DNA of 64,000 nucleotides from a virus (Duplodnaviria; Caudoviricetes): the IMG/VR virus record IMGVR_UViG_2895055527_000002, positions 17,917 through 81,916 of that record, one strand, 5' to 3'. The notes beneath the pieces were generated by a model, which made no database searches, had not been told where the DNA came from, and saw only the letters and a list, made by a program, of their open reading frames with translations. Within the stretch, counting starts at the first letter, position 1; each line of letters opens with the position of its first letter. Positions 1 to 64,000 of the stretch are shown here, piece after piece. The translations under genes were made by a program, and so were the position numbers.

Positions 1-1135
1 CACACACTATCAGCGGTACGGTGTTCGCATAAAAGCGGGTGTATATGAGGAAACGCCGATAGATGGCCAAATTGCCTGTGGGCTTCTTTTCGTTAGCTTG
101 CTGCCCTGGATAGTTGTATGGATGCCTTTTGATATCTGTACGAAAAACGCTGTCAACGGAATGGATAAAACCCAACATTCCATGAAGCTTCGCCGGCGTT
201 CCTTCTTCCTCGAACGTCTGTAGTTTGCCATGCACGTCAGGGACTTGGCGTTTGACTGTGTATTTGCCGTTCTTGACAAGGGACGCCACGTAAGCCCGCA
301 CGAGATACCTATACTCGGTGCTGACGTTTACCTTCTTGTTCACGACGAGTCCCGTGACCTGTTGTCTGGAGTCTCGATATTGCATTCGGGTTTTCTTCTC
401 GTTGATTGAGAAGCCGCTTCGCAAAATCAGTCGCTGGAGTTCTGCTCCGACGTGCCAGCTGTGTTCTTTGGAGTCATCACGATACGCAATCGCCGCGGGA
501 AATACTTCCTTGTTCGTAGAAAACGTGAGGTCGTCGGCGTATCTCGTGTAAGTGCAACCGTGCATCTGGGCTAGCTTGGAAAGGTGCGCATCCAAGATTC
601 CGGCAATCATGTTGGATATGACCGGTGAGCACGGGCTGCCTTGGGGAAGCACCCCATCTCGGCAGGCTATATGGGCGATGGTCGTGGCTACTTTCGCATC
701 AAACGCAAAATATCTATCGTTGATGAGGAATCCTCGGATTCTCTGCCCCGAGATGCTCGGAAAGAAATCCTTGAGGTCAAGATTGAACACGTATCGCCTG
801 TTGCGGTGTGCAGCAGCATTCGTGAGAATGCTTTTTCCCGGACGGAAGCCATGAGAAGCTTTATTAGTTCTCTTGGTCAGCGCGGCAATATCCACGAGAC
901 ATTGTTCCAGCGCAGCAGCAAGTTTGCGTTGTAACGACTTTAACTCGGATGTGGGAGCACAAATATCCCGGCTGCCTCCGCTACTCTTGGGAATCGAAAA
1001 TACGTTATACCTTTCAGGATCTTTCTTGACGTAGAGAAGGTACGTCAGGTCTTGGTGCTTGATGTCAAGAAGCATCGCGAGCTCTGCACGCGATTTGGCG
1101 CCTTGGAACCACTCAAGTGTATTTTTCGGAAGCAT
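1..1135 (-). CDS. Retron reverse transcriptase, Ec67-like RT-TOPRIM fusion (3' part outside window; absent from ORF track)
   Basis: Manual translation from ATG 1135: MLPKNTLEWF...IPKSSGGSRDICAP...SHGF...ILTNAAAH (region X NAxxH)...LDLKDFFPSI...LPQGSPCSPVISN...YTRYADDLTFS...QQVTGLVVN (region Y VTG)...RFYANTVPLIVC. Open to base 1. Confidence 0.95.
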   Translation of the reverse strand, partial: MLPKNTLEWFQGAKSRAELAMLLDIKHQDLTYLLYVKKDPERYNVFSIPKSSGGSRDICAPTSELKSLQRKLAAALEQCLVDIAALTKRTNKASHGFRPGKSILTNAAAHRNRRYVFNLDLKDFFPSISGQRIRGFLINDRYFAFDAKVATTIAHIACRDGVLPQGSPCSPVISNMIAGILDAHLSKLAQMHGCTYTRYADDLTFSTNKEVFPAAIAYRDDSKEHSWHVGAELQRLILRSGFSINEKKTRMQYRDSRQQVTGLVVNKKVNVSTEYRYLVRAYVASLVKNGKYTVKRQVPDVHGKLQTFEEEGTPAKLHGMLGFIHSVDSVFRTDIKRHPYNYPGQQANEKKPTGNLAIYRRFLIYTRFYANTVPLIVC

Positions 1136-1146
1136 TTAGATAGAGA

Positions 1147-1277
1147 GCCCCGTAGACACTCCAACGCGTATTGGCTCCTGCTCCACATGGCGCCAATCAG
1201 GTTGATATCGATGCAGCATAGGTCCTAACATTGTTGTCAAGTGCCATGATTCATGGCAGAAATTCTGTCTACGAGGC
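1147..1277 (-). ncRNA. Retron msr-msd RNA
   Basis: a1/a2 inverted repeat at 1147-1158 and 1266-1277 (11/12 match). Putative branching G at 1265. msr hairpin TGCCAT-GAATC-ATGGCA. msd stem CAAC..ATTGGC..GCCAAT..GTTG. Ends 11 nt before the RT ATG. Confidence 0.88.
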
Positions 1278-1284
1278 GACTCCG

Positions 1285-1293
1285 ATAATATCA
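1285..1293 (-). promoter_or_regulatory. Extended -10 promoter for the retron
   Basis: TGATATTAT (TGn-TATTAT) on the minus strand, 7 nt upstream of a1. Confidence 0.55.
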
Positions 1294-1552
1294 AAGTGCT
1301 CTCCGACTCGACAGCAGCATCTCATCTCTTGCGTTGTGCTGTAGCTGCGGGAGTTGCGTTGGATTTGCTCTTGAGTTAGATTCGCTTCTGCGTCGCAGAA
1401 CGTCGGCGCGCTGCCCACCCCTTGGGGCTTTCCGGCCGCAGTCAAGCTTTCGCATCGTTCCAAATCCAATCTTCAAAATATCTGAACCCGGTCTCCGGGC
1501 GTCAGAGAATTCGGGTGGGCGTCTCTGACGGAACTCTAAGGAGTGACGGAAC

Positions 1553-3205
1553 GTGGACACATCCGATTTTCATTTTCTCGACGCCAAGCACAAGGTAGAG
1601 CGGCAGGCTCGACGTCTTCAAAAGCATCTAAACGTGCGTCTTCGTGTCGCGCGTGCCGTGCTGGCTGAGGGGCCGTACCAATGTAAGAGTTGGGAAAGCC
1701 TTCTCGCGCGACTCGCTTGTCCAACAACACATATCAGAATGTTGGCATCACTACCTGGTGACAACAGGGCCGAGCACTATTTGTCTGCAAATTTGGACGG
1801 CATTGCCCGGTCCATTGCCCAGCAAATAATGCCTAACACCAATCTTGCCGGCCTTTACGACATTGTGAGGAAAATGTTCCTCGCGAATTGTGCCCCGACA
1901 ACGCTTGAGCATGTCGCGCCGTCACTCCCCCCACTTGCGTGGGAGCCTGCGAATCTTGGTCCCGATGCCTACGCGGTGATGTATGCAAATGCGAACGTGA
2001 ACGGCAATGCATTCCGAGTAGTCGCTACGCGAACTTACCTGCCAGATTATCTCGACTTCGGCGCCGAAGTGGACCACCCGGAATTAGCCTATCCGGTTGG
2101 GAAGTTCAAAATTGTCTGGACTAACCCCGACGCGTGGCTGGATGCGGCACGAACTTATCTTTTTGCCCCCAAAGATGAGTGGGATGTCGATCTGGCTCTC
2201 CCGGAAGAAATTCTCGACGAACATATGGCCGCTCATGAGCGGTGGTTCACGAAAGCCCTGGCGACAATGCCTTACCGGGGCGAGTACAGTGAAGAACTCA
2301 ACGAGCGTCCCATTCCATACTTTTACAGGGGGGACGCATACTTGCTCTTTGGCCTCCCCACGGTCGGGGGGGTGAACCGGAAGGCACCTAACCTCGAAGT
2401 AGAAATTTCGGCATCGGATGCCAACGGGGGCAAGCTGTTTTCCGTGGAAGGTGTGCCAATGTTGCTCGAATGGAGTAAAGCGCAAGCCGAATTGGGCGAT
2501 GACATCGGAGAGCATCGATTGGCAAACACGTTTGTTGATGCAATCGCCTCGGACTCAATCAGTATGTGCTTTGATGTGGGGCGCACGGACGTTGGTCCCT
2601 CAATCCTCATGCGACCGGCATGCGGTACCGATATCCGCCTTGCCTTGAAGCTTGAGCTGATGCCAACTGCGGGAGAGGAGGCCTTCGTACTTCGGAGTGA
2701 TTCCCCGGAACTTGCTGAGATACTCGTCGCGAAGATTGCTGCGCGGCAAATACTGGTCGATAGAACGGTTGCCGCTTGTCCCCGTTATGCCGTTGCGTTG
2801 AGGCTTCCGAGAAATGTAAGGGGACTTCTTCAAGTCGGTCTGGAAGTTCGGATGAATAAGGCTGAAGGTGTACGTTCGAATCTCATTCCGACAACATACA
2901 TCGAGGTGATCGATGACGATTGGGCGATGGTCTACTTCCCTCTGGGCATCACTCTTCTGGCGTTACTCGAGGCACTCGGCAAGTGGGCGCTAATAGATGC
3001 TGTCGTTGACGGCAGGGTCATCCGGCGACCAATTGGTTTTGAGGCTAGCCTAGCGAATGAACCAGCTTGGACGAAAAACCTTCTAGACTCAGGCCTGAAT
3101 TTCGACGCAATGTTTTGCGGAGGCAGGAAGATCCCTTTGGGTCGTACCGCCTACGAGTTGCTCCGAACGGCAAGAGTCACTAAGTACGCACGCGACTTCT
3201 ACTGA
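1553..3205 (+). CDS. Hypothetical 550-aa protein with a small N-terminal helical (HTH-like) domain
   Basis: Long ORF with AAGGAG RBS at 1538-1543. No catalytic motif recognised. Confidence 0.8.
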   Translation: MDTSDFHFLDAKHKVERQARRLQKHLNVRLRVARAVLAEGPYQCKSWESLLARLACPTTHIRMLASLPGDNRAEHYLSANLDGIARSIAQQIMPNTNLAGLYDIVRKMFLANCAPTTLEHVAPSLPPLAWEPANLGPDAYAVMYANANVNGNAFRVVATRTYLPDYLDFGAEVDHPELAYPVGKFKIVWTNPDAWLDAARTYLFAPKDEWDVDLALPEEILDEHMAAHERWFTKALATMPYRGEYSEELNERPIPYFYRGDAYLLFGLPTVGGVNRKAPNLEVEISASDANGGKLFSVEGVPMLLEWSKAQAELGDDIGEHRLANTFVDAIASDSISMCFDVGRTDVGPSILMRPACGTDIRLALKLELMPTAGEEAFVLRSDSPELAEILVAKIAARQILVDRTVAACPRYAVALRLPRNVRGLLQVGLEVRMNKAEGVRSNLIPTTYIEVIDDDWAMVYFPLGITLLALLEALGKWALIDAVVDGRVIRRPIGFEASLANEPAWTKNLLDSGLNFDAMFCGGRKIPLGRTAYELLRTARVTKYARDFY

Positions 3206-3219
3206 ACTGAGGGGAGATC

Positions 3220-3414
3220 ATGCCCGAGCGTAAAGTCGCCAAAAATCAACAACGTTACGATGTCCTTGAGAGTGCCTACTGCTCGTTTACGGACGACAGG
3301 GAGAGGCGTAGAGCATTGATCTCGAGAGACATTCGCCTGGTTCTGATGCGTGCGCTTTCGATTTCGGCCTTATGTGTCGCATCCTTCTACGGCAAATCCC
3401 ATTTTCCGTTCTAG
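3220..3414 (+). CDS. Small protein with a hydrophobic C-terminal segment
   Basis: GAGGGGAG RBS, 14 nt after the 550-aa gene. Confidence 0.5.
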   Translation: MPERKVAKNQQRYDVLESAYCSFTDDRERRRALISRDIRLVLMRALSISALCVASFYGKSHFPF

Positions 3415-3751
3415 GGCGTATCGCAGTGAGATGCCCGCTGGGGTTGGCGCTCCGGCGGCCATCGAGCTGCCAAAGGACGTGGCAATGCATCTAGCGCCGG
3501 TCGAACAAACGAGCCCATATCATTTCATTCAGGAGCGGGCAGCCTGACAACGTGACTGTGCGGTGAGTAATCGAAATTCATTGGCCGGTAGGGCGTTCGT
3601 TGTGCCAAGACGATTCGCCAAGCCGAACATCCAGTACCCGTTTCGTGGGTGCCTCGGTAAGCATCCGCTCTATACCTAGGGCAGATGCGGCAGAGTTTCC
3701 GCTAGCGGATGTTTGTTGGTTTGCCACGCGGTAGAACTCTTGATTGTTATG

Positions 3752-4987
3752 TCATCGCCTTTGCCGCCGATGGCGTTCCAAATACATCGAGTAATGCTTG
3801 TCGAGCGCGTCCGCAGCAGGTGCATCTTTGAAGCGCTCCGGCACAACCGCAAGTGACTTTCCATCGTACTTCTCATAGTCGGTCCCTCGGAGTTGTGGCG
3901 CGACATGGACGATACTTCGTGAGTCGATGGACAACAGATGGAGGTCAAACAGTGTATGAATGTCTGCTCTGAGCAGAAGTCCATTATGCACGTTGTAGTC
4001 CGTCAGACGCGAGTGTGGAACGATATGCGCCGCTTCCAGCAGTTCTTCAATCCGTGAACCGGTGACTGCACATCGCGTCCGATACGCGGTCAATAGGGCG
4101 CGCCGGAATTTAACCTGACCACGGCGTGTCTTGATGGCGCGATTCTGGACTTCGTCGTAGGTGCTATCTTCGTCGTCGGCTTGCTCAACGGTATTGTCTT
4201 CGAGCGTCTTTTCAATTCCACGTACGAGCACGCACTCTCCGTTGGAGAAGTCGTAAGAGTGCACATACCACTCCTGGCCATCCAGATAGCGCTTTTCAAC
4301 CTTAGCTGCTTGTTCAGCCCGGTCTTCGCCCTCGGGCCGCCTTCCCGCCCCAACGATCACTCGCACCGGAAGTCGCCGCTCAAAAGACTCTCGGATAGCA
4401 ACGTCCAGTGCTTTTCCACGTTGAGCTTGTGTCTTCGCTCGGTTGCGCACGTTTTTTTCTATCGCAAGGTCGGTGGCGATTCTGGTCCGCTGATCGCTCT
4501 CGGCGCGAGCGTTCCGGTCAAAATAGATCCAACCGTCTTCGTTGACCTTGAATTCGCTATGCCACAGACAAAGAACGAAGCCTTCGGTCACGGACCCGAA
4601 GCACCACTCGTAGCAAAAATTTGGATTCGACTTGAAGTCTTCATTCCAGCCGTCAATCGATACCCCCGCGTCTCGGAGAAGATCGTAAAGTGTGCCTTTC
4701 GATAACGGCTTGAGGCTCTCAAGTGACTCTGTAGGAGGAGCATCCGCGCGTCTAAACGTGACGAGTCGGTTGACTTGGTCAAGCCTCACCTGCCTCCAGC
4801 CGTATTCCATCCAAAATTGACCTGGGTGACCATCCTTAGTCCTTGAATTTGCCCAGAATGGCTTGAACCGATCAGCCGTTGGTGGCAATTCGTTGCCGAT
4901 AATTTTCTCTATATCGGAAAACGAGAGTGTTACTTCACTGTTGGATTGTGCAGCCAAGTGAGCTGCAAGAGGCTGATATTTTCTCAT
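3752..4987 (-). CDS. HNH endonuclease with N-terminal accessory domains (restriction-like)
   Basis: C-terminal RRGQVKFR..CAVTG..LEAAHIVP..NGLLLRADIHTLFD (HNH_2 type). Confidence 0.9.
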   Translation of the reverse strand: MRKYQPLAAHLAAQSNSEVTLSFSDIEKIIGNELPPTADRFKPFWANSRTKDGHPGQFWMEYGWRQVRLDQVNRLVTFRRADAPPTESLESLKPLSKGTLYDLLRDAGVSIDGWNEDFKSNPNFCYEWCFGSVTEGFVLCLWHSEFKVNEDGWIYFDRNARAESDQRTRIATDLAIEKNVRNRAKTQAQRGKALDVAIRESFERRLPVRVIVGAGRRPEGEDRAEQAAKVEKRYLDGQEWYVHSYDFSNGECVLVRGIEKTLEDNTVEQADDEDSTYDEVQNRAIKTRRGQVKFRRALLTAYRTRCAVTGSRIEELLEAAHIVPHSRLTDYNVHNGLLLRADIHTLFDLHLLSIDSRSIVHVAPQLRGTDYEKYDGKSLAVVPERFKDAPAADALDKHYSMYLERHRRQRR

Positions 4988-5264
4988 TAGGTGCCTAGGC
5001 TTTATCGCGAGCCCGTGAAAATATAAGCGATTAAGTCAATGGTTCTGCCGGAAAGAATGATTTTAGGCAGTTCGCAGTTAACGTTGCAGCACATGACTAG
5101 TCGCTTTGGCTGAAGTTTCCGCTGGGCACTTCAAGCCACATGCAACAATTAGCCGTCTGATGCGAAAGACATATCGGGTCGCTATAGGTACTACGGGCGG
5201 GTTCGTTATGGGCGAGGCCCTGTTGAGGGGCCGGCCAAATCTGTTTCGGATACGTTCAGTTTGG

Positions 5265-5597
5265 CTAGTGTGCGTCGTCGTGGCGCGTATTCAGCCCGTA
5301 TATGTCCATCTGTGCGGCAGCACTCCCGTCATTGAACAGAGGAGGCATCTTCGCCTCATGTACTGGCGTTGAACGTTGAGCGTCGTCGTCCAATCTCGTC
5401 ACTGACCGACGCGACTCCACACGACCAAGGAGCACGAATACAAACATCGGAGCCAGAAAGACCACGATAAGTGCCATCAGCACTCGCCAGAGTACGGGAT
5501 GGTCGAGCAGTTCGCGGGCGAACACGAGAAAGACAGTGAACAGGGCAGCCCCTACCAGCACGGATGCCCCCACAAGCATCTTAGCAGTGATTCGCAT
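5265..5597 (-). CDS. Hypothetical membrane protein (2 TM)
   Basis: Two hydrophobic segments. Confidence 0.6.
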   Translation of the reverse strand: MRITAKMLVGASVLVGAALFTVFLVFARELLDHPVLWRVLMALIVVFLAPMFVFVLLGRVESRRSVTRLDDDAQRSTPVHEAKMPPLFNDGSAAAQMDIYGLNTRHDDAH

Positions 5598-5740
5598 AAT
5601 GACTCTGGATAACTATTTATCTATTTATGGCCGCGATTTGCGGCATTCCTTCAAATCCATTATATGGGCGATGTCCGAGCAACGGATAAACTATTACTCC
5701 GGGGTTTGGGCGCGTTCTATTGCGGAGTCGCCATTGCAGT

Positions 5741-6106
5741 CTACGTTTCGTCCCCAAATGCGGCTCCAGCTCGATACTCCGCGGAAACGTCACGTATCGA
5801 CAGAACCGCATTGATATCGCACCATCTGGACCACGTATATGACGCGTCTCCATCCTCACTCGATGGACCCTCAAGTCGGTAAACGCGACCAGACCGCGTC
5901 CTACCTTCGCCTCGCGCAGCATCGAACTCTTGGATGGCCGAGCTCACGCGCCCGGCCATCCCCTCGATTGCCCATCCAACAAAGTGTCGTGTGAGGTCAC
6001 TGGCCTCAAAGACACGCCAACGAACGAGATGGGTGACTGGCTCCGTGTCGACGGAGCGTGTTTTCCACATGGGCATGATGACCTCCTGCGAAACGCGTGA
6101 AAGCAC
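5741..6106 (-). CDS. Hypothetical protein (true start probably about 6079)
   Basis: GRVSSAI..GRTRSGRVYRL pattern; AGGAGG RBS before the internal Met. Confidence 0.65.
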   Translation of the reverse strand: MLSRVSQEVIMPMWKTRSVDTEPVTHLVRWRVFEASDLTRHFVGWAIEGMAGRVSSAIQEFDAARGEGRTRSGRVYRLEGPSSEDGDASYTWSRWCDINAVLSIRDVSAEYRAGAAFGDET

Positions 6107-6302
6107 ACTCGTAGGCTAGGTCAGTTTCCCTCAGATGAAAGCGAGATTTTCGTGTTGCGTCGCCGCGCTGGGCTCTGCGCGCGAGAAAATGCGAGTGGCG
6201 TGCCTATACTGCTGCGAGAGCGACAAAATCCGGGGCGAGAAAACAGGGCTTTGCTCCGTCGCGAAAATTTGCGTTTGTGAATCAAGGTGTTGCCGAAAAT
6301 AG

Positions 6303-6459
6303 TTGCGCCACCTCATGGGTGCGATTCACGGATTTGCGCCAACTTGTGGGTGCGCTTCGGGGTGGTGGGAGATGTGCGAAGTGCGGAAAGTGAGGGCATT
6401 AGGGTACGAGTCCGCCAACTCATGGGTCCGAAACGCGCCAACTTATGGGTAACTCGACA
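6303..6459 (-). repeat. Tn7-like transposon end: terminal TGT plus 4 TnsB-binding boxes
   Basis: Plus-strand copies of CGCCAMCTYRTGGGT at about 6306, 6337, 6413 and 6436, with terminal ...AACTCGACA ending at 6459. Confidence 0.75.
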
Positions 6460-6503
6460 TACGTTTTGATGCTGGCGAAAATCTAGCCGGTTTTTGCCCG
6501 TTT

Positions 6504-6920
6504 TTATTCGAAAATGCCATGAACCGTGCCAGCATTTTCTAATACTCGTTTTTCCAAAAATCGCTTTAGTCTGCGTTCGATCCTGGCGTGTCCGATCGAA
6601 CCTATCAGATGTCGCAGCATTGCGTCGTCGTCAGGCTGAAGCTCCCCTTTAGTGCGCTCATGATTTAGTTCGGGTCGGAAGATCCGAATGCACGCTTCCT
6701 CATATGCTTGAAGATGTAGCAGGTCGGTTGGCACGAACATCACGTCATCGAACTCTTTGACATTGATGTGTTGGCCGAGTCGTTGGTAGATGTCTTCTGT
6801 CTTTCCTACGTACCTTATCCGCTCGCGCAACAGTAGGAAGTAAATTCCTCGCCGGTTTCGCAAAATCGGGATGTGCTTTAGCCCTGCGTCTTCAAGAAAC
6901 TTTTTTTCTTGCATCTTCAA
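6504..6920 (-). CDS. GIY-YIG nuclease family protein
   Basis: GIYFL..RYVGKTE..RLGQH..E..PELN; overlaps the integrase 3' end. Confidence 0.8.
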   Translation of the reverse strand: MKMQEKKFLEDAGLKHIPILRNRRGIYFLLLRERIRYVGKTEDIYQRLGQHINVKEFDDVMFVPTDLLHLQAYEEACIRIFRPELNHERTKGELQPDDDAMLRHLIGSIGHARIERRLKRFLEKRVLENAGTVHGIFE

Positions 6921-8106
6921 TAGCTTGTTGTGAGTGGTTTCCGAACTTCTTCACGGCCTTATTCCCCGCTTCCACGTCCGCTGCCGGCATCCACCGTCCG
7001 TATACTCGCGCGATCATCGTCCAGTCCGCGTGCCCCATCTGCTTTGCAACCCACATCGGGTGTTCGCCCGCCGAAAGCATCATCGAAGCATAGGTGTGCC
7101 GGGTCTGATACGGATTGCGGTAGCGTACGCCAGCCCTTTTGAGAGCGGATTGCCAAATGCGCCAGATCTGATTGGCGCCGGTAAAGCGCGCTCCCGACCG
7201 ATCCTTAAAAATTGCGCCGTCTTCTTCGGACAGGAAGGTCAGTGCCTTTTGCGCATGAAGGGCGGCGCTCGCTGGCTCAAGCAACCGGATGTCGCGCCGA
7301 CCCGCCGCAGTCTTCGGGAATTCGGCGACGCCTTTCGCCTCGCGCGTCATCGCGCGACGTACGCGGACGTATCCTCCAACGAAATCGATGTCCGACCAGT
7401 TGAGAGCGATGAACTCCGAGGTGCGCATCCCGGTCCAGAGCGCAAACTGGATCAGATTTCGATTCCCTCCCGTCAGTTTATCGAGAATAGCGGCTTGCTC
7501 TTGAGGGGAAAGCGGATCGATCTCGTCTTCTTCGATTTCCTTCGGCCGTTCAGCGCGTGCGTAGGTATAACCTGCGAGTGGATTCGCCTCGATTAATTCG
7601 TCTCCTGACGCGTCGCCGAGCGCCGATCGCATGCAGCTTTGGATATTCGCCAGTCGCTTGTTGGAAGCCTTGCGCTCGCGGTCGTGGTCGATTCCGGCGA
7701 GCCAGTCTCTGATAGTCGCGCGCCGGAGATCCGAAAGGGGCAGCTTACCGAATTTCGGGATAACCCAATTGCTCACGATGTTTCGGTATCCCGTGAATGT
7801 TGATGCCTTGATCTCCATCTTCTTCCGGTCTAGCCACTTCTCGAAATACGATTCAACGGTTAGGACGTCACCAGGGCGTTCTGCAAATTTTGCTGCATGC
7901 TTTGAGTCCGGGAACGACTTCACATAGTCAAACTCGCCTTTCTCTATTGCGTGCAGAATCGCGGCCCGGAACTGCGTTATCTTGCGAGTGTTGGCAGGAC
8001 AGGGCTTCGCTTTGATCCGCTCGCGGCACCGCCGCCCTTGGTAATGGAAGGTGATTTCATAGCTGGAGTCTGAAACGATGTCGACTCCTGTCCTCTTTCT
8101 AGCCAT
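6892..8106 (-). CDS. int: Tyrosine integrase with arm-binding domain
   Basis: TGMRTSE, PKT, YQTRHTYAS, MGH, VYG catalytic motifs. Confidence 0.95.
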   Translation of the reverse strand: MARKRTGVDIVSDSSYEITFHYQGRRCRERIKAKPCPANTRKITQFRAAILHAIEKGEFDYVKSFPDSKHAAKFAERPGDVLTVESYFEKWLDRKKMEIKASTFTGYRNIVSNWVIPKFGKLPLSDLRRATIRDWLAGIDHDRERKASNKRLANIQSCMRSALGDASGDELIEANPLAGYTYARAERPKEIEEDEIDPLSPQEQAAILDKLTGGNRNLIQFALWTGMRTSEFIALNWSDIDFVGGYVRVRRAMTREAKGVAEFPKTAAGRRDIRLLEPASAALHAQKALTFLSEEDGAIFKDRSGARFTGANQIWRIWQSALKRAGVRYRNPYQTRHTYASMMLSAGEHPMWVAKQMGHADWTMIARVYGRWMPAADVEAGNKAVKKFGNHSQQAIEDARKKVS

Positions 8107-8267
8107 CGTTCATACCCCTCCATGTCCATTATGATTTTCTTAGTGCCGGGCTCGTACTTCCAGACCGAACCTTCCGGCCAGATGCCCTTGCACTTGCGGG
8201 TATAGACGGCTGCCGGGGTAAATCCGGTCAGCTCGCAGAATTTTGCGATAGTCACAAAACGTACCAT
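7977..8267 (-). CDS. xis: Excisionase
   Basis: Small wHTH-like ORF overlapping the int start, as in lambdoid phages. Confidence 0.75.
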   Translation of the reverse strand: MVRFVTIAKFCELTGFTPAAVYTRKCKGIWPEGSVWKYEPGTKKIIMDMEGYERWLERGQESTSFQTPAMKSPSITKGGGAASGSKRSPVLPTLAR

Positions 8268-8490
8268 CGGGACCTCGCTCTATTGATCGCCCGCGCGTGG
8301 CGCTCGGCGGTGAGTATTGCGGAGTTTGGCTTCCATTTTTCAGATCTCATTCTGTCGCGGTGTGCTTCTACCGTTCCTCCGTTCGCACGAAGGTGGTCGT
8401 GCTACGATTCCCGGAACCGATTCTTGATGTTCTCGAAGAGAGCGGATGCAGGTTGACGAGTGATGACGTAGCCCTTGATACGTTTATCCA

Positions 8491-8895
8491 GTGGAGGAGG
8501 TCGCTATGCCGGACACGCTTCTCGCAGTGGAACTGTTTGAAGACGGTGACCAGACCGGGGTGCGCTACCGGAATGGGGACCCGGACAAACCCGTCGCGAT
8601 CGAGACGTTCGATCGGTTGATCGCCGTTCTAGGGGACTGCCGTGCAGCAATCGAGCCTCCAATAACAGCGGACCCTCCGCCGCCACATCTGAAAATGACG
8701 GCTGCATACGATCCCAGATGGCAGGTTGGGCCTGATCCTATGGGTGGTGGTGCTGTTCTCAAAATTCGTCATCCCGGCTTTGGTTGGCTCGCATTTGCGA
8801 TTCCACTGCCAGAGGTCGAGAACTTCTGTACGGGCCTAGCGAAGATCGCTCAGGCAATGGCAATGGAAGCCCAAGACCACGGGCCAGCCAACTGA
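8491..8895 (+). CDS. Hypothetical moron protein
   Basis: ORF with GGAGG RBS, antisense to the early operon. Confidence 0.65.
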   Translation: MEEVAMPDTLLAVELFEDGDQTGVRYRNGDPDKPVAIETFDRLIAVLGDCRAAIEPPITADPPPPHLKMTAAYDPRWQVGPDPMGGGAVLKIRHPGFGWLAFAIPLPEVENFCTGLAKIAQAMAMEAQDHGPAN

Positions 8896-8914
8896 CAGAG
8901 GGCAGGGGGAAGCC

Positions 8915-9148
8915 ATGGTCCAATTGCACGAGACGTACAGAGGCTGTGAGATCGACATCGAGATCGGCGAGCGCACCATGCTTTGGGACATCACCATCAC
9001 TGTGACGCCGCTTGATGGTGTCGAGCTCATTGAGCCGATCGGAAGTCGAAAGCTGAAACTTCCCAAGACTGAAGAGCTCGACTTAATCGAGCGAGAGCTG
9101 ATGCACGAAGTTCGGCTCGCGATCGACCGGGACCTCGTTGACCCTTGA
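8915..9148 (+). CDS. Hypothetical protein
   Basis: ORF with RBS, directly after the previous gene. Confidence 0.6.
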   Translation: MVQLHETYRGCEIDIEIGERTMLWDITITVTPLDGVELIEPIGSRKLKLPKTEELDLIERELMHEVRLAIDRDLVDP

Positions 9149-9252
9149 ACCCGAGGGCTTTTCCCAAATCGTGGCGACAAACACTTCTTTCTCACATGCC
9201 CATTGGTAGAGTTTCTTTCCGTGGCGTTGCCCACTGATCTAACTGTCATAAA

Positions 9253-9459
9253 ATGGGCATCCTCATGGATATCACCGATCAATACGAAGATCTGCTTTCG
9301 CGGGTTGAGCGCGCGTGCGCGGACGTCGAAGCTGCAATCAGGCAGTTCGGCGCAGGCCCCGACCGATTGCGCAACGCAACCGCTCACCGTAATGCTGTTC
9401 AGATTGAACTGGTGGAATTCATCCGGCGACTCGGGGCGGCGCAATCCGATCAAGGCTAA
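9253..9459 (+). CDS. Hypothetical helical protein
   Basis: Protein-like composition. Confidence 0.45.
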   Translation: MGILMDITDQYEDLLSRVERACADVEAAIRQFGAGPDRLRNATAHRNAVQIELVEFIRRLGAAQSDQG

Positions 9460-9964
9460 TACTCGACTCATACGCAGGATCTCTTTCAGTGCTTCGGCCG
9501 TGGTCGGGTGGGTGGTCATGCTGGTTTCCACCTCCTGCGTCCGGGAGGGGGGGCACATAGGCGCGGCTTTGTCGACTACGATTTCCATAACGCTCATCAC
9601 GCGCGCTCATGGAGAAACTTGAAATGAACCAAAAAACAAACAGTGGTACTGCCCACGTTTTGAAACTTACGCACGGCAGATACCAGGGTTACGTTCGGAT
9701 CAGCCGTCCCGACTTTGGGGGGCAATCGACTATGCGTGGGTGCGGAGGCCCCCACTGTTCACATGTGGCCGCATTGGCTTGCGCGGTGGCGGCGCTTGTC
9801 AGACTGGGCATTCGTGCATCTCCAATGTGAGCTTCAGTACCGCGGGCTCGTGCATTGCACATTGACGCCTTCGGCTATCAGCATGGGCATGGTGTCGCGG
9901 CAGTCGCCCAGAATGATCTCGTTCTGTCTCATGCTAGGATTCCTCGAAACTTCGTGGAGAGGCC

Positions 9965-10387
9965 ATGGAACGTGACAATCTTGGAGGAATGTCCGACGTC
10001 GCAAAGGAAGTTGCCGAGCACAAGCGAATGATGTGGAGGCAGGCGGATGCGCTGCTTATCGAAGCGTCGAAAGCCTGCATGCTGCTCAATGCTGGTGGAG
10101 TAGTCGCCATGCTGGGCTTCGAGCAAGCGCTACTAGGAAAGGATGCGCATTTGTTCGCCGCCTTTAAGTGGTTTGGTCTAGGTGCCGGAGCGCTTTTTCT
10201 GATTGGCGCGATGTTGACGGTATTCGCACACCAGGCGCGAGCCAGAAGTCGGATTGGAGTATTCGCGGGGGATGGTCCCCGTTCTATTGCGAATGGAAAG
10301 TACGCCGATCGTCTGATGCTTTCCTCTGCGATAGCGTTCGTGCTTGCTTCGGTAATCGCCGGAATCGGAATCGGTCGACTGGGTTGA
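9965..10387 (+). CDS. Hypothetical membrane protein (3 TM)
   Basis: GGAGA RBS; three hydrophobic helices. Confidence 0.65.
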   Translation: MERDNLGGMSDVAKEVAEHKRMMWRQADALLIEASKACMLLNAGGVVAMLGFEQALLGKDAHLFAAFKWFGLGAGALFLIGAMLTVFAHQARARSRIGVFAGDGPRSIANGKYADRLMLSSAIAFVLASVIAGIGIGRLG

Positions 10388-10391
10388 TACA

Positions 10392-10643
10392 TCATCGTTT
10401 CCGCTCCTCCGCTGCCTGAGAGGCGGCGATGCCTTCCTTCGTCAGGAACCAACACAGCGCGGCCCAGCGGCTGTTATCTGAGCGCGTGCTACCAGCCAGC
10501 CCCCGACGTTCCAGCGAGTGCATAGCTGACACGACGGCGACGTTGTTGCTGCCGATCAGGTAGGCGAGAGACGCCGTAGAAATGGCGCCGAAACTATTCT
10601 TCGTGTTGAGCTTGCGGGCGCACCGAAGTTGGAATTCAGTCAC
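10392..10643 (-). CDS. Small wHTH-like protein, paralogue B
   Basis: GTG start overlaps the TGA of the upstream paralogue; (M)TEFQLRC..STASLA..SAMHSLERRGL..SRWAALCWFLTKEG. Confidence 0.7.
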   Translation of the reverse strand: MTEFQLRCARKLNTKNSFGAISTASLAYLIGSNNVAVVSAMHSLERRGLAGSTRSDNSRWAALCWFLTKEGIAASQAAEERKR

Positions 10644-10897
10644 GCATCCCCCTTCGCCTGATTGGCGGCAATGGCGGCTCGGCCTTCGGCGGTCAGGTGC
10701 CAGTACAAGGCTGCCCATCGGCTGTTCTCCGGCCAATACACGCCGCGCACCAATCCCTTTCGCTCGAGCGAACGCATCGCTGATGTGATCGCCACATTAG
10801 ACGTCGCCAGTCGGCCTGCAAGGCGCGCCGTTGATGTCGTACCGGGCCCGTCATTTTGCACAAGAGATTTCATGCAGCGGTTTTGAAAATCAGTCAC
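10640..10897 (-). CDS. Small wHTH-like protein, paralogue A
   Basis: MTDFQNRC..STARLA..SAMRSLERKGL..SRWAALYWHLTAEG. Confidence 0.75.
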   Translation of the reverse strand: MTDFQNRCMKSLVQNDGPGTTSTARLAGRLATSNVAITSAMRSLERKGLVRGVYWPENSRWAALYWHLTAEGRAAIAANQAKGDA

Positions 10898-11561
10898 GCT
10901 TCACCCCCTGTGAGGCAATAATGGCGGCGTCGACGGCGGTGTCTAGATTGTCGTCATCGGATTCATCTTCGATGCGTGCCGACGTATAGAACGTAAGCTT
11001 CCAGATCGTTCCGTCTTCTTCATCAAGGCGTGGTTCTGCATACCAATCGTTCTGGTCCCGTAGCCACCGGTACCGCTGCGCATCCCGCTTGTCCTCCCTG
11101 CCATCCGCAGACAGCGCGGCGCGGGCTTGCCAGCCGTTCCATGCGCGTTCTTCATACGGCGCTTGATACTGCCCCCGTGTCTCGCCCCAGCCGGGGAATT
11201 CAATGCGCTTAAAGAGCCACACTGTAGACGGATACGTTTTGCGCATTTCTTGCTCAAACGCCTCCCGCTCATCCCCGCCTGCCTTTGCAGGAGACGTGAG
11301 GACGGGACTGGCGTACACGTCGAAATGACGGCCCATGCGCCAAGCGTCGTCGAGGGGCTCGAACTCGATATGCCCCTCGTCGATATGCACGCGGCCAACG
11401 GGCTGGCGTTCCATCGTGGCGATCGGCGACGAGGGATCGAGGACAGATTCCGCAGCGGCCCGGAACTGCTCGACGTTCGCAAAGAAGATGCTGCCGTCGG
11501 AAAGGACGTGTGCGCCTGCTGCCTTGATCGCGGCAAGCATCGCGGTTGTGAGTTCAGACAT
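10890..11561 (-). CDS. Phage early-region hypothetical protein
   Basis: Mosaic phage motifs EREAFE, AWNGWQARA, DAQRYRWLR. Confidence 0.75.
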   Translation of the reverse strand: MSELTTAMLAAIKAAGAHVLSDGSIFFANVEQFRAAAESVLDPSSPIATMERQPVGRVHIDEGHIEFEPLDDAWRMGRHFDVYASPVLTSPAKAGGDEREAFEQEMRKTYPSTVWLFKRIEFPGWGETRGQYQAPYEERAWNGWQARAALSADGREDKRDAQRYRWLRDQNDWYAEPRLDEEDGTIWKLTFYTSARIEDESDDDNLDTAVDAAIIASQGVKRD

Positions 11562-11760
11562 CTGTGTCTCCTGTGTCGAGAGGGCAATGACGGCCAGTCG
11601 CTCGCGGCTCGTTGTCGCGGATCTGCGGGCACTGGTCGTGGAAGCACTCGCCGTCGCGGGAAGCTGCGCAGTGCCGCAGAGATTTGAGCGTCTCCACCAC
11701 TGAAGGCGGAGCCGGATCGGTATTCAGCCCTTCAGGGCGGGGGTTTTGGTAGTGGCTCAT
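11554..11760 (-). CDS. Small Cys-rich phage protein
   Basis: CAASRDGECFHDQCPQ..HCPLD; overlaps the next gene. Confidence 0.55.
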   Translation of the reverse strand: MSHYQNPRPEGLNTDPAPPSVVETLKSLRHCAASRDGECFHDQCPQIRDNEPRATGRHCPLDTGDTDV

Positions 11761-11792
11761 GTTAGGATTTCGCGAAACAACAGGAGACGGTA

Positions 11793-12155
11793 ATGGCGAT
11801 CACCATGCGCAACACCAAGTTCATCGATTGCGGGACGGGTATAAGCGCACCTGCCGATGCAGACCTGGATCTGGATCAAGTTGAGTTCAGTCGAGTGCAG
11901 ACGGCACTGATGATTCGCCCCGGCGAGAAGTCAGAGGCCTTAATGGAATTGTTGGGGAAGCTTCCACCGGGACTTCAAGTCGATGACGTAATTGCCTTAT
12001 TGACGCAGTTGCGTGACGACGGAGTGGACGGAAAGACGGCTGACGCAGGCGAGGTTATCGGGAAGAAGGTGTCTTTGTGGGCAGCGGCCAAGGATATTGC
12101 CCCTGAGGTAACGGCTTACCTAATCAAAACGGCGATCGAATATTTCAAGCTCTGA
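11793..12155 (+). CDS. Hypothetical moron protein
   Basis: AGGAG RBS. Confidence 0.65.
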   Translation: MAITMRNTKFIDCGTGISAPADADLDLDQVEFSRVQTALMIRPGEKSEALMELLGKLPPGLQVDDVIALLTQLRDDGVDGKTADAGEVIGKKVSLWAAAKDIAPEVTAYLIKTAIEYFKL

Positions 12156-12738
12156 TCGGTATTGCGTCTGATGCCGAGCGCGGTTCGATGTACCGCCGCG
12201 GGGCCTCGACGTACTCGCGCCAAGCCACCCATCCGTGGGGCGTATGAAAGCCCCAGTTGCGCTGCCACGGCCCCATGACGAATAGGGACCATGCCTCACC
12301 GCCGTCTGGGATTTCTAGGCGGTGGCGATCGGTTGCCCGTCGGAAGACAATCGATCCTGGACCGCGCCAGACGCGGCGATAGCCCTGCACCGTCGCTGCG
12401 TAGGAGCCTGAGCGGAAAGTCCTCTCGGGGCGGCTATCGAATCTTGGCAACTGATCCTGATCGGTCGGGATGACTTCCCAGTATCCACCGCGCAGGACAA
12501 TCGAGACGTTCCACCATGGGTGATCGTGAAGATCGCGGCCCGCATCGCTTCGAATGGTCCGGTGAACGCGGGCGCCCCAACTGGTATCGCGTCGACCGTC
12601 CTCGGCGGCGCTGGCGTCGTGGCCTCGCGGCTTCTTGACCCACCAGCGCTGCATGTAGCCTTTCAGGTCAAAGTAGGGCGTTCGCTGGGCACGGGCGATG
12701 ATTGCACTCGCGACGAACTTTGGTATCCAGATACGCAT
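12145..12738 (-). CDS. Phage cupin-like protein
   Basis: LHDHPW..LRGGYWE..HRLE..WGF. Confidence 0.75.
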   Translation of the reverse strand: MRIWIPKFVASAIIARAQRTPYFDLKGYMQRWWVKKPRGHDASAAEDGRRDTSWGARVHRTIRSDAGRDLHDHPWWNVSIVLRGGYWEVIPTDQDQLPRFDSRPERTFRSGSYAATVQGYRRVWRGPGSIVFRRATDRHRLEIPDGGEAWSLFVMGPWQRNWGFHTPHGWVAWREYVEAPRRYIEPRSASDAIPIRA

Positions 12739-12740
12739 GA

Positions 12741-13634
12741 TCAGGCTCCCGGGGCGGCGCTGATGTCGGAGTGCGCGGTGAGCAGTTCGCGCAACGCCTT
12801 CGCGCTCACGGAAACCTGAAAGTCAGTTTCGCTCTTCGTGATCGCGATGCGTTCAGCCTCGGGCAGCGTCGAGACGAAGGAGCCAACGCGCTCGACATAT
12901 GTGTTGACGACCTTGCGCGGGTAAGACTTCCCCTTGATCGACCCGGCCGTGACCTTCTTTTTACCGCTTGCCGAAGCCTTCTCCAGTTCACCGGACAGGA
13001 ACGTCCCGGCCGCCTCGCCGTGTTGTCGCACGGCGTCGGCGGCGACCGATGCCGAAGTTTTGCCTGCGAACACGAGGCGGTGAACGTCCGTGTTCGCGCC
13101 AGCCAACACGAGCATCTTTCCGACCCATTGGGGTGATACCTGGTCGCTCTCGGCGATTCTGGTGTTGTCCCAGCCAAACCGGCTCAGGCGCTGATAACCG
13201 AATGCCTTTTCGAGCGGGTGAAGCGGGCGGTTCTTGTTGCTCGACAAGATTCGAAGGGTTCGGTCGGCGTCGTTCCCGTCGAACGCGTCGATCCGAATCA
13301 TCAACTCGCCGTCCCGATCCCGGAGGGGCGCGCCCGCAGCGTCGGCGCGACCGATGGTTACATGACGACGATGACCGTCGACGAGCCAGACGCCGCCCTC
13401 GGCGCGGGGCCGGACCTCAAGTGCGGGATATTGGCCGCCCGCCATGATGTGCTGAAACAGGCTTTCGTCGTCCGCCTTGGCCTGTTCGAGTGCCTCGCCT
13501 TCGAGAAGGTCGAGCGAGGCGCGCAGATTGAAGCCGGGTTCGATGTGGATATCGGCGTAGCGGATCTTCATTGCGTCCGCGCGGCGAATTTCCTTGTCGT
13601 TGATCTTCTGTTTGAAGGACGGTACGGTGGTCAT
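12741..13634 (-). CDS. ParB N-terminal-domain-like protein
   Basis: GFNLR..LVDGHRR..PLEKA..HTH. Confidence 0.85.
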   Translation of the reverse strand: MTTVPSFKQKINDKEIRRADAMKIRYADIHIEPGFNLRASLDLLEGEALEQAKADDESLFQHIMAGGQYPALEVRPRAEGGVWLVDGHRRHVTIGRADAAGAPLRDRDGELMIRIDAFDGNDADRTLRILSSNKNRPLHPLEKAFGYQRLSRFGWDNTRIAESDQVSPQWVGKMLVLAGANTDVHRLVFAGKTSASVAADAVRQHGEAAGTFLSGELEKASASGKKKVTAGSIKGKSYPRKVVNTYVERVGSFVSTLPEAERIAITKSETDFQVSVSAKALRELLTAHSDISAAPGA

Positions 13635-13984
13635 TTCAATCCTCGTTCGCGGTCGACGGCGGTACGGATGTGTTCTCGGAATCCCTTGGAAGGGTGTCCG
13701 CCGTATGGGTAGAGAGCTTCGATGTGACGCCAGCGCGCGGCGTCCTCTTCGATGTCGTCACGGCGCTGGGCATCGGTCTTGATGTAGAAGGCGAGGGCAG
13801 CGAGCAGGACGTGAGAGTGAGTTTCCAGCGCCTCGGCTAGTGCATGCCGCGCTTCAATCTCTTCGTGATACCTGGCGGACCCGACGAGTGCGGGCCGGGG
13901 TGATCGGCCACGCTGCTTATTCACGAGCGGCCGGAGTGCTTCCCAAGCCCGCAGTGCTGCTGCCCTGTTCGGGGTATTGCTCAT
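13631..13984 (-). CDS. Phage hypothetical protein
   Basis: ATGA overlap with the ParB-like gene; DAARWR motif. Confidence 0.55.
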   Translation of the reverse strand: MSNTPNRAAALRAWEALRPLVNKQRGRSPRPALVGSARYHEEIEARHALAEALETHSHVLLAALAFYIKTDAQRRDDIEEDAARWRHIEALYPYGGHPSKGFREHIRTAVDRERGLK

Positions 13985-14338
13985 ACGCCGTGCTTCCATC
14001 TCACATAGAGGCAGGCGACGAGAAGAACGCCCCAGATGGTCCATGCCGCCGCAGGATGGCGACGGATCCACCGATCGGTGCCGTTCACAGACCAGATGAG
14101 AAAGCGATCAACCATTTGCAGGCCTCACGACGATTCGCAGTGCGGAGGTGCCAAAGTGCTCGGCGGCAGCTTGTCCGAGTTCGCTCCAGGTGCGAGCGAT
14201 ACCATCGCCGCGATAGCGGCCACCGGCCGTATAGACCGTCACGATGAAGTGTTTCACTTGCGCCCCCTAGTGTTGGGAGATGAGAATGCTTGGCAGGAGC
14301 GCCACCGACTCTGACGGACGGCGCCTTAGGAGACGAAA

Positions 14339-14737
14339 ATGAATCGTTCAATGCATGTGCAGATTGAGTCCACGCGCCATCGCGTCACATGGCGCTGGGC
14401 CGGCGAGCTTTGGATGAGCGGCCCTGAATGGGGCTGGATCTCAATCAACGGCGGTCCAGAGCAAAGCGCGGGATCACCCGAGGTTGTGTGGGCAGCCGAC
14501 GAATCGTTTATGGCGTTCGTAAGCCTCAAGGTCGATGACGTGCCTAACCGAAAAGGGACAGAAGGAATGGGATTTCGAATCGGCCTCGTGCGCATGTCCG
14601 ATGGCGTGATCCGATACTGTCTTGGCAATGTAGGCTTGGCGGATATCAGGCTCTCGACGATGTCAGCAGATTCGATTCAGGCGGTGGTCGAGGGGAAGGT
14701 CCGCACCATCCCCGTGGACAACATTTCTTGGGATTAG
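14339..14737 (+). CDS. Hypothetical moron protein
   Basis: AGGAG RBS; beta-rich. Confidence 0.65.
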   Translation: MNRSMHVQIESTRHRVTWRWAGELWMSGPEWGWISINGGPEQSAGSPEVVWAADESFMAFVSLKVDDVPNRKGTEGMGFRIGLVRMSDGVIRYCLGNVGLADIRLSTMSADSIQAVVEGKVRTIPVDNISWD

Positions 14738-15137
14738 CGCGGACGAAGGGCTGCGGCTTTGACCATGTCCGCCATGGGCCTGTTAGCGCTCAGGCTCGCT
14801 CTACTACCTGTGAACTTTGGGCGCCGTCATCTGGCATAAAGAGGGCGGGCACTCCTCCAGCCATCGGGCAACTGAGATCCCGTGCCGCGTTACGTCCGGC
14901 TTCCACGCCGCTGGCGCGCAATTTTCTATGCAGGCTGGCGGATCAAATGGGCGCGTAGATTAACTAGCCGTAGTCCATAGGCACCGCCGGATTAGGTGTT
15001 GGTCGAATGCGCCTCAAGACCTGCCGGCCAAGGCGCGGGTACGCTGCCGCCCGCGCCCAGAGGAGCGGTAGCAAGATCAGGATGATCGGCATAGGGGCGT
15101 GTAAAGTCATCGACCAAAAGAAACCGAGGGGATCGAA

Positions 15138-15485
15138 ATGGCCGGACGGAAAAGGAAGTATTCGCTAGTAATGCTGGCTCTGCTAACGAGCTCGCCCATC
15201 GTAGGCGCATCGGATTGGGGGAGTTTGTCGTGTCAACATTGGATGAACACGCACGAGACGCCTCCAAAGGCGGCCGGGGGGCTCACTAGCTACAGTGAGT
15301 CAGCAATACTTCACTGGGCGACCGGTTATGTCGCTGGGTTGACCGACGCGAACGGCTCATATGTTGATGTCGACCCGGTCAAGCTCACAAAGTGGCTGGA
15401 AGGCTATTGCTCGAATCGTCCGACCGACTCGGTGAGTGATGCAGCCCGAGCATTCGTGTCGTCTGTTGCGCGGCGGACGAAGTGA
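15138..15485 (+). CDS. Secreted HdeA/Rap1a-like protein
   Basis: Signal peptide; SCQHW..WATGY..YC..P disulfide pattern. Confidence 0.65.
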   Translation: MAGRKRKYSLVMLALLTSSPIVGASDWGSLSCQHWMNTHETPPKAAGGLTSYSESAILHWATGYVAGLTDANGSYVDVDPVKLTKWLEGYCSNRPTDSVSDAARAFVSSVARRTK

Positions 15486-15687
15486 CCCTGCGCTTCACCC
15501 TCAAGAGAGCAGACCCGAGATCCTGAACAGATCGGGGAAGTGGGATACGGGCTATTTAACGTCGCCGCGCCGACGCGGATCCGCTCACTTGAAGGTACGC
15601 CGTCGTAGAAATTTAGGACTACAGTCGGTAGAATTGGCGCGTCGAAACGCGTGATGCGCGTCTCTCAGAGGTGGCCTCCTGAGACTG

Positions 15688-15957
15688 ATGATGACAGCCG
15701 GTATGTCGTACACGTTTGGCCCCCTTGGGTTCGGGGGGGATTTCGCTGTGAATGAAGTAATCGGTGTGTTGTCTACATTCAAAATGGAGGATATGCGTAT
15801 GGTCAAAGAGGCTTGCTTTGCTAAAGTGAGAGAGTCAAAGACGTTGTCAGCCGCAGAAAGTGCTGTGAGGCGTGTCATCGCGTCTCTGGAGGCCCACCTT
15901 CCTTATAGGCTCAAGCCTACTGACGAGCTCGTGCAATTCGAGCGAAAAGGTATCTGA
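15688..15957 (+). CDS. Hypothetical protein
   Basis: ORF only. Confidence 0.4.
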   Translation: MMTAGMSYTFGPLGFGGDFAVNEVIGVLSTFKMEDMRMVKEACFAKVRESKTLSAAESAVRRVIASLEAHLPYRLKPTDELVQFERKGI

Positions 15958-16033
15958 GATCCTATCGGCCGCACTCTGGCGGCCGTCACGCCTACGTCAT
16001 CGGGGGCGTTCCCTCGCCGGGGAGGTGTCAGGT

Positions 16034-16381
16034 TTAGGTTTCGCCGACGAGAATCTCAACTGCTGAATCCGGCCAATAGGTATTGGCATTCCAGTCGGGT
16101 TTCTCCGACTCCATGACGAAGCAATCGATCACCTCTCCGTCCATATCGAGCTGCGGAGTTGCCCAGGTCGAGGCGAGATACGTACAGGTGTGGTCTTGCG
16201 GTACCGGTGCACCATTACGAAAGGTGTCTCCGCCCGTGTATTCCCAGTCGCCCGCGAGCCCAGCAGACGCACAGACAGGCTGATGTTCCTTGATAAGTTG
16301 CGCGGCCTTGTCCCAGTCGAACACCTTCATCTGATTGTTCCGGTTTGCAGACCCCATTGCGAATGCACTCAACGTGTCCAT
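16034..16381 (-). CDS. Phage hypothetical protein (first gene after PL)
   Basis: AGGAGA RBS. Confidence 0.75.
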   Translation of the reverse strand: MDTLSAFAMGSANRNNQMKVFDWDKAAQLIKEHQPVCASAGLAGDWEYTGGDTFRNGAPVPQDHTCTYLASTWATPQLDMDGEVIDCFVMESEKPDWNANTYWPDSAVEILVGET

Positions 16382-16726
16382 TGCATCTCCTCTGACGTAT
16401 ATGGCGCGACTCTCGAGAAGAAAGCCGCCTCAGATACATCACACGCAGTGCCCCGGCTACACCCGGCCAAACCGGCTCCGGGGTCAGCTGCGTTTTGTGT
16501 CGATTACCTCGCCATCGACACGATGAGTGGGCGCCGCGATGTACTGCGGGAGCCAGCCAAACCAGTTGGCCAACCATTTCCGCGTTTCCAACCGACTCAT
16601 CCACGCGTGAGGGAGATGTGTGCGCATGGCGGCGCTATTGCCGCGTGACACCTTTTATCCGCCGAATTTTTAGAGAGCACCCGAGAGGTCGGGCGGGCAG
16701 CGATGTGTGCTGCGTTGGACTTAATA

Positions 16727-16765
16727 ATCACATATGTGATTTGTTGATGTCAACACATTTGTGAT
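16727..16765. promoter_or_regulatory. OL operators
   Basis: ATCACATATGTGAT (16727-16740, perfect palindrome) and AACACATTTGTGAT (16752-16765). Confidence 0.8.
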
Positions 16766-16914
16766 TTTATGGTCCTGCCGAACCACATCTACTTCGCCTC
16801 GGCTTTCGAACAGCGCGAGTCATCGAGCCTCGGTGATCGGCTGCTATGCGATCGAGGGCGTATGACGAGTGATGGAGAAATTAGGTTGAAATTTTCACGT
16901 GTGCGAGGCTAAAC

Positions 16915-16934
16915 TACTGTTCAAATATACAGTA
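16915..16934. promoter_or_regulatory. LexA (SOS) box
   Basis: TACTGT-TCAAATAT-ACAGTA matches CTGT-N8-ACAG. Confidence 0.85.
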
Positions 16935-16965
16935 GTCTTAACAAAAACTCTAAGAGGGCCTAGCT

Positions 16966-17292
16966 GTGACGGAAAGTGGGTCGTCCCAACTGCGATGCAA
17001 GCCAGGGGACTTGGCGCGGATTAATAAGGCTTGGAACGAGCTGTTGGAGGGACGGCTGGTGTTTATCCGCCGCGCCCACTCGTCGACGGAATGGCTCGTG
17101 TACCTGTTGGACGGCCCAGCGTTCTCTATAAGTGAGGACCGATGCCACATGGTGGTCGCTCGAGCAATGATCGCTGACGACTGGGCGCTGGATCCCATCG
17201 GCGGTGCTCGTGATGCGGCGTCGGACGAGGTTACGGGTTCAGACGACCAACCGGCTCATCGTCCGCGGGGAGCATCCGAAGCATCAGATTGA
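16966..17292 (+). CDS. SOS-box-preceded hypothetical protein (candidate antirepressor)
   Basis: Starts about 30 nt after the LexA box; convergent with cI. Confidence 0.6.
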   Translation: MTESGSSQLRCKPGDLARINKAWNELLEGRLVFIRRAHSSTEWLVYLLDGPAFSISEDRCHMVVARAMIADDWALDPIGGARDAASDEVTGSDDQPAHRPRGASEASD

Positions 17293-17617
17293 AAGTATGT
17301 GCGGGTTCCCCGGCCTGATCGGCGCGAAGAATCGCTTCGACAAGTTCGCGCGCGGCGTCGCTCGCGCCACTCAAAGCTGCGTCTAGATTGCCTGCGCTTT
17401 TCCCGCTTGATGTCTGCGGCCCCTTACCTTCAGCAAGCCACAGTGCATTCACCCCAAGGACTTCCGCAATCTGCGGCAAGCGCCTTGCGGTGCCCCGCGT
17501 CCCCGATTCGAGATTCCCGATTGTCGATTGAGTAACGCCAGCCTTTGTCCCGAGTTGTTCTTGGGAGAGGCCAGCTTTCGTTCGTGCCCATCGGAGGCGT
17601 TCGGCTAGGGTGTACAT
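17231..17617 (-). CDS. cI: CI-like XRE repressor without an S24 peptidase domain
   Basis: HTH LSQEQLG..VTQSTIGNLESG..WLAEGKG; divergent from cro. Confidence 0.9.
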   Translation of the reverse strand: MYTLAERLRWARTKAGLSQEQLGTKAGVTQSTIGNLESGTRGTARRLPQIAEVLGVNALWLAEGKGPQTSSGKSAGNLDAALSGASDAARELVEAILRADQAGEPAHTFNLMLRMLPADDEPVGRLNP

Positions 17618-17688
17618 ATCACAATCGTAATGGAGTGCGCCATTTCATTTGTGTTGACTTGAATAAACACAAATGTGATACTCGGCGC
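17618..17688. promoter_or_regulatory. OR operators with PR and PRM
   Basis: Operator-like 14-mers at 17618, 17642 and 17666. TTGACT (17654)-N17-GATACT (17677) on the plus strand; TACGAT -10 on the minus strand. Confidence 0.8.
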
Positions 17689-17904
17689 ATGGACATTCGA
17701 CAAGCAGTCTCCGATCTACTGGAAACCGGCCTCACGCAGTCTCAACTGGCGTTGGCGGCCAATTGCTCGCAATCGCTCATCTCGGCGCTGTTCTCCGGAA
17801 AGCGCGGTGTTCGAACGTCCTACGGAATCGCAAAGCGGATCGAGCAATTACACGCCGCGACGATCGGGACAAGCTCCGGCGGCGCTACTGGGGAGAGCGA
17901 ATGA
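17689..17904 (+). CDS. cro: Cro-like HTH protein
   Basis: GLTQSQLALAANCSQSLIS HTH. Confidence 0.85.
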   Translation: MDIRQAVSDLLETGLTQSQLALAANCSQSLISALFSGKRGVRTSYGIAKRIEQLHAATIGTSSGGATGESE

Positions 17905-18021
17905 AACGACTGTACGCACGGCTTGTGCTGTGGCTGATCCGACCCGCGCTCGAAAAGGCACTCGAACCCGAAGGCTTGATCTGGGTGGAGTTTGAGCGCG
18001 GCGGAACCGGTGGCGAGGCAC

Positions 18022-18243
18022 TCAGTGGACGGACGGTGATTGCTTCGATAGCAGTTCCAGTCCCTCCTGGAGCGCATTGATAAGCATCTGAGCAGCGTCC
18101 GGCGTCAGCGAGAAGTTTCGGCCGTCGTGCTCTTTGCCGTTGAAGAGAAATTTCGGTTCGAGAGTCAACTGGCCGCTCTCGGCGTCGCGCCCGATAGCAA
18201 TGTTGGTCAACGGATAGAAAGTTTTCGTCGGCTGATCCGCCAT
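18022..18243 (-). CDS. Hypothetical protein
   Basis: ORF with protein-like composition. Confidence 0.5.
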   Translation of the reverse strand: MADQPTKTFYPLTNIAIGRDAESGQLTLEPKFLFNGKEHDGRNFSLTPDAAQMLINALQEGLELLSKQSPSVH

Positions 18244-18384
18244 GAGTACCCCGATGGATGTTGAGTTGTACGAAGTGAAGAGCGCACAGCTTAGCACCGT
18301 CGGGGGACTCGCCAAATTTAGAAGTTTTCATGAGGCCATCGTAGTGGCCCGAGAAGCAAATAAAAACGTTCGAGGAACACACAG

Positions 18385-18825
18385 ATGAACATCACCGACG
18401 CAGCTCATGCCCTTGTGCACGACTATCCCGGCGGCAGCGAATCGCTCGCTCCGCGCCTGGGGATGTCCGCAGCCGTATTGCGCAACAAGGTCAATCCGAA
18501 CAACGAGACGCATCACCTGAGCCTGAAGGAAGCGGTGAAGGCGGCGGACGTGACGAACGACGACCGCGTGCTTGAGGCTTGGGCTGCGTCGCGTGGTTAT
18601 GCGCTGGTGAAGATTCCGAACATCGCCGAGTGCTGCGATTCGGCCATTGTCGAAATGATGGCGCGTGCATGGGAAACGCACGGTGCTGTTGGCAAGGAAA
18701 TCGTGAAGACGCTCGAAGACGGGCGAGTCGAGTTCCAGGAAGTCGTGCGTGTGAAGGGCAGCATCTTCAATCACGCACAGGTCCTGTTCAACATCGCAGC
18801 ACGTTTGGAGGGCATGGCCGAATGA
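18385..18825 (+). CDS. Phage regulatory CII-family protein
   Basis: YPGGSESLAPRLGMSAAVLRNKVNPN..HHL. Confidence 0.85.
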   Translation: MNITDAAHALVHDYPGGSESLAPRLGMSAAVLRNKVNPNNETHHLSLKEAVKAADVTNDDRVLEAWAASRGYALVKIPNIAECCDSAIVEMMARAWETHGAVGKEIVKTLEDGRVEFQEVVRVKGSIFNHAQVLFNIAARLEGMAE

Positions 18826-18998
18826 ATAACCTTCTCCAAGTTGCCGAAGGTGTGTGGCTCCGAATGGACGGTGTCTTGGTCGTTGACGAGGACGTATCGC
18901 CGGACTGTTTCAAGTCCGCAAGCACTGGGGCGCCCAAGACCTGTATTTCCTGTGGAGCACAAATGAACCAAAGCGGCACTCTGCCGTGCGACCACTGA
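18822..18998 (+). CDS. Small Zn-ribbon protein
   Basis: CISCG..LPCDH; ATGA overlap. Confidence 0.55.
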   Translation: MNNLLQVAEGVWLRMDGVLVVDEDVSPDCFKSASTGAPKTCISCGAQMNQSGTLPCDH

Positions 18999-19007
18999 GG
19001 CGACGCC

Positions 19008-19271
19008 ATGAGCTCACATCGAGTCAATCAAGCGTGGGGCATCGAACTTCGCCACACCGAAAAGATCGTGTTGTTGGCGCTGAGCCACCACGCCGTTATG
19101 TCGACTGGCGAGTCATCTCCAAAGGTAAGCCGTCTTGCGCGTGACTGCGGCATGTCGGAATCGGCTGTGCGCGAGTCCATCAAGGCACTGGAAGCCGCGG
19201 GGCACATCACGACGACGCCGATTCGCCGTGGGGTAACGCAGTACCGTGTGGCTGTAGGGGGACGGCAGTGA
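19008..19271 (+). CDS. HTH-domain protein (HTH_36-like)
   Basis: EKIVLLAL..RLARDCGMSESAVRESIKALEAAG. Confidence 0.8.
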   Translation: MSSHRVNQAWGIELRHTEKIVLLALSHHAVMSTGESSPKVSRLARDCGMSESAVRESIKALEAAGHITTTPIRRGVTQYRVAVGGRQ

Positions 19272-20245
19272 GCGCAACCAAAATGCCATGGTTCCGTATG
19301 TACACGGACTTCCTCAATGATCCGAAGATGATCACGCTGGCCTTCGAGGATCAGCGCCATTTCATCGGACTCCTCGCCCTTAAGGGTGACGGCACTCTCG
19401 ACAATCAATGCGACCCGGACCTCATGAACCGGATCATCGCACAACGACTCTGGATTGATTCCGCGGTTATCAAGGAGGTCAAGAAGCGCCTCGTCTTGGC
19501 GGGCCTGATCGACGATGACTGGCAGCCTCTCGCCTGGGAGAAGCGTCAGATGCGCTCAGATTCAAGCACTGAGCGTGTTCGCAACTACCGCGCCAAGTCG
19601 AAACAGGCAGGAAACGAAGCTGGTAACGATGGTGAAACGTTACAGAAACGTTCCAGTAACGGCCTAGAGACAGAAGAAGATACAGATAAAGAAGAGAAGA
19701 AGAAAACCAAAGGCGCGCGCGCTTCGCGACGCGTTGAATCGACGATCGAGCTTCCTGACTGGCTATCCGGAGAGGCCTGGGGCAACTGGGTGGCCTATCG
19801 CCGAAAGGGCAAAGCACCGTTCACCGATCACGCTGCCTCACTGTCGATCGAAGCACTCGACAAGCTTCGTGCAGACGGTCACGACCCTGTTGCAGTGATC
19901 AACCAGAGCGTGCTGCGTGGTTGGACCGGACTGTTCCCGGTCAAGGACGCTGCCAATCCACAAGAGCAGGGCGGTGCGACATCGGGCGCTGGCGCGATCT
20001 GGTGGGAAACGATGTCTGGCATCGAAGCCAAGGGGGCGGAATTGGGCGTTGAGAAGCGGCCTGATTGGAACGGACGCGCATTCATGATGCACGTCTTCCG
20101 CGCTGCTGGCCCCGGCCCTTGGATCGAGGCCGAACTCGCAAAGGCACAGAAGGCGAATCCGAACGAGTACGAGCGCGCATTTGCGTTCTTCCACGGTGTC
20201 TCGGCCACGAAGCTTGAGGAACTGCGCAAACGCGGCGCTGCATGA
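19268..20245 (+). CDS. Phage replication initiator (O-like)
   Basis: MPWFRMY..DPK..WEKRQ..STERVR; position in module. Confidence 0.8.
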   Translation: MSATKMPWFRMYTDFLNDPKMITLAFEDQRHFIGLLALKGDGTLDNQCDPDLMNRIIAQRLWIDSAVIKEVKKRLVLAGLIDDDWQPLAWEKRQMRSDSSTERVRNYRAKSKQAGNEAGNDGETLQKRSSNGLETEEDTDKEEKKKTKGARASRRVESTIELPDWLSGEAWGNWVAYRRKGKAPFTDHAASLSIEALDKLRADGHDPVAVINQSVLRGWTGLFPVKDAANPQEQGGATSGAGAIWWETMSGIEAKGAELGVEKRPDWNGRAFMMHVFRAAGPGPWIEAELAKAQKANPNEYERAFAFFHGVSATKLEELRKRGAA

Positions 20246-20424
20246 CACAGGCCAAATGCTGGCGGCGCTTCGATGAAGCGGCAAGGGCGGCGCTAGCAGG
20301 GCGTGGCAACGACGCGAGAGCCTATTTCGCAGGTGTGAGGCGGCGCTGTGGTGACGAAGTGGCCGCTAGGCAAGAAAAGGAACTGAGGGCGTACATCGCC
20401 CACCTACGTGGAGAGCGGAAGTGA
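20242..20424 (+). CDS. Phage hypothetical protein
   Basis: Overlapping start and stop on both sides. Confidence 0.6.
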   Translation: MTQAKCWRRFDEAARAALAGRGNDARAYFAGVRRRCGDEVAARQEKELRAYIAHLRGERK

Positions 20425-20855
20425 GGCAGGTCGAGTTTGTCGTCAACGGTAAGCCTGAGCCGAAAGGGCGCGCGCGCTTCGCGCGAATCCAGGGCCATGT
20501 GCGCACTTACACGCCAGCGAAGACTGCGGCATACGAGCGAGCGGTTGCAGCCGCTGCGTCTGACGCCATGGCGCAACAGCCAATCTTCGTCGGTCCAGTG
20601 ATGTTGCAAATCGGCATTCATCTGCCGATCCCGGAGAGTTGGTCGAAGAAGCGACGAGGGCGCGCGGCGACCGGCGAAATCGCGGCCACGAAAAAGCCCG
20701 ACGCGGACAACGTGTTGAAGGCGATCAAGGACGGATTGAACGGCGTCGTTTATGTCGACGACAACCAGGTTATCGATTTACGGGTGCACAAGCGCTACAG
20801 CGACAAGCCGTGCGTGACAGTCCTTGCCATCGAGACGGAACTGGAGCGGGCATGA
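20421..20855 (+). CDS. rusA: RusA-family Holliday junction resolvase
   Basis: KPDADNVLKAIKDGLNG..DDNQV. Confidence 0.92.
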   Translation: MRQVEFVVNGKPEPKGRARFARIQGHVRTYTPAKTAAYERAVAAAASDAMAQQPIFVGPVMLQIGIHLPIPESWSKKRRGRAATGEIAATKKPDADNVLKAIKDGLNGVVYVDDNQVIDLRVHKRYSDKPCVTVLAIETELERA

Positions 20856-21169
20856 AGCACGACATCCTTGAAAGCATGGATCTGGGTGTTTGGTATGCCT
20901 ATGAGACTTTGGTGGCGCTCAGCGGTTTCTCGTTCTCGGGCGTCACGCGTGCCTGCTTGGAGCTCATCGAAGACGGCGTGCTTGAGGGCGAGATTTTCAA
21001 CCACAAGAAGCGAGTACGTCTGGCAATGAGCCGACCGAAGTCGCTGCCCCGTAGATATGGATGTGTTCCAACCGTAGCCACGTCGCGGTTTGTGCCGCAG
21101 TGGTCGCCATTGAAGTCATACGACTCATACACGCACGGACTCAAAGCGCTCTGCGAGGTGACGCGTTGA
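20852..21169 (+). CDS. Phage hypothetical (wHTH-like) protein
   Basis: ATGA overlap with rusA. Confidence 0.6.
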   Translation: MKHDILESMDLGVWYAYETLVALSGFSFSGVTRACLELIEDGVLEGEIFNHKKRVRLAMSRPKSLPRRYGCVPTVATSRFVPQWSPLKSYDSYTHGLKALCEVTR

Positions 21170-21564
21170 GCCTGACGAGAAAGAAGCAGCTGCGTTCTAC
21201 AACCCCGCTCAAGCGCTCGTCTTTCAAGTCGAAGGCCCGCAAGCGGGCAAAGAAAACCGAGCGTGAGTACATGGGGTTCGTCGCGGGCCTGTGTTGCATT
21301 GTCTGCCGCAACCTCGGGTTTGGAGACAGTCCGGCCGAAGTCCACCATGTGCGATTCCTGGCCGGAGGCGGGCAGCGATCAGCTCATACGGACACGATTC
21401 CACTGTGCCCCATGCACCATCGCGAAGGAGGATACGGCGTAGCGTTTCACGCTGGTCCCGCCGAGTTTCAGCGGCGATACGGCACAGAGGCTGAGTTGCT
21501 TGCGCAGACGCGGATCGAAACAGCACACCGAATCTTCGCAAGTGTCGCACCGGAGGTGGCCTGA
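21166..21564 (+). CDS. Ref-like HNH recombination-enhancement nuclease
   Basis: CIVC..EVHH..IPLCPMHH..HAG..FQRRYGTE. Confidence 0.8.
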   Translation: MSLTRKKQLRSTTPLKRSSFKSKARKRAKKTEREYMGFVAGLCCIVCRNLGFGDSPAEVHHVRFLAGGGQRSAHTDTIPLCPMHHREGGYGVAFHAGPAEFQRRYGTEAELLAQTRIETAHRIFASVAPEVA

Positions 21565-21746
21565 TGGCAGTTCTACCCGCGCACTTCTATCAGGATCCGG
21601 CAAAAGTCATTGAAATTGAGGAGAGCACAACATGCAAGGGCTGCTTACACAAGCTGACGCTATGGGGATTGGAGTATTGCGCCAAGGAGCAGACCAAGCC
21701 GGGTGCCAGGAACATGCGCCGCTGCAAACTGTACGAGGAAAAGTGA
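21564..21746 (+). CDS. Small Cys-rich protein
   Basis: CKGC..C..RC; translationally coupled. Confidence 0.6.
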   Translation: MAVLPAHFYQDPAKVIEIEESTTCKGCLHKLTLWGLEYCAKEQTKPGARNMRRCKLYEEK

Positions 21747-22105
21747 TGACCACGAAACGCGACCTCAACGCACTTTGCGAGGACTGGGCGGCCTGGCACC
21801 GCACGCGGCGAATCTTCGTGCCACCGATGCCGAGTGGGGTGCTCGCTGGCATGCAGCCCCGTAAGGTTGGCCCTGAGCCGGACGCTATCTGCTCGTCGAT
21901 GCTCAGCTTCTTCAACCTCGCAGTGCTATCACTACCCGAGAGCCCGGAGAAGGAAGCACTGTACCTGTTCTACATCCACCGCGTTTCTCATATCAAGCGC
22001 GTAGCCTCCGCGTTGGGGATCTCGCGCGATGCGTTTTATAAGCGCGTCGAAAGCGGTCGCTCGCAAGCGTATCGAGCATATTGCCGAATGGCCGAAAGCG
22101 CATAG
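21746..22105 (+). CDS. Late-gene regulator (Q-like antiterminator)
   Basis: C-terminal HTH (IKRVASALGISRDAFY); last early gene before a terminator. Confidence 0.65.
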   Translation: MTTKRDLNALCEDWAAWHRTRRIFVPPMPSGVLAGMQPRKVGPEPDAICSSMLSFFNLAVLSLPESPEKEALYLFYIHRVSHIKRVASALGISRDAFYKRVESGRSQAYRAYCRMAESA

Positions 22106-22182
22106 CGCCACGCTATACATCTTCGGGCTATACAAATTCGGTAGAAAACGTATGATTTCGGAAAGGCTGAATCAGTGCATCC

Positions 22183-22217
22183 AAAGCCCGCAAAGTGAAA
22201 GCTTTGCGGGCTTTTTC
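22183..22217 (+). terminator. Rho-independent terminator (tR'-like, bidirectional)
   Basis: AAAGCCCGCAAAG / CTTTGCGGGCTTT stem followed by a T tract. Confidence 0.85.
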
Positions 22218-22219
22218 GT

Positions 22220-22459
22220 TTATCCGCGCGCTTTCAGCATGGCGTCCGCGAAGCGATAGTAGAACTCAGCGCGCTTGAGTAGGGCATCGTCAGGCGCGTC
22301 GCTTCTCCAGGAATCGTCATTTGCGGAGTTGGCCGCGTCCCCAGCCATCAACTGTGCGGCGAAATAATCGCGAAGCGTCATTCCTTTGTTGGTTGGCACA
22401 TGGCGATTGCCATGGACTTCGCACTCAGGAATAGGAAAAGCGTACGAATTTACGGACAT
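22220..22459 (-). CDS. Phage protein, GMTLRDYFAA family
   Basis: GMTLRDYFAA..ADAMLKAR; AAGGAG RBS. Confidence 0.8.
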   Translation of the reverse strand: MSVNSYAFPIPECEVHGNRHVPTNKGMTLRDYFAAQLMAGDAANSANDDSWRSDAPDDALLKRAEFYYRFADAMLKARG

Positions 22460-22607
22460 TGTGTTGATCTCCTTAGTATTTCCGGGATAGGCCGGAAACC
22501 TATTCTAACCGCGTGTGAATCTACGGCTTATCTCGCAAATCTTTGATCTTGTCCTCGCCTCGTGGCGTTTGCCCGCGCCGCAATCGCGGTAGCGGGTCCA
22601 TTCTTTC

Positions 22608-22994
22608 ATGGCACGTCTAAAGACACTAGGTTCGCGTTTGCCTGCGCTGAAAAGCCGTGTGGCCGTAGCTGAGCCGATGTCATGGAGAGTCGGGAAGAAT
22701 GGGAGCACGGCTCGTGGCTATGACTACCAGTGGCAAAGGCTACGCGCGAAGCACCTTGCAGCACATCCGCATTGCGTGTTTTGCCTTCGTGATCTTGGGA
22801 TGCTAGGCATGCTGCCTACCGAGGTTGTGCTCGCATGCGCGTCTCGTTGCGTCGCGGAGCCGTTAGGCAATATCGGCGATCACATCGTGCCTCACCGTGG
22901 CAATGACCTGCTCAGGCTCGACCCGACCAACATCCAGACGCTTTGCAAACTGCATCACGATAGTGAAAAGCAGCGCGCCGAGCGCTCCCAATAG
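22608..22994 (+). CDS. HNH endonuclease (packaging-associated, HK97 gp74-like)
   Basis: RGY..W..CVFC..DHIVPH..N..LCKLHH, just before terS. Confidence 0.88.
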   Translation: MARLKTLGSRLPALKSRVAVAEPMSWRVGKNGSTARGYDYQWQRLRAKHLAAHPHCVFCLRDLGMLGMLPTEVVLACASRCVAEPLGNIGDHIVPHRGNDLLRLDPTNIQTLCKLHHDSEKQRAERSQ

Positions 22995-23035
22995 GGAGGG
23001 GGCGTCAAAAGTCTGAGCGTCCGCGGTGCCTAGAC

Positions 23036-23045
23036 CGACCGTTCC
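23036..23045 (+). other. Candidate cos site (CGACCGTTCC)
   Basis: Lies between HNH and terS in a GGGGG..CAAAAGTCTG..TAGACCG..CACGCGCAGAAAAAA context typical of 3'-cos phages. Exact ends are inferred. Confidence 0.45.
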
Positions 23046-23105
23046 CGCACGCGCAGAAAAAATCGCCGTTTAAACACTTCTCGGAAATCAAACAGGGAAA
23101 TTCAA

Positions 23106-23582
23106 ATGGCTGGTAAACCCAGTGGGCGCGGGGGTTCGCGACCGGGTGCCGGTCGTAAACCTAAGCCGCAAACCGACGAAATCAAACCTGCAAAGAATCA
23201 AACAGCAGGTGGTCGCGGCGGCGCCCGACCCGGAGCCGGTCGGAAGCCGAAGACCGACGCTCAACCGAAACCGGTCGCGCCGAGACGGACCGCAAAGAAG
23301 GAAGAGCTGGAGCCGCAGGCACACGGCGGCGCACTGAAGCGCACGAAGGCGACACCGGTCCGGCTCGACGATCGGGACATGCTGACGTTGATTCAAGACA
23401 TCGCGCTTGGTCGCGTCGACGCAACGATGATTCAGGTCCGCGCCGCGACGGCGGCGCTACCGTTCCTCTATGCCAAGAAGGGAGAGGGCGGAAAAAAGGA
23501 CGATCAAGCCAATCGGGCGCAGAAGGCGGCCAGCAAATTCGGTGCACTGGCACCGCCGCTGAAATTGGTCAACAGGAAATAG
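23106..23582 (+). CDS. terS: Terminase small subunit
   Basis: Position; two GRGGxRPGAGRKPK repeats. Confidence 0.8.
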   Translation: MAGKPSGRGGSRPGAGRKPKPQTDEIKPAKNQTAGGRGGARPGAGRKPKTDAQPKPVAPRRTAKKEELEPQAHGGALKRTKATPVRLDDRDMLTLIQDIALGRVDATMIQVRAATAALPFLYAKKGEGGKKDDQANRAQKAASKFGALAPPLKLVNRK

Positions 23583-23585
23583 CAC

Positions 23586-25301
23586 ATGGAATGGTCGACA
23601 GCGTGTCTCGATTGGGCCGAACGGCTCAAGGCGGGGCAGTCGATCATTCCGCCGCCGATCTTTCCCGAGCAAGCCGAGCAAGCGCTTGGCGTGTTCAAAG
23701 AATTGAAGATTGTCGATGCGCCTGGCAGCCCGACGTTTGGTGAATCGTCGGCGCAGTGGGTGTTTGACCTGGTCGCCTCGATCTTCGGCGCGTATGACGC
23801 CGACAGCGGTCGGCGGCTGATCACTGAGTGGTTCGTCTGCCTGCCGAAGAAGAACTCGAAGTCGACGTTGGCGGCCGGGATCATGATGACGGCCATGATT
23901 CTAAACTGGCGGATGTCCGCCGAATTTGCGATTCTGGCCCCGACGATCGAGGTCGCGAACAACAGCTTTGCGCCCAGCCGGGACATGGTCAAGCATGAGG
24001 AAGAGCTTGATGACCTGTTCCAGGTCCAGGCGCACGTTAAGACCATCACCCATCGAACCATGGGTGCCACGCTCAAGGTGGTCGCAGCCGATTCGAATAC
24101 GGTCGGCGGCAAGAAGAGCGTAGGCACCTTGGTTGATGAGGTGTGGCTATTCGGCAAGCAGCCGAACGCCGAGAACATGCTGCGCGAAGCGATTGGCGGC
24201 TTGGCCTCGCGCCCGGAAGGGTTTGTGATCTACCTGACGACGCAATCGGACGACCCGCCAGCCGGCGTGTTCGCGCAGAAACTGCGTTACGCGCGTGACG
24301 TGCGCGATGGGAAAATCCACGATCCGTGTTTCGTGCCCGTGATCTACGAACACCCGCCCGAGATGGTGAGGCGAAAGGAACACCTGCTCGCTGAAAACCT
24401 TGGGATGGTCAATCCGAACCTGGGTTACTCGGTCGACGAAGCGTTCTTGCTCCGCGAGTTTCGTAAGGCGCAAGAAGGCGGCGAGGAGTCCTTCCGGGGT
24501 TTCCTAGCCAAGCATGCAAACGTCGAAATCGGTCTCGCGCTTCGAAGCGATCGGTGGGCAGGCGCCGAATTTTGGGAGGCGGCGGCGCTGGCGCCGCACG
24601 TATCCCTTGACGAGTTGATCTCCCGTTGTGAGGTTATCGACGTCGGAATCGACGGTGGTGGCCTTGACGACTTGCTCGGCGGCGCAGCCGTCGGTCGCGA
24701 GCGTGGTACGCGGAATTGGCTCGCGTGGACTCACGCATGGGCGCATCCATCGGTTTTCGAGCGGCGCAAGGAAATCGCTGATCGCTTGCGTGACTTCGAA
24801 CGCGACGGTGATCTGACCATCGTTGAGCAGATTGGCGATGATGTCGCTGACGTCGCAGAGATCGTATCCACCATCTATAAAGCTGGGTTGCTCGATATGG
24901 TTGGTGCGGACCCGGCCGGCATCGGCGGTGTGCTGGATGCACTTGCTGAGGCAGGTATCCCTGAAGAAAAGGTAATCGGCATTTCCCAAGGCTGGAAGCT
25001 GTCTGGCGCGATCAAAACGGCAGAACGGCGTATCGCGGCTGCCAGCGGTCGCCGAGTGCCCGATGGAGCGCAGACGTCCGACGGCATGCTAATGCACGGC
25101 GGTCAGCGCTTGATGGCCTGGTGCGTGGGCAATGCCCGGGTCGTGCCAGTGGGGAACGCGGTAAACATAACAAAGCAGGTCAGCGGGACGGGGAAGATCG
25201 ACCCGCTGATGGCTCTCTTCAACGCGGTATCACTCATGGCGCTCAATCCACCGGCTCAAGGGCCGTCTGTGTATGAGTCGCGTGGTATCCGGTTCCTCTG
25301 A
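23586..25301 (+). CDS. terL: Terminase large subunit
   Basis: PKKNSKST Walker A variant, LVDE Walker B, GIDGG and KIDP nuclease motifs. Confidence 0.95.
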   Translation: MEWSTACLDWAERLKAGQSIIPPPIFPEQAEQALGVFKELKIVDAPGSPTFGESSAQWVFDLVASIFGAYDADSGRRLITEWFVCLPKKNSKSTLAAGIMMTAMILNWRMSAEFAILAPTIEVANNSFAPSRDMVKHEEELDDLFQVQAHVKTITHRTMGATLKVVAADSNTVGGKKSVGTLVDEVWLFGKQPNAENMLREAIGGLASRPEGFVIYLTTQSDDPPAGVFAQKLRYARDVRDGKIHDPCFVPVIYEHPPEMVRRKEHLLAENLGMVNPNLGYSVDEAFLLREFRKAQEGGEESFRGFLAKHANVEIGLALRSDRWAGAEFWEAAALAPHVSLDELISRCEVIDVGIDGGGLDDLLGGAAVGRERGTRNWLAWTHAWAHPSVFERRKEIADRLRDFERDGDLTIVEQIGDDVADVAEIVSTIYKAGLLDMVGADPAGIGGVLDALAEAGIPEEKVIGISQGWKLSGAIKTAERRIAAASGRRVPDGAQTSDGMLMHGGQRLMAWCVGNARVVPVGNAVNITKQVSGTGKIDPLMALFNAVSLMALNPPAQGPSVYESRGIRFL

Positions 25302-25308
25302 GGTGTGA

Positions 25309-26595
25309 ATGGGTTTCTTCGAACGTTTCCGTCGCGATAGTGCGCCGGAGGCCCAGTCACGTCGCCAGGAACCGACTATCAAATCCGCACTGCCTACTGG
25401 CGATGCCGTGTTCACGGGGCTTGATGATCCTCGCCTGCTCGAATACATCCGCCGAGGTGAGTTGAACGGTGGCGTCGCTGCGCGAGAGGCGCATGCGCTC
25501 AGGAACACGGCGGTGCTTCGTTGCTGCACGCTGATTTCGCAGTCGATCGGCATGTTGCCGCTCAACCTGATCGCCAGCAACGACACCAAGCAGGTCCAGA
25601 AAGGCAACCCAGCGCACCGGCTACTTAAGTACCGCCCGAATAGCTGGCAGACGCCCCTGGAGTTCAAGAGTCTGCTGCAACTTCGCGCGATGCTCGACGG
25701 CCAGTCGTTCGCCCGCGTCATCTGGTCGGGAGACCGGCCCGTCATGTTGATCCCGATGGATCGTGGGTCGATCAAACCGCGCCTGGCCGACACGTGGCAG
25801 ATGGTCTACGACTACACCTCGCCGGGTGGAAACCAGATCACGCTGCCTGCGCGTGAGGTGTTCCACCTGCGCGATCTGTCATTGGATGGGGTGAACGGCC
25901 TGTCGCGACCAAAGCTTTCGCGCGAAGCGCTTGAACTTGCAGAGCAGGCGGAGCGTGCCGCGTCGCGCACGTTCCGCACCGGTGTCATGGCCGGCGGCGT
26001 AATCGAGGTTCCGAAAGAGCTTTCCGACACCGCGTACAAGCGGATGAAGGAGTCTCTGAACGAAGACTACAGCGGGTCGGAGAATGCCGGCCGATGGATG
26101 CTCGCTGAAGAAGGCGCTCAGGCGAAGCAATTCACCTCGACAGCCGTGTCGGCGCAGCAGATCGAGACGCGCAATCACCAGATCGAAGAAGTGGCCCGCA
26201 CCTACGGCGTGCCGCGCCCGCTTCTGATGATGGACGACACGAGCTGGGGCAGCGGTATCGAGCAGCTCGCGATTTTCTTCATTCAGTACACACTCGCGCC
26301 GTGGTTCGTCGCGTGGGAGCAGGCCGCCGCGCGGCTGTTTATCCCCGATGCGCTGCTCGACGCGATCCAGTTCAAGTTCAACGAAGGCGCGCTGCTGCGC
26401 GGCACGCTCAACGACCAGGCGACGTTCTTTTCGAAGGCGCTGGGCGCCGGCGGCCAATCGCCGTGGATGTCGCAAAACGAGGTGCGTGAGATATCCGACC
26501 TGCCGAAGTCGAACGACCCGCAGGCTGACCAGCTTCGCAATCCGATGACACAGCAACCCAAGGTGAGCGGCAATGAGCCTCCTCAAACTGCCTGA
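25309..26595 (+). CDS. HK97-family portal protein
   Basis: EVFHLR..GLS..EEVARTYGVP..NEVR. Confidence 0.95.
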   Translation: MGFFERFRRDSAPEAQSRRQEPTIKSALPTGDAVFTGLDDPRLLEYIRRGELNGGVAAREAHALRNTAVLRCCTLISQSIGMLPLNLIASNDTKQVQKGNPAHRLLKYRPNSWQTPLEFKSLLQLRAMLDGQSFARVIWSGDRPVMLIPMDRGSIKPRLADTWQMVYDYTSPGGNQITLPAREVFHLRDLSLDGVNGLSRPKLSREALELAEQAERAASRTFRTGVMAGGVIEVPKELSDTAYKRMKESLNEDYSGSENAGRWMLAEEGAQAKQFTSTAVSAQQIETRNHQIEEVARTYGVPRPLLMMDDTSWGSGIEQLAIFFIQYTLAPWFVAWEQAAARLFIPDALLDAIQFKFNEGALLRGTLNDQATFFSKALGAGGQSPWMSQNEVREISDLPKSNDPQADQLRNPMTQQPKVSGNEPPQTA

Positions 26596-27412
26596 AATCC
26601 GAGCCGATCACCGGCTCAACAGCGCGCAATACGACGTGCGGCCCGATGCGCTGGAGCGTTGGGAGCCGGGCGTGCACGCTGCGGCCGGCGACGACTCTGC
26701 GTCGATCTCGATCTACGACTCGATCGGCGACAACTGGGAAGGCACCGGCATCACGGCGAAGCGCATCAGTGCAGCGCTGCGAAACATCGGTGCGCGCGAC
26801 CTCACGGTCAACGTGAATTCGCCTGGCGGTGACTTCTTCGAAGGCGTTGCGATTTACAACCTGCTGCGCGAGCACAAGGCCAAGGTCACGGTGAACGTGA
26901 TGGGCATTGCCGCGTCGGCGGCTTCAGTGATTGCGATGGCGGGCGACGAGATCCTGATGGGTGATGGCGCCTTCCTGATGATCCACAACGCATGGACGGT
27001 TGCAATCGGCAACCGGCACGACATCGCGCAGGCCGCCGAGGTACTGGCGCCGTTCGACGCAGCCATGGCGAAGGTTTATGCGCAGCGCGCGGGCATCTCG
27101 CAGGACGAAGCTGCCACGTTGATGGACAAGGAAACGTGGATCGGCGCGCAACAGGCCGTCGACGATGGCTTTGCAACTGGCCTGCTCGATAGTGCGAAGG
27201 TCGCCAAAGACACGAACGCGAGTGGCCGCAAGGCGCTTGCACTCATTGAGGCGTCGATGGCGCGCGCTGGTTATTCGCGCGGCGCTCGTCGTGACGCCAT
27301 CAAAACCCTTTTCGACGGCACGCCGGGCGCTGCCGCTGGAACCGCCATGCCGGGCGCTGGCGAAGACGTTGCAGCCTCTCTGCAAAACCTCATCAACGCT
27401 CTTCAAGGATAA
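26573..27412 (+). CDS. ClpP-like head maturation protease
   Basis: NSPGGD..AASAASVIAMAG..MIHNA..ETW. Confidence 0.93.
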   Translation: MSLLKLPEIRADHRLNSAQYDVRPDALERWEPGVHAAAGDDSASISIYDSIGDNWEGTGITAKRISAALRNIGARDLTVNVNSPGGDFFEGVAIYNLLREHKAKVTVNVMGIAASAASVIAMAGDEILMGDGAFLMIHNAWTVAIGNRHDIAQAAEVLAPFDAAMAKVYAQRAGISQDEAATLMDKETWIGAQQAVDDGFATGLLDSAKVAKDTNASGRKALALIEASMARAGYSRGARRDAIKTLFDGTPGAAAGTAMPGAGEDVAASLQNLINALQG

Positions 27413-27416
27413 GTCC

Positions 27417-28691
27417 ATGAGCAAGCAACGAATGATTTCCGCCCTCACGGCGGCCCTGGCCGGAACCTTCGCACCCGTGCCGCGCGGCATCATGTCTGTG
27501 CGCGCTGACACCGAAGTTAAAGCACTCGTCGAAGGCGTCAACCGCGCGTTCGAGGCATTCAAGGCCGAGCACACGAAGCAACTCGATGCCATGAAGGCTG
27601 GGCTGCCGGCATCGGACATTACCGCCAAGGTCGATAAGATCGGTGCGGATCTGGATTCGTTCCAGAAGGCGCTGGACGAACACAGCGTGAAGATGGCCGC
27701 GCTTGAAATGGGTGGCGCCGGCGGCAGTGCGAAGCTGCGCGATGCGGAATACACGGACGCCTTCAAGGCGCACGTGAAGAAGGGTGACGTTAGCGCGGCG
27801 CTGAATAAGGGCGCCGACGCTGAAGGCGGCTACCTGACGCCGATCGAGTGGGATCGCACCATCACCGACAAACTTGTTCTGATCTCGCCCATGCGCCAAC
27901 TCGCGCAGGTGCAGTCGGTCTCGAAGGCGGGGTTCTCGAAGCTGTTCAACATGGGGGGTACCGGTAGCGGCTGGGTTGGTGAGACGGCGGCACGCCCGCA
28001 AACGAATACGGCCACTTTCAAGCCGCTGACGTTCACGTCCGGTGAGATCTACGCCAACCCCGCCGCAACGCAGCAGATTCTCGACGATAGCGAGATCGAT
28101 CTAGAAACGTGGCTGGCGAACGAGGTGCAGACCCAGTTCGCGAAGCAGGAAGGGCTCGCCTTCCTCTCGGGGGACGGCACGAATAAGCCGACGGGCATCC
28201 TGACGTATGTTGCTGGCGGAGCGAATGCCGCCGTGCACCCGTTCGGCGCGATCAGCGTCGTGAACAGTGGCGGCGCAGCGTCCATCACGTCGGATGGCTT
28301 GATCGACCTGATTTACGACCTGCCGAGCGCCTTCACCGGTAACGCACGTTTCACGATGAACCGAAACACGCAACGTCTGGTTCGAAAGCTCAAAGACGGT
28401 CAGGGCAATTACCTGTGGCAGCCGTCGTTCGTCGCGGGGCAGCCGGCCACTCTTGCGGGCTATCCGGTGAGCGAAGTGCCCGATATGCCAGACGTTGCCG
28501 CGAACTCGACGCCGATCCTCTTCGGTGATTTCAAGCAGACGTATCTCATCGTCGATCGCATCGGCGTGCGTGTGCTGCGCGACCCGTACACGAACAAGCC
28601 TTACGTGCTGTTTTACACGACGAAGCGCGTCGGCGGCGGCCTGCTGAATCCCGAACCGATGCGAGCGCTTAAAGTCGCCGCTTCGGCTTAA
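27417..28691 (+). CDS. HK97-fold major capsid protein
   Basis: GGYL..GDGTNKPTG..KDGQGNYLW..FGDF. Confidence 0.95.
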   Translation: MSKQRMISALTAALAGTFAPVPRGIMSVRADTEVKALVEGVNRAFEAFKAEHTKQLDAMKAGLPASDITAKVDKIGADLDSFQKALDEHSVKMAALEMGGAGGSAKLRDAEYTDAFKAHVKKGDVSAALNKGADAEGGYLTPIEWDRTITDKLVLISPMRQLAQVQSVSKAGFSKLFNMGGTGSGWVGETAARPQTNTATFKPLTFTSGEIYANPAATQQILDDSEIDLETWLANEVQTQFAKQEGLAFLSGDGTNKPTGILTYVAGGANAAVHPFGAISVVNSGGAASITSDGLIDLIYDLPSAFTGNARFTMNRNTQRLVRKLKDGQGNYLWQPSFVAGQPATLAGYPVSEVPDMPDVAANSTPILFGDFKQTYLIVDRIGVRVLRDPYTNKPYVLFYTTKRVGGGLLNPEPMRALKVAASA

Positions 28692-28755
28692 TCGCGAGCA
28701 GCATGCAGGAGATCGGGGGCTCCTTCGGGAGCCCTTCTCATTTTGCGAGGAAGAC

Positions 28756-29013
28756 ATGGCAAAGCTGATCAAGGCGTTTCTGGGGGTGCTGGACGGCGAC
28801 ATTTATCCGACCACGTTCGAAGCTGGCGACGAATGCCCGCCGGAACTGGAAGCTGGCGCGCGGGAGCTTGGAGCGCTCGGCGACGAGTCGCTGGCGCCCG
28901 AGGAAATGACTGCCGCACAAATCAAGGCAGCGCTGGATGCCAAGGGTGTCGAGTACAAGGCAAGCGCGAGCAAGGCGGAATTGCTCGAACTGCTGAACGG
29001 GGCCGGAGAGTAA
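28756..29013 (+). CDS. Small head-region protein (HeH/LEM-like C-terminus)
   Basis: MTAAQIKAALDAKGVEY..KAELLELL. Confidence 0.7.
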   Translation: MAKLIKAFLGVLDGDIYPTTFEAGDECPPELEAGARELGALGDESLAPEEMTAAQIKAALDAKGVEYKASASKAELLELLNGAGE

Positions 29014-29016
29014 AAG

Positions 29017-29358
29017 GTGCCGTTGGTTTCCATCGAACTTGCGACGAAGTTCGTTAAACAGGACCTCGGTGCTGATGACGACGTCGTGCAAATGGCGCTC
29101 GACGGCGCTACACAGTCCGCTATCGACTATCTGAATCGTCAAGTCTTCGAGACCGACGCCGCGTTGCAGGCCGCCGTTACGGCCGGTACGGCCGGTGAGA
29201 ACCCGATGGTGGTGAATGCAGCGATTAAGGCGGCCATCCTGAAGACGACCGCTGAGTTGTACATGAACCGTGAGGATTCGAGCATTGGGACCGTCGCTGA
29301 ACTGCCGTTCAACGCGAAATCGCTCTTGCGGCCTCACCGAATCATTCCGGGGGTGTGA
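29017..29358 (+). CDS. Head-tail connector (gp6-like)
   Basis: IKAAIL..LYMNRE..LLRPHR. Confidence 0.88.
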   Translation: MPLVSIELATKFVKQDLGADDDVVQMALDGATQSAIDYLNRQVFETDAALQAAVTAGTAGENPMVVNAAIKAAILKTTAELYMNREDSSIGTVAELPFNAKSLLRPHRIIPGV

Positions 29359-29717
29359 TGCGCTCCGGAACTCTCACTCGGCAAGTGCGGATCGAACGTC
29401 GGGGCGCCGGGAAGGATGATTTCGGCCAACCGTCCGACGGCTGGGTGCCGATCGGGCCGGTGCTTTGGTGCAACGTCCGTGTGTCGTCAGGCTCAGAAGC
29501 CATCAAATCTGATATGCCGGTCGGCGCGGCGGCCGTGAGCATTCGCGTGCGTTACCGCACCGACATCGACAACGGAATGCGTGCGGTCCTGATCAAGTAC
29601 GTCGCCGGTCAGCCGGTGGACGACGAGATTTTCAACATCGAGAAGCCGTTGCCCGACTACGCCGGCCGGGAGTACACGGACCTCGTTTGCGTCTCCGGTC
29701 AAGGCGATGGCGGTTGA
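29355..29717 (+). CDS. Head closure / head-tail adaptor
   Basis: DDFGQP..IRVRYR..MR. Confidence 0.88.
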   Translation: MMRSGTLTRQVRIERRGAGKDDFGQPSDGWVPIGPVLWCNVRVSSGSEAIKSDMPVGAAAVSIRVRYRTDIDNGMRAVLIKYVAGQPVDDEIFNIEKPLPDYAGREYTDLVCVSGQGDGG

Positions 29718-30207
29718 TTGGAAGACGAGCGGTTTCAGCGAGTCTGCCGCGGCGCTCTTGAAGCTCGCCGACGATCTGGCCGAGTCCGCGCTACGGTCTG
29801 CGGCTGTCGCTGGCGGGACGATTCTACGTGACGAAGCCGCACTTCGCGCCCCGCAAGGCGAAACCGGAAACCTCGGTCGCGCGCTCTACCTTAAGTTCAT
29901 CGAAGAGCGCTCGACAGAGACGAGCAAGATGTATTACGTCAGCATCCGGGGCGGGAAGAAGGGTGACGGCCGAAACGACGTCGCCTTCTACGGCCCGATG
30001 GTTGAGTTCGGACACTGGTATGTGCCACCGAAACCGAAGGGCGTGAGGTGGAAGTCTCACCGAGCCAACTCGGTAGGTAAGCATTGGGTCGCCGCACGGC
30101 CGTTCATCCGACCGGCTTGGGAAGCGCGCAAGACCGATGCCGTTGATGCTATGCGCAACAGGCTCAAAGAGAAGTTGATGGAAATTCACGAGGCGCGCGG
30201 CAAATGA
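29707..30207 (+). CDS. HK97 gp10-like protein
   Basis: AP..TGNL..VEFG..ARPFIRPA. Confidence 0.88.
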   Translation: MAVDWKTSGFSESAAALLKLADDLAESALRSAAVAGGTILRDEAALRAPQGETGNLGRALYLKFIEERSTETSKMYYVSIRGGKKGDGRNDVAFYGPMVEFGHWYVPPKPKGVRWKSHRANSVGKHWVAARPFIRPAWEARKTDAVDAMRNRLKEKLMEIHEARGK

Positions 30208-30551
30208 TCGAGCCACTCATCACGGGCGCGCTGGCCGGGGTTGCTGGTGGTCGGATATTCAACGCCACAGCGCCAGCCAACACGGCACGCCCATTTGCAG
30301 TTTTTCAAAAAGTTGGCGGGCAGGACGCGAGCTCACTAGAAGGTCTTGCCGAGCGCATGAACGCGCGCGTGCAGTTCGTTGTGTGGGCGGAGACCGCGAA
30401 GGAAGCGGCGACGGTCATGCGGCAGGTGATGACGACCGTCTGCGACGACGAACTGAAGGGTGTGTCCATTGGCGCACCCGTGGGGTTGCATGAGTCCGAT
30501 ACCAACTGGTACGGCGAGCGCCTCGATATTTCTTTTTGGTTCACCCCTTGA
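30204..30551 (+). CDS. Tail completion / terminator protein
   Basis: Position and size. Confidence 0.8.
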   Translation: MIEPLITGALAGVAGGRIFNATAPANTARPFAVFQKVGGQDASSLEGLAERMNARVQFVVWAETAKEAATVMRQVMTTVCDDELKGVSIGAPVGLHESDTNWYGERLDISFWFTP

Positions 30552-30569
30552 TACATCAGGAGAACAGCT

Positions 30570-30992
30570 ATGCCATCCCCGGCAATCTCGGCTCAGGGCA
30601 GCAAGCTCGAAATCGCGCCTCTGGGCGCCACGCCGACGTACACGCGCATCAAAGGCTTCAAGTCGTTCACTGGCTTTGACGGCCAGTCGTCGGAAATCGA
30701 CACGACCGACTTGGACAGCACGTCGAAGGAATACCTGCTCGGCCTGCGTGACAACGGCAATTTCAACTTCGATCTGAACATCAACCGCACGGATCCCGGC
30801 CAAATTGTGCTCGAAGCTGCGCGGGCCAGCAGTGCAATGCATCTGTTCAAGCTCACGCTGCCGGACGGTCAAGTTGCGACGTGGAATGGCCTGGTAAAGA
30901 GCACGCCGCTTCAAGGCGGTGTCGACGCGGTGCTCACCGGTACGGTCAACACGCGTATCAGCGGTGACGTGACGTGGACGGAGGCTCCGTGA
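30570..30992 (+). CDS. Tail tube protein
   Basis: EIDTTDLDS..KEYLLGLRDNG. Confidence 0.9.
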   Translation: MPSPAISAQGSKLEIAPLGATPTYTRIKGFKSFTGFDGQSSEIDTTDLDSTSKEYLLGLRDNGNFNFDLNINRTDPGQIVLEAARASSAMHLFKLTLPDGQVATWNGLVKSTPLQGGVDAVLTGTVNTRISGDVTWTEAP

Positions 30993-31689
30993 ACGTACTT
31001 TCAAAAGAGCAGATTCTGACGGCGGACGACCGCAAGACCAAGGACGTATCGGTGCCCCAGTGGGGCGGTGCCGTTCGACTTGCGGTTATGTCTGGCGCTG
31101 AGCGCGACGCATTTCACTCTTCGCGTGAGCGCGGCACGGGCAGTCTCGGGGAGTTCGAAGCGAACCTCCTCGCGGCGACGATCGTTGGTCTCGACGGCAA
31201 GCAGGTTTTCACGGTGGAAGACGTCGAAGCGCTGCGCGACAAGAAAAAAGACATTCTCGACATGCTCGCCAATGAGGCCGCGCTATTGAATGGCATCGGT
31301 CGGGCCGCTCAGGAGAGCGCGGAAAAAAACTCCGTAGCCGCCCCGAGCGGCGATTCTGGTTCCGCCTCGCCCTCCACCTCGGAATGAGCGTTCGGCAGGC
31401 TCAGCGGGAGATTGATTCCGCTGAGTTTGCCGAGTGGTTGGCGTACGCCAGCATCGAGAATTTCGGCAGCCCTGTTGAGGATCTGCGGACCGGTGCGGTG
31501 GTGTCAATGCTGGCGAACATAAATCGGGATCGAAAACAGCGGCCCGAGCCTTACGGCCTTCTCGACTTCTTGCCGTGGACTGAGTCACCAGACACGTCAC
31601 CAGACGAGCCGGTTCAGCTTGCCGATCCAAAGGCGCAATCGGACCTCATCCGCGCCGCGATTTTCGGTATCTCGCCCAAATCCCATTAA
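30989..31689 (+). CDS. Tail assembly chaperones G (30989-31387) and GT via -1 frameshift
   Basis: Slippery A-AAA-AAC at 31324-31330. The -1 frame continues KLRSRPERRFWFRLALHLGMSV into the 31384-31689 ORF. Confidence 0.88.
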
Positions 31690-31725
31690 CGCCCGCTGTA
31701 CGCGGGCTTTTTCAATGACATCGCA

Positions 31726-34605
31726 ATGAGTGACCTGATCGGAAAGGCCGTAATCGCCGTCGAGGCGAATACCACGGGCCTTAAGGCTGGCATGGCCGAA
31801 GGCGCTCAGTCGGTAAAGCAGCTTGAGGCCACGGCCACGGCGTCCGGCGCAAAGACGAGCGCGGCGTTTAAGGGCATGTCGGACGCGGCAACGTCAGGGG
31901 CTAGGGCTAGCGAATCGTCGATTCGCAGCTTCATGGCGTCGCTCGAACGCCAGTCCGTGACCGTCTCGCAAGGCAAGGCTGCATGGATGGAGATGCGCGC
32001 GGCCCAGCTCGGTGTCGCGGATTCGGCGGCGCCAATGATCGCGGCCATGAAGAAGGCCGAGAACGGGGCGCATGAAATGAATTTCGCGTCGGCCGCGGCG
32101 CGAAAAGAAATGATGGTGCTGGCACACGAAGCCTCTACTGGTGCCTGGAAGAACTTCGGTGGATCGCTTCTCGTACTCGGTGAGCGCACGGATGCGTTGG
32201 GAGCCATTATGTCCGCGACCGGCGTCACGGTCGGGCTCGTCGGCGCTTTCATCGGCGCATTTGCGCTTGCGGCGTATCAGGGAAAGAACGAGGCGGAGGC
32301 ATTTGCAAAGTCTCTGCAACTGACCGGAAATGCCGCAGGTGTGACTCGCGACGCCTTCAACGCGATGACGCTAGGTATCGCGCAGGGCACCAAGTCCGGG
32401 ATCGGCGCGGCGCATGACGCTCTCCAAGAGCTGATCTACACCGGCAAGTTCACCGGACAGAGCTTGCAGACGCTGGGGGAGGACGTCGTCAAGCTGTCCG
32501 ACCTGACCGGCGCGAAGCTCGAAGATATTGTGGCCGATTACGCCAAGATGCCCGATGGCGTTGCGAAGTGGGCTGCCGAGCACAATCGCAGTATGCACTT
32601 CATGGATACGGCGACGTATGAGTACGTCCGATCCCTTGAAGAGGCGGGCAAGGTGTCCGACGCGGTTCGCGTCGTCTCCGAAGCACTCCATCGGCAACTT
32701 GTAACGGATGCCACCGACAAGCTCGGCACCGCAGCAAAAGCGTGGCGGGATTTTCGTCTCGAGATTTCAAAGACCTGGGCGCAGCTGAAGCAGGGTTTCA
32801 GCACCGGCCCCACGAACACCGACAAGATCGATACCCTTCTCAACGAGCGGCGCGATCTTGAGTCGATGGCAAAGCGTTCGGGTGGCGGTGGCGAGATGGC
32901 GCGAGAGCGCATCGCCAGCATCGACAAGCAAATCGCTTCGCTCCAATCGCTCAACATCGAAGAACAGCGCCTTGCCGAAGGCAATGCACGCCGCGCGCGC
33001 GAGGCTCAGGCAGGCATTGCCGCGACTGACGCCTTGCACAAGCAGCGGCTGCAATACGACAAGGGCTACGCGCGCCAGAACGCTCTCGATCAGTTTGACC
33101 GTCATATTTCTGACCTTCGGACGGCGAACCCGAACAGCCCCGAGCTTGATCCTAAAGCGCTTGCTGCGACCCGGAAGGGGATCATCGAGCAATACACGGA
33201 CAAGAAAGGCGAATCGGACGCGCAGAACGCGCTAAACGCACGCCTCGAAGCCTTGCAGCAGCAGTACAAGGCCGAAGAGGATTCGCTGAAGTCGAATCTC
33301 ACGCACATCAAGAGTCTTCGAGAGCAGGGACTGGTGTCGTTGCAGGACCAATTGCAACTGGAACACGACGCTCGGCAGCAGTCGCTGACGAAGCAGTTGG
33401 GCATTGTTCAGCAGCAGGAAGAGCTGGCGAAGGGCAAGAAGCAACTCGCGGCATACCAAAAGTACGCGGGCGAAGAGACTCAGATTCGGCAAAAGCTCGC
33501 CGAGAACGACCGTAAGTTTGCGGACGATTCCGCTGCCCTTCAGCAGAAGCAAGCCCGGGACCTTCAGGCTTACGTGACGTCGCTCGACAAGTCCCTGCAA
33601 ACGCGGCGCGACGCGATCACGCAAAGCGTCGATTCGATCGGCATGGGCGATACGGCTCGCGACCAGTTCTCGCGACTTACCGCTGCGGCTAAGGAATACG
33701 ACCAGAAGCTATCGGACCTGACGCGCTCGCGTATCGAGAATCGCATCGACCCGAGTCAGTACGACGCGGAGTTGAAGGCTTTACAAGACTTCTACGATAA
33801 ACGAGTGGCGATGGAGTATGACGCCACCGACCGTATTCGCGCCGCACAAGGGAACTGGCTCAACGGTGCCCGGCGCGCTTGGGAGAACTTCAACGACAAG
33901 GCGCTCAACGTCGCGGACCAGGTCGGCACTAGCTTTTCGAATGTCTACGAAGGGTTGACGGACGCCGCTGCCAAGTGGGCCACTGGCACCAAGATGCGCA
34001 TCGCGGATATCGGTTCGGCGTTCGCGCAAGAGCTGATAAAAATGTCGATTCGCGCGGCGGCATCACCAGTATTTGGCGCGTTGACTGGCTACTTGGGCAG
34101 CATGTTTGGCGGTGGGTATTCGTCGAGCAGTGTCAACGCAGGGCTGGCTGGATCGTATAGCGGTTCGTTCTCGTCGGGCTTAGGTGGTACCGGCATGTTC
34201 ACGATGCCCAGTGCGAAGGGCAACGTGTTTGCAAGCGGCTCCGTCGTGCACGCCTTTGCCAAGGGCGGCACATTCACCAATCAGGTAGTCAATCAACCCA
34301 CCCTCGCACCCATGGCCCTCTTCGGCGAAGCCGGGGAGGAAGCAATCATGCCGCTCAAGCGCGGGGCTGATGGCTCATTGGGGGTTCGTGCGTCGATCGA
34401 CGTGGGAAGCGGCACACAGGTGCAGAACTACACGAACGTGGATCTGAACGTGCAGGCAACCGGTGGTGGTCCAGGGGGCTTTGACAGTACGGACGCGCGA
34501 GATCTGAAGCGAGCAGTCCAGGGTTGGATCGATGAGCGCATGGACAAGAAGATGCGGGGGCAGGGTGGTTATGCGTCGCAGATGAAATACGGGCGGCTGG
34601 CATGA
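31726..34605 (+). CDS. Tail tape measure protein
   Basis: 959 aa, Ala-rich helical; C-terminal FAKGG..GEAGEEAIMPL. Confidence 0.93.
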   Translation: MSDLIGKAVIAVEANTTGLKAGMAEGAQSVKQLEATATASGAKTSAAFKGMSDAATSGARASESSIRSFMASLERQSVTVSQGKAAWMEMRAAQLGVADSAAPMIAAMKKAENGAHEMNFASAAARKEMMVLAHEASTGAWKNFGGSLLVLGERTDALGAIMSATGVTVGLVGAFIGAFALAAYQGKNEAEAFAKSLQLTGNAAGVTRDAFNAMTLGIAQGTKSGIGAAHDALQELIYTGKFTGQSLQTLGEDVVKLSDLTGAKLEDIVADYAKMPDGVAKWAAEHNRSMHFMDTATYEYVRSLEEAGKVSDAVRVVSEALHRQLVTDATDKLGTAAKAWRDFRLEISKTWAQLKQGFSTGPTNTDKIDTLLNERRDLESMAKRSGGGGEMARERIASIDKQIASLQSLNIEEQRLAEGNARRAREAQAGIAATDALHKQRLQYDKGYARQNALDQFDRHISDLRTANPNSPELDPKALAATRKGIIEQYTDKKGESDAQNALNARLEALQQQYKAEEDSLKSNLTHIKSLREQGLVSLQDQLQLEHDARQQSLTKQLGIVQQQEELAKGKKQLAAYQKYAGEETQIRQKLAENDRKFADDSAALQQKQARDLQAYVTSLDKSLQTRRDAITQSVDSIGMGDTARDQFSRLTAAAKEYDQKLSDLTRSRIENRIDPSQYDAELKALQDFYDKRVAMEYDATDRIRAAQGNWLNGARRAWENFNDKALNVADQVGTSFSNVYEGLTDAAAKWATGTKMRIADIGSAFAQELIKMSIRAAASPVFGALTGYLGSMFGGGYSSSSVNAGLAGSYSGSFSSGLGGTGMFTMPSAKGNVFASGSVVHAFAKGGTFTNQVVNQPTLAPMALFGEAGEEAIMPLKRGADGSLGVRASIDVGSGTQVQNYTNVDLNVQATGGGPGGFDSTDARDLKRAVQGWIDERMDKKMRGQGGYASQMKYGRLA

Positions 34606-34937
34606 CCGATACGTTCATCTGGTCCCCTCGCACGAATTCGTCCGGCGATACCACCTTTTCAGTGCTCAAAGCTAAGTTTGGTGACGGCTATGAGCAGCGG
34701 GCCAATAACGGGCTGAACAATAGAGCGTCAAGCTACCAACTAACTTTCGTCGGGACGGAGTCGAAGATTTCGGCGATTCTGGCTTTCCTCGACGCCCACG
34801 CAGGCAGCAAGTCGTTTTTCTGGAAGCCCCCCTTACGGGAGCAGGCGCTTTTCGTCTGCGAGAAGTACTCCGGGCCAGTGAAGGACGGGGACATTTATAC
34901 GATCTCGGCGACGTTCGACCAGACGTTCGCGCCGTGA
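34602..34937 (+). CDS. Minor tail protein M (Dit)
   Basis: KFGDGYEQR..FLDAH..FFWKPP. Confidence 0.92.
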   Translation: MTDTFIWSPRTNSSGDTTFSVLKAKFGDGYEQRANNGLNNRASSYQLTFVGTESKISAILAFLDAHAGSKSFFWKPPLREQALFVCEKYSGPVKDGDIYTISATFDQTFAP

Positions 34938-34980
34938 TCTAGGCCGTCCCGTTTCTTCATATCGACGAAAAAAACCGAAA

Positions 34981-35799
34981 ATGAACCTCCAGCAAATCAA
35001 TCTCGGCTCCACTCCTACGGGGGGAGACGGCGATACCGTTCGTTCTGCGTTCGCAAAGACTAATCAGAACTCGACGGACATATCCGAGAAGTTCACTGCC
35101 GTCGATACCGCCGTCGCGGGCAAGATGCCCGCGAATCCTGGTGGCGGCGTCGATAAAGTCGTGATGGGTAGCGGAGCTCTCGACAACGCGATCAACCCTC
35201 GCTGGCAGATCAAATCATCCAGTGGCCCGATGCTGGAGTTTCATATTCCCGGGTCGACAGCCCTGGGTAACTTTATGGATCCTGCTGGCAATCTGTATTG
35301 GGCCAGAACCGACGGCGGAGGGAGCGCCAGTGGTGCGGCACGAATGTACCTTACGCCCACAGGATCGCTTTCGATCCTGGGTACATTGAGTCAAGGCTCG
35401 GACTATCGGCTGAAGACGGACGTGATCGAGTTGGATCCTGACGACGTCCTTGAGCGGGTCATGCGCTTCAGAGGCGTCGAATACACGTCCATTTTTGACC
35501 CGGACGGTGGGCGCTTGCCTGGTGGGTTAGCTCATGAAGTGAGTGAGGCATTTCCGCTGCTCGTGCAGGGAACCAAGGACGCAGTAGAGGCCGCTCCAGA
35601 CATCGATGGCAAGCCCGTGGCTCGGTATCAGCGAATGAACTACGTCGGACTAGTCGTTTACACGACTGTCGGCTTGCAGGCCACGGTTCGGCGTCTTGAG
35701 GCGGCGGAAAAAACGATTGGAAGCCTGGTCGGGCGAATTGAGGCACTTGAGCGGATGATGCCGAGTGAAGGCCAAGCGGGTCATGAGACCGGCGAATGA
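34981..35799 (+). CDS. Tail fibre protein with intramolecular chaperone (peptidase S74-like)
   Basis: INLG..GDGDTVRSAF N-terminus; SDYRLKTD cleavage motif; coiled-coil end. Confidence 0.85.
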   Translation: MNLQQINLGSTPTGGDGDTVRSAFAKTNQNSTDISEKFTAVDTAVAGKMPANPGGGVDKVVMGSGALDNAINPRWQIKSSSGPMLEFHIPGSTALGNFMDPAGNLYWARTDGGGSASGAARMYLTPTGSLSILGTLSQGSDYRLKTDVIELDPDDVLERVMRFRGVEYTSIFDPDGGRLPGGLAHEVSEAFPLLVQGTKDAVEAAPDIDGKPVARYQRMNYVGLVVYTTVGLQATVRRLEAAEKTIGSLVGRIEALERMMPSEGQAGHETGE

Positions 35800-36500
35800 G
35801 CATTTATTCCGATATTCAGACGCTTGAGCCTGGTGCGCTGATCGAGATGTTTGAATTGGACGCGACAGCCCAGTCAGGCGACGTTCTGCGATTCCACGGA
35901 TACATGCAGGCTGGTTCAATCTGGTGGCAGGGAAACGAGTACTTACCTTGGCCGATTGAGGTCGAGGGTTTCGCTCGCAGCGGCGATAGCCAACAGCCGA
36001 CACCGACTTTGTCAGTAGGCAACGTGGACGGCTCAATCACCGCTTTGTGCCTGTATCTGGACGACATGGTCGGTGCGAAGGTTTCGCGCCTGCGGACATT
36101 GGGCCAGTACCTCGACGCCCGCAATTTCCCTGAGGGCAATCCGACGGCGGACCCCGACGAGCAGTTCCCGCCCGAGCTTTGGTACATCAACCAGAAGACG
36201 GAAGAGACAAACGAGGCAGTGACCTTCGAACTGGCAAGCGCGCTCGATTTCAACGGCGAGCAGTTGCCGCGCCGCCAGATCATCGCCAATGTTTGTATCT
36301 GGCTGACGATCGGTGGCTATCGCGGGCCCCACTGCGGCTACACCGGCACGGCCTATTTCGACAAGGACGACAACCCCGTGGCCGATCCAACGCGCGATCG
36401 GTGCGGCGGCCGCGTTTCGTCGTGCAAATGTCGCTTCGGCGAGAACAACGAGTTGCCCTACGGCGGCTTCCCGGCGGCCGACCTGGTCCGTACGAGCTGA
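35796..36500 (+). CDS. Minor tail protein L
   Basis: LPRRQI..C.W..YRGPHCGY..DRC..CKCRF. Confidence 0.93.
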   Translation: MSIYSDIQTLEPGALIEMFELDATAQSGDVLRFHGYMQAGSIWWQGNEYLPWPIEVEGFARSGDSQQPTPTLSVGNVDGSITALCLYLDDMVGAKVSRLRTLGQYLDARNFPEGNPTADPDEQFPPELWYINQKTEETNEAVTFELASALDFNGEQLPRRQIIANVCIWLTIGGYRGPHCGYTGTAYFDKDDNPVADPTRDRCGGRVSSCKCRFGENNELPYGGFPAADLVRTS

Positions 36501-37213
36501 TGAAAGAACTAACGCTTAAGGCTATCCGCGAACACGCGGAAGCGGAGTATCCCCGTGAAGCCTGCGGCCTCATCGTAGTTCGAAGGGGGCGCGAGCGGTA
36601 CATGCGTTGCCGGAATCTCGCGCAGGGAACTGAACATTTCGTCATGTCACCGGAGGATTACGCGGCGGCCGAAGACGTGGGGGACGTGGTTGCCGTAGTG
36701 CACTCACATCCCGACGCACCGGCAACGCCGAGCGAAGCCGATCTGGTGAGTTGCGAGGCGACTGGCCTGCCGTGGCACATTCTTTCGTGGCCGGCGGATG
36801 ACTTCCGCACGATGGAGCCAAGCGGGTTTCAAGCCCCGCTAGTTGGGCGATCATTCGCACACGGGGTACTCGACTGCTGGTCACTAGTTCGTGATTTTTA
36901 CGCCCGCGAATTGAAAATTGAGTTACCGGATTTCGAGCGGCGCGACGATTGGTGGGCACAGGGCGAAAACCTCTACATGGAGGGGTACCCGAAAGCCGGT
37001 TTCGTCCATCTGAATCAGGACGAGCCTGCGAAAGAGGGCGACGTGATCCTGATGCAGCGTCGCTCAACTGTGCCCAATCACGCGGCCGTCTATCTTGGCG
37101 ACGGCCTGATGCTGCATCATATGCACGGGCGCCTGTCGACCCGTGAAGTGTACGGTGGCTACTGGCGCGAGATCACACGTTGCGTTCTAAGGCACAAGGA
37201 CCTGTTCGGGTAA
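36500..37213 (+). CDS. Tail assembly protein K (JAB + NlpC/P60)
   Basis: EACG..VHSHP..DCWSL..NHAAVY..LHH. Confidence 0.93.
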   Translation: MKELTLKAIREHAEAEYPREACGLIVVRRGRERYMRCRNLAQGTEHFVMSPEDYAAAEDVGDVVAVVHSHPDAPATPSEADLVSCEATGLPWHILSWPADDFRTMEPSGFQAPLVGRSFAHGVLDCWSLVRDFYARELKIELPDFERRDDWWAQGENLYMEGYPKAGFVHLNQDEPAKEGDVILMQRRSTVPNHAAVYLGDGLMLHHMHGRLSTREVYGGYWREITRCVLRHKDLFG

Positions 37214-37244
37214 TATTCGGCTTTTGACCAGTTAGGGAGCCGAA

Positions 37245-37583
37245 ATGCGTGTGGCTATGTCTATCGGCGCGCTGTCTGTTTTGGTATTCGGCGGATGCAC
37301 GAGCATTCAGGACGTCAAGCAGAGAGCGCCGGATTTCACGGCGGCATCCAGTAAGAAGCCGGCGAACGTAGGCGGTTGCGTCGCGTCACAGTGGCGCTCA
37401 AATGATGTCGACTTCCGGTATTCACCACTTGGAGATGGTGTTGAGATCGCGGTCGGGGACCCCGGCTACTATTACGCCGTTTTTGAGGCAACCCCGGACT
37501 CAAATGGATCGAAGGTGTCTTTCTTCAGCCGCTCCTGGTTTGGCAATGAAAAGATGCTAAGAGGCGTGAAGGCGTGTGTGTAA
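37245..37583 (+). CDS. Moron lipoprotein
   Basis: Lipobox FGGC; own RBS and a downstream terminator at about 37603-37627. Confidence 0.8.
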   Translation: MRVAMSIGALSVLVFGGCTSIQDVKQRAPDFTAASSKKPANVGGCVASQWRSNDVDFRYSPLGDGVEIAVGDPGYYYAVFEATPDSNGSKVSFFSRSWFGNEKMLRGVKACV

Positions 37584-37627
37584 GGGCCATTTTTTGATGA
37601 CTAACCCCGCTTAGGCGGGGTTTTTTT

Positions 37628-38236
37628 ATGTCTGCCGCTATGAATGAACGCTTAAGGACGATCCGCCTTTATGGAAGCTTAGGAGCGCGATTTGGACGAG
37701 TGCATAGGTTTGTCGTATCAAACGCGGCCGAGGCGATCCGAGCGATGTGTGTGCAGTTCAAGGGCTTTGAGAAGGAGCTGATCGACAGCCGTCGGAACGG
37801 TGTGGCGTACGCGCTGTTCATTGGCAAGCGGAATATCAGTCAAAGCGAATTGTCCTTTCCTCCAGGTAAAGACGACATTCGCATTGCGCCGGTGCTGCGA
37901 GGTTCGAAGCGTGGGGGTTTGCTCCAGGTAGTGCTTGGGGCGGCGCTCATTGCCGCGTCTTTCATCCCCGGTTTGAACGCAGTCGCATGGTCTGGTGCAT
38001 CTACTTTTCTTGGGATGACAGGAGCTTCCTTAGCACTTGGGGGCGTCGTCCAACTCTTATCGCCTCAACAATCTGGCTTGTCGGCGAAGGACAGTCCGGA
38101 CAACGGCGCAAGCTACAACTTCAACGGACCAGTGAACACCCAGGCGCAGGGCAATCCTGTTCCTACGGGCCACGGTCGAATGATCATCGGTGGCCCAGTC
38201 ATTTCTGCGGGAATCTACGCCGAAGACCAAATGTAA
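37628..38236 (+). CDS. Tail assembly protein I
   Basis: IRLYGSLGARFG..SYNFNGPVNT..GNPVP. Confidence 0.93.
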   Translation: MSAAMNERLRTIRLYGSLGARFGRVHRFVVSNAAEAIRAMCVQFKGFEKELIDSRRNGVAYALFIGKRNISQSELSFPPGKDDIRIAPVLRGSKRGGLLQVVLGAALIAASFIPGLNAVAWSGASTFLGMTGASLALGGVVQLLSPQQSGLSAKDSPDNGASYNFNGPVNTQAQGNPVPTGHGRMIIGGPVISAGIYAEDQM

Positions 38237-38300
38237 TTGCCGAATCAACAGCAGTACCCAATAACCCCGCCTTGTGCGGGGTTTTGCATTTGTGGAGCCC

Positions 38301-41300
38301 ATGAAACACATCATCGGTTACGGCGGCGGAGGCAAAAGTGGCGGAGAAAATCGCTCTCCCGTGGAGAGCCCCGACAGTCTCCACAACATCTCGTACGCAA
38401 GAATTCTGATTGCGCTCGGAGAAGGGGAGTTCGGTGGCTTAGTAAATGGCATGCAAAGTGTATTCATCGACGGCACGCCAATTCTCAATCCGGATGGGTC
38501 ATCTAACTTCCAAAACGTCACCGTCGATTTCCGCCCGGGAACACAGGATCAACCGTACATCGAAGGTTTCCCTGAGGTCGAGAACGAGACGTCTGTTGGA
38601 GCCGCTCTTACCTCGGCAATACCGTGGGCTCGCAGCTTTACCAATTTGCAGCTTTCTGCGGTACGGGTCACGCTCGCGGTGCCTGCCCTTTCCCAGGCAA
38701 ACACTAGCAACGGCGATATCACCGGCTATCGAATCGAGTATGTGGTGGAGCTTTCGACGGACGGCGGCTCGTTTGAGCCGATCGCCGCAACGGCTTTCGA
38801 TGGAAAGACCACTTCGAAATATCAGCGTAATCATCGAATCAACTTGCCCCACGCGGTTTCCGGGTGGGTAATTCGAGTTCGGCGCATCACTCCAAATGCG
38901 AACAGCAGCACGGTTAACGATACGACCACCGTTGAGAGCTTCACCGAGATTATCGATGCAAAGCTTAGGTACCCGACCACAGCGCTTTTGGGGGTTCAGG
39001 TTGACGCCCGTCAGTTCAATCGAATTCCGACGATATCGGCTGATATGCGGATGCGACTCGCGCGAGTCCCATCAAATTATGACCCCCAGACGCGCACGTA
39101 TGCTGGAACGTGGGACGGCTCATTTAAGTCGGCATGGACAGATAACCCTGCATGGGTTTTCTACGACTATGTCTTAAACGAACGCTTTGGCCTCGGGCAT
39201 CGCGTTACGCCCGCACAGGTCGACAAATGGTCGTTGTACCTGATTGCCCAGTACTGCGACGAACTTGTCGATGACGGAAAGGGTGGGCAAGAGCCTCGAT
39301 TTACCTGCAATAGCTACGTTCAGTCGCGCACCGATGCCTACAAAATTTTGCAGGATATCGCGTCGGTCTTTCGGGGTATGGCGTACTGGTCTAATGGCAA
39401 CGTGATTGCCGTGGCCGACATGCCTAGCGATCCTGTCTACAGTTTCACGAATGCGAATGTAATCGACGGGACGTTTAAGTATGCGGGTAGCAGTTGGAAG
39501 GCTCGCAAGACGGTTGCCCTCGTCTCGTGGAATGATCCTGCCGACTTCTATAAGGCAAAGGTCGAGTACGTTGAGGATCAGGACGGCATTGCCCGTTATG
39601 GGATTCAGCAAACCGAAACTACGGCGTTTGGCTGCACGAGTCAGGGGCAGGCGCAGCGCGTGGGGCACTGGACCCTGCTGACTAGCCGTATTGAAACGGA
39701 AACGATTTCGTTTTCGGTCGGCTTGGAAGAGGCGATGGTATCGCCGGGCAGCGTGATCAGCGTTGCTGATGCCTCCCGTGCTGGGCGCCGTATAGGTGGT
39801 CGTGTCGCGTCGGCGATTGGGGTGACGGTGGTGCTCGACAAAGCGGATCAGATCACCCATGGTGATTCGCTGACGGTAATTCTTCCCAGCGGTACGCGGC
39901 AGACACGCACAGTGCAGTCTGTCAGCGGGAACGCGGTAACGGTTTCTGCTAATTGGACGGAGGCTGTTCGCGCTGAGTCGGTATGGACTGTTGAGAGCGC
40001 CAACCTCAAATCGCAGCTTTTCCGCGTGCTCAGCATTTCGCAAGGTGATGGTCTTACTTGGTCGATTACTGCGCTTCAGCACAACCCCGATAAGTACGAC
40101 GCGATCGACAGTGGCACGCGCTTGCAGCAGCGACCAATCAGCGTCATCCCACCGTCAGTGCAAGCCCCGCCATCTGGCGTAATGTGGGATTCCTATTCGG
40201 TCATCTCGCAAGGATTCGCGACGACCACAGGCGTCATTAAGTGGACAACAGCTGACAAGGCAGTCGCCTACGACGTTGAATGGCGGCGCGATAACAGCGA
40301 GTGGGTGAAGGCTGGGCGCACCGGATCACAAAGCATTGAAATTCCGGGGTTGTTTGCGGGCACGTATGTTTCCCGCGTCACGGCCATTAGCGCCCTCGAT
40401 ACGCCGTCGATCCCAGCTTACTCGGTGGCCACGGAGCTCTCCGGAAAGACGACTCCTCCACCTACCGTCACCAGGTTTGTCACAACTGGCATCGTCTTTG
40501 GTATTCGCCAAGATTGGGGATTTCCTACGGGAGCGCTTGATGTCGAGCGCACCGAGGTTTGGTGTAGTCAGACAAGCGACCGAGCTGATGCGATCAAGTT
40601 GGCGGATTTTGCATATCCACAGAACACCAACACGATCATGGGAATGGCCGCCGGAGTGCGGCTATTTTTTTGGGCGCGTCTCGTCGACAAGAGCGGGAAT
40701 ATCGGTGAGTTTTATCCGACTGGCGCCGGTGTTCAAGGGCAGTCGAGTGATGATGCTGGTGAGATCCTCGACTACCTTGCCGGCAAGATCGGTTCCACAC
40801 AGCTTGCGCAGGATTTGGCCAGCCGCATCGACCTTATCGATGCACCGCCGGGCGTAGCGGGATCGGTCAATCAACGGGTTCTCGAAGAGGCTGAAGCACG
40901 GCAGGCCGCGGTGAGCAGTGAGCAGTCGGCGCGGCAAGAAGCGGATGCGTCGCTAGGGCAGCGGATTGACACCGTCACTGCGGGTGTGGGTGGCAACGCT
41001 GCGGCTATTCAGCAAGAGGCAACGGCACGAGCCAACGGCGATACTGCGCTCGGCCAACGCATCGATACCGTTGTGGCGGGCGTGGCTGGCAACACCGCGG
41101 CCGTTACAGCAGAGGCAACAGCGCGCGCCGACGCTGATTCCGCGATGGCAACCCGCATCGATGGGGTGTACGCGCAACTGAATCCACCGATGGCCGGATC
41201 GACCGGAGATTACGCTGGTGCGACGACTGCTTTTGCGGGCGTGTGGTCTGAGCAGTCGGCGCGAGCGACGGCGGACATGGCGCTTGGAATTCGCGTCGAC

Positions 41301-41801
41301 AACGTGCAGGCGACGCTCGACACCACGTCTGCACAGGTTCAAACAACGGCTCAGGCGCTCGTCGCGCTCGACGGCAAGGTCTCGGCTTCGTTCCAAATGA
41401 AAGTTGGCGTGACGGCGGGGGGACTTTATTACGGCGCTGGCATCGGTATCGGTGTAAGTAACGACAACGGCCCCATTCAAAGCCAGATCCTCTTCACAGC
41501 CGATCGCTTCGGATTCATCAATCTGATCAACGGAACGGTGAGTACCCCGTTCGTGATCGAGAACGGCCAGACGTTCATTAGCCAGGCGATTATTGGCACC
41601 GGTCGGATCACCAACGCCATGATTGGCGACTACATCCAGTCAAACAACTACCAAGAGGGGGTGTCAGGGTGGCGGTTAGATAAGGGCGGCAGCCTGTATA
41701 TGAATGGCGTCAATGGCGGTGGCCGGGTGGTGCTCTCGCCGAATGGCCTGTACGTGTACGACGAGAACGGCGTCCTACGTGTGAAGTTGGGGAAACTCTG
41801 A
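38301..41801 (+). CDS. Host specificity / central tail fibre protein J
   Basis: LGEGE..WTDNPAW..EPRFTCN..FGCTS..ADRF. Confidence 0.95.
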   Translation: MKHIIGYGGGGKSGGENRSPVESPDSLHNISYARILIALGEGEFGGLVNGMQSVFIDGTPILNPDGSSNFQNVTVDFRPGTQDQPYIEGFPEVENETSVGAALTSAIPWARSFTNLQLSAVRVTLAVPALSQANTSNGDITGYRIEYVVELSTDGGSFEPIAATAFDGKTTSKYQRNHRINLPHAVSGWVIRVRRITPNANSSTVNDTTTVESFTEIIDAKLRYPTTALLGVQVDARQFNRIPTISADMRMRLARVPSNYDPQTRTYAGTWDGSFKSAWTDNPAWVFYDYVLNERFGLGHRVTPAQVDKWSLYLIAQYCDELVDDGKGGQEPRFTCNSYVQSRTDAYKILQDIASVFRGMAYWSNGNVIAVADMPSDPVYSFTNANVIDGTFKYAGSSWKARKTVALVSWNDPADFYKAKVEYVEDQDGIARYGIQQTETTAFGCTSQGQAQRVGHWTLLTSRIETETISFSVGLEEAMVSPGSVISVADASRAGRRIGGRVASAIGVTVVLDKADQITHGDSLTVILPSGTRQTRTVQSVSGNAVTVSANWTEAVRAESVWTVESANLKSQLFRVLSISQGDGLTWSITALQHNPDKYDAIDSGTRLQQRPISVIPPSVQAPPSGVMWDSYSVISQGFATTTGVIKWTTADKAVAYDVEWRRDNSEWVKAGRTGSQSIEIPGLFAGTYVSRVTAISALDTPSIPAYSVATELSGKTTPPPTVTRFVTTGIVFGIRQDWGFPTGALDVERTEVWCSQTSDRADAIKLADFAYPQNTNTIMGMAAGVRLFFWARLVDKSGNIGEFYPTGAGVQGQSSDDAGEILDYLAGKIGSTQLAQDLASRIDLIDAPPGVAGSVNQRVLEEAEARQAAVSSEQSARQEADASLGQRIDTVTAGVGGNAAAIQQEATARANGDTALGQRIDTVVAGVAGNTAAVTAEATARADADSAMATRIDGVYAQLNPPMAGSTGDYAGATTAFAGVWSEQSARATADMALGIRVDNVQATLDTTSAQVQTTAQALVALDGKVSASFQMKVGVTAGGLYYGAGIGIGVSNDNGPIQSQILFTADRFGFINLINGTVSTPFVIENGQTFISQAIIGTGRITNAMIGDYIQSNNYQEGVSGWRLDKGGSLYMNGVNGGGRVVLSPNGLYVYDENGVLRVKLGKL

Positions 41802-42118
41802 TGTTGGCGGGACTGGAGTTGGCTGGGCTGGAACTGAATGGCCCGAACGGCGAACCGGTGTTGCGGCTTTCTTCGCGGGTAGGTCGAGTCCTCGGATCGG
41901 TATACGTTAATGGAACCTCGGGAAGCCTTCAACATGACGCGCTAGCCTCGGGTGAAGCGTTCGCTTCGTTTCACCTACAGCAGCTCTTCTACGACGTCAG
42001 ATCATTTCGCCGATTTCCGCGCATCTCGATCTCGGGCAAAACGCTCTCGTGGTACTACCCGGAGCCGCAGGGAAATCAGGTCACGATGGCTGGCTACATT
42101 ACTTATGGGGTTCGCTAG
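41801..42118 (+). CDS. Tail-associated protein
   Basis: TGATG coupling with J. Confidence 0.75.
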   Translation: MLAGLELAGLELNGPNGEPVLRLSSRVGRVLGSVYVNGTSGSLQHDALASGEAFASFHLQQLFYDVRSFRRFPRISISGKTLSWYYPEPQGNQVTMAGYITYGVR

Positions 42119-42894
42119 TGGAATACGGATTTGTCGCTGAGAACGATGGCGGCATATTGCAGATCGACGGCACGTATGCGAACTACTCGCTGGCATTGAA
42201 GGGGGCGGTAACGCTCTCAGAGCAGTCTTTGTTTCTAGGCGGCTCCGGCGCGGGAAATGTTTACGGCACATGTTACGTTGCCGACGTGAGCTACACAGCG
42301 CCCGACCCCCTGTTTGTAATGGAGAACACGAGCGGAATTCCTGTTGTAGTCATCTCGACGGCCAGCGTCGGCCCGAACATGTGGCAAACACGACTGATGG
42401 CCTTGGCAGCCGTTTCGGTAACGTACTACGTGTTCTCTTCAAACGTGGTAGTTGCGGGTTCCGGGTGGGGCATGATTGTCTATGACGGTGTTGGGCAACC
42501 GGGTGGCACCGGCCGCCCAGTAGCCAGTTCGAACATGAAGTACCCGCTGATTCGCCAGGTGGTAGCAGGCAACGTGATCGGAGCAGGGCCGGATTACGGC
42601 CAGTACAACTATGCGGCAGCGACGAGCTTCTCGGCGACGTTCTCGCCTGGTGGTGGCCGCATCGGGGTTGGGGCGATTCGTACGCCTTCGACGCAATTCA
42701 ACGGTAGCGTGCTCTCGGGGGCATGGCGAGGAAACATCGGCTTTGGTGGATGGATGACCGGCAACGGTGTGGCGACGTTCTCCACCTTCAATTGGCGTTT
42801 CGGGCCGAGTTCACCAAACCCTCCAAATTTCCAATATGACTACCAGTCTGCGCTCGACTACGGGGGCATTCTGATCGACGTGAGCAATCTGTGA
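42118..42894 (+). CDS. Tail-associated / receptor-binding accessory protein
   Basis: YGF..LQID..WGMIVYD; coupled start. Confidence 0.7.
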   Translation: MEYGFVAENDGGILQIDGTYANYSLALKGAVTLSEQSLFLGGSGAGNVYGTCYVADVSYTAPDPLFVMENTSGIPVVVISTASVGPNMWQTRLMALAAVSVTYYVFSSNVVVAGSGWGMIVYDGVGQPGGTGRPVASSNMKYPLIRQVVAGNVIGAGPDYGQYNYAAATSFSATFSPGGGRIGVGAIRTPSTQFNGSVLSGAWRGNIGFGGWMTGNGVATFSTFNWRFGPSSPNPPNFQYDYQSALDYGGILIDVSNL

Positions 42895-42963
42895 TCGCCA
42901 GCCACCTTCGGGTGGCTTTTTCATTTCCGGGGCAGGGCGCGGGGGCGCCCAAAGGACAAATCA

Positions 42964-43305
42964 ATGGCAGAACCCACATCGAGCGCAGCAGCGGCCGCTT
43001 TGGCTGTGGTGGTGAAGGTGCTACCGGGGGCCGTGGGCTCGCTGATTGCACTTCGGTTCATCGGTGAAGGGCTGACACGAAAGCAAAAGGCGATGTCGTT
43101 CGCGGCCGGCGCGGCGATGTCGTACTACATCAGCCCATTGGTGGTGGTGTATTTCGCGATCACGGATGCCGGCGCGCAGCAAGCGCTTGGCTTTCTGTTG
43201 GGGTTGTTCGGCCTCGCGGTAGCGAAAGAAGTGTTCAAGGAAATCAACGATGCCGACTTTATCGGGGCTCTCAAGCGGCGATTTTTCGGAGGGCTGGAGA
43301 AATGA
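42964..43305 (+). CDS. Putative holin
   Basis: Three TM segments and a basic C-terminus, upstream of the endolysin. Confidence 0.75.
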   Translation: MAEPTSSAAAAALAVVVKVLPGAVGSLIALRFIGEGLTRKQKAMSFAAGAAMSYYISPLVVVYFAITDAGAQQALGFLLGLFGLAVAKEVFKEINDADFIGALKRRFFGGLEK

Positions 43306-43589
43306 TCACGCTTTTGGTTTGTTTGTTTATCGCGGCAAACATCATCGTTCTCGCCGCCAGTATTTGGATCTCACTCAGTGACGCTCTTCCGACAGGCTTT
43401 TGGGGCACGTTTGGCTTTGCCATGATCGGCCTTTCCGCGGCCATCAATCTTTCCAAGCCCATCTGGATGCGCGAAGCGATCGATGGCCCCGAAATCTTGA
43501 TGCTGGTGGGCATGGCTGTGGTTGGTATTTGGATGATGGTTCGCAAGGTCTACTGGCATAACAAGGGAGGGCGGGATGACACGTATTGA
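43302..43589 (+). CDS. Second membrane protein (holin/antiholin)
   Basis: Three TM segments; overlapping starts and stops. Confidence 0.7.
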   Translation: MITLLVCLFIAANIIVLAASIWISLSDALPTGFWGTFGFAMIGLSAAINLSKPIWMREAIDGPEILMLVGMAVVGIWMMVRKVYWHNKGGRDDTY

Positions 43590-44052
43590 CCCAACAACGG
43601 CAGGCGGCCAAAACGTCTGCGCTTTCCTCGACATGCTCGCATGGTCGGAATTCACCTCGCGCATCGCAGGCTCGGATGATGGGTACAACGTTTTGGTCGG
43701 CGGCGGATTATTCCCGAGCTACGCCGACCACCCGCGAAAATCAGTGTGGATCAAACGCTTCAATGTCTGGTCGACGGCCGCGGGCCGGTACCAACTGCTC
43801 TCGCGGTACTTCGACGTGTACAAGAAGCAGCTGGGGTTGCCCGACTTCTCGCCGATCAGCCAGGACAAGATTGCTATTCAACAGATCCGCGAGCGTGGCG
43901 CGCTGCCGGACATCAAAGCCGGACAGATCGAAGTGGCGATATCCAAGTGCCGAAACATCTGGGCGAGTCTGCCTGGTGCTGGATATGGTCAGGTCGAACA
44001 CGCGATCGAGCCGCTGATTCAGCAGTACGTGAAAGCTGGAGGTGCCCTGTGA
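43576..44052 (+). CDS. Lambda R-type endolysin
   Basis: AFLDMLAWSE..STAAGRYQ..WASLPGAGYGQ. Confidence 0.95.
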   Translation: MTRIDPTTAGGQNVCAFLDMLAWSEFTSRIAGSDDGYNVLVGGGLFPSYADHPRKSVWIKRFNVWSTAAGRYQLLSRYFDVYKKQLGLPDFSPISQDKIAIQQIRERGALPDIKAGQIEVAISKCRNIWASLPGAGYGQVEHAIEPLIQQYVKAGGAL

Positions 44053-44420
44053 GTTGGATCGACCCGCGTCTGTGGGGGGCTTTTATTCTAGCGATCGCGC
44101 TTGCGTGCAGTGCTGGCTATCTCAAAGGACGGTCGACCGGGATTGACGACCAGAGGGCTGAGCAGGCCAAAGAGGTGCAAGCGTGGCAAGAGAATGCCGA
44201 GGCTGCCTTCGGCATGTACCTCGAAGCCAAGGACAAGAAAGAAGTCCAGTACCGAACCATTACGAAGACTGTGGAGGCCGCCAAGAATGCGACGCCTGAT
44301 ATTGTTGATTGCCGCACTGGTGACGACTGGATGCGCCTCTACCGTGACAACGCGGCCATTGCCAATGGCACAGCCATGCCCGCCGGTGCTCGAACAGCCG
44401 TCGGGTCCGACGCTCGCTGA
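44049..44420 (+). CDS. i-spanin (Rz-like)
   Basis: N-terminal TM plus periplasmic helix after the endolysin. Confidence 0.8.
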   Translation: MSWIDPRLWGAFILAIALACSAGYLKGRSTGIDDQRAEQAKEVQAWQENAEAAFGMYLEAKDKKEVQYRTITKTVEAAKNATPDIVDCRTGDDWMRLYRDNAAIANGTAMPAGARTAVGSDAR

Positions 44421-44514
44421 CCTTCGGCAATTTGCGCTCGATCTTCAGCGCCAAGGGGGAGAGTGTCGAGATCGTCAGCAGGCGCTACTTCGATCGGTGA
44501 CGAAGCGGGATTGA
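44287..44514 (+). CDS. o-spanin (Rz1-like lipoprotein), overlapping Rz
   Basis: MRRLILLIAALVTTGC lipobox; Pro-rich. Confidence 0.8.
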   Translation: MRRLILLIAALVTTGCASTVTTRPLPMAQPCPPVLEQPSGPTLADLRQFALDLQRQGGECRDRQQALLRSVTKRD

Positions 44515-44729
44515 TTTGATTGCGAGAGGGGCGTGCGATAACTGCATAATGAGTAAAACAGAGTTATCACATATGCAGCTATTCGTCGGCATCACCTAGT
44601 GTCGGCGATGTAGTGAGAAAAGAGCAGACCATCGACACCGGGGCCTTGTTGGATGACAATTTGGCTTATAGAGTCAGACACCAGTTCATCTGGCCGACTG
44701 TTCTAATTTCAACTACGTCCTTGCGGGGT

Positions 44730-45362
44730 ATGGTGATGCGGCAGGAACTCGTTGATCTAATCCAACGGATTGCAGTGCGTGAGCCGTTGGTCAACTCGGA
44801 CGATTCAATCTCTTGGCACGCTCTTCGCGAAGCGGAAAAACTCGACGACGAATCGCTAGTTGTAGAGATCGATGCATATCTGGCTCAGAAGCCTAGAAAG
44901 GAACAGCGCTCTGCTGCCTACTTCATTATCGGCAAGATCGGAAAGAACTGTTCAAGTGAAAAGTGTGCATCTCTCCTCATTGAATATTCATCCAAAGAGC
45001 ATGATAAGTACGCACTGGCGGGCATACTTGACCGACTCGCTGATATTCCGAAGCCTGAAAGCGTCGACGTAACGCCACTGTTTCAGCACCTCAATGATGC
45101 TCGTTGGCTCGTAAGGCGTTCTGCAATAGGCTCGCTAGCGGGCTGTCACAGGGCCGAGGTGGAAGATAGGTTGCTTGATATTCTGGCGACCACATTAGAT
45201 CCCTATGATGCAGCCTGTTGCCACTCCACTCTCAACAAAATTGGCACGCGTAAGTCTATCCCTTCGCTTGAGAAAAACCTAAAGTCCAGAAAACGTGACG
45301 TGAAGCTTTCGGCTCGTTACGCGATAGCGGCTATTGAGGCGCGTGAGGCCGGTCGGTCCTAA
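44730..45362 (+). CDS. HEAT-repeat protein
   Basis: LNDARWLVRRSAIGSL..DVKLSARYAI repeats; start uncertain. Confidence 0.8.
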   Translation: MVMRQELVDLIQRIAVREPLVNSDDSISWHALREAEKLDDESLVVEIDAYLAQKPRKEQRSAAYFIIGKIGKNCSSEKCASLLIEYSSKEHDKYALAGILDRLADIPKPESVDVTPLFQHLNDARWLVRRSAIGSLAGCHRAEVEDRLLDILATTLDPYDAACCHSTLNKIGTRKSIPSLEKNLKSRKRDVKLSARYAIAAIEAREAGRS

Positions 45363-45450
45363 GTGCTGGCCTCTATGGTCGTCGATCGAAACCTGCCGCA
45401 TTCGCTCACCAGGCGCGCACAAAGTTGCTTTTGCGCTCACACGTGAGCGG

Positions 45451-46191
45451 TTATCGCTTTCCCTTCGGCTTTTCCCACCACTCGTCAGCGTTGTACCCAT
45501 GTACGCGCTCGCCCATCTTCGGTGCCCGCAGCAGTAGGGCGGGGCCGTCCATATCCGGGTTCATCGCATGCTGCGTGACCCGCGACCATTCGAACGCATT
45601 CCCCATCATTGTCCGGCTGGCGAGCGTGGTTCGCTCGTGCGGCGTTAGCCCCGGGTCCATCCAGAACCGCGCAAGTGAGCCGGGCATCGTGACCGGTACC
45701 CGCGGCGCAAGCTCTGCCAGTTTGCCGGGGGCTGGTGCGACGAGCACTGAAAAGCCGTCGACGGCAGACCAGTGAACCGGCGCACCCAGTGCGAGCAGGA
45801 ACACTGGCTCGCCATCGCGCGGCCGGACGTGCCATGCTTCCCTTTCTGTCCCTCTGTTGCGAACGATCGTCCAGCCGCAAGCGCACACCAGATACCGATG
45901 GTGCAGCCACGCCTCGCTGAAATACGGCTTGTCCATGGCCGTCTCGACCTGGGCGAACGGCTGCGGGCCATATCGCTTACCTATGTCATTGTCGGGCGCA
46001 AAACCCCAGCGGGCGCCGTTGATACTCAGGCCGCTTTCTGGCCGCCGCATAGCCAAAGCACACAGTTCACCGGGAACATGGTTGTAGCTGGCCGTCGTAT
46101 CGCCCTGAAAGCGCCGGTCTACCTCATCAACCTCACCGAGTGCGCGAGCGTAATCCACGCGGCCTCGCGCGCGGATGATGCGGATGTCCAT
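45451..46191 (-). CDS. SRAP (SOS-response-associated peptidase)-like protein lacking the N-terminal Cys
   Basis: YN..ARWG..ET..KPYF..W..RVPV..WMD SRAP-like pattern; begins MDIRI. Confidence 0.7.
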   Translation of the reverse strand: MDIRIIRARGRVDYARALGEVDEVDRRFQGDTTASYNHVPGELCALAMRRPESGLSINGARWGFAPDNDIGKRYGPQPFAQVETAMDKPYFSEAWLHHRYLVCACGWTIVRNRGTEREAWHVRPRDGEPVFLLALGAPVHWSAVDGFSVLVAPAPGKLAELAPRVPVTMPGSLARFWMDPGLTPHERTTLASRTMMGNAFEWSRVTQHAMNPDMDGPALLLRAPKMGERVHGYNADEWWEKPKGKR

Positions 46192-46239
46192 GGCGATCTC
46201 CCCTGTAGTGCACTTTCGGGGAGGTAAACTATCACAAAA

Positions 46240-46259
46240 TACTGTACAAAAACACAGTA
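46240..46259. promoter_or_regulatory. LexA (SOS) box
   Basis: TACTGT-ACAAAAAC-ACAGTA. Confidence 0.85.
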
Positions 46260-46363
46260 AAAAATGATTGTATAAAGATTATTGCAAGCATAAAGAGAAA
46301 TTCTTCTTGCAAATTTTGATCTCGCTGCAAATAATGCAAGCACTTTCTAACAAGGAGCTTGCG

Positions 46364-47389
46364 GTGACGAGCGAATCGAAGAATGCGCCGAAGAACAATG
46401 GCAAAAGCGCCGGCGGCAACGCCCGCGCGAAGGCGTTGACCAGTTCTCAGCGAACGGAAATTGCAAAGAAAGCCGCAGCAGCACGACACAAGGCACCTGC
46501 GTCGCCCGTTGCTACGCATAAGGGCATGCTGAAGATTGGTGAAACGGAGATTCCGTGTTTCGTGCTGGATGACGGCCGTCGCGTAATTTCCGGCCGGGGC
46601 CTTACCGCTGCAATTGGCATGAAGGGACGTGGCCAAGGTGTTGGCCGAATTCGGGCAATGAAGGCCGTAAACTCCTACGAAAACAATGGTTTACTCCTGG
46701 CCATCTCTGAGCCAATCAAATTCACTGGTGGGAGTCCCCGAGTAGGGGAAACCAGTGACGGATTCGAAGCAGCGGTTCTTCAGGATCTTTGCGAGGCATT
46801 GCTCCAAAGTCGCGACCTTGGTCTCTTGGTCACCGAACATGAAAAGCGCTATGCGCAGTTTGCGGATACGCTGATTCGGGCCTTTGCGCGAGTGGGTATC
46901 GTTGCCCTTGTCGATGAGGCGACGGGCTATCAGTCCGAACGCCCCCAAGATGCGCTTCAGGCGTATCTCGAAAAGCTCATCCAAAAGGACCTTGCAGTGT
47001 GGGTCAAGAAATTTCCGGACGAGTTCTACGAGAACATTTACAAACTTCGCGGTTGGGTTTGGCCGGGCATGCAAACAAATCGATACAGCGTTGTGGCGAA
47101 GTACACAACTGACTTGATTTATGACCGCATGGCGAATGGCTTGACAAAGGCACTGATTGAGAAGAGCCCAATGAACGATTCGGGTACGAGAACAAACAAA
47201 CTTCACCAATGGCTGAGTCCGCAGGTTGGTGATCCTATGCTTGCAGCTCATATGCAGTCAGTTCTCACAATTCAGCGATTGTCTATCGCGAATGGTTGGG
47301 GGTGGAACAAGTTCCTGAAGATGATGGATCAGGTAATGCCCAAGAAGGGGCAAACGCTTGAAATCCCTTTGGACGTTGATGCCAACTGA
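46364..47389 (+). CDS. P63C-domain protein
   Basis: IPCFVLDDGRRVISGRG..VGIVALVDEATGYQ..WVKKFPDEFY..KLHQWL; GTG after AAGGAG. Confidence 0.88.
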   Translation: MTSESKNAPKNNGKSAGGNARAKALTSSQRTEIAKKAAAARHKAPASPVATHKGMLKIGETEIPCFVLDDGRRVISGRGLTAAIGMKGRGQGVGRIRAMKAVNSYENNGLLLAISEPIKFTGGSPRVGETSDGFEAAVLQDLCEALLQSRDLGLLVTEHEKRYAQFADTLIRAFARVGIVALVDEATGYQSERPQDALQAYLEKLIQKDLAVWVKKFPDEFYENIYKLRGWVWPGMQTNRYSVVAKYTTDLIYDRMANGLTKALIEKSPMNDSGTRTNKLHQWLSPQVGDPMLAAHMQSVLTIQRLSIANGWGWNKFLKMMDQVMPKKGQTLEIPLDVDAN

Positions 47390-47427
47390 CACGGCGAAGT
47401 AGACACTCCAGGCGTCGGAGCGAACAT

Positions 47428-48057
47428 ATGTGCACGAACTACCGCGTACCTGATAGGCAGCTGTTCAGTGATATGTACGGTGTCACTGCTCCTGGGGGTG
47501 AATGGCGCGACGAGGTCTACAAGGACTATTTCGCACCGATTATTCGCAGGGACGGTGAGGGGCGGCGCTCGGACTTGGCGTCGTTCGGCATGGTGCCGCG
47601 CGAGAAGATCCCGCAGGGCGTGAAGGTGTTCGACACGATGAATGCTCGTGCCGAGACGGTAGGGGAGAAGCGGAGCTTTAGCGGCGCCTGGAAAAAGCAG
47701 CAGCTTTGTCTGATCCCGGCGCAGGTTTTCTATGAGCCGGATTACGAGACGGGTAAGGCGGTACGCTGGGCCATTGGCATGGCAAGCGGCGAGCCCTTCG
47801 CGATAGCTGGTATTTGGCGAGAGTGGGAAGGCGACGGCGGTCCCAGGCTTTCATTCACGATGCTCACGCTCAACGCGGATCATCACCCGTTGATGAAGCG
47901 ATTTCACAAGCCGGGGAGCGAGAAGCGTTCGGTCGTGATCGTTCTGCCCGACGAGTACGATGACTGGCTAGGCTCACGAAGCACAGACGAGGCAAGATCG
48001 TTCATTGTGTTGCCGGGGTCGGAGTCGCTCTTCTGTGCACCCGCGCCGAAAGCGTAG
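47428..48057 (+). CDS. SRAP family protein (canonical)
   Basis: MCTNY..NARAET..FYEP..FHKP. Confidence 0.9.
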   Translation: MCTNYRVPDRQLFSDMYGVTAPGGEWRDEVYKDYFAPIIRRDGEGRRSDLASFGMVPREKIPQGVKVFDTMNARAETVGEKRSFSGAWKKQQLCLIPAQVFYEPDYETGKAVRWAIGMASGEPFAIAGIWREWEGDGGPRLSFTMLTLNADHHPLMKRFHKPGSEKRSVVIVLPDEYDDWLGSRSTDEARSFIVLPGSESLFCAPAPKA

Positions 48058-48116
48058 GATTGCTTGCCAGATTTGACACAAACGTGTCACGGCAAACCCT
48101 GAAAGCTTTATGTGGC

Positions 48117-48144
48117 TGGTCCCCCCGACAGGAATCGAACCTGT
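48117..48144 (-). pseudogene. tRNA 3' fragment (probably tRNA-Arg), att scar
   Basis: ACAGGTTCGATTCCTGTCGGGGGGACCA: T-arm plus acceptor strand plus CCA only. Confidence 0.8.
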
Positions 48145-48222
48145 GATCAACGTGTCCACAGTCTGCTTTCGACCCAATGCGGCCCTTTACATTTCCCAGG
48201 AGCAGACGTTCAGTTGGTCGGA

Positions 48223-48558
48223 TCAAATGACTCGAGGAACGCCCGGTACCCTAGATGATCTCGTTTCTCCTTCGATCAATCGGTCGAGCATCAGTTCGAA
48301 TTCGTTCGCCAAATGAAGCTGACCTCGCACGACTTGCATATATTCCGCCCGGCTCCTTATAGCCGCGATGGCTGACCGAATTGTGCGCAGAATTTGCTTT
48401 GACAAGCAATGTTCGTGCTGAAGTCTTTCAGCTTTCCGCCACAGATGATCTATCAGAGCGCCAAACGCAGCTTGATCGAAGGTATCGGCTTTGAGAAGCC
48501 TATCGACAGAGCGGCCGACGAGTTCGTCGAGGGTGGTATCAAAGTCATTCTCGGACAT
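48223..48558 (-). CDS. Hypothetical helical protein (immunity-like)
   Basis: AAGGAAG RBS before MSEND. Confidence 0.65.
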   Translation of the reverse strand: MSENDFDTTLDELVGRSVDRLLKADTFDQAAFGALIDHLWRKAERLQHEHCLSKQILRTIRSAIAAIRSRAEYMQVVRGQLHLANEFELMLDRLIEGETRSSRVPGVPRVI

Positions 48559-48923
48559 TGGCTTCCTTCGTATCATCGACGGCGAATTGTGAGCGATCCC
48601 ATGTGTCCCGTCGAGTGACTCATTATGGCCGACTTCAGCCTTTCAAAAAAATCCCTTCGAACTGCATCAAAAATGGAGTAGGCGTGCCGGGGGCCAGAAT
48701 CCTATAACCAATTAGATCAATAAGATATCTTCAATCGGTGCACGCTTGGTGCACCGATGCGAGAATTTTCACCGAGGGAAATTGGTCTTCTCGGATGACC
48801 GATTCCGACCCTGAAAAGACCTTCACCTTTCTCGTTAGCAGTCAGTCGCAAAGATCAATTCGCGTGCTCACTCGGCAGACGCGCGGAGGGGGGGCTTGAA
48901 CCGACGATAAAGCCTGAAACTCG

Positions 48924-49334
48924 TCAATAATTCGCCCAAGCCTCTGAGCCGTTGAACGCATACTCTTCTTGTTCGCACATCGCATCTAGAATTGACGGCC
49001 ATTCGATACGGGGATGGTAGATGTATCGCGGCAAAACGAAGTATCTGGAATGTCTCACGTCGATAATCGTCGTCAGCCTTTCGAATTTCTTTCTCATCCA
49101 ACTGAAGGCAATTAAGTTCGAACATTCTGACATTGCGAACATGCTGCCCCATGCATAGCCGGGAAACCGGCGCCCGGCTATGGCAGCGACGTGGTATGAA
49201 TCTCCGTGCGGAAGCTCACCGTCATATCGCAGCGTGATCTCATAGCTGCGATCAGGCGGAATCAGCACGTAATCGCCCATGCCTGCCCAGTGGCAAAGGC
49301 TATCCACCGTAAATTGGACCTTGCAAGGTTCCAT
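48924..49334 (-). CDS. Hypothetical protein
   Basis: ORF; start uncertain. Confidence 0.55.
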   Translation of the reverse strand: MEPCKVQFTVDSLCHWAGMGDYVLIPPDRSYEITLRYDGELPHGDSYHVAAIAGRRFPGYAWGSMFAMSECSNLIAFSWMRKKFERLTTIIDVRHSRYFVLPRYIYHPRIEWPSILDAMCEQEEYAFNGSEAWANY

Positions 49335-49461
49335 CAGTCTGCTTTCCGTCGCGAATAAAGCTTGCTCACTCGATTGTCTGCGATTCGTGCAGGTATGTCG
49401 AATGGCCGAGAGTGGCCGACAGCCGCCATTACGTACAGAACCGGCACACAAACTGACCGAA

Positions 49462-49528
49462 TGCCAGCATTGTGCCAGCGTATCGCCTGGAAGCCGCATC
49501 GAATAAGGATTGTGCTGGGGTTCGAGTC
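49462..49528 (+). repeat. att-like module copy 1 (arm sites plus core)
   Basis: TGCCAGC-N4-TGCCAGC, then TGCTGGGGTTCGAGTC at 49513-49528. Confidence 0.75.
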
Positions 49529-49724
49529 TCGCCTCAAGATACGTCACCAAAACATTGGAGCACTCGATCGATGGACACGGCGCGGTCTATTGTGATGTTG
49601 CCCGATACCGCTTCCATGCGCGCGGAGCCACAGCCGAAGCCCGCTACCTGACCTGCGCGCTGCCATTGGATATTAGGCAATCGCCTAATATTCCGCTGTA
49701 CGAATCAACAGATTGACCCAAACG

Positions 49725-49757
49725 AAAAAACCCGCACAGCCAATGACTGTGCGGGTT
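49725..49757 (-). terminator. Rho-independent terminator after the tRNA-Pro fragment and autotransporter
   Basis: AACCCGCACAG / CTGTGCGGGTT stem with a T tract on the minus strand. Confidence 0.8.
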
Positions 49758-49763
49758 CAATTC

Positions 49764-49819
<56 letters not shown>

Positions 49820-49872
49820 CTCCCGAGTTGTACTGTCGGATGCGGTACACGCCCGAACCAGGTCTTTGTTAC

Positions 49873-52554
49873 TTACCACGTCCAGCGCAGACCGAGCGTG
49901 GCGGAAACCGACTGCTGGCGCGTTGCGTCAAGCTGGGTCAGGTAGGCGAGCGTTGCATATACGCTCGCTGCTTTGTTGAAGCGACCGGCGACGCCGACGC
50001 CAAACTGGGCGGCGGTGCTATTGGAGTTGGTCACCACCGGGGTATTACCTCCAAACAGAACCCGACCATCGTTTCCGAAGGTGTGGATGAGATTGAATAG
50101 CAGGTAAGGGCGGAGCAGCCCGCGCGCACCGTCGTAGTTCGCTTCCAGCCTCGCGCCGATACGCGCAATCAAACTGTTGACGTTGTTGAACGCTACGCTG
50201 GAAATTCCATCATTGAAATCGTCAATGCTCTGTCTTTGCCAGATGATCTGTGCCTGTGGTTCGAGCGCCAACGTCTCCGACAGGTGAATCGGCCACCCCG
50301 TCTCCAGCGACGCGGCCAGGCCCTTGCCGTTGACGTTCCGATTGAGGCCACTTAGTGGCTTTGCTTGGTACTGCATCGAAGATGCGAGGACTACGGCATC
50401 CGTGTACGCCCCCCCTGGCATGGTGTGGGTCCAATAGAGGCCGGCACTGTACATATCCAACGCCAAGGAGCCTGCGTGAGTATCTGGCATGCCGAGCGCG
50501 AGACCTTGAACGTCACCCGACGCGCGTGTCCACCCACCGAGAATCCCCACGTGGTCGCCATGACCTGACTCGCTGCGACCTGCAAAGACGTCGTGCCCGA
50601 TTTGAATGCCGCCAATGTTGCCGTCGAACTGAGGTGTGACATCACCTTTCGTACGCAACTGCTCGGTCTGTCCCCACACCCGAGCCCAGCCATCGGTCAG
50701 CCAGCCACGCTCGTCAAGCAATCCCTGCTGACCCTGCCGTTCGTGGAATGTGGCCATTTGGGCAAAACCGGCGGTTCTGCCTAGCTCCGGCATCATCGAG
50801 TAGACGGGCACCTCGATCCGATAGATGGGCAGTGGATCTTCGCCCGGCTCCAAGGTGGCGGTCGGCGGTGTGCCGATGCCAGGCGTGGGCGTAAGAATTT
50901 CGACCTCCGGCTCTCCGGTGACTGGATCTGTAACGGTCACCTCAACGGGGGCAGCAACCGTCGAGCGGAGATACCAACTGTTCGTGCTGTCGGCCGTCGT
51001 TCCACCCTTATACAAGTAATAGGTATAGGCGCCGGCACTCACCGACGAGCCGAGCGCGAAGGCTGACGCGGTCGACGTTGCGCCGCCGACGGCCTGCACC
51101 ACCGGAATTCCGTTGCCCGTGGTCAAGTTACCGAGCCCGCCAAGATTATTGACGGCAACCGATGTGTTGCCGTTGATCGTGCCTCCGCTCACGGTTAGAG
51201 GGGCAACACGCGAACTGTCGTTGCCAAGCACAGAGTCAATTTTCAAGGTGCCGTTCTGCCCGGTGTAGTTGCCGACAATGGTCAGCGTGCCATTGCCGCT
51301 GCCGTCCCCCGGATGAACGATGCCCTGGTTCGTGACGTTGCCCGTGAGCGTCCCAGTCCCGGTAAGGGTTGCGCCAGAAGCCACCGTTGTCGTCGCGCCG
51401 CCAAGCGTGCCCGTGAGGTTGAACGTCCCGGTCTGCAACTGGGCGTTGTTGAAGTTGCCGCTACCACTCCATGTCCAATTGTCACCTTGAGCGAGCAGGG
51501 TGCCAAAATTCACGAATGGGTTGCTGGCGGTGCCTGTACCTTGCAGGATTAGGGTACTCACGGCGCTGGTGCCCCCGTCGGCCGTACCGATGATTTGCGA
51601 CCCGGTTTGCAGCGTGAGGGTGTTCGATCGTGCGGCGGGGTTCATCGCGATGGCTGTTCCGGCGTTGCTCTGGATCAGGCCGGCATTTGTGATGGAGATG
51701 AAGCCGTTGACTGACCTAATACCGGTACCTTGCTGGCTGATGATCTGACCTCCGGCCTGATTGACAACGGTCCCGGTAAAGCTTTGCGCCGTGTTCACTA
51801 CCACTGCGTCACTGTTGACACCTTGTGCTTCGACGTAGCCGCTATTGGTGAACGTGATGTTATTGCCCTGCATGTATACGGTGAACGAGCGGCCCGATGC
51901 AGTGCCCCCCGTGGTAATAAGCGATCCGGTGTTGGTAATCGTGCTTTGACCACCGGTGGCGCTTATCGCACGACTGCTAGATCCGGATGCGCTGATTGTT
52001 CCTGTGTTCACGAACGTAGTGAACTGACCGAGGGCAGTAGCCTGCCCCCAGGAGGCCGTCATTCCGTAAGAGTTGGGGCCGGAAAGTGAAATGGTGCCAT
52101 TGTTCGTAAGCGAGCCATTATTGCCATTCAGGGCCATGGCGTCGTTGTTAGCACCGCTCGTCGTGATGGTGCCGGTCGACGTGTTGATGAGTGTGTTTCT
52201 GTCGTTCTGGCCGAGGAGCGCTGCTCCGCGACCTGTCGAGGACGATCCGGAAAGGCTGACACTGCCGGAATTGGAGATGGTGCTGGAAGTGTCGACTGAA
52301 ATGATCGCGAGGTTCGGCGTGCCGCGTACCAAGGATACGGTGCTCCCGGGTGTCACATTCACCGTAACGTTGGTACTTCCGCTTTGTGCTAGGACCGTGC
52401 CACCGGTTCCCGTGCACGTGACCGTCGTGTTGCTTGCCGGATTTGTGTTGTCACATGCCGCGTGGGCAGTGCCAAAGGCACACAGGGAGAGTGCAATAAA
52501 TATCGATCTTAGGGGATCAGAGAACGGACTGCTTAGGCGTTTCGCAGCATTCAT
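49873..52554 (-). CDS. Type Va autotransporter (AIDA-like adhesin)
   Basis: Signal peptide, G/T/N/S-rich beta-helix passenger, Pro-rich linker, beta-barrel ending LRWTW. Confidence 0.93.
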   Translation of the reverse strand: MNAAKRLSSPFSDPLRSIFIALSLCAFGTAHAACDNTNPASNTTVTCTGTGGTVLAQSGSTNVTVNVTPGSTVSLVRGTPNLAIISVDTSSTISNSGSVSLSGSSSTGRGAALLGQNDRNTLINTSTGTITTSGANNDAMALNGNNGSLTNNGTISLSGPNSYGMTASWGQATALGQFTTFVNTGTISASGSSSRAISATGGQSTITNTGSLITTGGTASGRSFTVYMQGNNITFTNSGYVEAQGVNSDAVVVNTAQSFTGTVVNQAGGQIISQQGTGIRSVNGFISITNAGLIQSNAGTAIAMNPAARSNTLTLQTGSQIIGTADGGTSAVSTLILQGTGTASNPFVNFGTLLAQGDNWTWSGSGNFNNAQLQTGTFNLTGTLGGATTTVASGATLTGTGTLTGNVTNQGIVHPGDGSGNGTLTIVGNYTGQNGTLKIDSVLGNDSSRVAPLTVSGGTINGNTSVAVNNLGGLGNLTTGNGIPVVQAVGGATSTASAFALGSSVSAGAYTYYLYKGGTTADSTNSWYLRSTVAAPVEVTVTDPVTGEPEVEILTPTPGIGTPPTATLEPGEDPLPIYRIEVPVYSMMPELGRTAGFAQMATFHERQGQQGLLDERGWLTDGWARVWGQTEQLRTKGDVTPQFDGNIGGIQIGHDVFAGRSESGHGDHVGILGGWTRASGDVQGLALGMPDTHAGSLALDMYSAGLYWTHTMPGGAYTDAVVLASSMQYQAKPLSGLNRNVNGKGLAASLETGWPIHLSETLALEPQAQIIWQRQSIDDFNDGISSVAFNNVNSLIARIGARLEANYDGARGLLRPYLLFNLIHTFGNDGRVLFGGNTPVVTNSNSTAAQFGVGVAGRFNKAASVYATLAYLTQLDATRQQSVSATLGLRWTW

Positions 52555-52773
52555 TGAAGCGCTCCCAGGACGACGTTTCTAGACACAGAAAAAATCCCCG
52601 TGGGTAGAACTTAAGCGGTTGGCGTACCAATTTCAATTGCCCGATTGAGCTGTTGTGTCCTTGTAACAGATGTCTTGATGATCAAACGAATCGGGTGGAC
52701 GAGAATCGACCCACATGGAAGTGCAGTCGGAGCGTGTGGGTTCGCCGTTCAACCGGAGTGCGGTACATCGTAG

Positions 52774-52855
52774 TGCCAGCTTTTTGCCAGCATGCTGGCT
52801 GAGAGGGCCGAGTTACAAGGAATTTGCTGGGGTTCGAGTCCCCTTCCTCGCACCA
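52774..52855 (+). repeat. att-like module copy 2 with tRNA (probably Leu) 3' fragment at 52829-52855
   Basis: TGCCAGC-N4-TGCCAGC, then TGCTGGGGTTCGAGTC-CCCTTCCTCGCACCA. Confidence 0.8.
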
Positions 52856-53044
52856 ACTCCCCGTTTTGGCATCGGTTTTGTAGGTTCTACTTCTTCCCTG
52901 AAATTCGCGCGAAAGACCGTCTGGTAAGGCCCGGCGGGGGCTTTGCGTGAATTCCGATTGTCTTCCCCATCACCCAAAATCTCACCTGTTCACACCTAAA
53001 ATCGGGGTGGCCTCCCCAATTTTTACCCGAGATTTCCCCACGAA

Positions 53045-54049
53045 ATGGCATCCATTCAGAAGGTGGTGAAGGGCTGGCGCGCCCAGTTGATGGTCAACGG
53101 CGAGCGCGACAGCAGGACGTTTGATACAAAGGCAGCCGCGCAGGCGTGGTGTGCGCAGCGGGAGACGGAAATGCGGTCTATTGCTAGCGGGAGTGGCAGT
53201 AAGACGCTAACAGTAGGTGACGTTCTCAAAGAGTACGAGCTGAAGGTGAGTCCCACGAAACGCGGGGCTAGATGGGAGAAGCTTCGATTGCCGCTGATTG
53301 GCAGCAAAGTGGTCAATGGACGGAAGTTCGCTGATATCAGGCTGGCGGAGCTTCGGCCTAGCCATGTGGCGGCTTGGCGAGATGTTCGGATGCGTGAGGT
53401 ATCGGGATCGTCGACTTCACGCGAAATGTCGCTGATGTCGCACGCATTTCAGGTGGCTCGGAAGGAGTGGGGCTGGTTGGTGACAGACCCGATGACCGAA
53501 GTGAAGCGACCACCGGAGCCTCCCGGGCGGGAGCGGTTGATTTCCACGGAAGAGATCGAAACGCTGCTGGCGAGCATGGGATACGAGGAGGGACTGCCGG
53601 TCGAAAAGCCGATGCAGCGAGTCGCCGTTGCATTTCTCTTTGCGATAGAAACCGCCATGCGCTCGAGCGAGATATTGACGCTCACTGTGCAGTCAGTGAA
53701 TTACAAAGGCAAGTTTGCGCGGCTTCCGATGACGAAGAACGGGACGGCCCGGAGCGTACCGTTGTCGTCGAGGGCTATCGATCTGCTGAGGATGCTGCCG
53801 AGCGTACCAAAGGGTGAACCGTTGTTTGCTCTATCGACGTCTAGCCGCGACGCACTGTTCCGGAAGGCGAGGGATCGTGCCGAGATCCCGGACGTGACGT
53901 TCCACGACACGCGCCACGAAGCCATCACCCGCCTAGCGAAGAAGTTGCAGCCTCTGGACCTCGCCAGAATGACGGGCCATAGGAACATCTCAGAACTAAT
54001 GACTTACTACAACGCTACCGCAACAGAGATCGCAGGGCGACTCGGCTAA
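53045..54049 (+). CDS. int: Tyrosine integrase
   Basis: TAMRSSE, TKNG, FHDTRH, TGH, YY. Confidence 0.95.
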   Translation: MASIQKVVKGWRAQLMVNGERDSRTFDTKAAAQAWCAQRETEMRSIASGSGSKTLTVGDVLKEYELKVSPTKRGARWEKLRLPLIGSKVVNGRKFADIRLAELRPSHVAAWRDVRMREVSGSSTSREMSLMSHAFQVARKEWGWLVTDPMTEVKRPPEPPGRERLISTEEIETLLASMGYEEGLPVEKPMQRVAVAFLFAIETAMRSSEILTLTVQSVNYKGKFARLPMTKNGTARSVPLSSRAIDLLRMLPSVPKGEPLFALSTSSRDALFRKARDRAEIPDVTFHDTRHEAITRLAKKLQPLDLARMTGHRNISELMTYYNATATEIAGRLG

Positions 54050-54292
54050 CGCGCGAGGCCCGTCGGTTGGTTGCCGCGCGGTCTCGAGGCAGGGCGTTCG
54101 CATGGGAAGAATCTGTATTTTTTGTATCCGCAAAAAACGAGATCGGCCACTTGGAAATGTCGGTACAATTACCACCGGAAACATTGCTACCCGACATCCA
54201 TGGGGGTATCGCAGTGACAAAATTGACGTGCGCGATCAAATCTTCACCTGTGCGGTGGTGTTCGACCTGGCGGATCAGCATCGTTTGGTAGC

Positions 54293-54550
54293 GTGATTTT
54301 TTTGCGATTTACGGAGGATGCCATTTTGGAAGACTCGGATGGTCGAGAGTCCTTGGGCATGGTTGGCGACATAATCGAGAATCTTCGGATTAGACCGCGC
54401 GGACGCCCCAAGGCTAGTTCCCCGAAAGAGCAGATCAATATTCGGCTTTCGCCTGAAGTTCTCGCTTACTTTCGAGAATCAGGTGCTGGATGGCAGACAC
54501 GAATAGATTTGGCGCTCAAGCAGTTTGTAGAAAGAAATAAACGAGCCTGA
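54293..54550 (+). CDS. BrnA-family antitoxin (orphan)
   Basis: RGRPK..KEQINIRLSPEVLAYFRESGAGWQTRIDLAL. Confidence 0.8.
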   Translation: MIFLRFTEDAILEDSDGRESLGMVGDIIENLRIRPRGRPKASSPKEQINIRLSPEVLAYFRESGAGWQTRIDLALKQFVERNKRA

Positions 54551-54601
54551 CGGCAACCGATGGTCAGTTGTAGTTCCTTGGATTTTTGTTTGCTCAGAAT
54601 T

Positions 54602-55732
54602 ATGCCCACTTATTACGAGTTCTTTGCTGGTGGCGGGATGGCTCGTGCAGGCCTAGGCGATGACTGGACCTGTCTATTTGCCAACGATTTTTCCGAGCAG
54701 AAGGCAAGGTCATACAAGGCTAATTGGGGTGGTGAACACCTTGTTGTCGAAGATATTAATAAGCTGACCGCGGATCAGTTGCCGGGTCAGGCCAATTTGG
54801 CATGGGCCTCTTTTCCTTGCCAAGATTTGTCGTTGGCGGGGAATGGTGCTGGTTTGAACGGCGATCGCTCGGGGACGTTCTGGGGCTTTTGGAATCTCAT
54901 TCAAGAGTTGAATTGGCAGGGAAGAAAGCCGTCGGCCATTGTTCTCGAAAACGTTTATGGCGTTCTAACATCGCATGATGGCAAGGATTTTGACGCAATC
55001 GCGAGATCCATCGCGGCTGAAGGCTATATCTTCGGCGCAATGGTTGTTGACGCAGTTCAGTTTGTTCCTCAATCGCGGCCGCGCGTATTTATCGTTTGCG
55101 TCGACGAGCGACTCACTGTACCTAATGAAGTCGTGTCCAAGCGTGCGCTGCCAAGCTGGTGTCCAGAGAAGCTGATTGGTGCCTACAACGCTTTGCCAAA
55201 GAAGGTTAGAAGTAAATGGCGTTGGTGGAAGATGGCCGAGCCGACGTCAGTATTGAAGACTTTAGACGAAATAATCGATTCAGAACCGTCAGGGGTGAAA
55301 TGGCATAGTCGTGAGGAGACCGACAAGATCCTCGGCATGATGGCACCGACGAATCTTCAGAAGGTCCTGACGGCACAACAGGCCGGTCGAATTCACGTTG
55401 GGACGATTTACAAGCGCACGCGCGGAGGTGTTCAACGTGCCGAAGTCCGGTTCGACGGGATTGCAGGTTGTCTCCGAACTCCCAGTGGTGGATCGAGTCG
55501 CCAGACAATTATGATCGTTGACGGTCCGCTCGTCCGCACTCGCTTGATTAGTGCTCGTGAAGCGGCACGGTTAATGGGGCTGCCGGAAGAGTATGTGTTG
55601 CCTACTAAGTACAACGAAGCGTACCATCTGATTGGTGATGGGGTGGTTGTGCCGGTGGTAGCGCACATTAGCGAAAATGTCCTGCTTCCAATCATGAGTG
55701 CGCAGCCACAGGTCCAACTGAACGTTGCCTAG
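54602..55732 (+). CDS. DNA cytosine-5 methyltransferase
   Basis: FFAGGG, SFPCQDLS, LENV, PQSRPR, REAARLMG, GDGV. Confidence 0.95.
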   Translation: MPTYYEFFAGGGMARAGLGDDWTCLFANDFSEQKARSYKANWGGEHLVVEDINKLTADQLPGQANLAWASFPCQDLSLAGNGAGLNGDRSGTFWGFWNLIQELNWQGRKPSAIVLENVYGVLTSHDGKDFDAIARSIAAEGYIFGAMVVDAVQFVPQSRPRVFIVCVDERLTVPNEVVSKRALPSWCPEKLIGAYNALPKKVRSKWRWWKMAEPTSVLKTLDEIIDSEPSGVKWHSREETDKILGMMAPTNLQKVLTAQQAGRIHVGTIYKRTRGGVQRAEVRFDGIAGCLRTPSGGSSRQTIMIVDGPLVRTRLISAREAARLMGLPEEYVLPTKYNEAYHLIGDGVVVPVVAHISENVLLPIMSAQPQVQLNVA

Positions 55733-55740
55733 GGGCGTGA

Positions 55741-56472
55741 ATGCCAGATTTGCCAGAACAATTAGAAATACTCGACCAACTTCCGATTCCTAACGATGCT
55801 ACCTCTGATCTCCCGTTCGAAACGAGTGAGCTTCGGCGGCTGCTCGATTATTTTCTAACTCGCTCTGTTGTCAATCCGCTAACCGGGGCGGAAACGAAGA
55901 TCGGAAACTTCCAGTGGGGTGTCTATTCTTTCTACGATTACGACGGTGAGCCGATCTACGTTGGTCAAACGAAAGAATCACTACGTGTGCGTATCCGTCG
56001 TCATTTGACGAATCAGCGTACGGACGCTGTCGCAATGAATGTTCTTGACCCGTTTGAAGTGCACAAAATTGTTGTGTACCCTCTGCCAGCGTTGGAAGGG
56101 AAGGCCGCTTCAGACAGCAACGCGAAGCGATATCTTGATGCGCTGGAGCACATGATCTACTCTCGCGCAATTGAGGCATCGAGGTTCGGTGCAATTCTCA
56201 ACGAGAAGGAACCTCCGCAACCGACAGTGGACGTCGAAATCCCCTCGTCTTACGAAGGCGTTATTGTTTCCGATGAGGTGAAGAAGATTCGCGAACATCC
56301 AGATGTTCGCGTGGCACGCAGGACACAGACAATTTCTAGACTGGCTCAAGTGATTAGCGAGCGGAAGGTGCAAAAGGGACTTAGGCGAGTATTGCTCGTG
56401 CAGGCGCAGCGACTGGAGTGGCTTGCCCGCCGAAGGCTTGAAAGTGCGACCGATGTTGGTGGCGAGGATTGA
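55741..56472 (+). CDS. GIY-YIG nuclease, putative restriction endonuclease
   Basis: GVYSFY..IYVGQT..RIRRH..LE..LNE; 8 nt after the methyltransferase. Confidence 0.8.
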   Translation: MPDLPEQLEILDQLPIPNDATSDLPFETSELRRLLDYFLTRSVVNPLTGAETKIGNFQWGVYSFYDYDGEPIYVGQTKESLRVRIRRHLTNQRTDAVAMNVLDPFEVHKIVVYPLPALEGKAASDSNAKRYLDALEHMIYSRAIEASRFGAILNEKEPPQPTVDVEIPSSYEGVIVSDEVKKIREHPDVRVARRTQTISRLAQVISERKVQKGLRRVLLVQAQRLEWLARRRLESATDVGGED

Positions 56473-56482
56473 TTGTAAAGGG

Positions 56483-56502
56483 AGCCCCGCAAAGCGGGGC
56501 TT
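56483..56502. terminator. Hairpin between convergent genes
   Basis: AGCCCCGC-AAA-GCGGGGCT. Confidence 0.6.
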
Positions 56503-56523
56503 CGTCGCATTTCGTATCGTTGA

Positions 56524-56931
56524 TCACTTGTCGGGAGTGAGAATCGGAGGCACCTTTTTGTTAGCATCCCTTGCCTGCGCGCGGCGGATGTTTTGATGAG
56601 ACTCTGTCCAACGAATGACCTCGATTGCTTTCCAAAGGGGTTGCCCCGTTGCATTGCGTTGGGGGCGGCTCTCATCTGCTTTTGCTTTCGATCTAGTGGA
56701 TGGTAGCCGGATTGGGGCAGGAAAATCAGAAAGCGTAACGACTCGTTCAAGAACCACTGCCGGTGAGCGTTGCAAGTAAGTTCCGATTGCCTTAGCGTTC
56801 CACAGCTGGATCGAAAGCGGCAACGGGGCTGCGATACGCTCTGCAATTGCCTTCGCTAGCTGATCCACGAGGTACAGTGCTTGCGCATCGGCGTCGTTCG
56901 GCGTTGAATCTAAATCTACTTTGTTCCCCAT
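56524..56931 (-). CDS. AlpA/excisionase-like DNA-binding protein
   Basis: LWNAKAIG..FPAPIRL..LWKAIEVIRW. Confidence 0.7.
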   Translation of the reverse strand: MGNKVDLDSTPNDADAQALYLVDQLAKAIAERIAAPLPLSIQLWNAKAIGTYLQRSPAVVLERVVTLSDFPAPIRLPSTRSKAKADESRPQRNATGQPLWKAIEVIRWTESHQNIRRAQARDANKKVPPILTPDK

Positions 56932-56932
56932 T

Positions 56933-57718
56933 TCAATTCTCCCTAGTTGCCAACCAAAGGCACCCTAGCTCCTGATTCCAGAACACTTGGCAGTAGTCCA
57001 ATGTTGCGCCAGCAAGCTTGGCCGACTCGAATGCGATCACGATCGCATCTAGCGGATCGTCGTTGAGAAGGTGCGTAATGGAGTAGAGCTCGGGGATTTC
57101 GACGCCACGGCTCGTCCAGTAGCGCTTCTCGTTGATGGCGTGCTCCGCGAAGTCTTTGGTGATGTACTTGCTCAGGTAGGAGGCGAGTTTGTGGCGTAGA
57201 CCCTTCTGCTTGAACGGGTTGCTTACTCGCACATAGCCGTTGTTGTTGCCAATGATCGAAATCCAGATCGAGCGCAACGTTCTGTAGTTCTGTCGGCCCT
57301 TGACCGCGATGTGCAGATGCCATGCCCCGCGTTTCTGGCGCTCTGCAACTGCGACGTACTGAAACTCCATCACCTTCCCGAGCCGACGGCGCAGGGCGTC
57401 GAAATGACGCCTCAGTCGGTCTTTGTCTTGCATGTTCTCTCGGTAGGTCAGCGTGATCATCCGATCCGCCCCGATGGCCTTACAACGCAATCTGACTTGT
57501 TGTTTGGCCCGTTTGGCCGCCACCAATTGGTTATCTTCCGAGTTTTCCGATTCGCCACGTTTGGCTCGCGGCATCAGATGAAGGCCCTGAGCGCCCATGT
57601 AGCGGTCGAATCGGGTCGCTGTGACCTCCACTTGACCATCCCCGAAGTTGCGACCTCTGATGACCCACTCACGGCGGAAGGGTGAATAGCCCTCTAAACT
57701 CTGTTCCTGCATAGCCAC
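56933..57718 (-). CDS. Rolling-circle replication initiator (HUH)
   Basis: MITLT, QKRGAWHLH, YLSKYITK. Confidence 0.9.
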   Translation of the reverse strand: MAMQEQSLEGYSPFRREWVIRGRNFGDGQVEVTATRFDRYMGAQGLHLMPRAKRGESENSEDNQLVAAKRAKQQVRLRCKAIGADRMITLTYRENMQDKDRLRRHFDALRRRLGKVMEFQYVAVAERQKRGAWHLHIAVKGRQNYRTLRSIWISIIGNNNGYVRVSNPFKQKGLRHKLASYLSKYITKDFAEHAINEKRYWTSRGVEIPELYSITHLLNDDPLDAIVIAFESAKLAGATLDYCQVFWNQELGCLWLATREN

Positions 57719-57932
57719 CTCCGGTTATGTATGAGAGCGTAGTCCTTGCCTCGACGGGTAACCCCGTCGGGGCTTTTTTTCTACCGTCGATCAAAGTGTT
57801 CCTGTCCTGGCAAAGCGGGGGGCGGTTTGGTACCTGTTTCCTTGATCGCGTACGTTAAGTGTTATTGATATAAATATAGGGGCGCGCTTCGCGCGCCCCG
57901 CCGTCCTCGGCCCTCCGGGCGGCGGGGCGTGC

Positions 57933-59555
57933 TCATCGCGCTTCCTCCAAAACGTCTACACCCCAGGCACTTGCACGCGGCAGCGCGGCACCACGGCCCG
58001 ACTGTTCGGCAGTGAGTGCAGGTGCGCGGGCCGCCACGCCTTCGATCACCGTTGGCGGTGAGACCCGCTGCTCGGTCGGCGGGGTGGCCTTGTCGGCCGG
58101 AACCCGCAGTGGCACTGGCTTGCTGTTGCGCTTCAAGCAGGTATCTGGCGCGCCGACACTCCCGACGCTAGACGCCCCTACGCGCTCAACCTGGAGCACC
58201 AGAAGAATTTCGGTACTCGACGCGGTATCGGAGTGCGCATCTAGAAAGCGAGGCAGGAACGAGATGCCAGCGGTGTTGTCGGTCGACTTGTTGGTCGTCA
58301 GCCCACCCAATAGGATCACCTCCCCGTTCTGGAGGGTGATTTCGGTACTCACTTCGCGCGTATTGAGCGTTGGGGACGCGTTGACACCTGTTGTGGTCTT
58401 CACGAAATCGCTGATCTGCTGTGAGACGTGCAGATCGATTACCGATTCCTTAACCATCGGCCGCAGCTCGAAAATGACGCCTGAAGAGTGATACTCGACG
58501 GACTGGACCGGCTCGCCACCTCCCCGTGGATAGGAGACTGATTTCAGCACGGGGACCTTCTGCCCGACGGTAAGCCGTCCGCGGGCGCCTGATCGAATCC
58601 GCAGATTAGGGCTGTTGATCACGTGAAAGCGGGCGTCTTTCGACAGGGCCGAGAAAATCGTGTCGACGTTGCTAGTTTTGATGCGCAGCGTGTTCCCGAC
58701 CACATCGCCAGCAATCGAGACGCTTAGTCCGAGACCTTTCGACAGTAGATCAAGCGCCAACTGGAAGGCCGATCCGCGCTCGTTGCTGCGTGAGACCTCG
58801 TACGCCGTGGCGCGTACCGACACTTCACCTATCGGCGTATCCACCTGAGGCAACAGTTCACACAAAGCGATGATTTCCTCGCGAGTGCCTTGGAACAACA
58901 GCGTATCGCCTTGGGCGTCGATCAGTGCCGCTGCGGATCCCTCGGGTGCATTCTCCTTGGCCCTGTTGGCTGCGGGCATCGATACTGCCCGGTTCACGGT
59001 GAAATGCCCTTGGAAGAGTGGACGGACTAGGCCTGCGAGATATGCGGTATCGCGGAAGAGAGGGCGGTAAACGATCGTCTCTTTGGTCGAGTTGGATGCC
59101 AACCCATTCGGATCTAGCTTGAACACGAAATCCACTCCTCGGCGGCGCTCGATGCCGAACCCGAGTGATTCGAGGAGCGTAGTCAGGAATGCTCGAAGAT
59201 CGCCGGGTTTGCCCTCGTAACGTAGCGACACCAGACGATCATCTTGAAGAACGTCTGGGGCAATGACATAAGGCGTTTTGATCGCTTCACCATAAAGCAA
59301 GGACACGAGCTGCGCGACATTGACGAACTGGAAATCGAACTTGCCAGGCTGGAAGGGCAATGCGTTGGTTCGTGTGGATGACTGGTTTTTTTGCCGCGAC
59401 GAAGTTGGGGGGCTAGGAATATCACGGGACTCGGGCGGGCCGTCGTCGTGCAGTGCCGGTCCAACGTAATCGATGGGGGCAGGGACGATGTAGGGCTCGT
59501 TTGCAAATGCTAACGACGAGAGCAGCAGGGTTGCGGTGGGCATGAGCAGCTTCAT
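57933..59555 (-). CDS. Secretin (pIV / GspD-like)
   Basis: GQKVP..GVIFELRP..LGGL..LPRF; ATGA overlap with zot. Confidence 0.9.
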   Translation of the reverse strand: MKLLMPTATLLLSSLAFANEPYIVPAPIDYVGPALHDDGPPESRDIPSPPTSSRQKNQSSTRTNALPFQPGKFDFQFVNVAQLVSLLYGEAIKTPYVIAPDVLQDDRLVSLRYEGKPGDLRAFLTTLLESLGFGIERRRGVDFVFKLDPNGLASNSTKETIVYRPLFRDTAYLAGLVRPLFQGHFTVNRAVSMPAANRAKENAPEGSAAALIDAQGDTLLFQGTREEIIALCELLPQVDTPIGEVSVRATAYEVSRSNERGSAFQLALDLLSKGLGLSVSIAGDVVGNTLRIKTSNVDTIFSALSKDARFHVINSPNLRIRSGARGRLTVGQKVPVLKSVSYPRGGGEPVQSVEYHSSGVIFELRPMVKESVIDLHVSQQISDFVKTTTGVNASPTLNTREVSTEITLQNGEVILLGGLTTNKSTDNTAGISFLPRFLDAHSDTASSTEILLVLQVERVGASSVGSVGAPDTCLKRNSKPVPLRVPADKATPPTEQRVSPPTVIEGVAARAPALTAEQSGRGAALPRASAWGVDVLEEAR

Positions 59556-60613
59556 TTCCAGCCCCCATTTTTCCCGGACGTAGGCTTCTGGCCTGACCAA
59601 GTTGTGACGCGCTGCCCGTCTATCTCACCGATGCTCGCAATCCCATTGTTGCGGAAAGCAGATGGTGATTCGACTCGTAATCGACCCGCTGAATCGCTGA
59701 CCACGACATAGCGTTTTCCGTCGATCAAATACTGCCCGGCGACTCGCCAATCTGAGCTAAATGCTTGTCGAGGTGACTGAGCAGCGGTAGCGTGCTCGGG
59801 CTTCTTCGTTGACGACCCTGGACGAGTCGCTACCGTCGGGGGCGATTTCTTCGGCGTATGGGGATGGAAGTACCGCCATAGGAAGGTGCCGACTGTAATC
59901 CAACAAACAATGAAACCTGCTGCTGTGAGCCAAAGCTTCGGGCTCTTCAACAGGTTTTGCCGAGTGTCGATGGCCCGCTCATGCCCCTTCTGCCCGGCGT
60001 AAGACTGGTACAGCGGGAAGACGGCTTTGTCGTACGTGGTCGTTGACGTCCCGAGGCGTGCGGATTTGATGGTCTTGCCGCCGCCAAACATCTCGATCCG
60101 ATACCGATTGCGTAGCCCTAGCTCCTTGAGCTTCTTGGTGACGAACGTCACTTCGATGACGGAGCGCAGCTGCCGATGTAGATCCGTAATCGACTGGATC
60201 ATCAACACAACGTCGCAGGCCAAGCCGCTTTCAGCATGTACGTAGTGACGGTGCATTCGAAAGAAACGCATGTGTTCCGGTTTGATCTTGTGAGACGTCG
60301 ACCAGAATTCCCATGCCTCATCGATTGCCACCAGATCGCCTGCCTTCACCACTGAGTCGACGTCTGGTCGAGTTTCGTCGGGGAAGAAGTGCTCAGCGAG
60401 CACGTCGGCGTTCGCGACCGGGAGTATGGCTCCAAGTGCGTCCCGATCGGCGTTTCTGATGCTGACGCAGTAGTCATGAATGGCATCAGGAGAGATGCCG
60501 TCGATATTGGTCACCACACGCCGTCCTGCGAGAACGGCGGGCACGATGACGTTGCTCACAACCTCGTAGCTTTTACCCGAGCCCATTAGCCCTGTGTACG
60601 CGTTGATGGCCAT
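59552..60613 (-). CDS. Zot-like assembly ATPase (pI)
   Basis: GLMGSGKS, IDEAW, HRH and a TM segment. Confidence 0.93.
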   Translation of the reverse strand: MAINAYTGLMGSGKSYEVVSNVIVPAVLAGRRVVTNIDGISPDAIHDYCVSIRNADRDALGAILPVANADVLAEHFFPDETRPDVDSVVKAGDLVAIDEAWEFWSTSHKIKPEHMRFFRMHRHYVHAESGLACDVVLMIQSITDLHRQLRSVIEVTFVTKKLKELGLRNRYRIEMFGGGKTIKSARLGTSTTTYDKAVFPLYQSYAGQKGHERAIDTRQNLLKSPKLWLTAAGFIVCWITVGTFLWRYFHPHTPKKSPPTVATRPGSSTKKPEHATAAQSPRQAFSSDWRVAGQYLIDGKRYVVVSDSAGRLRVESPSAFRNNGIASIGEIDGQRVTTWSGQKPTSGKNGGWK

Positions 60614-60616
60614 GAA

Positions 60617-60916
60617 TTACCCGATTACCGGCAAGCGGCGAATAATGAATCGAGTCGCGATAGCGCTGAGGATCATCGGCATTCCTTCAGACACGGCAAA
60701 CAGTTCTAGCCAGAACCAGACACCGTCAGGGATCTTGGCGAATGCGTCGTCAAGCGATTTGGCTTCGGGGAAAAGGCGTGCCGACAACAGAAACTCGACG
60801 AATTCGGTGGTGATGAACCAGAGCGCGAAGAACGTTCCGAACTTCACCAATAGCGAGCGCAGCACAAAGCCGAGTGCGACGTTCAGTACGCTCGTTAGGA
60901 TGGAAAAGAGCGGCAT
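60617..60916 (-). CDS. Minor coat protein pVI-like
   Basis: Hydrophobic; ends ATRFIIRRLPVIG. Confidence 0.85.
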   Translation of the reverse strand: MPLFSILTSVLNVALGFVLRSLLVKFGTFFALWFITTEFVEFLLSARLFPEAKSLDDAFAKIPDGVWFWLELFAVSEGMPMILSAIATRFIIRRLPVIG

Positions 60917-60923
60917 GATGACC

Positions 60924-62492
60924 TCAAGCAGAGAGAATGATCAGAGTCGCGAGCGCAGCAAATGCGGCGAGCATGGCAAGGCGAAGTTCCGGGCCAATGG
61001 CGTTCGCGATGTCGCAATAAGCTTCGACGGCAATCACGCTGCCAAAGACTTGCAGTTGTGCGCGCGGACACGCCCCGCCATGAGACGGTGCAGACCATTT
61101 CTTGAAGTCATCTAACAGGCCCAAAACGGGCTCAAGAATCATCTTGGCTGTGGGTGCTGACTCCAGCACGGGTGCCGCTACATCGGGTGCCGCACCCAGA
61201 TCCACTTCAGCTTTTACCGTGTTACCGATGTCGACGATTGGTCGGTTGACGACGTTGACGTCTTGGACCTCGCTTGGATCCAGCTTTGGCTGGGCGATTG
61301 GATCCGTCTCCGCATCCGGCTTCTTGTTAGGTCTTATCGATGATGAAATAGGGACGGCTTTTTGTTCGGGAAGCGTGGCAGGTTCCATCACATCGCCGAT
61401 TTGCGGCGTTGACTTTGGATTCTCTCGAATCCACGGCATCACCTCTGGCGCCGTGACTGGCTCAGTTACGGAGTAGGGGAGCCCTTGGTAATCGACAGAT
61501 GATGCGGCCCGCTGCCACACTTGATCGACTATCTCGGCAAGCGTTTCGGCACTGAGGGGAATGGTTGAGGCTTCGTCGGCAATTTCGAAAATGGCGCTAT
61601 CGAGGTTGGGATGCGAGGAAAACGTAGTGGTCCGTCGAGTTCGCTCAAATGCTTCGCGAGTGAGAACGTATTTGGATTCCAGAGGGACGGTTATCCAACT
61701 ATAGGGAGTGCAACTTGGAGAGCCGGGACAGTTCATGTAATCGTGCCCCCAGTACCGGACGCCGAACTCTTTGAATTCGCCATCAGGACCGAACATCTCA
61801 ACAATTGTTGGATTTGGGTCCGAGCCATCGTTGTTTCGCAACAGCACGCCAACGAGTTGCACAAACGCATGCATGGATGTTGCGACCACTTCGTAGCCGT
61901 GCCACCAGTTCTGCTGGCTCATTCCGGATGAGACGGAAGGTGGACTCGGCAGCGAGGAGCAAATGTACTCCCTATCCCCTACCGGGCAGTTGGGTAACTG
62001 GTAGGCGAGATACCCCCGCTCAAGTAGATCGTCGAGCCACTCATCCTCACCGGGAGTCAGGTTCACGTGAAAATTCTCAGACAACACGGGAGGAGGGCCT
62101 TGGGGACGGCTCGTTGATATCGTTAGCGTTCCGGCTTCGGTTGCCGTAATCGAGACCTCGGTGTCTCCCAAACGAGCTAGTAGCGCATTACCCGCCCCAA
62201 AGATGCCCAAACCGGCCAATATGGTCAGCCAGACGGGCGCACCCATGAGCGATAGTCCAAACCCGGCTCCGGTGGAAACGACGTTGAGTGCGGTGCTGTT
62301 CGATGAAATGGTCTCCAAGGTCGCAGCGATTCTCGGATCGTTAGCAGCAAAGCCTCTCTCCCTGGCAACACGCGTTATAAGTCCAGCGATGGCGCGATTC
62401 ATTGCTAGCTTTGCGACGGGAAGTGCTTGTGGCATTGCGGGCTGCTGTGCGAGCAATGCGAGGAGAAGCGCAGTCATGACCGATCGTTTCAT
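60924..62492 (-). CDS. Adsorption protein pIII-like
   Basis: Signal peptide, Pro-rich linker, C..C and a C-terminal TM anchor. Confidence 0.8.
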   Translation of the reverse strand: MKRSVMTALLLALLAQQPAMPQALPVAKLAMNRAIAGLITRVARERGFAANDPRIAATLETISSNSTALNVVSTGAGFGLSLMGAPVWLTILAGLGIFGAGNALLARLGDTEVSITATEAGTLTISTSRPQGPPPVLSENFHVNLTPGEDEWLDDLLERGYLAYQLPNCPVGDREYICSSLPSPPSVSSGMSQQNWWHGYEVVATSMHAFVQLVGVLLRNNDGSDPNPTIVEMFGPDGEFKEFGVRYWGHDYMNCPGSPSCTPYSWITVPLESKYVLTREAFERTRRTTTFSSHPNLDSAIFEIADEASTIPLSAETLAEIVDQVWQRAASSVDYQGLPYSVTEPVTAPEVMPWIRENPKSTPQIGDVMEPATLPEQKAVPISSSIRPNKKPDAETDPIAQPKLDPSEVQDVNVVNRPIVDIGNTVKAEVDLGAAPDVAAPVLESAPTAKMILEPVLGLLDDFKKWSAPSHGGACPRAQLQVFGSVIAVEAYCDIANAIGPELRLAMLAAFAALATLIILSA

Positions 62493-62494
62493 CG

Positions 62495-62581
62495 TTATCC
62501 TCGGAAGCCTTGAATTACCGCCCAGGCGCAAACCATTCCCCACACGAAGAAGGTCAAATTCCAGAGATCTTGGATTGGCAT
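62495..62581 (-). CDS. 28-aa hydrophobic minor virion protein (below ORF-track cutoff)
   Basis: MPIQDLWNLTFFVWGMVCAWAVIQGFRG; GGGGAG RBS; stop 2 nt before the pIII ATG. Confidence 0.7.
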   Translation of the reverse strand: MPIQDLWNLTFFVWGMVCAWAVIQGFRG

Positions 62582-62671
62582 GTCGGCTCCCCTGGAGATG
62601 GCTAAGCGCTTGTTGGTGACCACGAGCCGAGCGCACAAAGCATGGGTTCGTGCGCTCGGCAAAACGGGGGA

Positions 62672-62905
62672 TTAACCTCCCTTCAGGACGGAAAGCACGA
62701 TCTTGGCCCCGCGTAATGTGGCGTACACGGTCGCTAACGTGATGCCGATGGCAAGAATCGCCCCGATGGTGGAATCCAAGCTGACACTCTTCGCCATCTC
62801 CGTCACGTCACTCTCTGCACGCGCAAGGAACGGCGCAGTGCCCAGTGCGACACCGCACGCAGCGTGTTTTCCCGCGCAGAAGATTCGTTGCAGGGTTACT
62901 TTCAT
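62672..62905 (-). CDS. Major coat protein pVIII-like
   Basis: GGAGG RBS; signal ending ARA, acidic N-terminus, TM segment, basic C-terminus. Confidence 0.85.
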   Translation of the reverse strand: MKVTLQRIFCAGKHAACGVALGTAPFLARAESDVTEMAKSVSLDSTIGAILAIGITLATVYATLRGAKIVLSVLKGG

Positions 62906-62952
62906 GGGTATTTCCTCCAGTTGATACGCCGGGGAGCGCCCGACACGCTTGG

Positions 62953-63222
62953 TCAACCACGGCGGATGAAGCCGACGATTGCGCCAACCTGGGCACTCAC
63001 GAACCAGAGTCCGATCACGGTTGCGAATGCCAATGTCCAGAAACCCGCCATCTGTGGGATGTCGAGCTGTGGGGATGTCATTGACGTCTGAGAGGGGGGA
63101 ATGCTCACCACGGCAAACTGCTGATCGCCTTCGGGCGGGCACAGTTGGGTGTCAATCGCCGTGGTGGGAGTGCTCAAGTTCGTTGGCTGGCAAATGAGGA
63201 TGCGGTGGGGTAGGGCGCTCAC
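62953..63222 (-). CDS. Minor coat protein (pVII/pIX-like)
   Basis: C-terminal TM ending FIRRG; GTGA overlap start inferred. Confidence 0.65.
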   Translation of the reverse strand: MSALPHRILICQPTNLSTPTTAIDTQLCPPEGDQQFAVVSIPPSQTSMTSPQLDIPQMAGFWTLAFATVIGLWFVSAQVGAIVGFIRRG

Positions 63223-63518
63223 CGTGAAACCCCATACCGAATGCTGTGCAGAAGCTGCCATGCAAATCTCGAACTCGATGGCTGCGGGACGTCTTGAGCA
63301 TCACAAATCAGGTCGAGAACGCCGGCCAGCGCTTCTACTGTTTCGTAAAGCAACGGGGCCGATTCGATGGTGCGGGAGAAGCGCGCAACGTCGTCCGAGA
63401 ACAGGCCCCGTACCTGCGCAATGCAAACACATGTCTCGCCGGGAACGATGAACGTGTGCTCGATGACTCCAGAGGGCGGCGCGGTCATGCTGTCACCGTT
63501 GACATAGTCAGTCCGCAC
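63219..63518 (-). CDS. Hypothetical protein
   Basis: ORF within the inovirus operon. Confidence 0.45.
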   Translation of the reverse strand: MRTDYVNGDSMTAPPSGVIEHTFIVPGETCVCIAQVRGLFSDDVARFSRTIESAPLLYETVEALAGVLDLICDAQDVPQPSSSRFAWQLLHSIRYGVSR

Positions 63519-63748
63519 GGCAGGAGTTCATCTACCTGTAAATGTGAGGCCGGGGTAGCGCTGGAACTGGTGCGTGATTGAACTCGGGCGGGACAGAAGT
63601 CACCGAGTAGCAGAGAAGATCTTTGGTGAAGCATCGCAACCCCCAGTTACTCCAAGGCGAGTGAGCCAGACGGAGTGAAAAAGTGGCGGGGGGCCGGATT
63701 TGACGACAGAGCGTCGCCCGTAGATAAGCGACGAGACGTTGGGGATGA

Positions 63749-64000
63749 TTACTTAGCGGGCTTGGTAGGGTCGCCCGCTCGGGCGCTGGGTGCGTAGGGT
63801 TGCAACGCTACAATGCGAGGGACAAGCTGGCCGTCAATCGACTGCGCAAAGGCGAACTCCGCGAGGTAGTCGCCTGGCTCGGTGTCTTTGAGCGCTTCAG
63901 GAAGCGTGACCGTGCCGACAACGGTCTTCACGCCTTCGCTCGTCGTTTGCGTGAGTGCGCATTGTGCGGTGCGCATGTCGTAGGGACGGCCGGTCTTCAT
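63749..64000 (-). CDS. ssDNA-binding protein (pV-like), probably 5'-truncated by the window
   Basis: KTGRPYDM..PGDY OB-fold-like pattern upstream of the coat genes. Confidence 0.7.
   Translation of the reverse strand: MKTGRPYDMRTAQCALTQTTSEGVKTVVGTVTLPEALKDTEPGDYLAEFAFAQSIDGQLVPRIVALQPYAPSARAGDPTKPAK

Follow-up and report, generated by a model that had tools for sequence, protein, structure and literature searches.

An intact type I-C retron of the Ec67/Retron-Eco2 family very probably lies in a low-GC defence island of Burkholderiaceae

The left end of the window (the whole stretch of DNA that was analysed, 64,000 nt) carries on its minus strand a gene for a reverse transcriptase (RT) fused to a TOPRIM domain. 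As judged from ORF reading and profile matches, the N-terminal 378 of its 601 codons occupy positions 1..1135 (whole codons 2..1135). The frame begins with an ATG, whose assignment as the start is unambiguous because an in-frame TAA immediately precedes it, and is still open at the left window edge. We found that it continues without interruption for another ~668–669 nt to G000:C1:227266, yielding a full ORF of 601 aa. The part inside the window contains the RT motifs NAAAH at residue 106, YADD at 199 and VTG at 260, which line up with their counterparts in six relatives; NAxxH and VTG are signatures of retron RTs. The initial annotation of the window had reported this 378-codon frame and its motifs correctly and had taken the string FYANTVPLIVC(E) at the window edge for the beginning of a TOPRIM domain. 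Residues 368–378 of this string are indeed the last ones inside the window, and instead of an early stop we observed 223 further codons outside it with the TOPRIM motifs EGKTD (from E379 to 383) and DND (D478-N-D480), so that all catalytic residues of the TOPRIM domain are located beyond the edge. The gene had also been described as missed by the ORF track: it is real, but it was hidden solely because the window edge cuts the ORF, and standard annotation of the complete contig would identify it.

In a profile comparison of the whole protein, it matched the PDB chains of Retron Ec67 (9i2f/9lm3) with an E value of 3.1e-108 (residues 6–592 vs. 6–580). The PADLOC profile RT-Toprim_I-C (PDLC02966) was hit with E 6e-202 over profile positions 6–557 of 568, and the NCBIfam model NF038237 (“retron Ec67 family RNA-directed DNA polymerase/endonuclease”) with 661.4 bits over model positions 2–572 of 572, the curated cut-off of this model being 450 bits; each of the other NCBIfam RT families stayed under its own cut-off. 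Because Pfam reported RVT_1 only and no Toprim domain, the TOPRIM call draws on the motifs, on the Ec67 structure and on profiles spanning the full length of the protein. The residues that were mutated in the Eco2 papers (PMC12405507 and PMC12916289) are kept in our alignment, namely YADD at 199–202, E379, G380, D383, D478, D480, S525 and E527, with the TOPRIM residues pairing with E374/G375/D378/D460/D462 and S513/E515 of Eco2. The catalytic lysine named K562 in PMC12405507 was not mappable, position 562 being D by the numbering of the chain and in every protein of the alignment. The integrity of the gene, its membership of the Ec67/Eco2 family and the conservation of its catalytic residues are established by these data.

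According to Mestre et al. 2020 (PMC7736814), type I-C is defined by the TOPRIM motifs EGxxD (motif IV) and DxD (motif V), the I-C2 and I-C3 retrons carry a TOPRIM domain with EGxxD fused C-terminally to the RT, and a DxE in place of motif V DxD is the defining feature of I-C2. By this definition, the protein is not an I-C2 representative because it shows DND in motif V. The best PADLOC sub-models were identical for our protein and the Ec67-like E. coli protein, which suggests an assignment to I-C1, the motifs themselves not separating I-C1 from I-C3. Related RT domains occur in the single-protein fusions of types XI (RT-protease) and XII (RT-TIR), whose PADLOC matches (E ~1e-100, residues 7–329) end with the RT domain, whereas the C-terminal domain is here a TOPRIM instead of a protease or TIR domain. 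Retron-Eco8 (type I-B2) and the OLD-family TOPRIM nucleases would share with the protein a TOPRIM two-metal nuclease effector under msDNA control, as described for Eco8 (PMC12916289), but the TOPRIM domain of Eco8 resides on a separate ATPase-TOPRIM (OLD) protein which cuts DNA, and the Eco8 RT is only distantly similar (E 5e-5).

Immediately upstream of the gene, separated from it by 11 nt and on the same strand, lies a 131-nt element (1147..1277, minus strand) which we assign to a retron ncRNA (msr-msd) on the basis of covariance model R1 (see below) and of homologues upstream of other RT genes. It is closed by an inverted repeat of 12 nt, as proposed in the initial annotation: the a1 arm GCCUCGUAGACA (1266..1277, minus) is also supported by pair conservation, and the a2 arm UGUCUACGGGGC (1147..1158, minus) by the alignment, in which a family-invariant GAG precedes it. 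The arms are 107 nt apart and complementary at 11 of 12 positions as DNA, while the mismatched twelfth becomes a G-U pair in RNA. The 151-nt RNA of positions 1140–1290 (minus) folds at −55.5 kcal/mol vs. −41.3 ± 3.6 kcal/mol for shuffled sequences, corresponding to a z-score of −3.96, and none of 200 shuffles folded as well.

Six close relatives have unrelated flanks upstream, but are conserved from the −10 box through the RT start, and we built R1 from their ncRNAs. The model recognised the present locus with 147.7 bits (E 6e-35) as the sole match in the 5.8-Mb genome and matched 22 further loci at E ≤ 0.01, in full length and on the RT strand. In addition, it matched four Ec67-family loci that carry an annotation, with E values from 1e-5 to 2e-7, and its reach extends from Burkholderiales to the ncRNAs of E. 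coli and Sinorhizobium; locus L028 gave an E value of 0.24 only, and R1 had no match in loci L007, L012 and L032, whose RT matches are truncated. Altogether, 26 other loci have an ncRNA homologue preceding the RT gene, in every case on its strand and with −7 to 59 nt between the ncRNA end and the projected RT start. The comparison with retron covariance models suggested in the initial annotation was positive with R1, but negative with Rfam, which listed no retron family at E ≤ 10 in positions 1–3000 of the window. An Rfam miRNA entry was rejected as spurious (18 bits vs. a gathering score of 100).

The six close relatives alone contained no two-sided covariation, and 284–313 of 500 shuffles reached the values observed for them. 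Because this set was uninformative, we extended the analysis to distant loci. In the resulting alignment of 23 sequences, 92.3% of the cells were paired and 21 of 25 pairs showed two-sided change, counts which are inflated because the alignment was fitted to the model structure and its rows are kin. The covariation score amounted to 0.552, compared to values of up to 0.137 with the partners slid, and was not attained by any of 500 shuffles. For the a1/a2 helix, two-sided change was present in 10 of 12 pairs with 97.8% of the cells paired, and RNAalifold independently found both this helix and the msr hairpin. As far as sequences can tell, the existence of the ncRNA beyond chance is confirmed, the decisive support being comparative and provided by the covariation.

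To place the landmarks of msDNA synthesis, we took those of Eco2 from PMC12405507 and mapped them through the Ec67-like E. coli locus L037, which has an RT aligning to the solved Ec67 chain with E 4e-288 over residues 1–583. The transfer rule consists of the A-G-A branch, the AAU|G stop and the GAG before a2. Applied to L037, it reproduces G15, A16–U19, G20–U42, G43–U51 and G52–A62 of the RNA as well as dT1, dA56, dT57, dC67 and the length of 67 nt of the msDNA. Here, it predicts the branching guanosine providing the 2′-OH primer (equivalent to rG15 of Eco2) at position 1265 (minus), the G right after a1 which had been pointed out in the initial annotation, and the A-G-A around it is unchanged in every one of the 23 aligned ncRNAs. 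The hairpin noted there with a GAAT loop is present as an msr stem-loop at 1242..1258 (minus) with a 7-bp stem and an AAU loop (UGCCAUG-AAU-CAUGGCA), as recognised from the fold and from covariation, with two-sided change in six of seven pairs and 98.1% of the cells paired in the 23 sequences. The adjoining segment at 1230..1241 (minus), ending in a conserved AAU, maps via L037 to the single-stranded msr tail G43–U51 (ssRb) of Eco2 and directly precedes the predicted RT stop. The msd template would then extend over 1160..1229 (minus), and the predicted msDNA corresponds to the plus strand from 1160 to 1229 with a length of 70 nt (5′ TCCAAC ... CCTAAC 3′). These are the same ends as already estimated for an msDNA of about 70 nt, and the branch point and both msDNA termini are placed here by homology.

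An msd stem had been claimed as well. A hairpin core is contained in the sequence (1170–1178/1189–1197, 8 of 9 positions complementary), but its folding is no better than that of shuffled sequences, with z-scores of +0.19 at the present locus and a median of −0.24 over 27 loci, which makes it the weakest-supported element of the ncRNA. Only three of the 27 loci reached z-scores below −2 with mononucleotide shuffles, and we rejected a conserved stable msd stem-loop on these energy values. A second msr hairpin at 1224–1241, which appeared in the minimum free energy fold, was rejected as a conserved helix with 71.2% paired cells across the 23 sequences; we read this segment as single-stranded tail and template end because the Eco2 mapping places it so.

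A candidate extended −10 box (TG-a-TATTAT, 1285..1293, minus), recognised by sequence reading and conservation, stops 7 nt short of a1. All six close relatives have a −10 hexamer that matches at no fewer than 4 of 6 positions, and five of them also share the TG extension. Over 27 loci, a −10-like hexamer of the same quality occurs 4–12 nt before a1 in 22 cases and the TG extension in 18, these counts being biased upward because the best hexamer in the range was taken. Of the promoter postulated in the initial annotation, the sequence thus offers a conserved candidate −10 element; no −35 element was recognisable at the candidate box, and the sigma-70 scan listed no minus-strand promoter. We regard the box as the putative retron promoter at the level of a consensus match. 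A plus-strand sigma-70 site at 1202–1231 was discarded as chance level (1 found, 1.1 expected). A terminator scan of the interval from the RT stop codon to the following gene yielded no clear terminator.

The retron is sporadically distributed, occurring in 13 of 399 genomes of the same family and in one of 37 other genomes of the same genus. In a quick tree, it belongs to a well-supported Burkholderiales clade of 7 rows, which is set apart from the E. coli clade by a long stem of 1.01 changes per column; the relatives in this clade are 65–84% identical. Stops or truncations were noted in the relatives L007, L012, L028, L029 and L033. Among sequencing runs, a single DNA data set, which may be the source assembly itself, was listed for the locus, and none from RNA. 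The retron is situated in a defence island with Hachiman, ThsB-like TIR and HNH genes inside a low-GC island of ~135 kb, and this low-GC DNA is horizontally acquired. A literature search for type I-C retrons of Pandoraea or Burkholderia retrieved incidental mentions, but no specific paper.

The neighbouring genes, coding for proteins of 550 aa, 411 aa and 122 aa, had no tblastn match in 35 related loci with flanks of 1.5–3 kb, and we rejected a conserved partner gene on this account. The retron therefore has a stand-alone architecture with one protein gene and without a conserved accessory effector gene. The divergent 550-aa ORF, whose family has 57 relatives, belongs to no Pfam, PADLOC or NCBIfam family, a word-index search returned only itself, and neither the Atlas search nor the metagenome scan gave a match. 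Its PDB profile search revealed nothing below E 0.2, and Foldseek with the whole folded protein found nothing at E ≤ 0.001 in PDB and BFVD; the best VIA-align match (Z 5.3, residues 1–111 only) lies under the noise level stated for the tool.

The protein profiles, the TOPRIM motifs, and the homology and covariation of the ncRNA all support the Ec67-type retron which the initial annotation had placed at 1–1293, and we are confident that the locus represents an intact type I-C retron of the Ec67/Retron-Eco2 family, consisting of the 131-nt msr-msd ncRNA and the 601-aa RT-TOPRIM gene. It shares with Retron-Eco2 of E. coli (Ec67, type I-C1; PDB 9I2F/9I2G/9S1F and 9LM3) the single-gene RT-TOPRIM fusion of ~590–600 aa with the NAxxH, YADD, VTG, EGxxD and DxD motifs, the ncRNA directly preceding the gene in the same orientation, the a1/a2 closing duplex, the A-G-A branching G, one msr stem-loop, the AAU|G stop context, the best PADLOC sub-model and the NCBIfam family; the predicted msDNA of 70 nt is close to the 67 nt of Eco2. 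In contrast, the protein is only 37.9% identical to the Ec67-like protein, the msr forms a 17-nt hairpin instead of a 23-nt stem-loop, and the linker after the branching G comprises 6 instead of 4 nt. The TOPRIM domain contains a 12-residue insertion, and the region opposite the trimer-contact loop of Eco2 (residues 325–347) is shorter, divergent and gapped. Whereas E. coli copies occupy a P2-like prophage slot, the present copy resides in a chromosomal defence island of Burkholderiaceae.

By homology with Eco2, a transcript whose 5′ end lies at a1 or shortly before it would fold through the a1/a2 duplex, and the RT would prime on the 2′-OH of the G at 1265 and copy the msd template, beginning at the A at 1160 and ending at the G at 1229, producing a branched, RNA-linked msDNA of ~70 nt. 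The bound msDNA may keep the TOPRIM nuclease inactive, the Eco2 counterpart being a 3:3 trimeric cage held by msDNA. Degradation of the msDNA by a phage nuclease would free the TOPRIM domain, which would then cut cellular RNA (tRNA acceptor stems in the case of Eco2), leading to a halt of translation and abortion of the infection. For the retron studied here, trimer caging, triggering and RNA targeting are inferred from Eco2, and the caging in particular may not be transferable because of the 12-residue TOPRIM insertion and the gaps at the trimer-contact loop.

It is possible, if rather unlikely, that the locus is a genuine type I-C retron to which the mechanistic details of Eco2 do not apply, and which has another assembly, a trigger not of the DenB/A1 type or another RNA or DNA substrate. 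The low protein identity, the separate clade on its long stem and the changes in the TOPRIM and trimer-contact regions point in this direction, and these hosts have other phages than the T-even and T5 phages with which Eco2 was studied. However, every mapped catalytic residue is retained, the ncRNA architecture with its branch and AAU|G stop contexts is conserved from the clade to E. coli, and the best PADLOC sub-model is shared with the Ec67-like proteins. Given the long stem, the TOPRIM insertion and the divergent trimer-contact region, the Burkholderiales clade could also, as a distinctly improbable extension, be a functionally distinct I-C lineage that differs from Eco2 in its assembly, trigger or substrate. 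Very little speaks for an inactive relic with conserved ORF and ncRNA sequences that has lost expression or function in its host: the missing canonical −35 and the horizontally acquired low-GC surroundings would fit, but the 601-codon frame and its mapped catalytic residues are intact, as are the a1/a2 helix and the branching G, the −10 box is conserved among close relatives, and decay is instead visible in the five relatives with stops or truncations. Another class of bacterial RT (group II intron, DRT/UG or Abi) with a structured but unrelated 5′ leader, as the generic RVT_1 match of Pfam alone might allow, is effectively refuted by the scores of the group II intron RT/maturase (66 bits, cut-off 300), Drt2 (32, cut-off 390) and Drt3a (27, cut-off 200) models compared to the 661 bits of the Ec67-fusion model (cut-off 450), and by the homology of the upstream RNA to that of loci with an RT almost matching the solved Ec67 chain.

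The intact Ec67/Eco2-type retron is therefore real, but an ordinary addition to a well-studied family. It provides a clean, intact I-C example from a Burkholderiaceae defence island at ~38% identity to the E. coli model, and R1 supplies a covariance model of the I-C ncRNA, an RNA that escapes detection by Rfam. The landmark rule, which reproduces the published 67-nt Ec67 msDNA, predicts msDNA ends in new loci and could help retron-based editing tools. If the Burkholderiales clade were indeed a distinct I-C lineage, it would reveal the range over which the “msDNA cage” mechanism holds.

On sequence grounds, the left edge of the window holds a genuine and intact type I-C (Ec67/Eco2-family) retron, a member of a known family consisting of an RT-TOPRIM gene and its ncRNA. 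The gene appears on the minus strand as a 378-codon frame (2 to 1135), which starts with an ATG directly preceded by an in-frame TAA, contains the motifs NAAAH at residue 106, YADD at 199 and VTG at 260, and is still open at the window edge after the residues FYANTVPLIVC. The window corresponds to G000:C1:227934-291933 (contig C1 of the source genome G000). The contig extends further left, and the complete ORF codes for a protein of 601 aa (P0001; G000:C1:227266-229068, minus strand). Just past the edge it continues as VC-EGKTD-GVY and later as IFIV-DND-SGG, and the TOPRIM domain predicted there by the initial annotation is thus borne out by both motifs, EGKTD and DND, in the leftward-extended frame. 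The same annotation had called the retron gene hidden, which holds only in that the window edge truncates the ORF; there is nothing biologically hidden about it, and an ordinary annotation run on the contig would identify it.

The family assignment was obtained from several profiles. The PADLOC model RT-Toprim_I-C (PDLC02966) matched the 601-aa protein with an E-value of 6e-202, covering positions 6-557 of its 568, the NCBIfam model NF038237 (retron Ec67 family RNA-directed DNA polymerase/endonuclease) scored 661.4 bits (curated cut-off 450), and the solved Retron Ec67 protein (PDB 9i2f, 9lm3) aligned with an E-value of 3.1e-108, residues 6-592 against 6-580. The protein stayed under the respective cut-offs of the NCBIfam models for group II introns, Drt2, Drt3a, St85-type and RT-TIR proteins, and a Pfam search of the full sequence reported RVT_1 alone. 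The window copy is intact, whereas relatives in the related retron loci L007, L012, L028, L029 and L031/L033 are decayed by internal stops or N-terminal truncation.

Upstream of the gene lies a 131-nt element on the same strand, closed by the inverted repeat a1/a2 (1147-1158 and 1266-1277), whose 12-nt arms are complementary at 11 of 12 positions as DNA and at all 12 as RNA via one G-U pair and enclose 107 nt. A G directly follows a1 (1265), and inverted-repeat finding gave a perfect 7-bp hairpin (1242-1258) and a smaller imperfect one (1170-1197). Frame, motifs, element, G and hairpins are all located where the initial annotation had placed them. The 151-nt RNA from 1140 to 1290 folds with -55.5 kcal/mol (z -3.96), a stability reached by none of 200 shuffles. 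A candidate box read from the sequence, TG-a-TATTAT (1285-1293, minus strand), ends 7 nt before a1; a sigma-70 scan listed nothing at this position. Counting the best hexamer within a range, 22 of the 27 loci have a similar box, and 18 of the 27 have the TG extension. We infer that this box is the retron promoter.

Because an Rfam search of the ncRNA gave no match, it was analysed comparatively. A scan of species-representative genomes yielded 11 related loci, among them some with 83-84% identical proteins in named Paraburkholderia and Pandoraea records and others with 65-67% identical ones in Pusillimonas, Paracandidimonas and Cupriavidus; further genome searches gave more. Aligning the upstream regions of six close relatives showed unrelated flanks followed by sharp conservation from a TTTGaTATtAT box to the RT start. 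Within these six, the stems were 95.3% paired with zero two-sided pair changes, and 284-313 of 500 shuffles reached the observed values; covariation was uninformative at this level because the sequences are too alike. The covariance model R1, built from the six ncRNAs, gave exactly one match on the 5.8-Mb genome (E 2e-33) and matched 22 further loci at full length on the RT strand at E<=0.01, while L028 reached merely E 0.24 and L007, L012 and L032, which represent truncated RT matches only, gave none. All 26 other loci with a match have it on the same strand as the RT, and the distance between the end of the match and the projected RT start ranges from -7 to 59 nt.

In the resulting 23-sequence alignment, which was fitted to the model structure and consists of kin, 92.3% of the cells are paired and 21 of 25 pairs show a two-sided change. 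The covariation score of 0.552 compares with 0.252 +/- 0.015 for shuffles (none of 500 reached it) and with at most 0.137 after sliding the 3' partners by 1-3 columns. The a1/a2 helix is 97.8% paired with 10 of 12 pairs covarying, and the msr hairpin is 98.1% paired with 6 of 7; RNAalifold finds both independently. A third proposed helix was rejected, being only 71.2% paired in the same 23 sequences.

For predicting the branch point and msDNA, we used an Ec67-like locus found among complete E. coli genomes (L037), which occupies a P2-like prophage slot flanked by a replication endonuclease/DinI region on one side and the portal gene on the other. The RT encoded there aligns with the solved Ec67 chain at an E-value of 4e-288 (residues 1-583), and R1 recognises its upstream region (E 1.6e-7). 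If its RNA is numbered with the G after a1 as 15, it reproduces every Eco2 RNA landmark printed in the accessible text of two studies (A16-U19, G20-U42, G43-U51 and G52-A62; PMC12405507, PMC12916289). A rule based on three family-conserved contexts, namely the A-G-A branch, a stop between AAU and G, and a template whose first base is the A in the invariant GAG preceding a2, gives an msDNA of 67 nt for this locus, with dT first, dA56, dT57 and dC67 last, as printed for Eco2 in the same accessible text (PMC12405507, PMC12916289). Transferred to the window, the rule places the branching G at 1265 and predicts a 70-nt msDNA corresponding to plus strand 1160-1229, the same ends as those of the approximately 70-nt product proposed initially.

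The msd stem proposed with it is present as the imperfect hairpin at 1170-1197 but is unsupported as a stable hairpin: against mononucleotide shuffles, the msd-region folding energy has a z of +0.19 in the window and +0.91 in L037, with a median of -0.24 over 27 loci and values below -2 in 3 of them. These weak energies agree with the accessible account of Eco2, whose msDNA has no textbook hairpin and forms a three-way junction between subunits (PMC12916289).

Mutations of Eco2 in YADD (199-202) or in the TOPRIM residues E374, D378, D460, D462, S513 and E515 are described in the accessible parts of PMC12405507 and PMC12916289 as abolishing defence or RNase activity. We mapped these residues by aligning the window protein to an Ec67-like E. 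coli protein numbered as in the solved chain; the two are 38% identical, and the window protein keeps YADD at 199-202 as well as E379, G380, D383, D478, D480, S525 and E527. The catalytic lysine that PMC12405507 names K562 could not be placed in the chain numbering: the Ec67 chain alignment has D at position 562, and six relatives have D or S there. The name may refer to a conserved G-K that lies further upstream. Eco2 residue 562 aligns with residue 574 of P0001, outside the window. According to the accessible text of Mestre et al. (PMC7736814), type I-C2 carries DxE in TOPRIM; the EGxxD and DxD motifs found here are therefore compatible with I-C1 or I-C3, and I-C2 is ruled out. The best PADLOC sub-models are identical for the window protein and Ec67-like proteins, which suggests, as far as profile matches go, an assignment to I-C1.

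The whole window lies within a stretch of C1 (about 170.5-305 kb) with 49-61% GC (about 52% in the retron region) against a genome mean of 62.5%. It spans about 135 kb, starts at a tRNA-Leu(tag) gene (C1:170531-170617), and is probably a large genomic island (C1 about 170,500-305,000). In L038, the stretch around the retron reaching left of the window, the left neighbours include an HTH_17 protein, a ThsB-like TIR protein (L038:8403-9386, minus strand; PADLOC ThsB E 5e-120) and a complete Hachiman pair (L038:12648-15595, plus strand, about 4.3-7.3 kb left of the window) of HamA (Pfam E 2.5e-55, PADLOC E 1.5e-114) and the HamB helicase (PADLOC E 1.7e-235). PADLOC detected no ThsA in the 12 other ORFs of L038 that were scanned, and the TIR protein may be a Thoeris component that is orphaned or non-canonical.

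To the right follow a divergent 550-aa ORF, a 411-aa protein with N-terminal DUF7662 and C-terminal HNH_2 nuclease Pfam domains (3752-4987, minus strand), a GIY-YIG-domain ORF (6504-6920, minus strand) and, overlapping it with its 3' end, a tyrosine integrase with Arm-DNA-bind_2 and Phage_integrase domains (6892-8106, minus strand). The 411-aa protein weakly resembles phosphorothioated-DNA-binding restriction endonucleases, scoring 41 bits where the cut-off is 180. Integrase and GIY-YIG ORF (6504-8106) may mark a smaller mobile cassette within the island. The 550-aa ORF (1553-3205, plus strand) diverges from the predicted retron promoter. Its coding signal is good and its ribosome-binding site reads AAGGAG, and it matched no Pfam, PADLOC or NCBIfam family. 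An exhaustive HMMER search retrieved 57 cluster representatives, 33 of them at E<=1e-30 and mostly of about 550 aa, and Pfam gave zero matches on 31 aligned members. AlphaFold predicts its structure with confidence (mean pLDDT 85.8, pTM 0.83); Foldseek against PDB and BFVD returned nothing at E<=0.001, and the top VIA-align Z was 5.3, covering residues 1-111 only. The family is rare, with members in 2 of 377 same-family genomes, is not tied to retrons, being absent from 35 related loci, and looks like an uncharacterised family in a defence island.

All three immediate neighbours of the retron are absent from these 35 loci; the retron is thus a self-contained module, as type I-C is defined in the accessible text of PMC12916289. 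Its distribution is sporadic, with 6 of 401 genomes in a phylum sample, 3 of 401 in the order and 13 of 399 in the family (G000 counted in all three), and one of the 37 other genomes in the genus. A quick tree places it in a strongly supported seven-row Burkholderiales clade that is separate from the one holding E. coli Ec67. As a side observation, the allele type of L034, another E. coli Ec67-family locus (protein vs. solved chain E 4e-188), occurs in 541 of 5426 complete E. coli genomes, in 511 of these at >=99% identity, and all copies are chromosomal.

The window locus provides the parts list only, and its mode of action is modelled on Eco2, for which 2'-OH priming, a 3:3 msDNA cage, triggering by DenB or A1 and nicking of tRNA acceptor stems are described in the accessible parts of PMC12916289 and PMC12405507. 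Given that the window protein is 38% identical to the Ec67-like protein, has 12 residues inserted in TOPRIM and diverges along the trimer-contact stretch, its assembly, trigger and substrate may differ. By analogy, the RT would prime at the 2'-OH of the branching G and then copy the msd, and the msDNA would stay bound and cage the TOPRIM domains as a 3:3 complex. Phage nucleases such as DenB and A1 would initiate msDNA decay, and the released TOPRIM would nick tRNA acceptor stems and thereby stop translation.

Follow-up and report, generated by a model that had tools for sequence, protein, structure and literature searches.

Tn7 is bounded by TGT termini, carries repeated transposase sites that are arranged asymmetrically at its two ends, and generates a 5-bp target duplication on insertion. 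Temperate phages with lambda-type, arm-binding integrases depend on a different arrangement of sites, in that excision needs arm sites near the core on attL. Among Tn7-like elements, the available portion of Hsieh & Peters (2022, PMC9881144) describes a clade with fused TnsAB proteins that inserts 29 ± 1 bp after tRNA-Leu and whose target-proximal (left) end has binding sites in both orientations. This clade includes the type I-B2 PmcCAST and the type I-D McCAST and CyCAST. The accessible text of Faure et al. (2023, PMC10293859) gives a CyCAST homing position 30-33 nt downstream of tRNA-Leu and mentions a PmcCAST tRNA-Val target plasmid. The ‘grounding’ of prophages through defects in att sites or recombinases is described in the available section of Ramisetty & Sudhakari (2019).

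The window, by which we mean the whole 64,000-nucleotide stretch of DNA analysed here, corresponds to C1:227934-291933 of a 5.85-Mb genome. We consider it very likely that a CRISPR-less Tn7-like transposon, belonging to the clade with fused TnsAB and tRNA homing, has inserted in the attL of a prophage and that window 6306-6459 is its right end. This assessment applies to the explanation as a whole, with insertion into attL after lysogeny and a probable grounding of the prophage included. The transposon is an additional member of an already published clade.

Termini, core proteins and cargo of the transposon

The first-pass annotation had proposed a Tn7-like end with repeated boxes on the minus strand of the window, with TACGT as a candidate target duplication, and both parts of this proposal are borne out. 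Read on the minus strand, the terminus is TGTCGAGTT, followed by four 15-bp boxes that fit ACCCAYRAGKTGGCG (window 6436-6450, 6413-6427, 6337-6351 and 6306-6320). A PWM scan places these boxes, all in direct orientation, at offsets 10-24, 33-47, 109-123 and 140-154 from the terminus. The pattern has four matches in the window against 0.00 expected, and a count of four was reached in none of 100 shuffles; chance repetition was considered and rejected as an explanation. The PWM built from them finds a single comparable match in the 62.5-kb interior of the element. Across the genome, a scan allowing up to two mismatches returned 20 matches, of which six are at the two element ends (those of the left end at C1:170656-170690) and the other 14 are solitary, with two mismatches each.

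The final 24 nt of the element, TGTCGAGTTACCCATAAGTTGGCG (window 6436-6459, minus strand), occur exactly twice in the genome, once forward (C1:170647-170670, plus strand) and once in reverse (C1:234369-234392, minus strand). Because the inverted identical copy at C1:170647 is preceded by TACGT, we place the bounds of the transposon at C1:170647-234392 (63,746 bp), between two copies of a 5-bp target-site duplication (C1:170642-170646 on the left and window 6460-6464, plus strand, on the right). The termini have the form TGT...ACA and sit within the terminal inverted repeats. The last base of the transposon is window 6459, and the window holds its right-hand 6.46 kb (window 1-6459); the tns genes and the left end are ~52-57 kb before the window start (C1:227934). 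The G+C content of the element is 54.8%, compared with 62.5% for the genome. An intact tRNA-Leu(TAG) gene lies at C1:170531-170617, separated from the TACGT duplication by 24 bp, and the element starts 29-30 nt past the tRNA end. A second TGT end preceded by TACGT and an intact tRNA with a predicted ending were both to be sought leftwards according to the first-pass annotation; their discovery, with the partner end 24 bp plus TACGT downstream of tRNA-Leu(TAG), upholds its suggestion that the element targeted the same tRNA locus as the prophage. The left end has just two boxes, one direct and one inverted, at offsets 10-24 and 30-44. Since the inverted-box end is the tRNA-proximal (left) end in the published nomenclature, the window holds the right end. 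We read the boxes as putative binding sites for the TnsAB transposase, distributed asymmetrically between the ends.

Inside the left end are three tns genes on the minus strand, all pointing at the terminus, so that the tnsABC and tniQ genes expected leftwards are present as a fused tnsAB, tnsC and tnsD/tniQ. TnsAB (945 aa) has rve and Mu-transpos_C domains (Pfam), TnsC (397 aa) has AAA_22 and TniB, and TnsD (441 aa) has TniQ and HTH_3. The top solved relative of TnsAB is 9bw1_M (E 8.1e-78, query residues 52-849); 9BW1 is cited as the PmcCAST TnsAB/TnsABC cryo-EM structure in the available part of a 2026 preprint. Against solved structures, TnsC matches 8fcu_Q (3e-22) and TnsD matches 8v32_J (8e-22), and the 9BW1 entry also contains TnsC and TnsD chains that are matched by these two proteins (3e-22 and 8e-22, respectively). 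TnsB of Tn6677, whose boxes the first-pass annotation had likened to those seen here, is related to the protein only distantly (E 1.1e-12, compared with 8.1e-78 for PmcCAST TnsAB). The N-terminal residues 52-265 align to residues 15-221 of PmcCAST TnsAB (E 1.3e-9) with D...ExK conserved, and we read the 945-aa protein as a fused TnsAB with predicted nuclease activity. Pfam TnsA models gave no match to this N-terminus at E≤0.1. A genome-wide search with PF08722 (TnsA_N) also gave no match, a silence that is uninformative because 14 control genomes were equally silent. NCBIfam assigned no names to the six core-region proteins apart from weak matches to IS481/IS3 transposases. Between tnsAB and the iron-uptake cargo (L001:10157-13931) are several family-less ORFs and a DUF6471 protein; these may belong to the transposition module because they lie within the 9.4 kb that are shared at 97% with a sister element described below.

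The core proteins are most like those of the type I-B2 PmcCAST, a resemblance that would suit a CRISPR-associated transposon (CAST) guided to its site by RNA. The cas genes that the first-pass annotation had listed as possible companions of the tns genes failed to appear, however, with no Cas protein among 56 cargo ORFs searched with Pfam or 36 searched with PADLOC. Pfam likewise found no second TniQ in the 56 cargo ORFs, the right-hand 14.4 kb of the element contain no direct-repeat family that could form a repeat array, and no Rfam CRISPR family was detected across the element. With Cascade genes, a second small TniQ and a CRISPR array all missing from the searches run, CAST identity was rejected, and we give RNA guidance to this site next to no credence. 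The CRISPR-less Tn7-like transposon is the reading used below.

The transposon carries 54 kb of cargo, which shows the carrying capacity of such elements and includes an iron-uptake module and a fluoride-response island as well as Hachiman, Thoeris ThsB and a retron. The part of the cargo inside the window includes a retron type I-C RT-Toprim reverse transcriptase (window 2-1135, minus strand; RVT_1 8e-24 in Pfam, RT-Toprim_I-C 6e-202 in PADLOC). The full protein has 601 aa (gene L004:7263-9068), of which 378 aa are within the window. The msr/msd RNA would be expected at about window 1136-1550, where Rfam has no match; no Rfam family was found in window 1-8200. An HNH_2 plus DUF7662 protein of 411 aa is encoded at window 3752-4987 (minus strand). 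Thoeris ThsB (L003:14402-15385, minus strand; PADLOC 5e-120) is near the right end, and PADLOC recognised no ThsA beside it. HamA and HamB of Hachiman, likewise near the right end, are at L003:18647-19486 and L004:1477-3594 (both plus strand; PADLOC 1.5e-114 and 1.7e-235), and the iron-uptake cargo consists of an ECF sigma factor, FecR and a TonB-dependent receptor.

The fluoride-response island is transposon-borne and has an unusual density of riboswitches, with ten distinct fluoride aptamers (RF01734; 48.6-57.3 bits, cut-off 34) in ~22 kb (C1:184756-207026). They are at L001:18756-18820, at L002:5030-5090, 6676-6739, 8642-8702, 8782-8847, 11972-12036, 15633-15695 and 15762-15826, and at L003:4447-4509 and 4961-5026. 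The genes downstream of them encode CLC, CrcB, enolase, a pyrophosphatase/DUF190, a Na+/H+ exchanger and a CMAS-type methyltransferase, together with a 461-aa unknown protein, a MutS_V pair, a dynamin-like protein and a second DUF190.

Relatives and insertion at a fixed distance from tRNA genes

Of the 105 stretches matched in a pattern-based scan of one genome per species, three encode a relative. TnsAB of the first, in Pandoraea aquatica LMG 31011 (G001; L005), is 99% identical, and those of the other two, in Paraburkholderia (L006 and L007), are 32-33% identical. All three have an opposite-strand tRNA ~2.6-3 kb downstream of tnsAB, namely tRNA-Leu(TAG), tRNA-SeC and tRNA-Ala(GGC). Nine of 401 genomes sampled from the order, our own included, encode a homologue (E≤1e-40). 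Five full-length order-level homologues are followed by tmRNA (two), by tRNA-Ser(TGA) (two) or by the end of the contig (G335). The particular 24-nt terminus of our element is present in 2 of 38 genomes of the genus.

The position of the left end is shared throughout this set. Each of the seven evaluable relatives has a tRNA or tmRNA on the opposite strand and, 26-34 nt beyond its end, a TGT terminus, and these seven ends and our own left end all have a box, 3-5 nt and an inverted box. The G001 element starts 30 nt past tRNA-Leu(TAG), as ours does, and the six other relatives start at +26 to +34 past tRNA-SeC, tRNA-Ala, tmRNA (two) and tRNA-Ser (two). The two tmRNA-associated elements (L036 in G376 and L037 in G276) start 30 nt past tmRNA (ssrA) and have perfect or near-perfect palindromic box pairs.

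Similarity between the G001 sister element (~39.2 kb) and ours is confined to the 9.4-kb tns module (97%), the last 0.7 kb (89%) and a single piece of 446 bp. The sister is flanked by a GTAGG duplication and follows the same tRNA type after a 24-bp spacer, and both this spacer and its distal flank are DNA different from the flanks of our element. The 24-bp spacer plus GTAGG is present in our window at 52856-52884 (plus strand), where the position used by the sister transposon is unoccupied. The G001-type context is also reproduced in contigs of a public run, X4. Because the two insertions have the same offset in unrelated local sequence and different duplications (TACGT and GTAGG), they are independent events. 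The locus is thus a natural experiment on target choice, in which a near-identical module has used the same offset from tRNA-Leu(TAG) in two unrelated downstream sequences, and this argues that the tRNA gene is recognised and not the insertion point. These comparisons support, without proving, recognition of the tRNA gene by TnsD and insertion at a fixed distance whatever the local sequence. By homology to the PmcCAST proteins and by analogy with published assays on relatives, TnsD would bind the tRNA gene and then recruit TnsC, and TnsAB would cut and paste the element at a fixed distance downstream, left end first, regardless of the DNA there.

Partner ends of the distant relatives were located in four of six genomes searched, with duplications of TGAAG (G439), AGGCG (G438) and ACTAG (G336); those of the tmRNA-associated elements in G376 and G276 were not found at up to three mismatches. 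Three of the right ends are followed by an opposite-facing terminus within 4-10 bp (G336:C6:72951-73003 in L051; G255:C18:529306-529357 in L054; G438:C171:34486-34543 in L044). Judged from their arrangement, these back-to-back Tn7-like termini indicate that related elements are arrayed in tandem at tRNA-Ser and tRNA-SeC sites, and distant relatives would thus have inserted even against the end of another copy. The back-to-back terminus in G336 has the same ACTAG, as expected after a second insertion at the same position. Tn7 shows target immunity, with which the shared ACTAG target in G336 seems to be at odds.

The split attL and the fate of the prophage

To the right of the transposon is a lambda-like prophage of ~46.4 kb (window 6460-52855, plus the 24 bp to the left of the transposon) whose gene set appears complete. 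PHROGs matches in window 6460-52855 include an integrase, a repressor and Cro-like and CII-like regulators; an O-like replication protein and an HNH endonuclease; small and large terminase, portal, protease and major head protein; and adaptors, a lambda-type tail set with tape measure and J, holin and endolysin. Among catalogued phages the closest are Burkholderia phages of ~44 kb, which resemble it at 75% identity over the head module only. An 893-aa autotransporter (window 49873-52554, minus strand; beta-domain 1.3e-42, AC_1) lies between the lysis genes and attR and is like a moron in position.

The attachment sites are of the lambda type, with a core at both junctions, flanking arm-type repeats and an integrase that has an arm-binding domain. 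The attR core (window 52829-52855, plus strand) is an exact 27-bp repeat of the tRNA-Leu 3′ end, which matches once in the window and in none of 100 shuffles. The tyrosine integrase gene (window 6892-8106, minus strand) encodes an N-terminal Arm-DNA-bind_2 domain (3.1e-19) followed by Phage_integrase (5.8e-19; phrog_1 2.5e-64). Just outside the transposon end, the displaced attL arm (window 6465-6560, plus strand) has the repeats ATGCTGGC at 6469-6476 and GCCAGCAT at 6528-6535. Beside attR is a cluster of arm-type repeats (window 52774-52799), made up of TGCCAGC at 52774-52780, GCCAGCAT at 52786-52793 and its inverse at 52792-52799. The observation in the first-pass annotation of an inverse arm motif outside the transposon end, matching one at the right end of the prophage, therefore stands. 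The GCCAGCAT/ATGCTGGC motif occurs 10 times in the window against 2.67 expected, a count reached in none of 100 shuffles, and the four copies at 6469-6476, 6528-6535, 52786-52793 and 52792-52799 are within ~80 bp of the att cores. Repeats of the GCCAGCAT type are also conserved across five related attL arms, and this repetition and conservation define them as candidate arm sites for Int.

We searched 41 genomes (our own and relatives) with window 6459-8200 and obtained matches in 11, our own included, in several of which the ~75 bp immediately right of the transposon are conserved beside int genes. In two of the five related loci examined, both in genus-mates (G017 and G007), the homologous arm comes directly after an intact tRNA-Leu(TAG); in the other three, the same arm comes after a tRNA 3′ fragment. 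Our own 24-bp left flank, one TACGT and the right flank align without gaps to the uninterrupted attL of G017 and G007. Because the flanks are colinear with an uninterrupted attL and the core is repeated at attR, the prophage integrated first and the transposon later inserted into its attL, separating core from arm as the first-pass annotation had supposed.

Two further features of this region are specific to our locus or variable among relatives. A GIY-YIG ORF of 138 aa (window 6504-6920, minus strand) lies between the attL arm and int, in a stretch that has no matching DNA in the attL-int regions of the relatives. One of the two direct arm repeats (6516-6527) reads TGCCATGAA; its counterpart is TGCCAGC in four of the five related attL arms and TGGCAGC in the remaining one. 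The TGCCATGAA change, or the GIY-YIG ORF, could reflect decay after grounding or just lineage variation. No excisionase was recognised near int, where four small ORFs gave no Pfam match at E≤0.1 save for one spurious sub-threshold match.

The opposite history, in which the transposon arrived before the prophage or recombination between arrays brought the two together, so that no attL was interrupted, draws on the sister element in G001, which adjoins the same tRNA without this prophage. Yet a prophage integrating later at the tRNA core would lie between the tRNA and the transposon, an arrangement that is not seen. The 24 bp on the left and the sequence on the right match one continuous attL in G017 and G007, the duplications of the two elements differ (TACGT and GTAGG), and the G001-type target after attR is unoccupied here. 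The transposon-first order was accordingly rejected, contradicted both by the continuity of attL in G017 and G007 and by the duplication in G001, and we regard it as very improbable.

Insertion of the transposon into an existing attL has a possible consequence for the prophage. The fixed insertion distance places the element just past the core, which is in the tRNA 3′ end, and short of the arm-type repeats. The transposon sits between the attL core and all the attL arm repeats and, with the insertion point between them, the arm and int have been moved 63.7 kb from the core. An arm-binding integrase would then no longer assemble an excisive complex on attL, and the arm-binding domain of Int makes trapping plausible. 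From this geometry we think that the prophage is probably grounded. The alternative is that it is not trapped, with the insertion having no effect on induction, either because the 27-bp cores still recombine to give a ~110-kb circle that includes the transposon or because other arm sites serve. Both cores are intact, the gene set looks complete and the arm sites on the attR side are untouched, all of which would allow for continued mobility. Int does carry an arm-binding domain, however, and a 110-kb circle would not be packageable because the catalogued relatives are about 44 kb; continued mobility is hence a real but lesser prospect. The intact appearance of all the prophage genes fits a recent insertion and equally fits continued mobility. 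Matching contigs in assembled public runs (Logan; four of seven inspected) have no bearing on excision; one of these runs, X1, is probably the source assembly. Short contigs identical to the int region 6520-7200 are present in X2 and X3, both 2025 seawater metagenomes; none of them extends across the transposon junction at 6459, and they have no bearing on whether the transposon is present in those samples. We continue with the reading that the prophage is probably grounded.

Generality of the collision and comparison with known systems

The DNA beyond the prophage attR belongs to a second integrative element (window 53045-63142 and beyond), with an integrase (window 53045-54049, plus strand), a C5 methylase, a GIY-YIG protein, a G2P-type replication protein, a secretin and a Zot-type assembly ATPase. 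Its gene content suggests a filamentous prophage, and its attR may be a 17-bp repeat of the tRNA end that lies 18.9 kb downstream (C1:299652-299668). A single tRNA-Leu thus carries a stack of at least three mobile elements.

The right end of the G001 sister is followed ~164 bp on by an integrase that is 86% identical to that at window 53045-54049. As read from these junctions, both independent insertions split the attL of an integrase element, and the two elements split are unrelated. The six elements with both ends resolved have right flanks of three kinds: an integrase in two (our own and G001), a Tn7-like terminus in three (G438, G336 and G255) and housekeeping genes, namely an AsnC-type regulator and a PLP enzyme, in one (G439). 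Integrase adjacency is thus not general among the six, and the landing context depends on the prior occupant of the tRNA. Grounding is likely, given the geometry, to be a by-product wherever an integrase element is resident, and we see no sign of selection for it.

A broader possibility is that tRNA-homing Tn7-like transposons act as prophage locks, each homing event grounding the resident prophage or island while leaving the tRNA intact. Homing would have this effect because a point ~25-29 bp past the tRNA falls between core and arm sites. We advance this generalization tentatively and think it doubtful as a rule. Were it general, mobile elements would be in systematic conflict at tRNA hot spots, and prophages would have a route to domestication; the element described here also carries anti-phage cargo. 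What this locus offers is a concrete and testable case of one mobile element disabling the cis-acting site of another without deletion. Transposons of this type have been described before, and the attL collision is a neat case of mobile-element interference but a modest curiosity. Our literature search, over sources available in part, returned no example of a Tn7-like transposon in an attL, which does not prove that none has been published. The surveys of Hsieh & Peters (2022) and Faure et al. (2023), which cover hundreds of Tn7-like elements and of which only portions were available, may already include proteobacterial members.

The element resembles the fused-TnsAB, tRNA-homing clade in its place beside a tRNA, its start 30 nt past the tRNA end, its 5-bp duplication and, going by the available portion of the clade description, its left end with a box and an inverted box. 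It differs from the fused-TnsAB CASTs in having neither a CRISPR-Cas module nor a second TniQ, and from the clade in that its host is not a cyanobacterium and its cargo amounts to 54 kb. The matches of TnsAB, TnsC and TnsD to PmcCAST reach just E 8e-78, 3e-22 and 8e-22, and the termini are TGT/ACA, whereas those of McCAST are given as TAC/GTA in the accessible text. With Tn7 and its glmS attTn7 site, the element shares insertion at a selector-set fixed distance downstream of a conserved gene that is left undamaged, as well as TGT termini, a 5-bp duplication and asymmetric repeated sites. It departs from Tn7 (TnsABCDE) in its fusion of TnsA to TnsB, its lack of TnsE and its use of a tRNA gene as target; its tns operon points to the target-proximal end, whereas that of Tn7 points away from it, and one site is inverted. 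With the grounded prophages of Ramisetty & Sudhakari (2019), this prophage has in common a proposed irreversible lysogeny through cis-acting damage to att. The causes named in the available section of that paper are defective recombinases, recombination with related phages and resected att sites, whereas in the present case the cores and arm are intact and have been separated by a site-specific transposon, with grounding as the proposed outcome.
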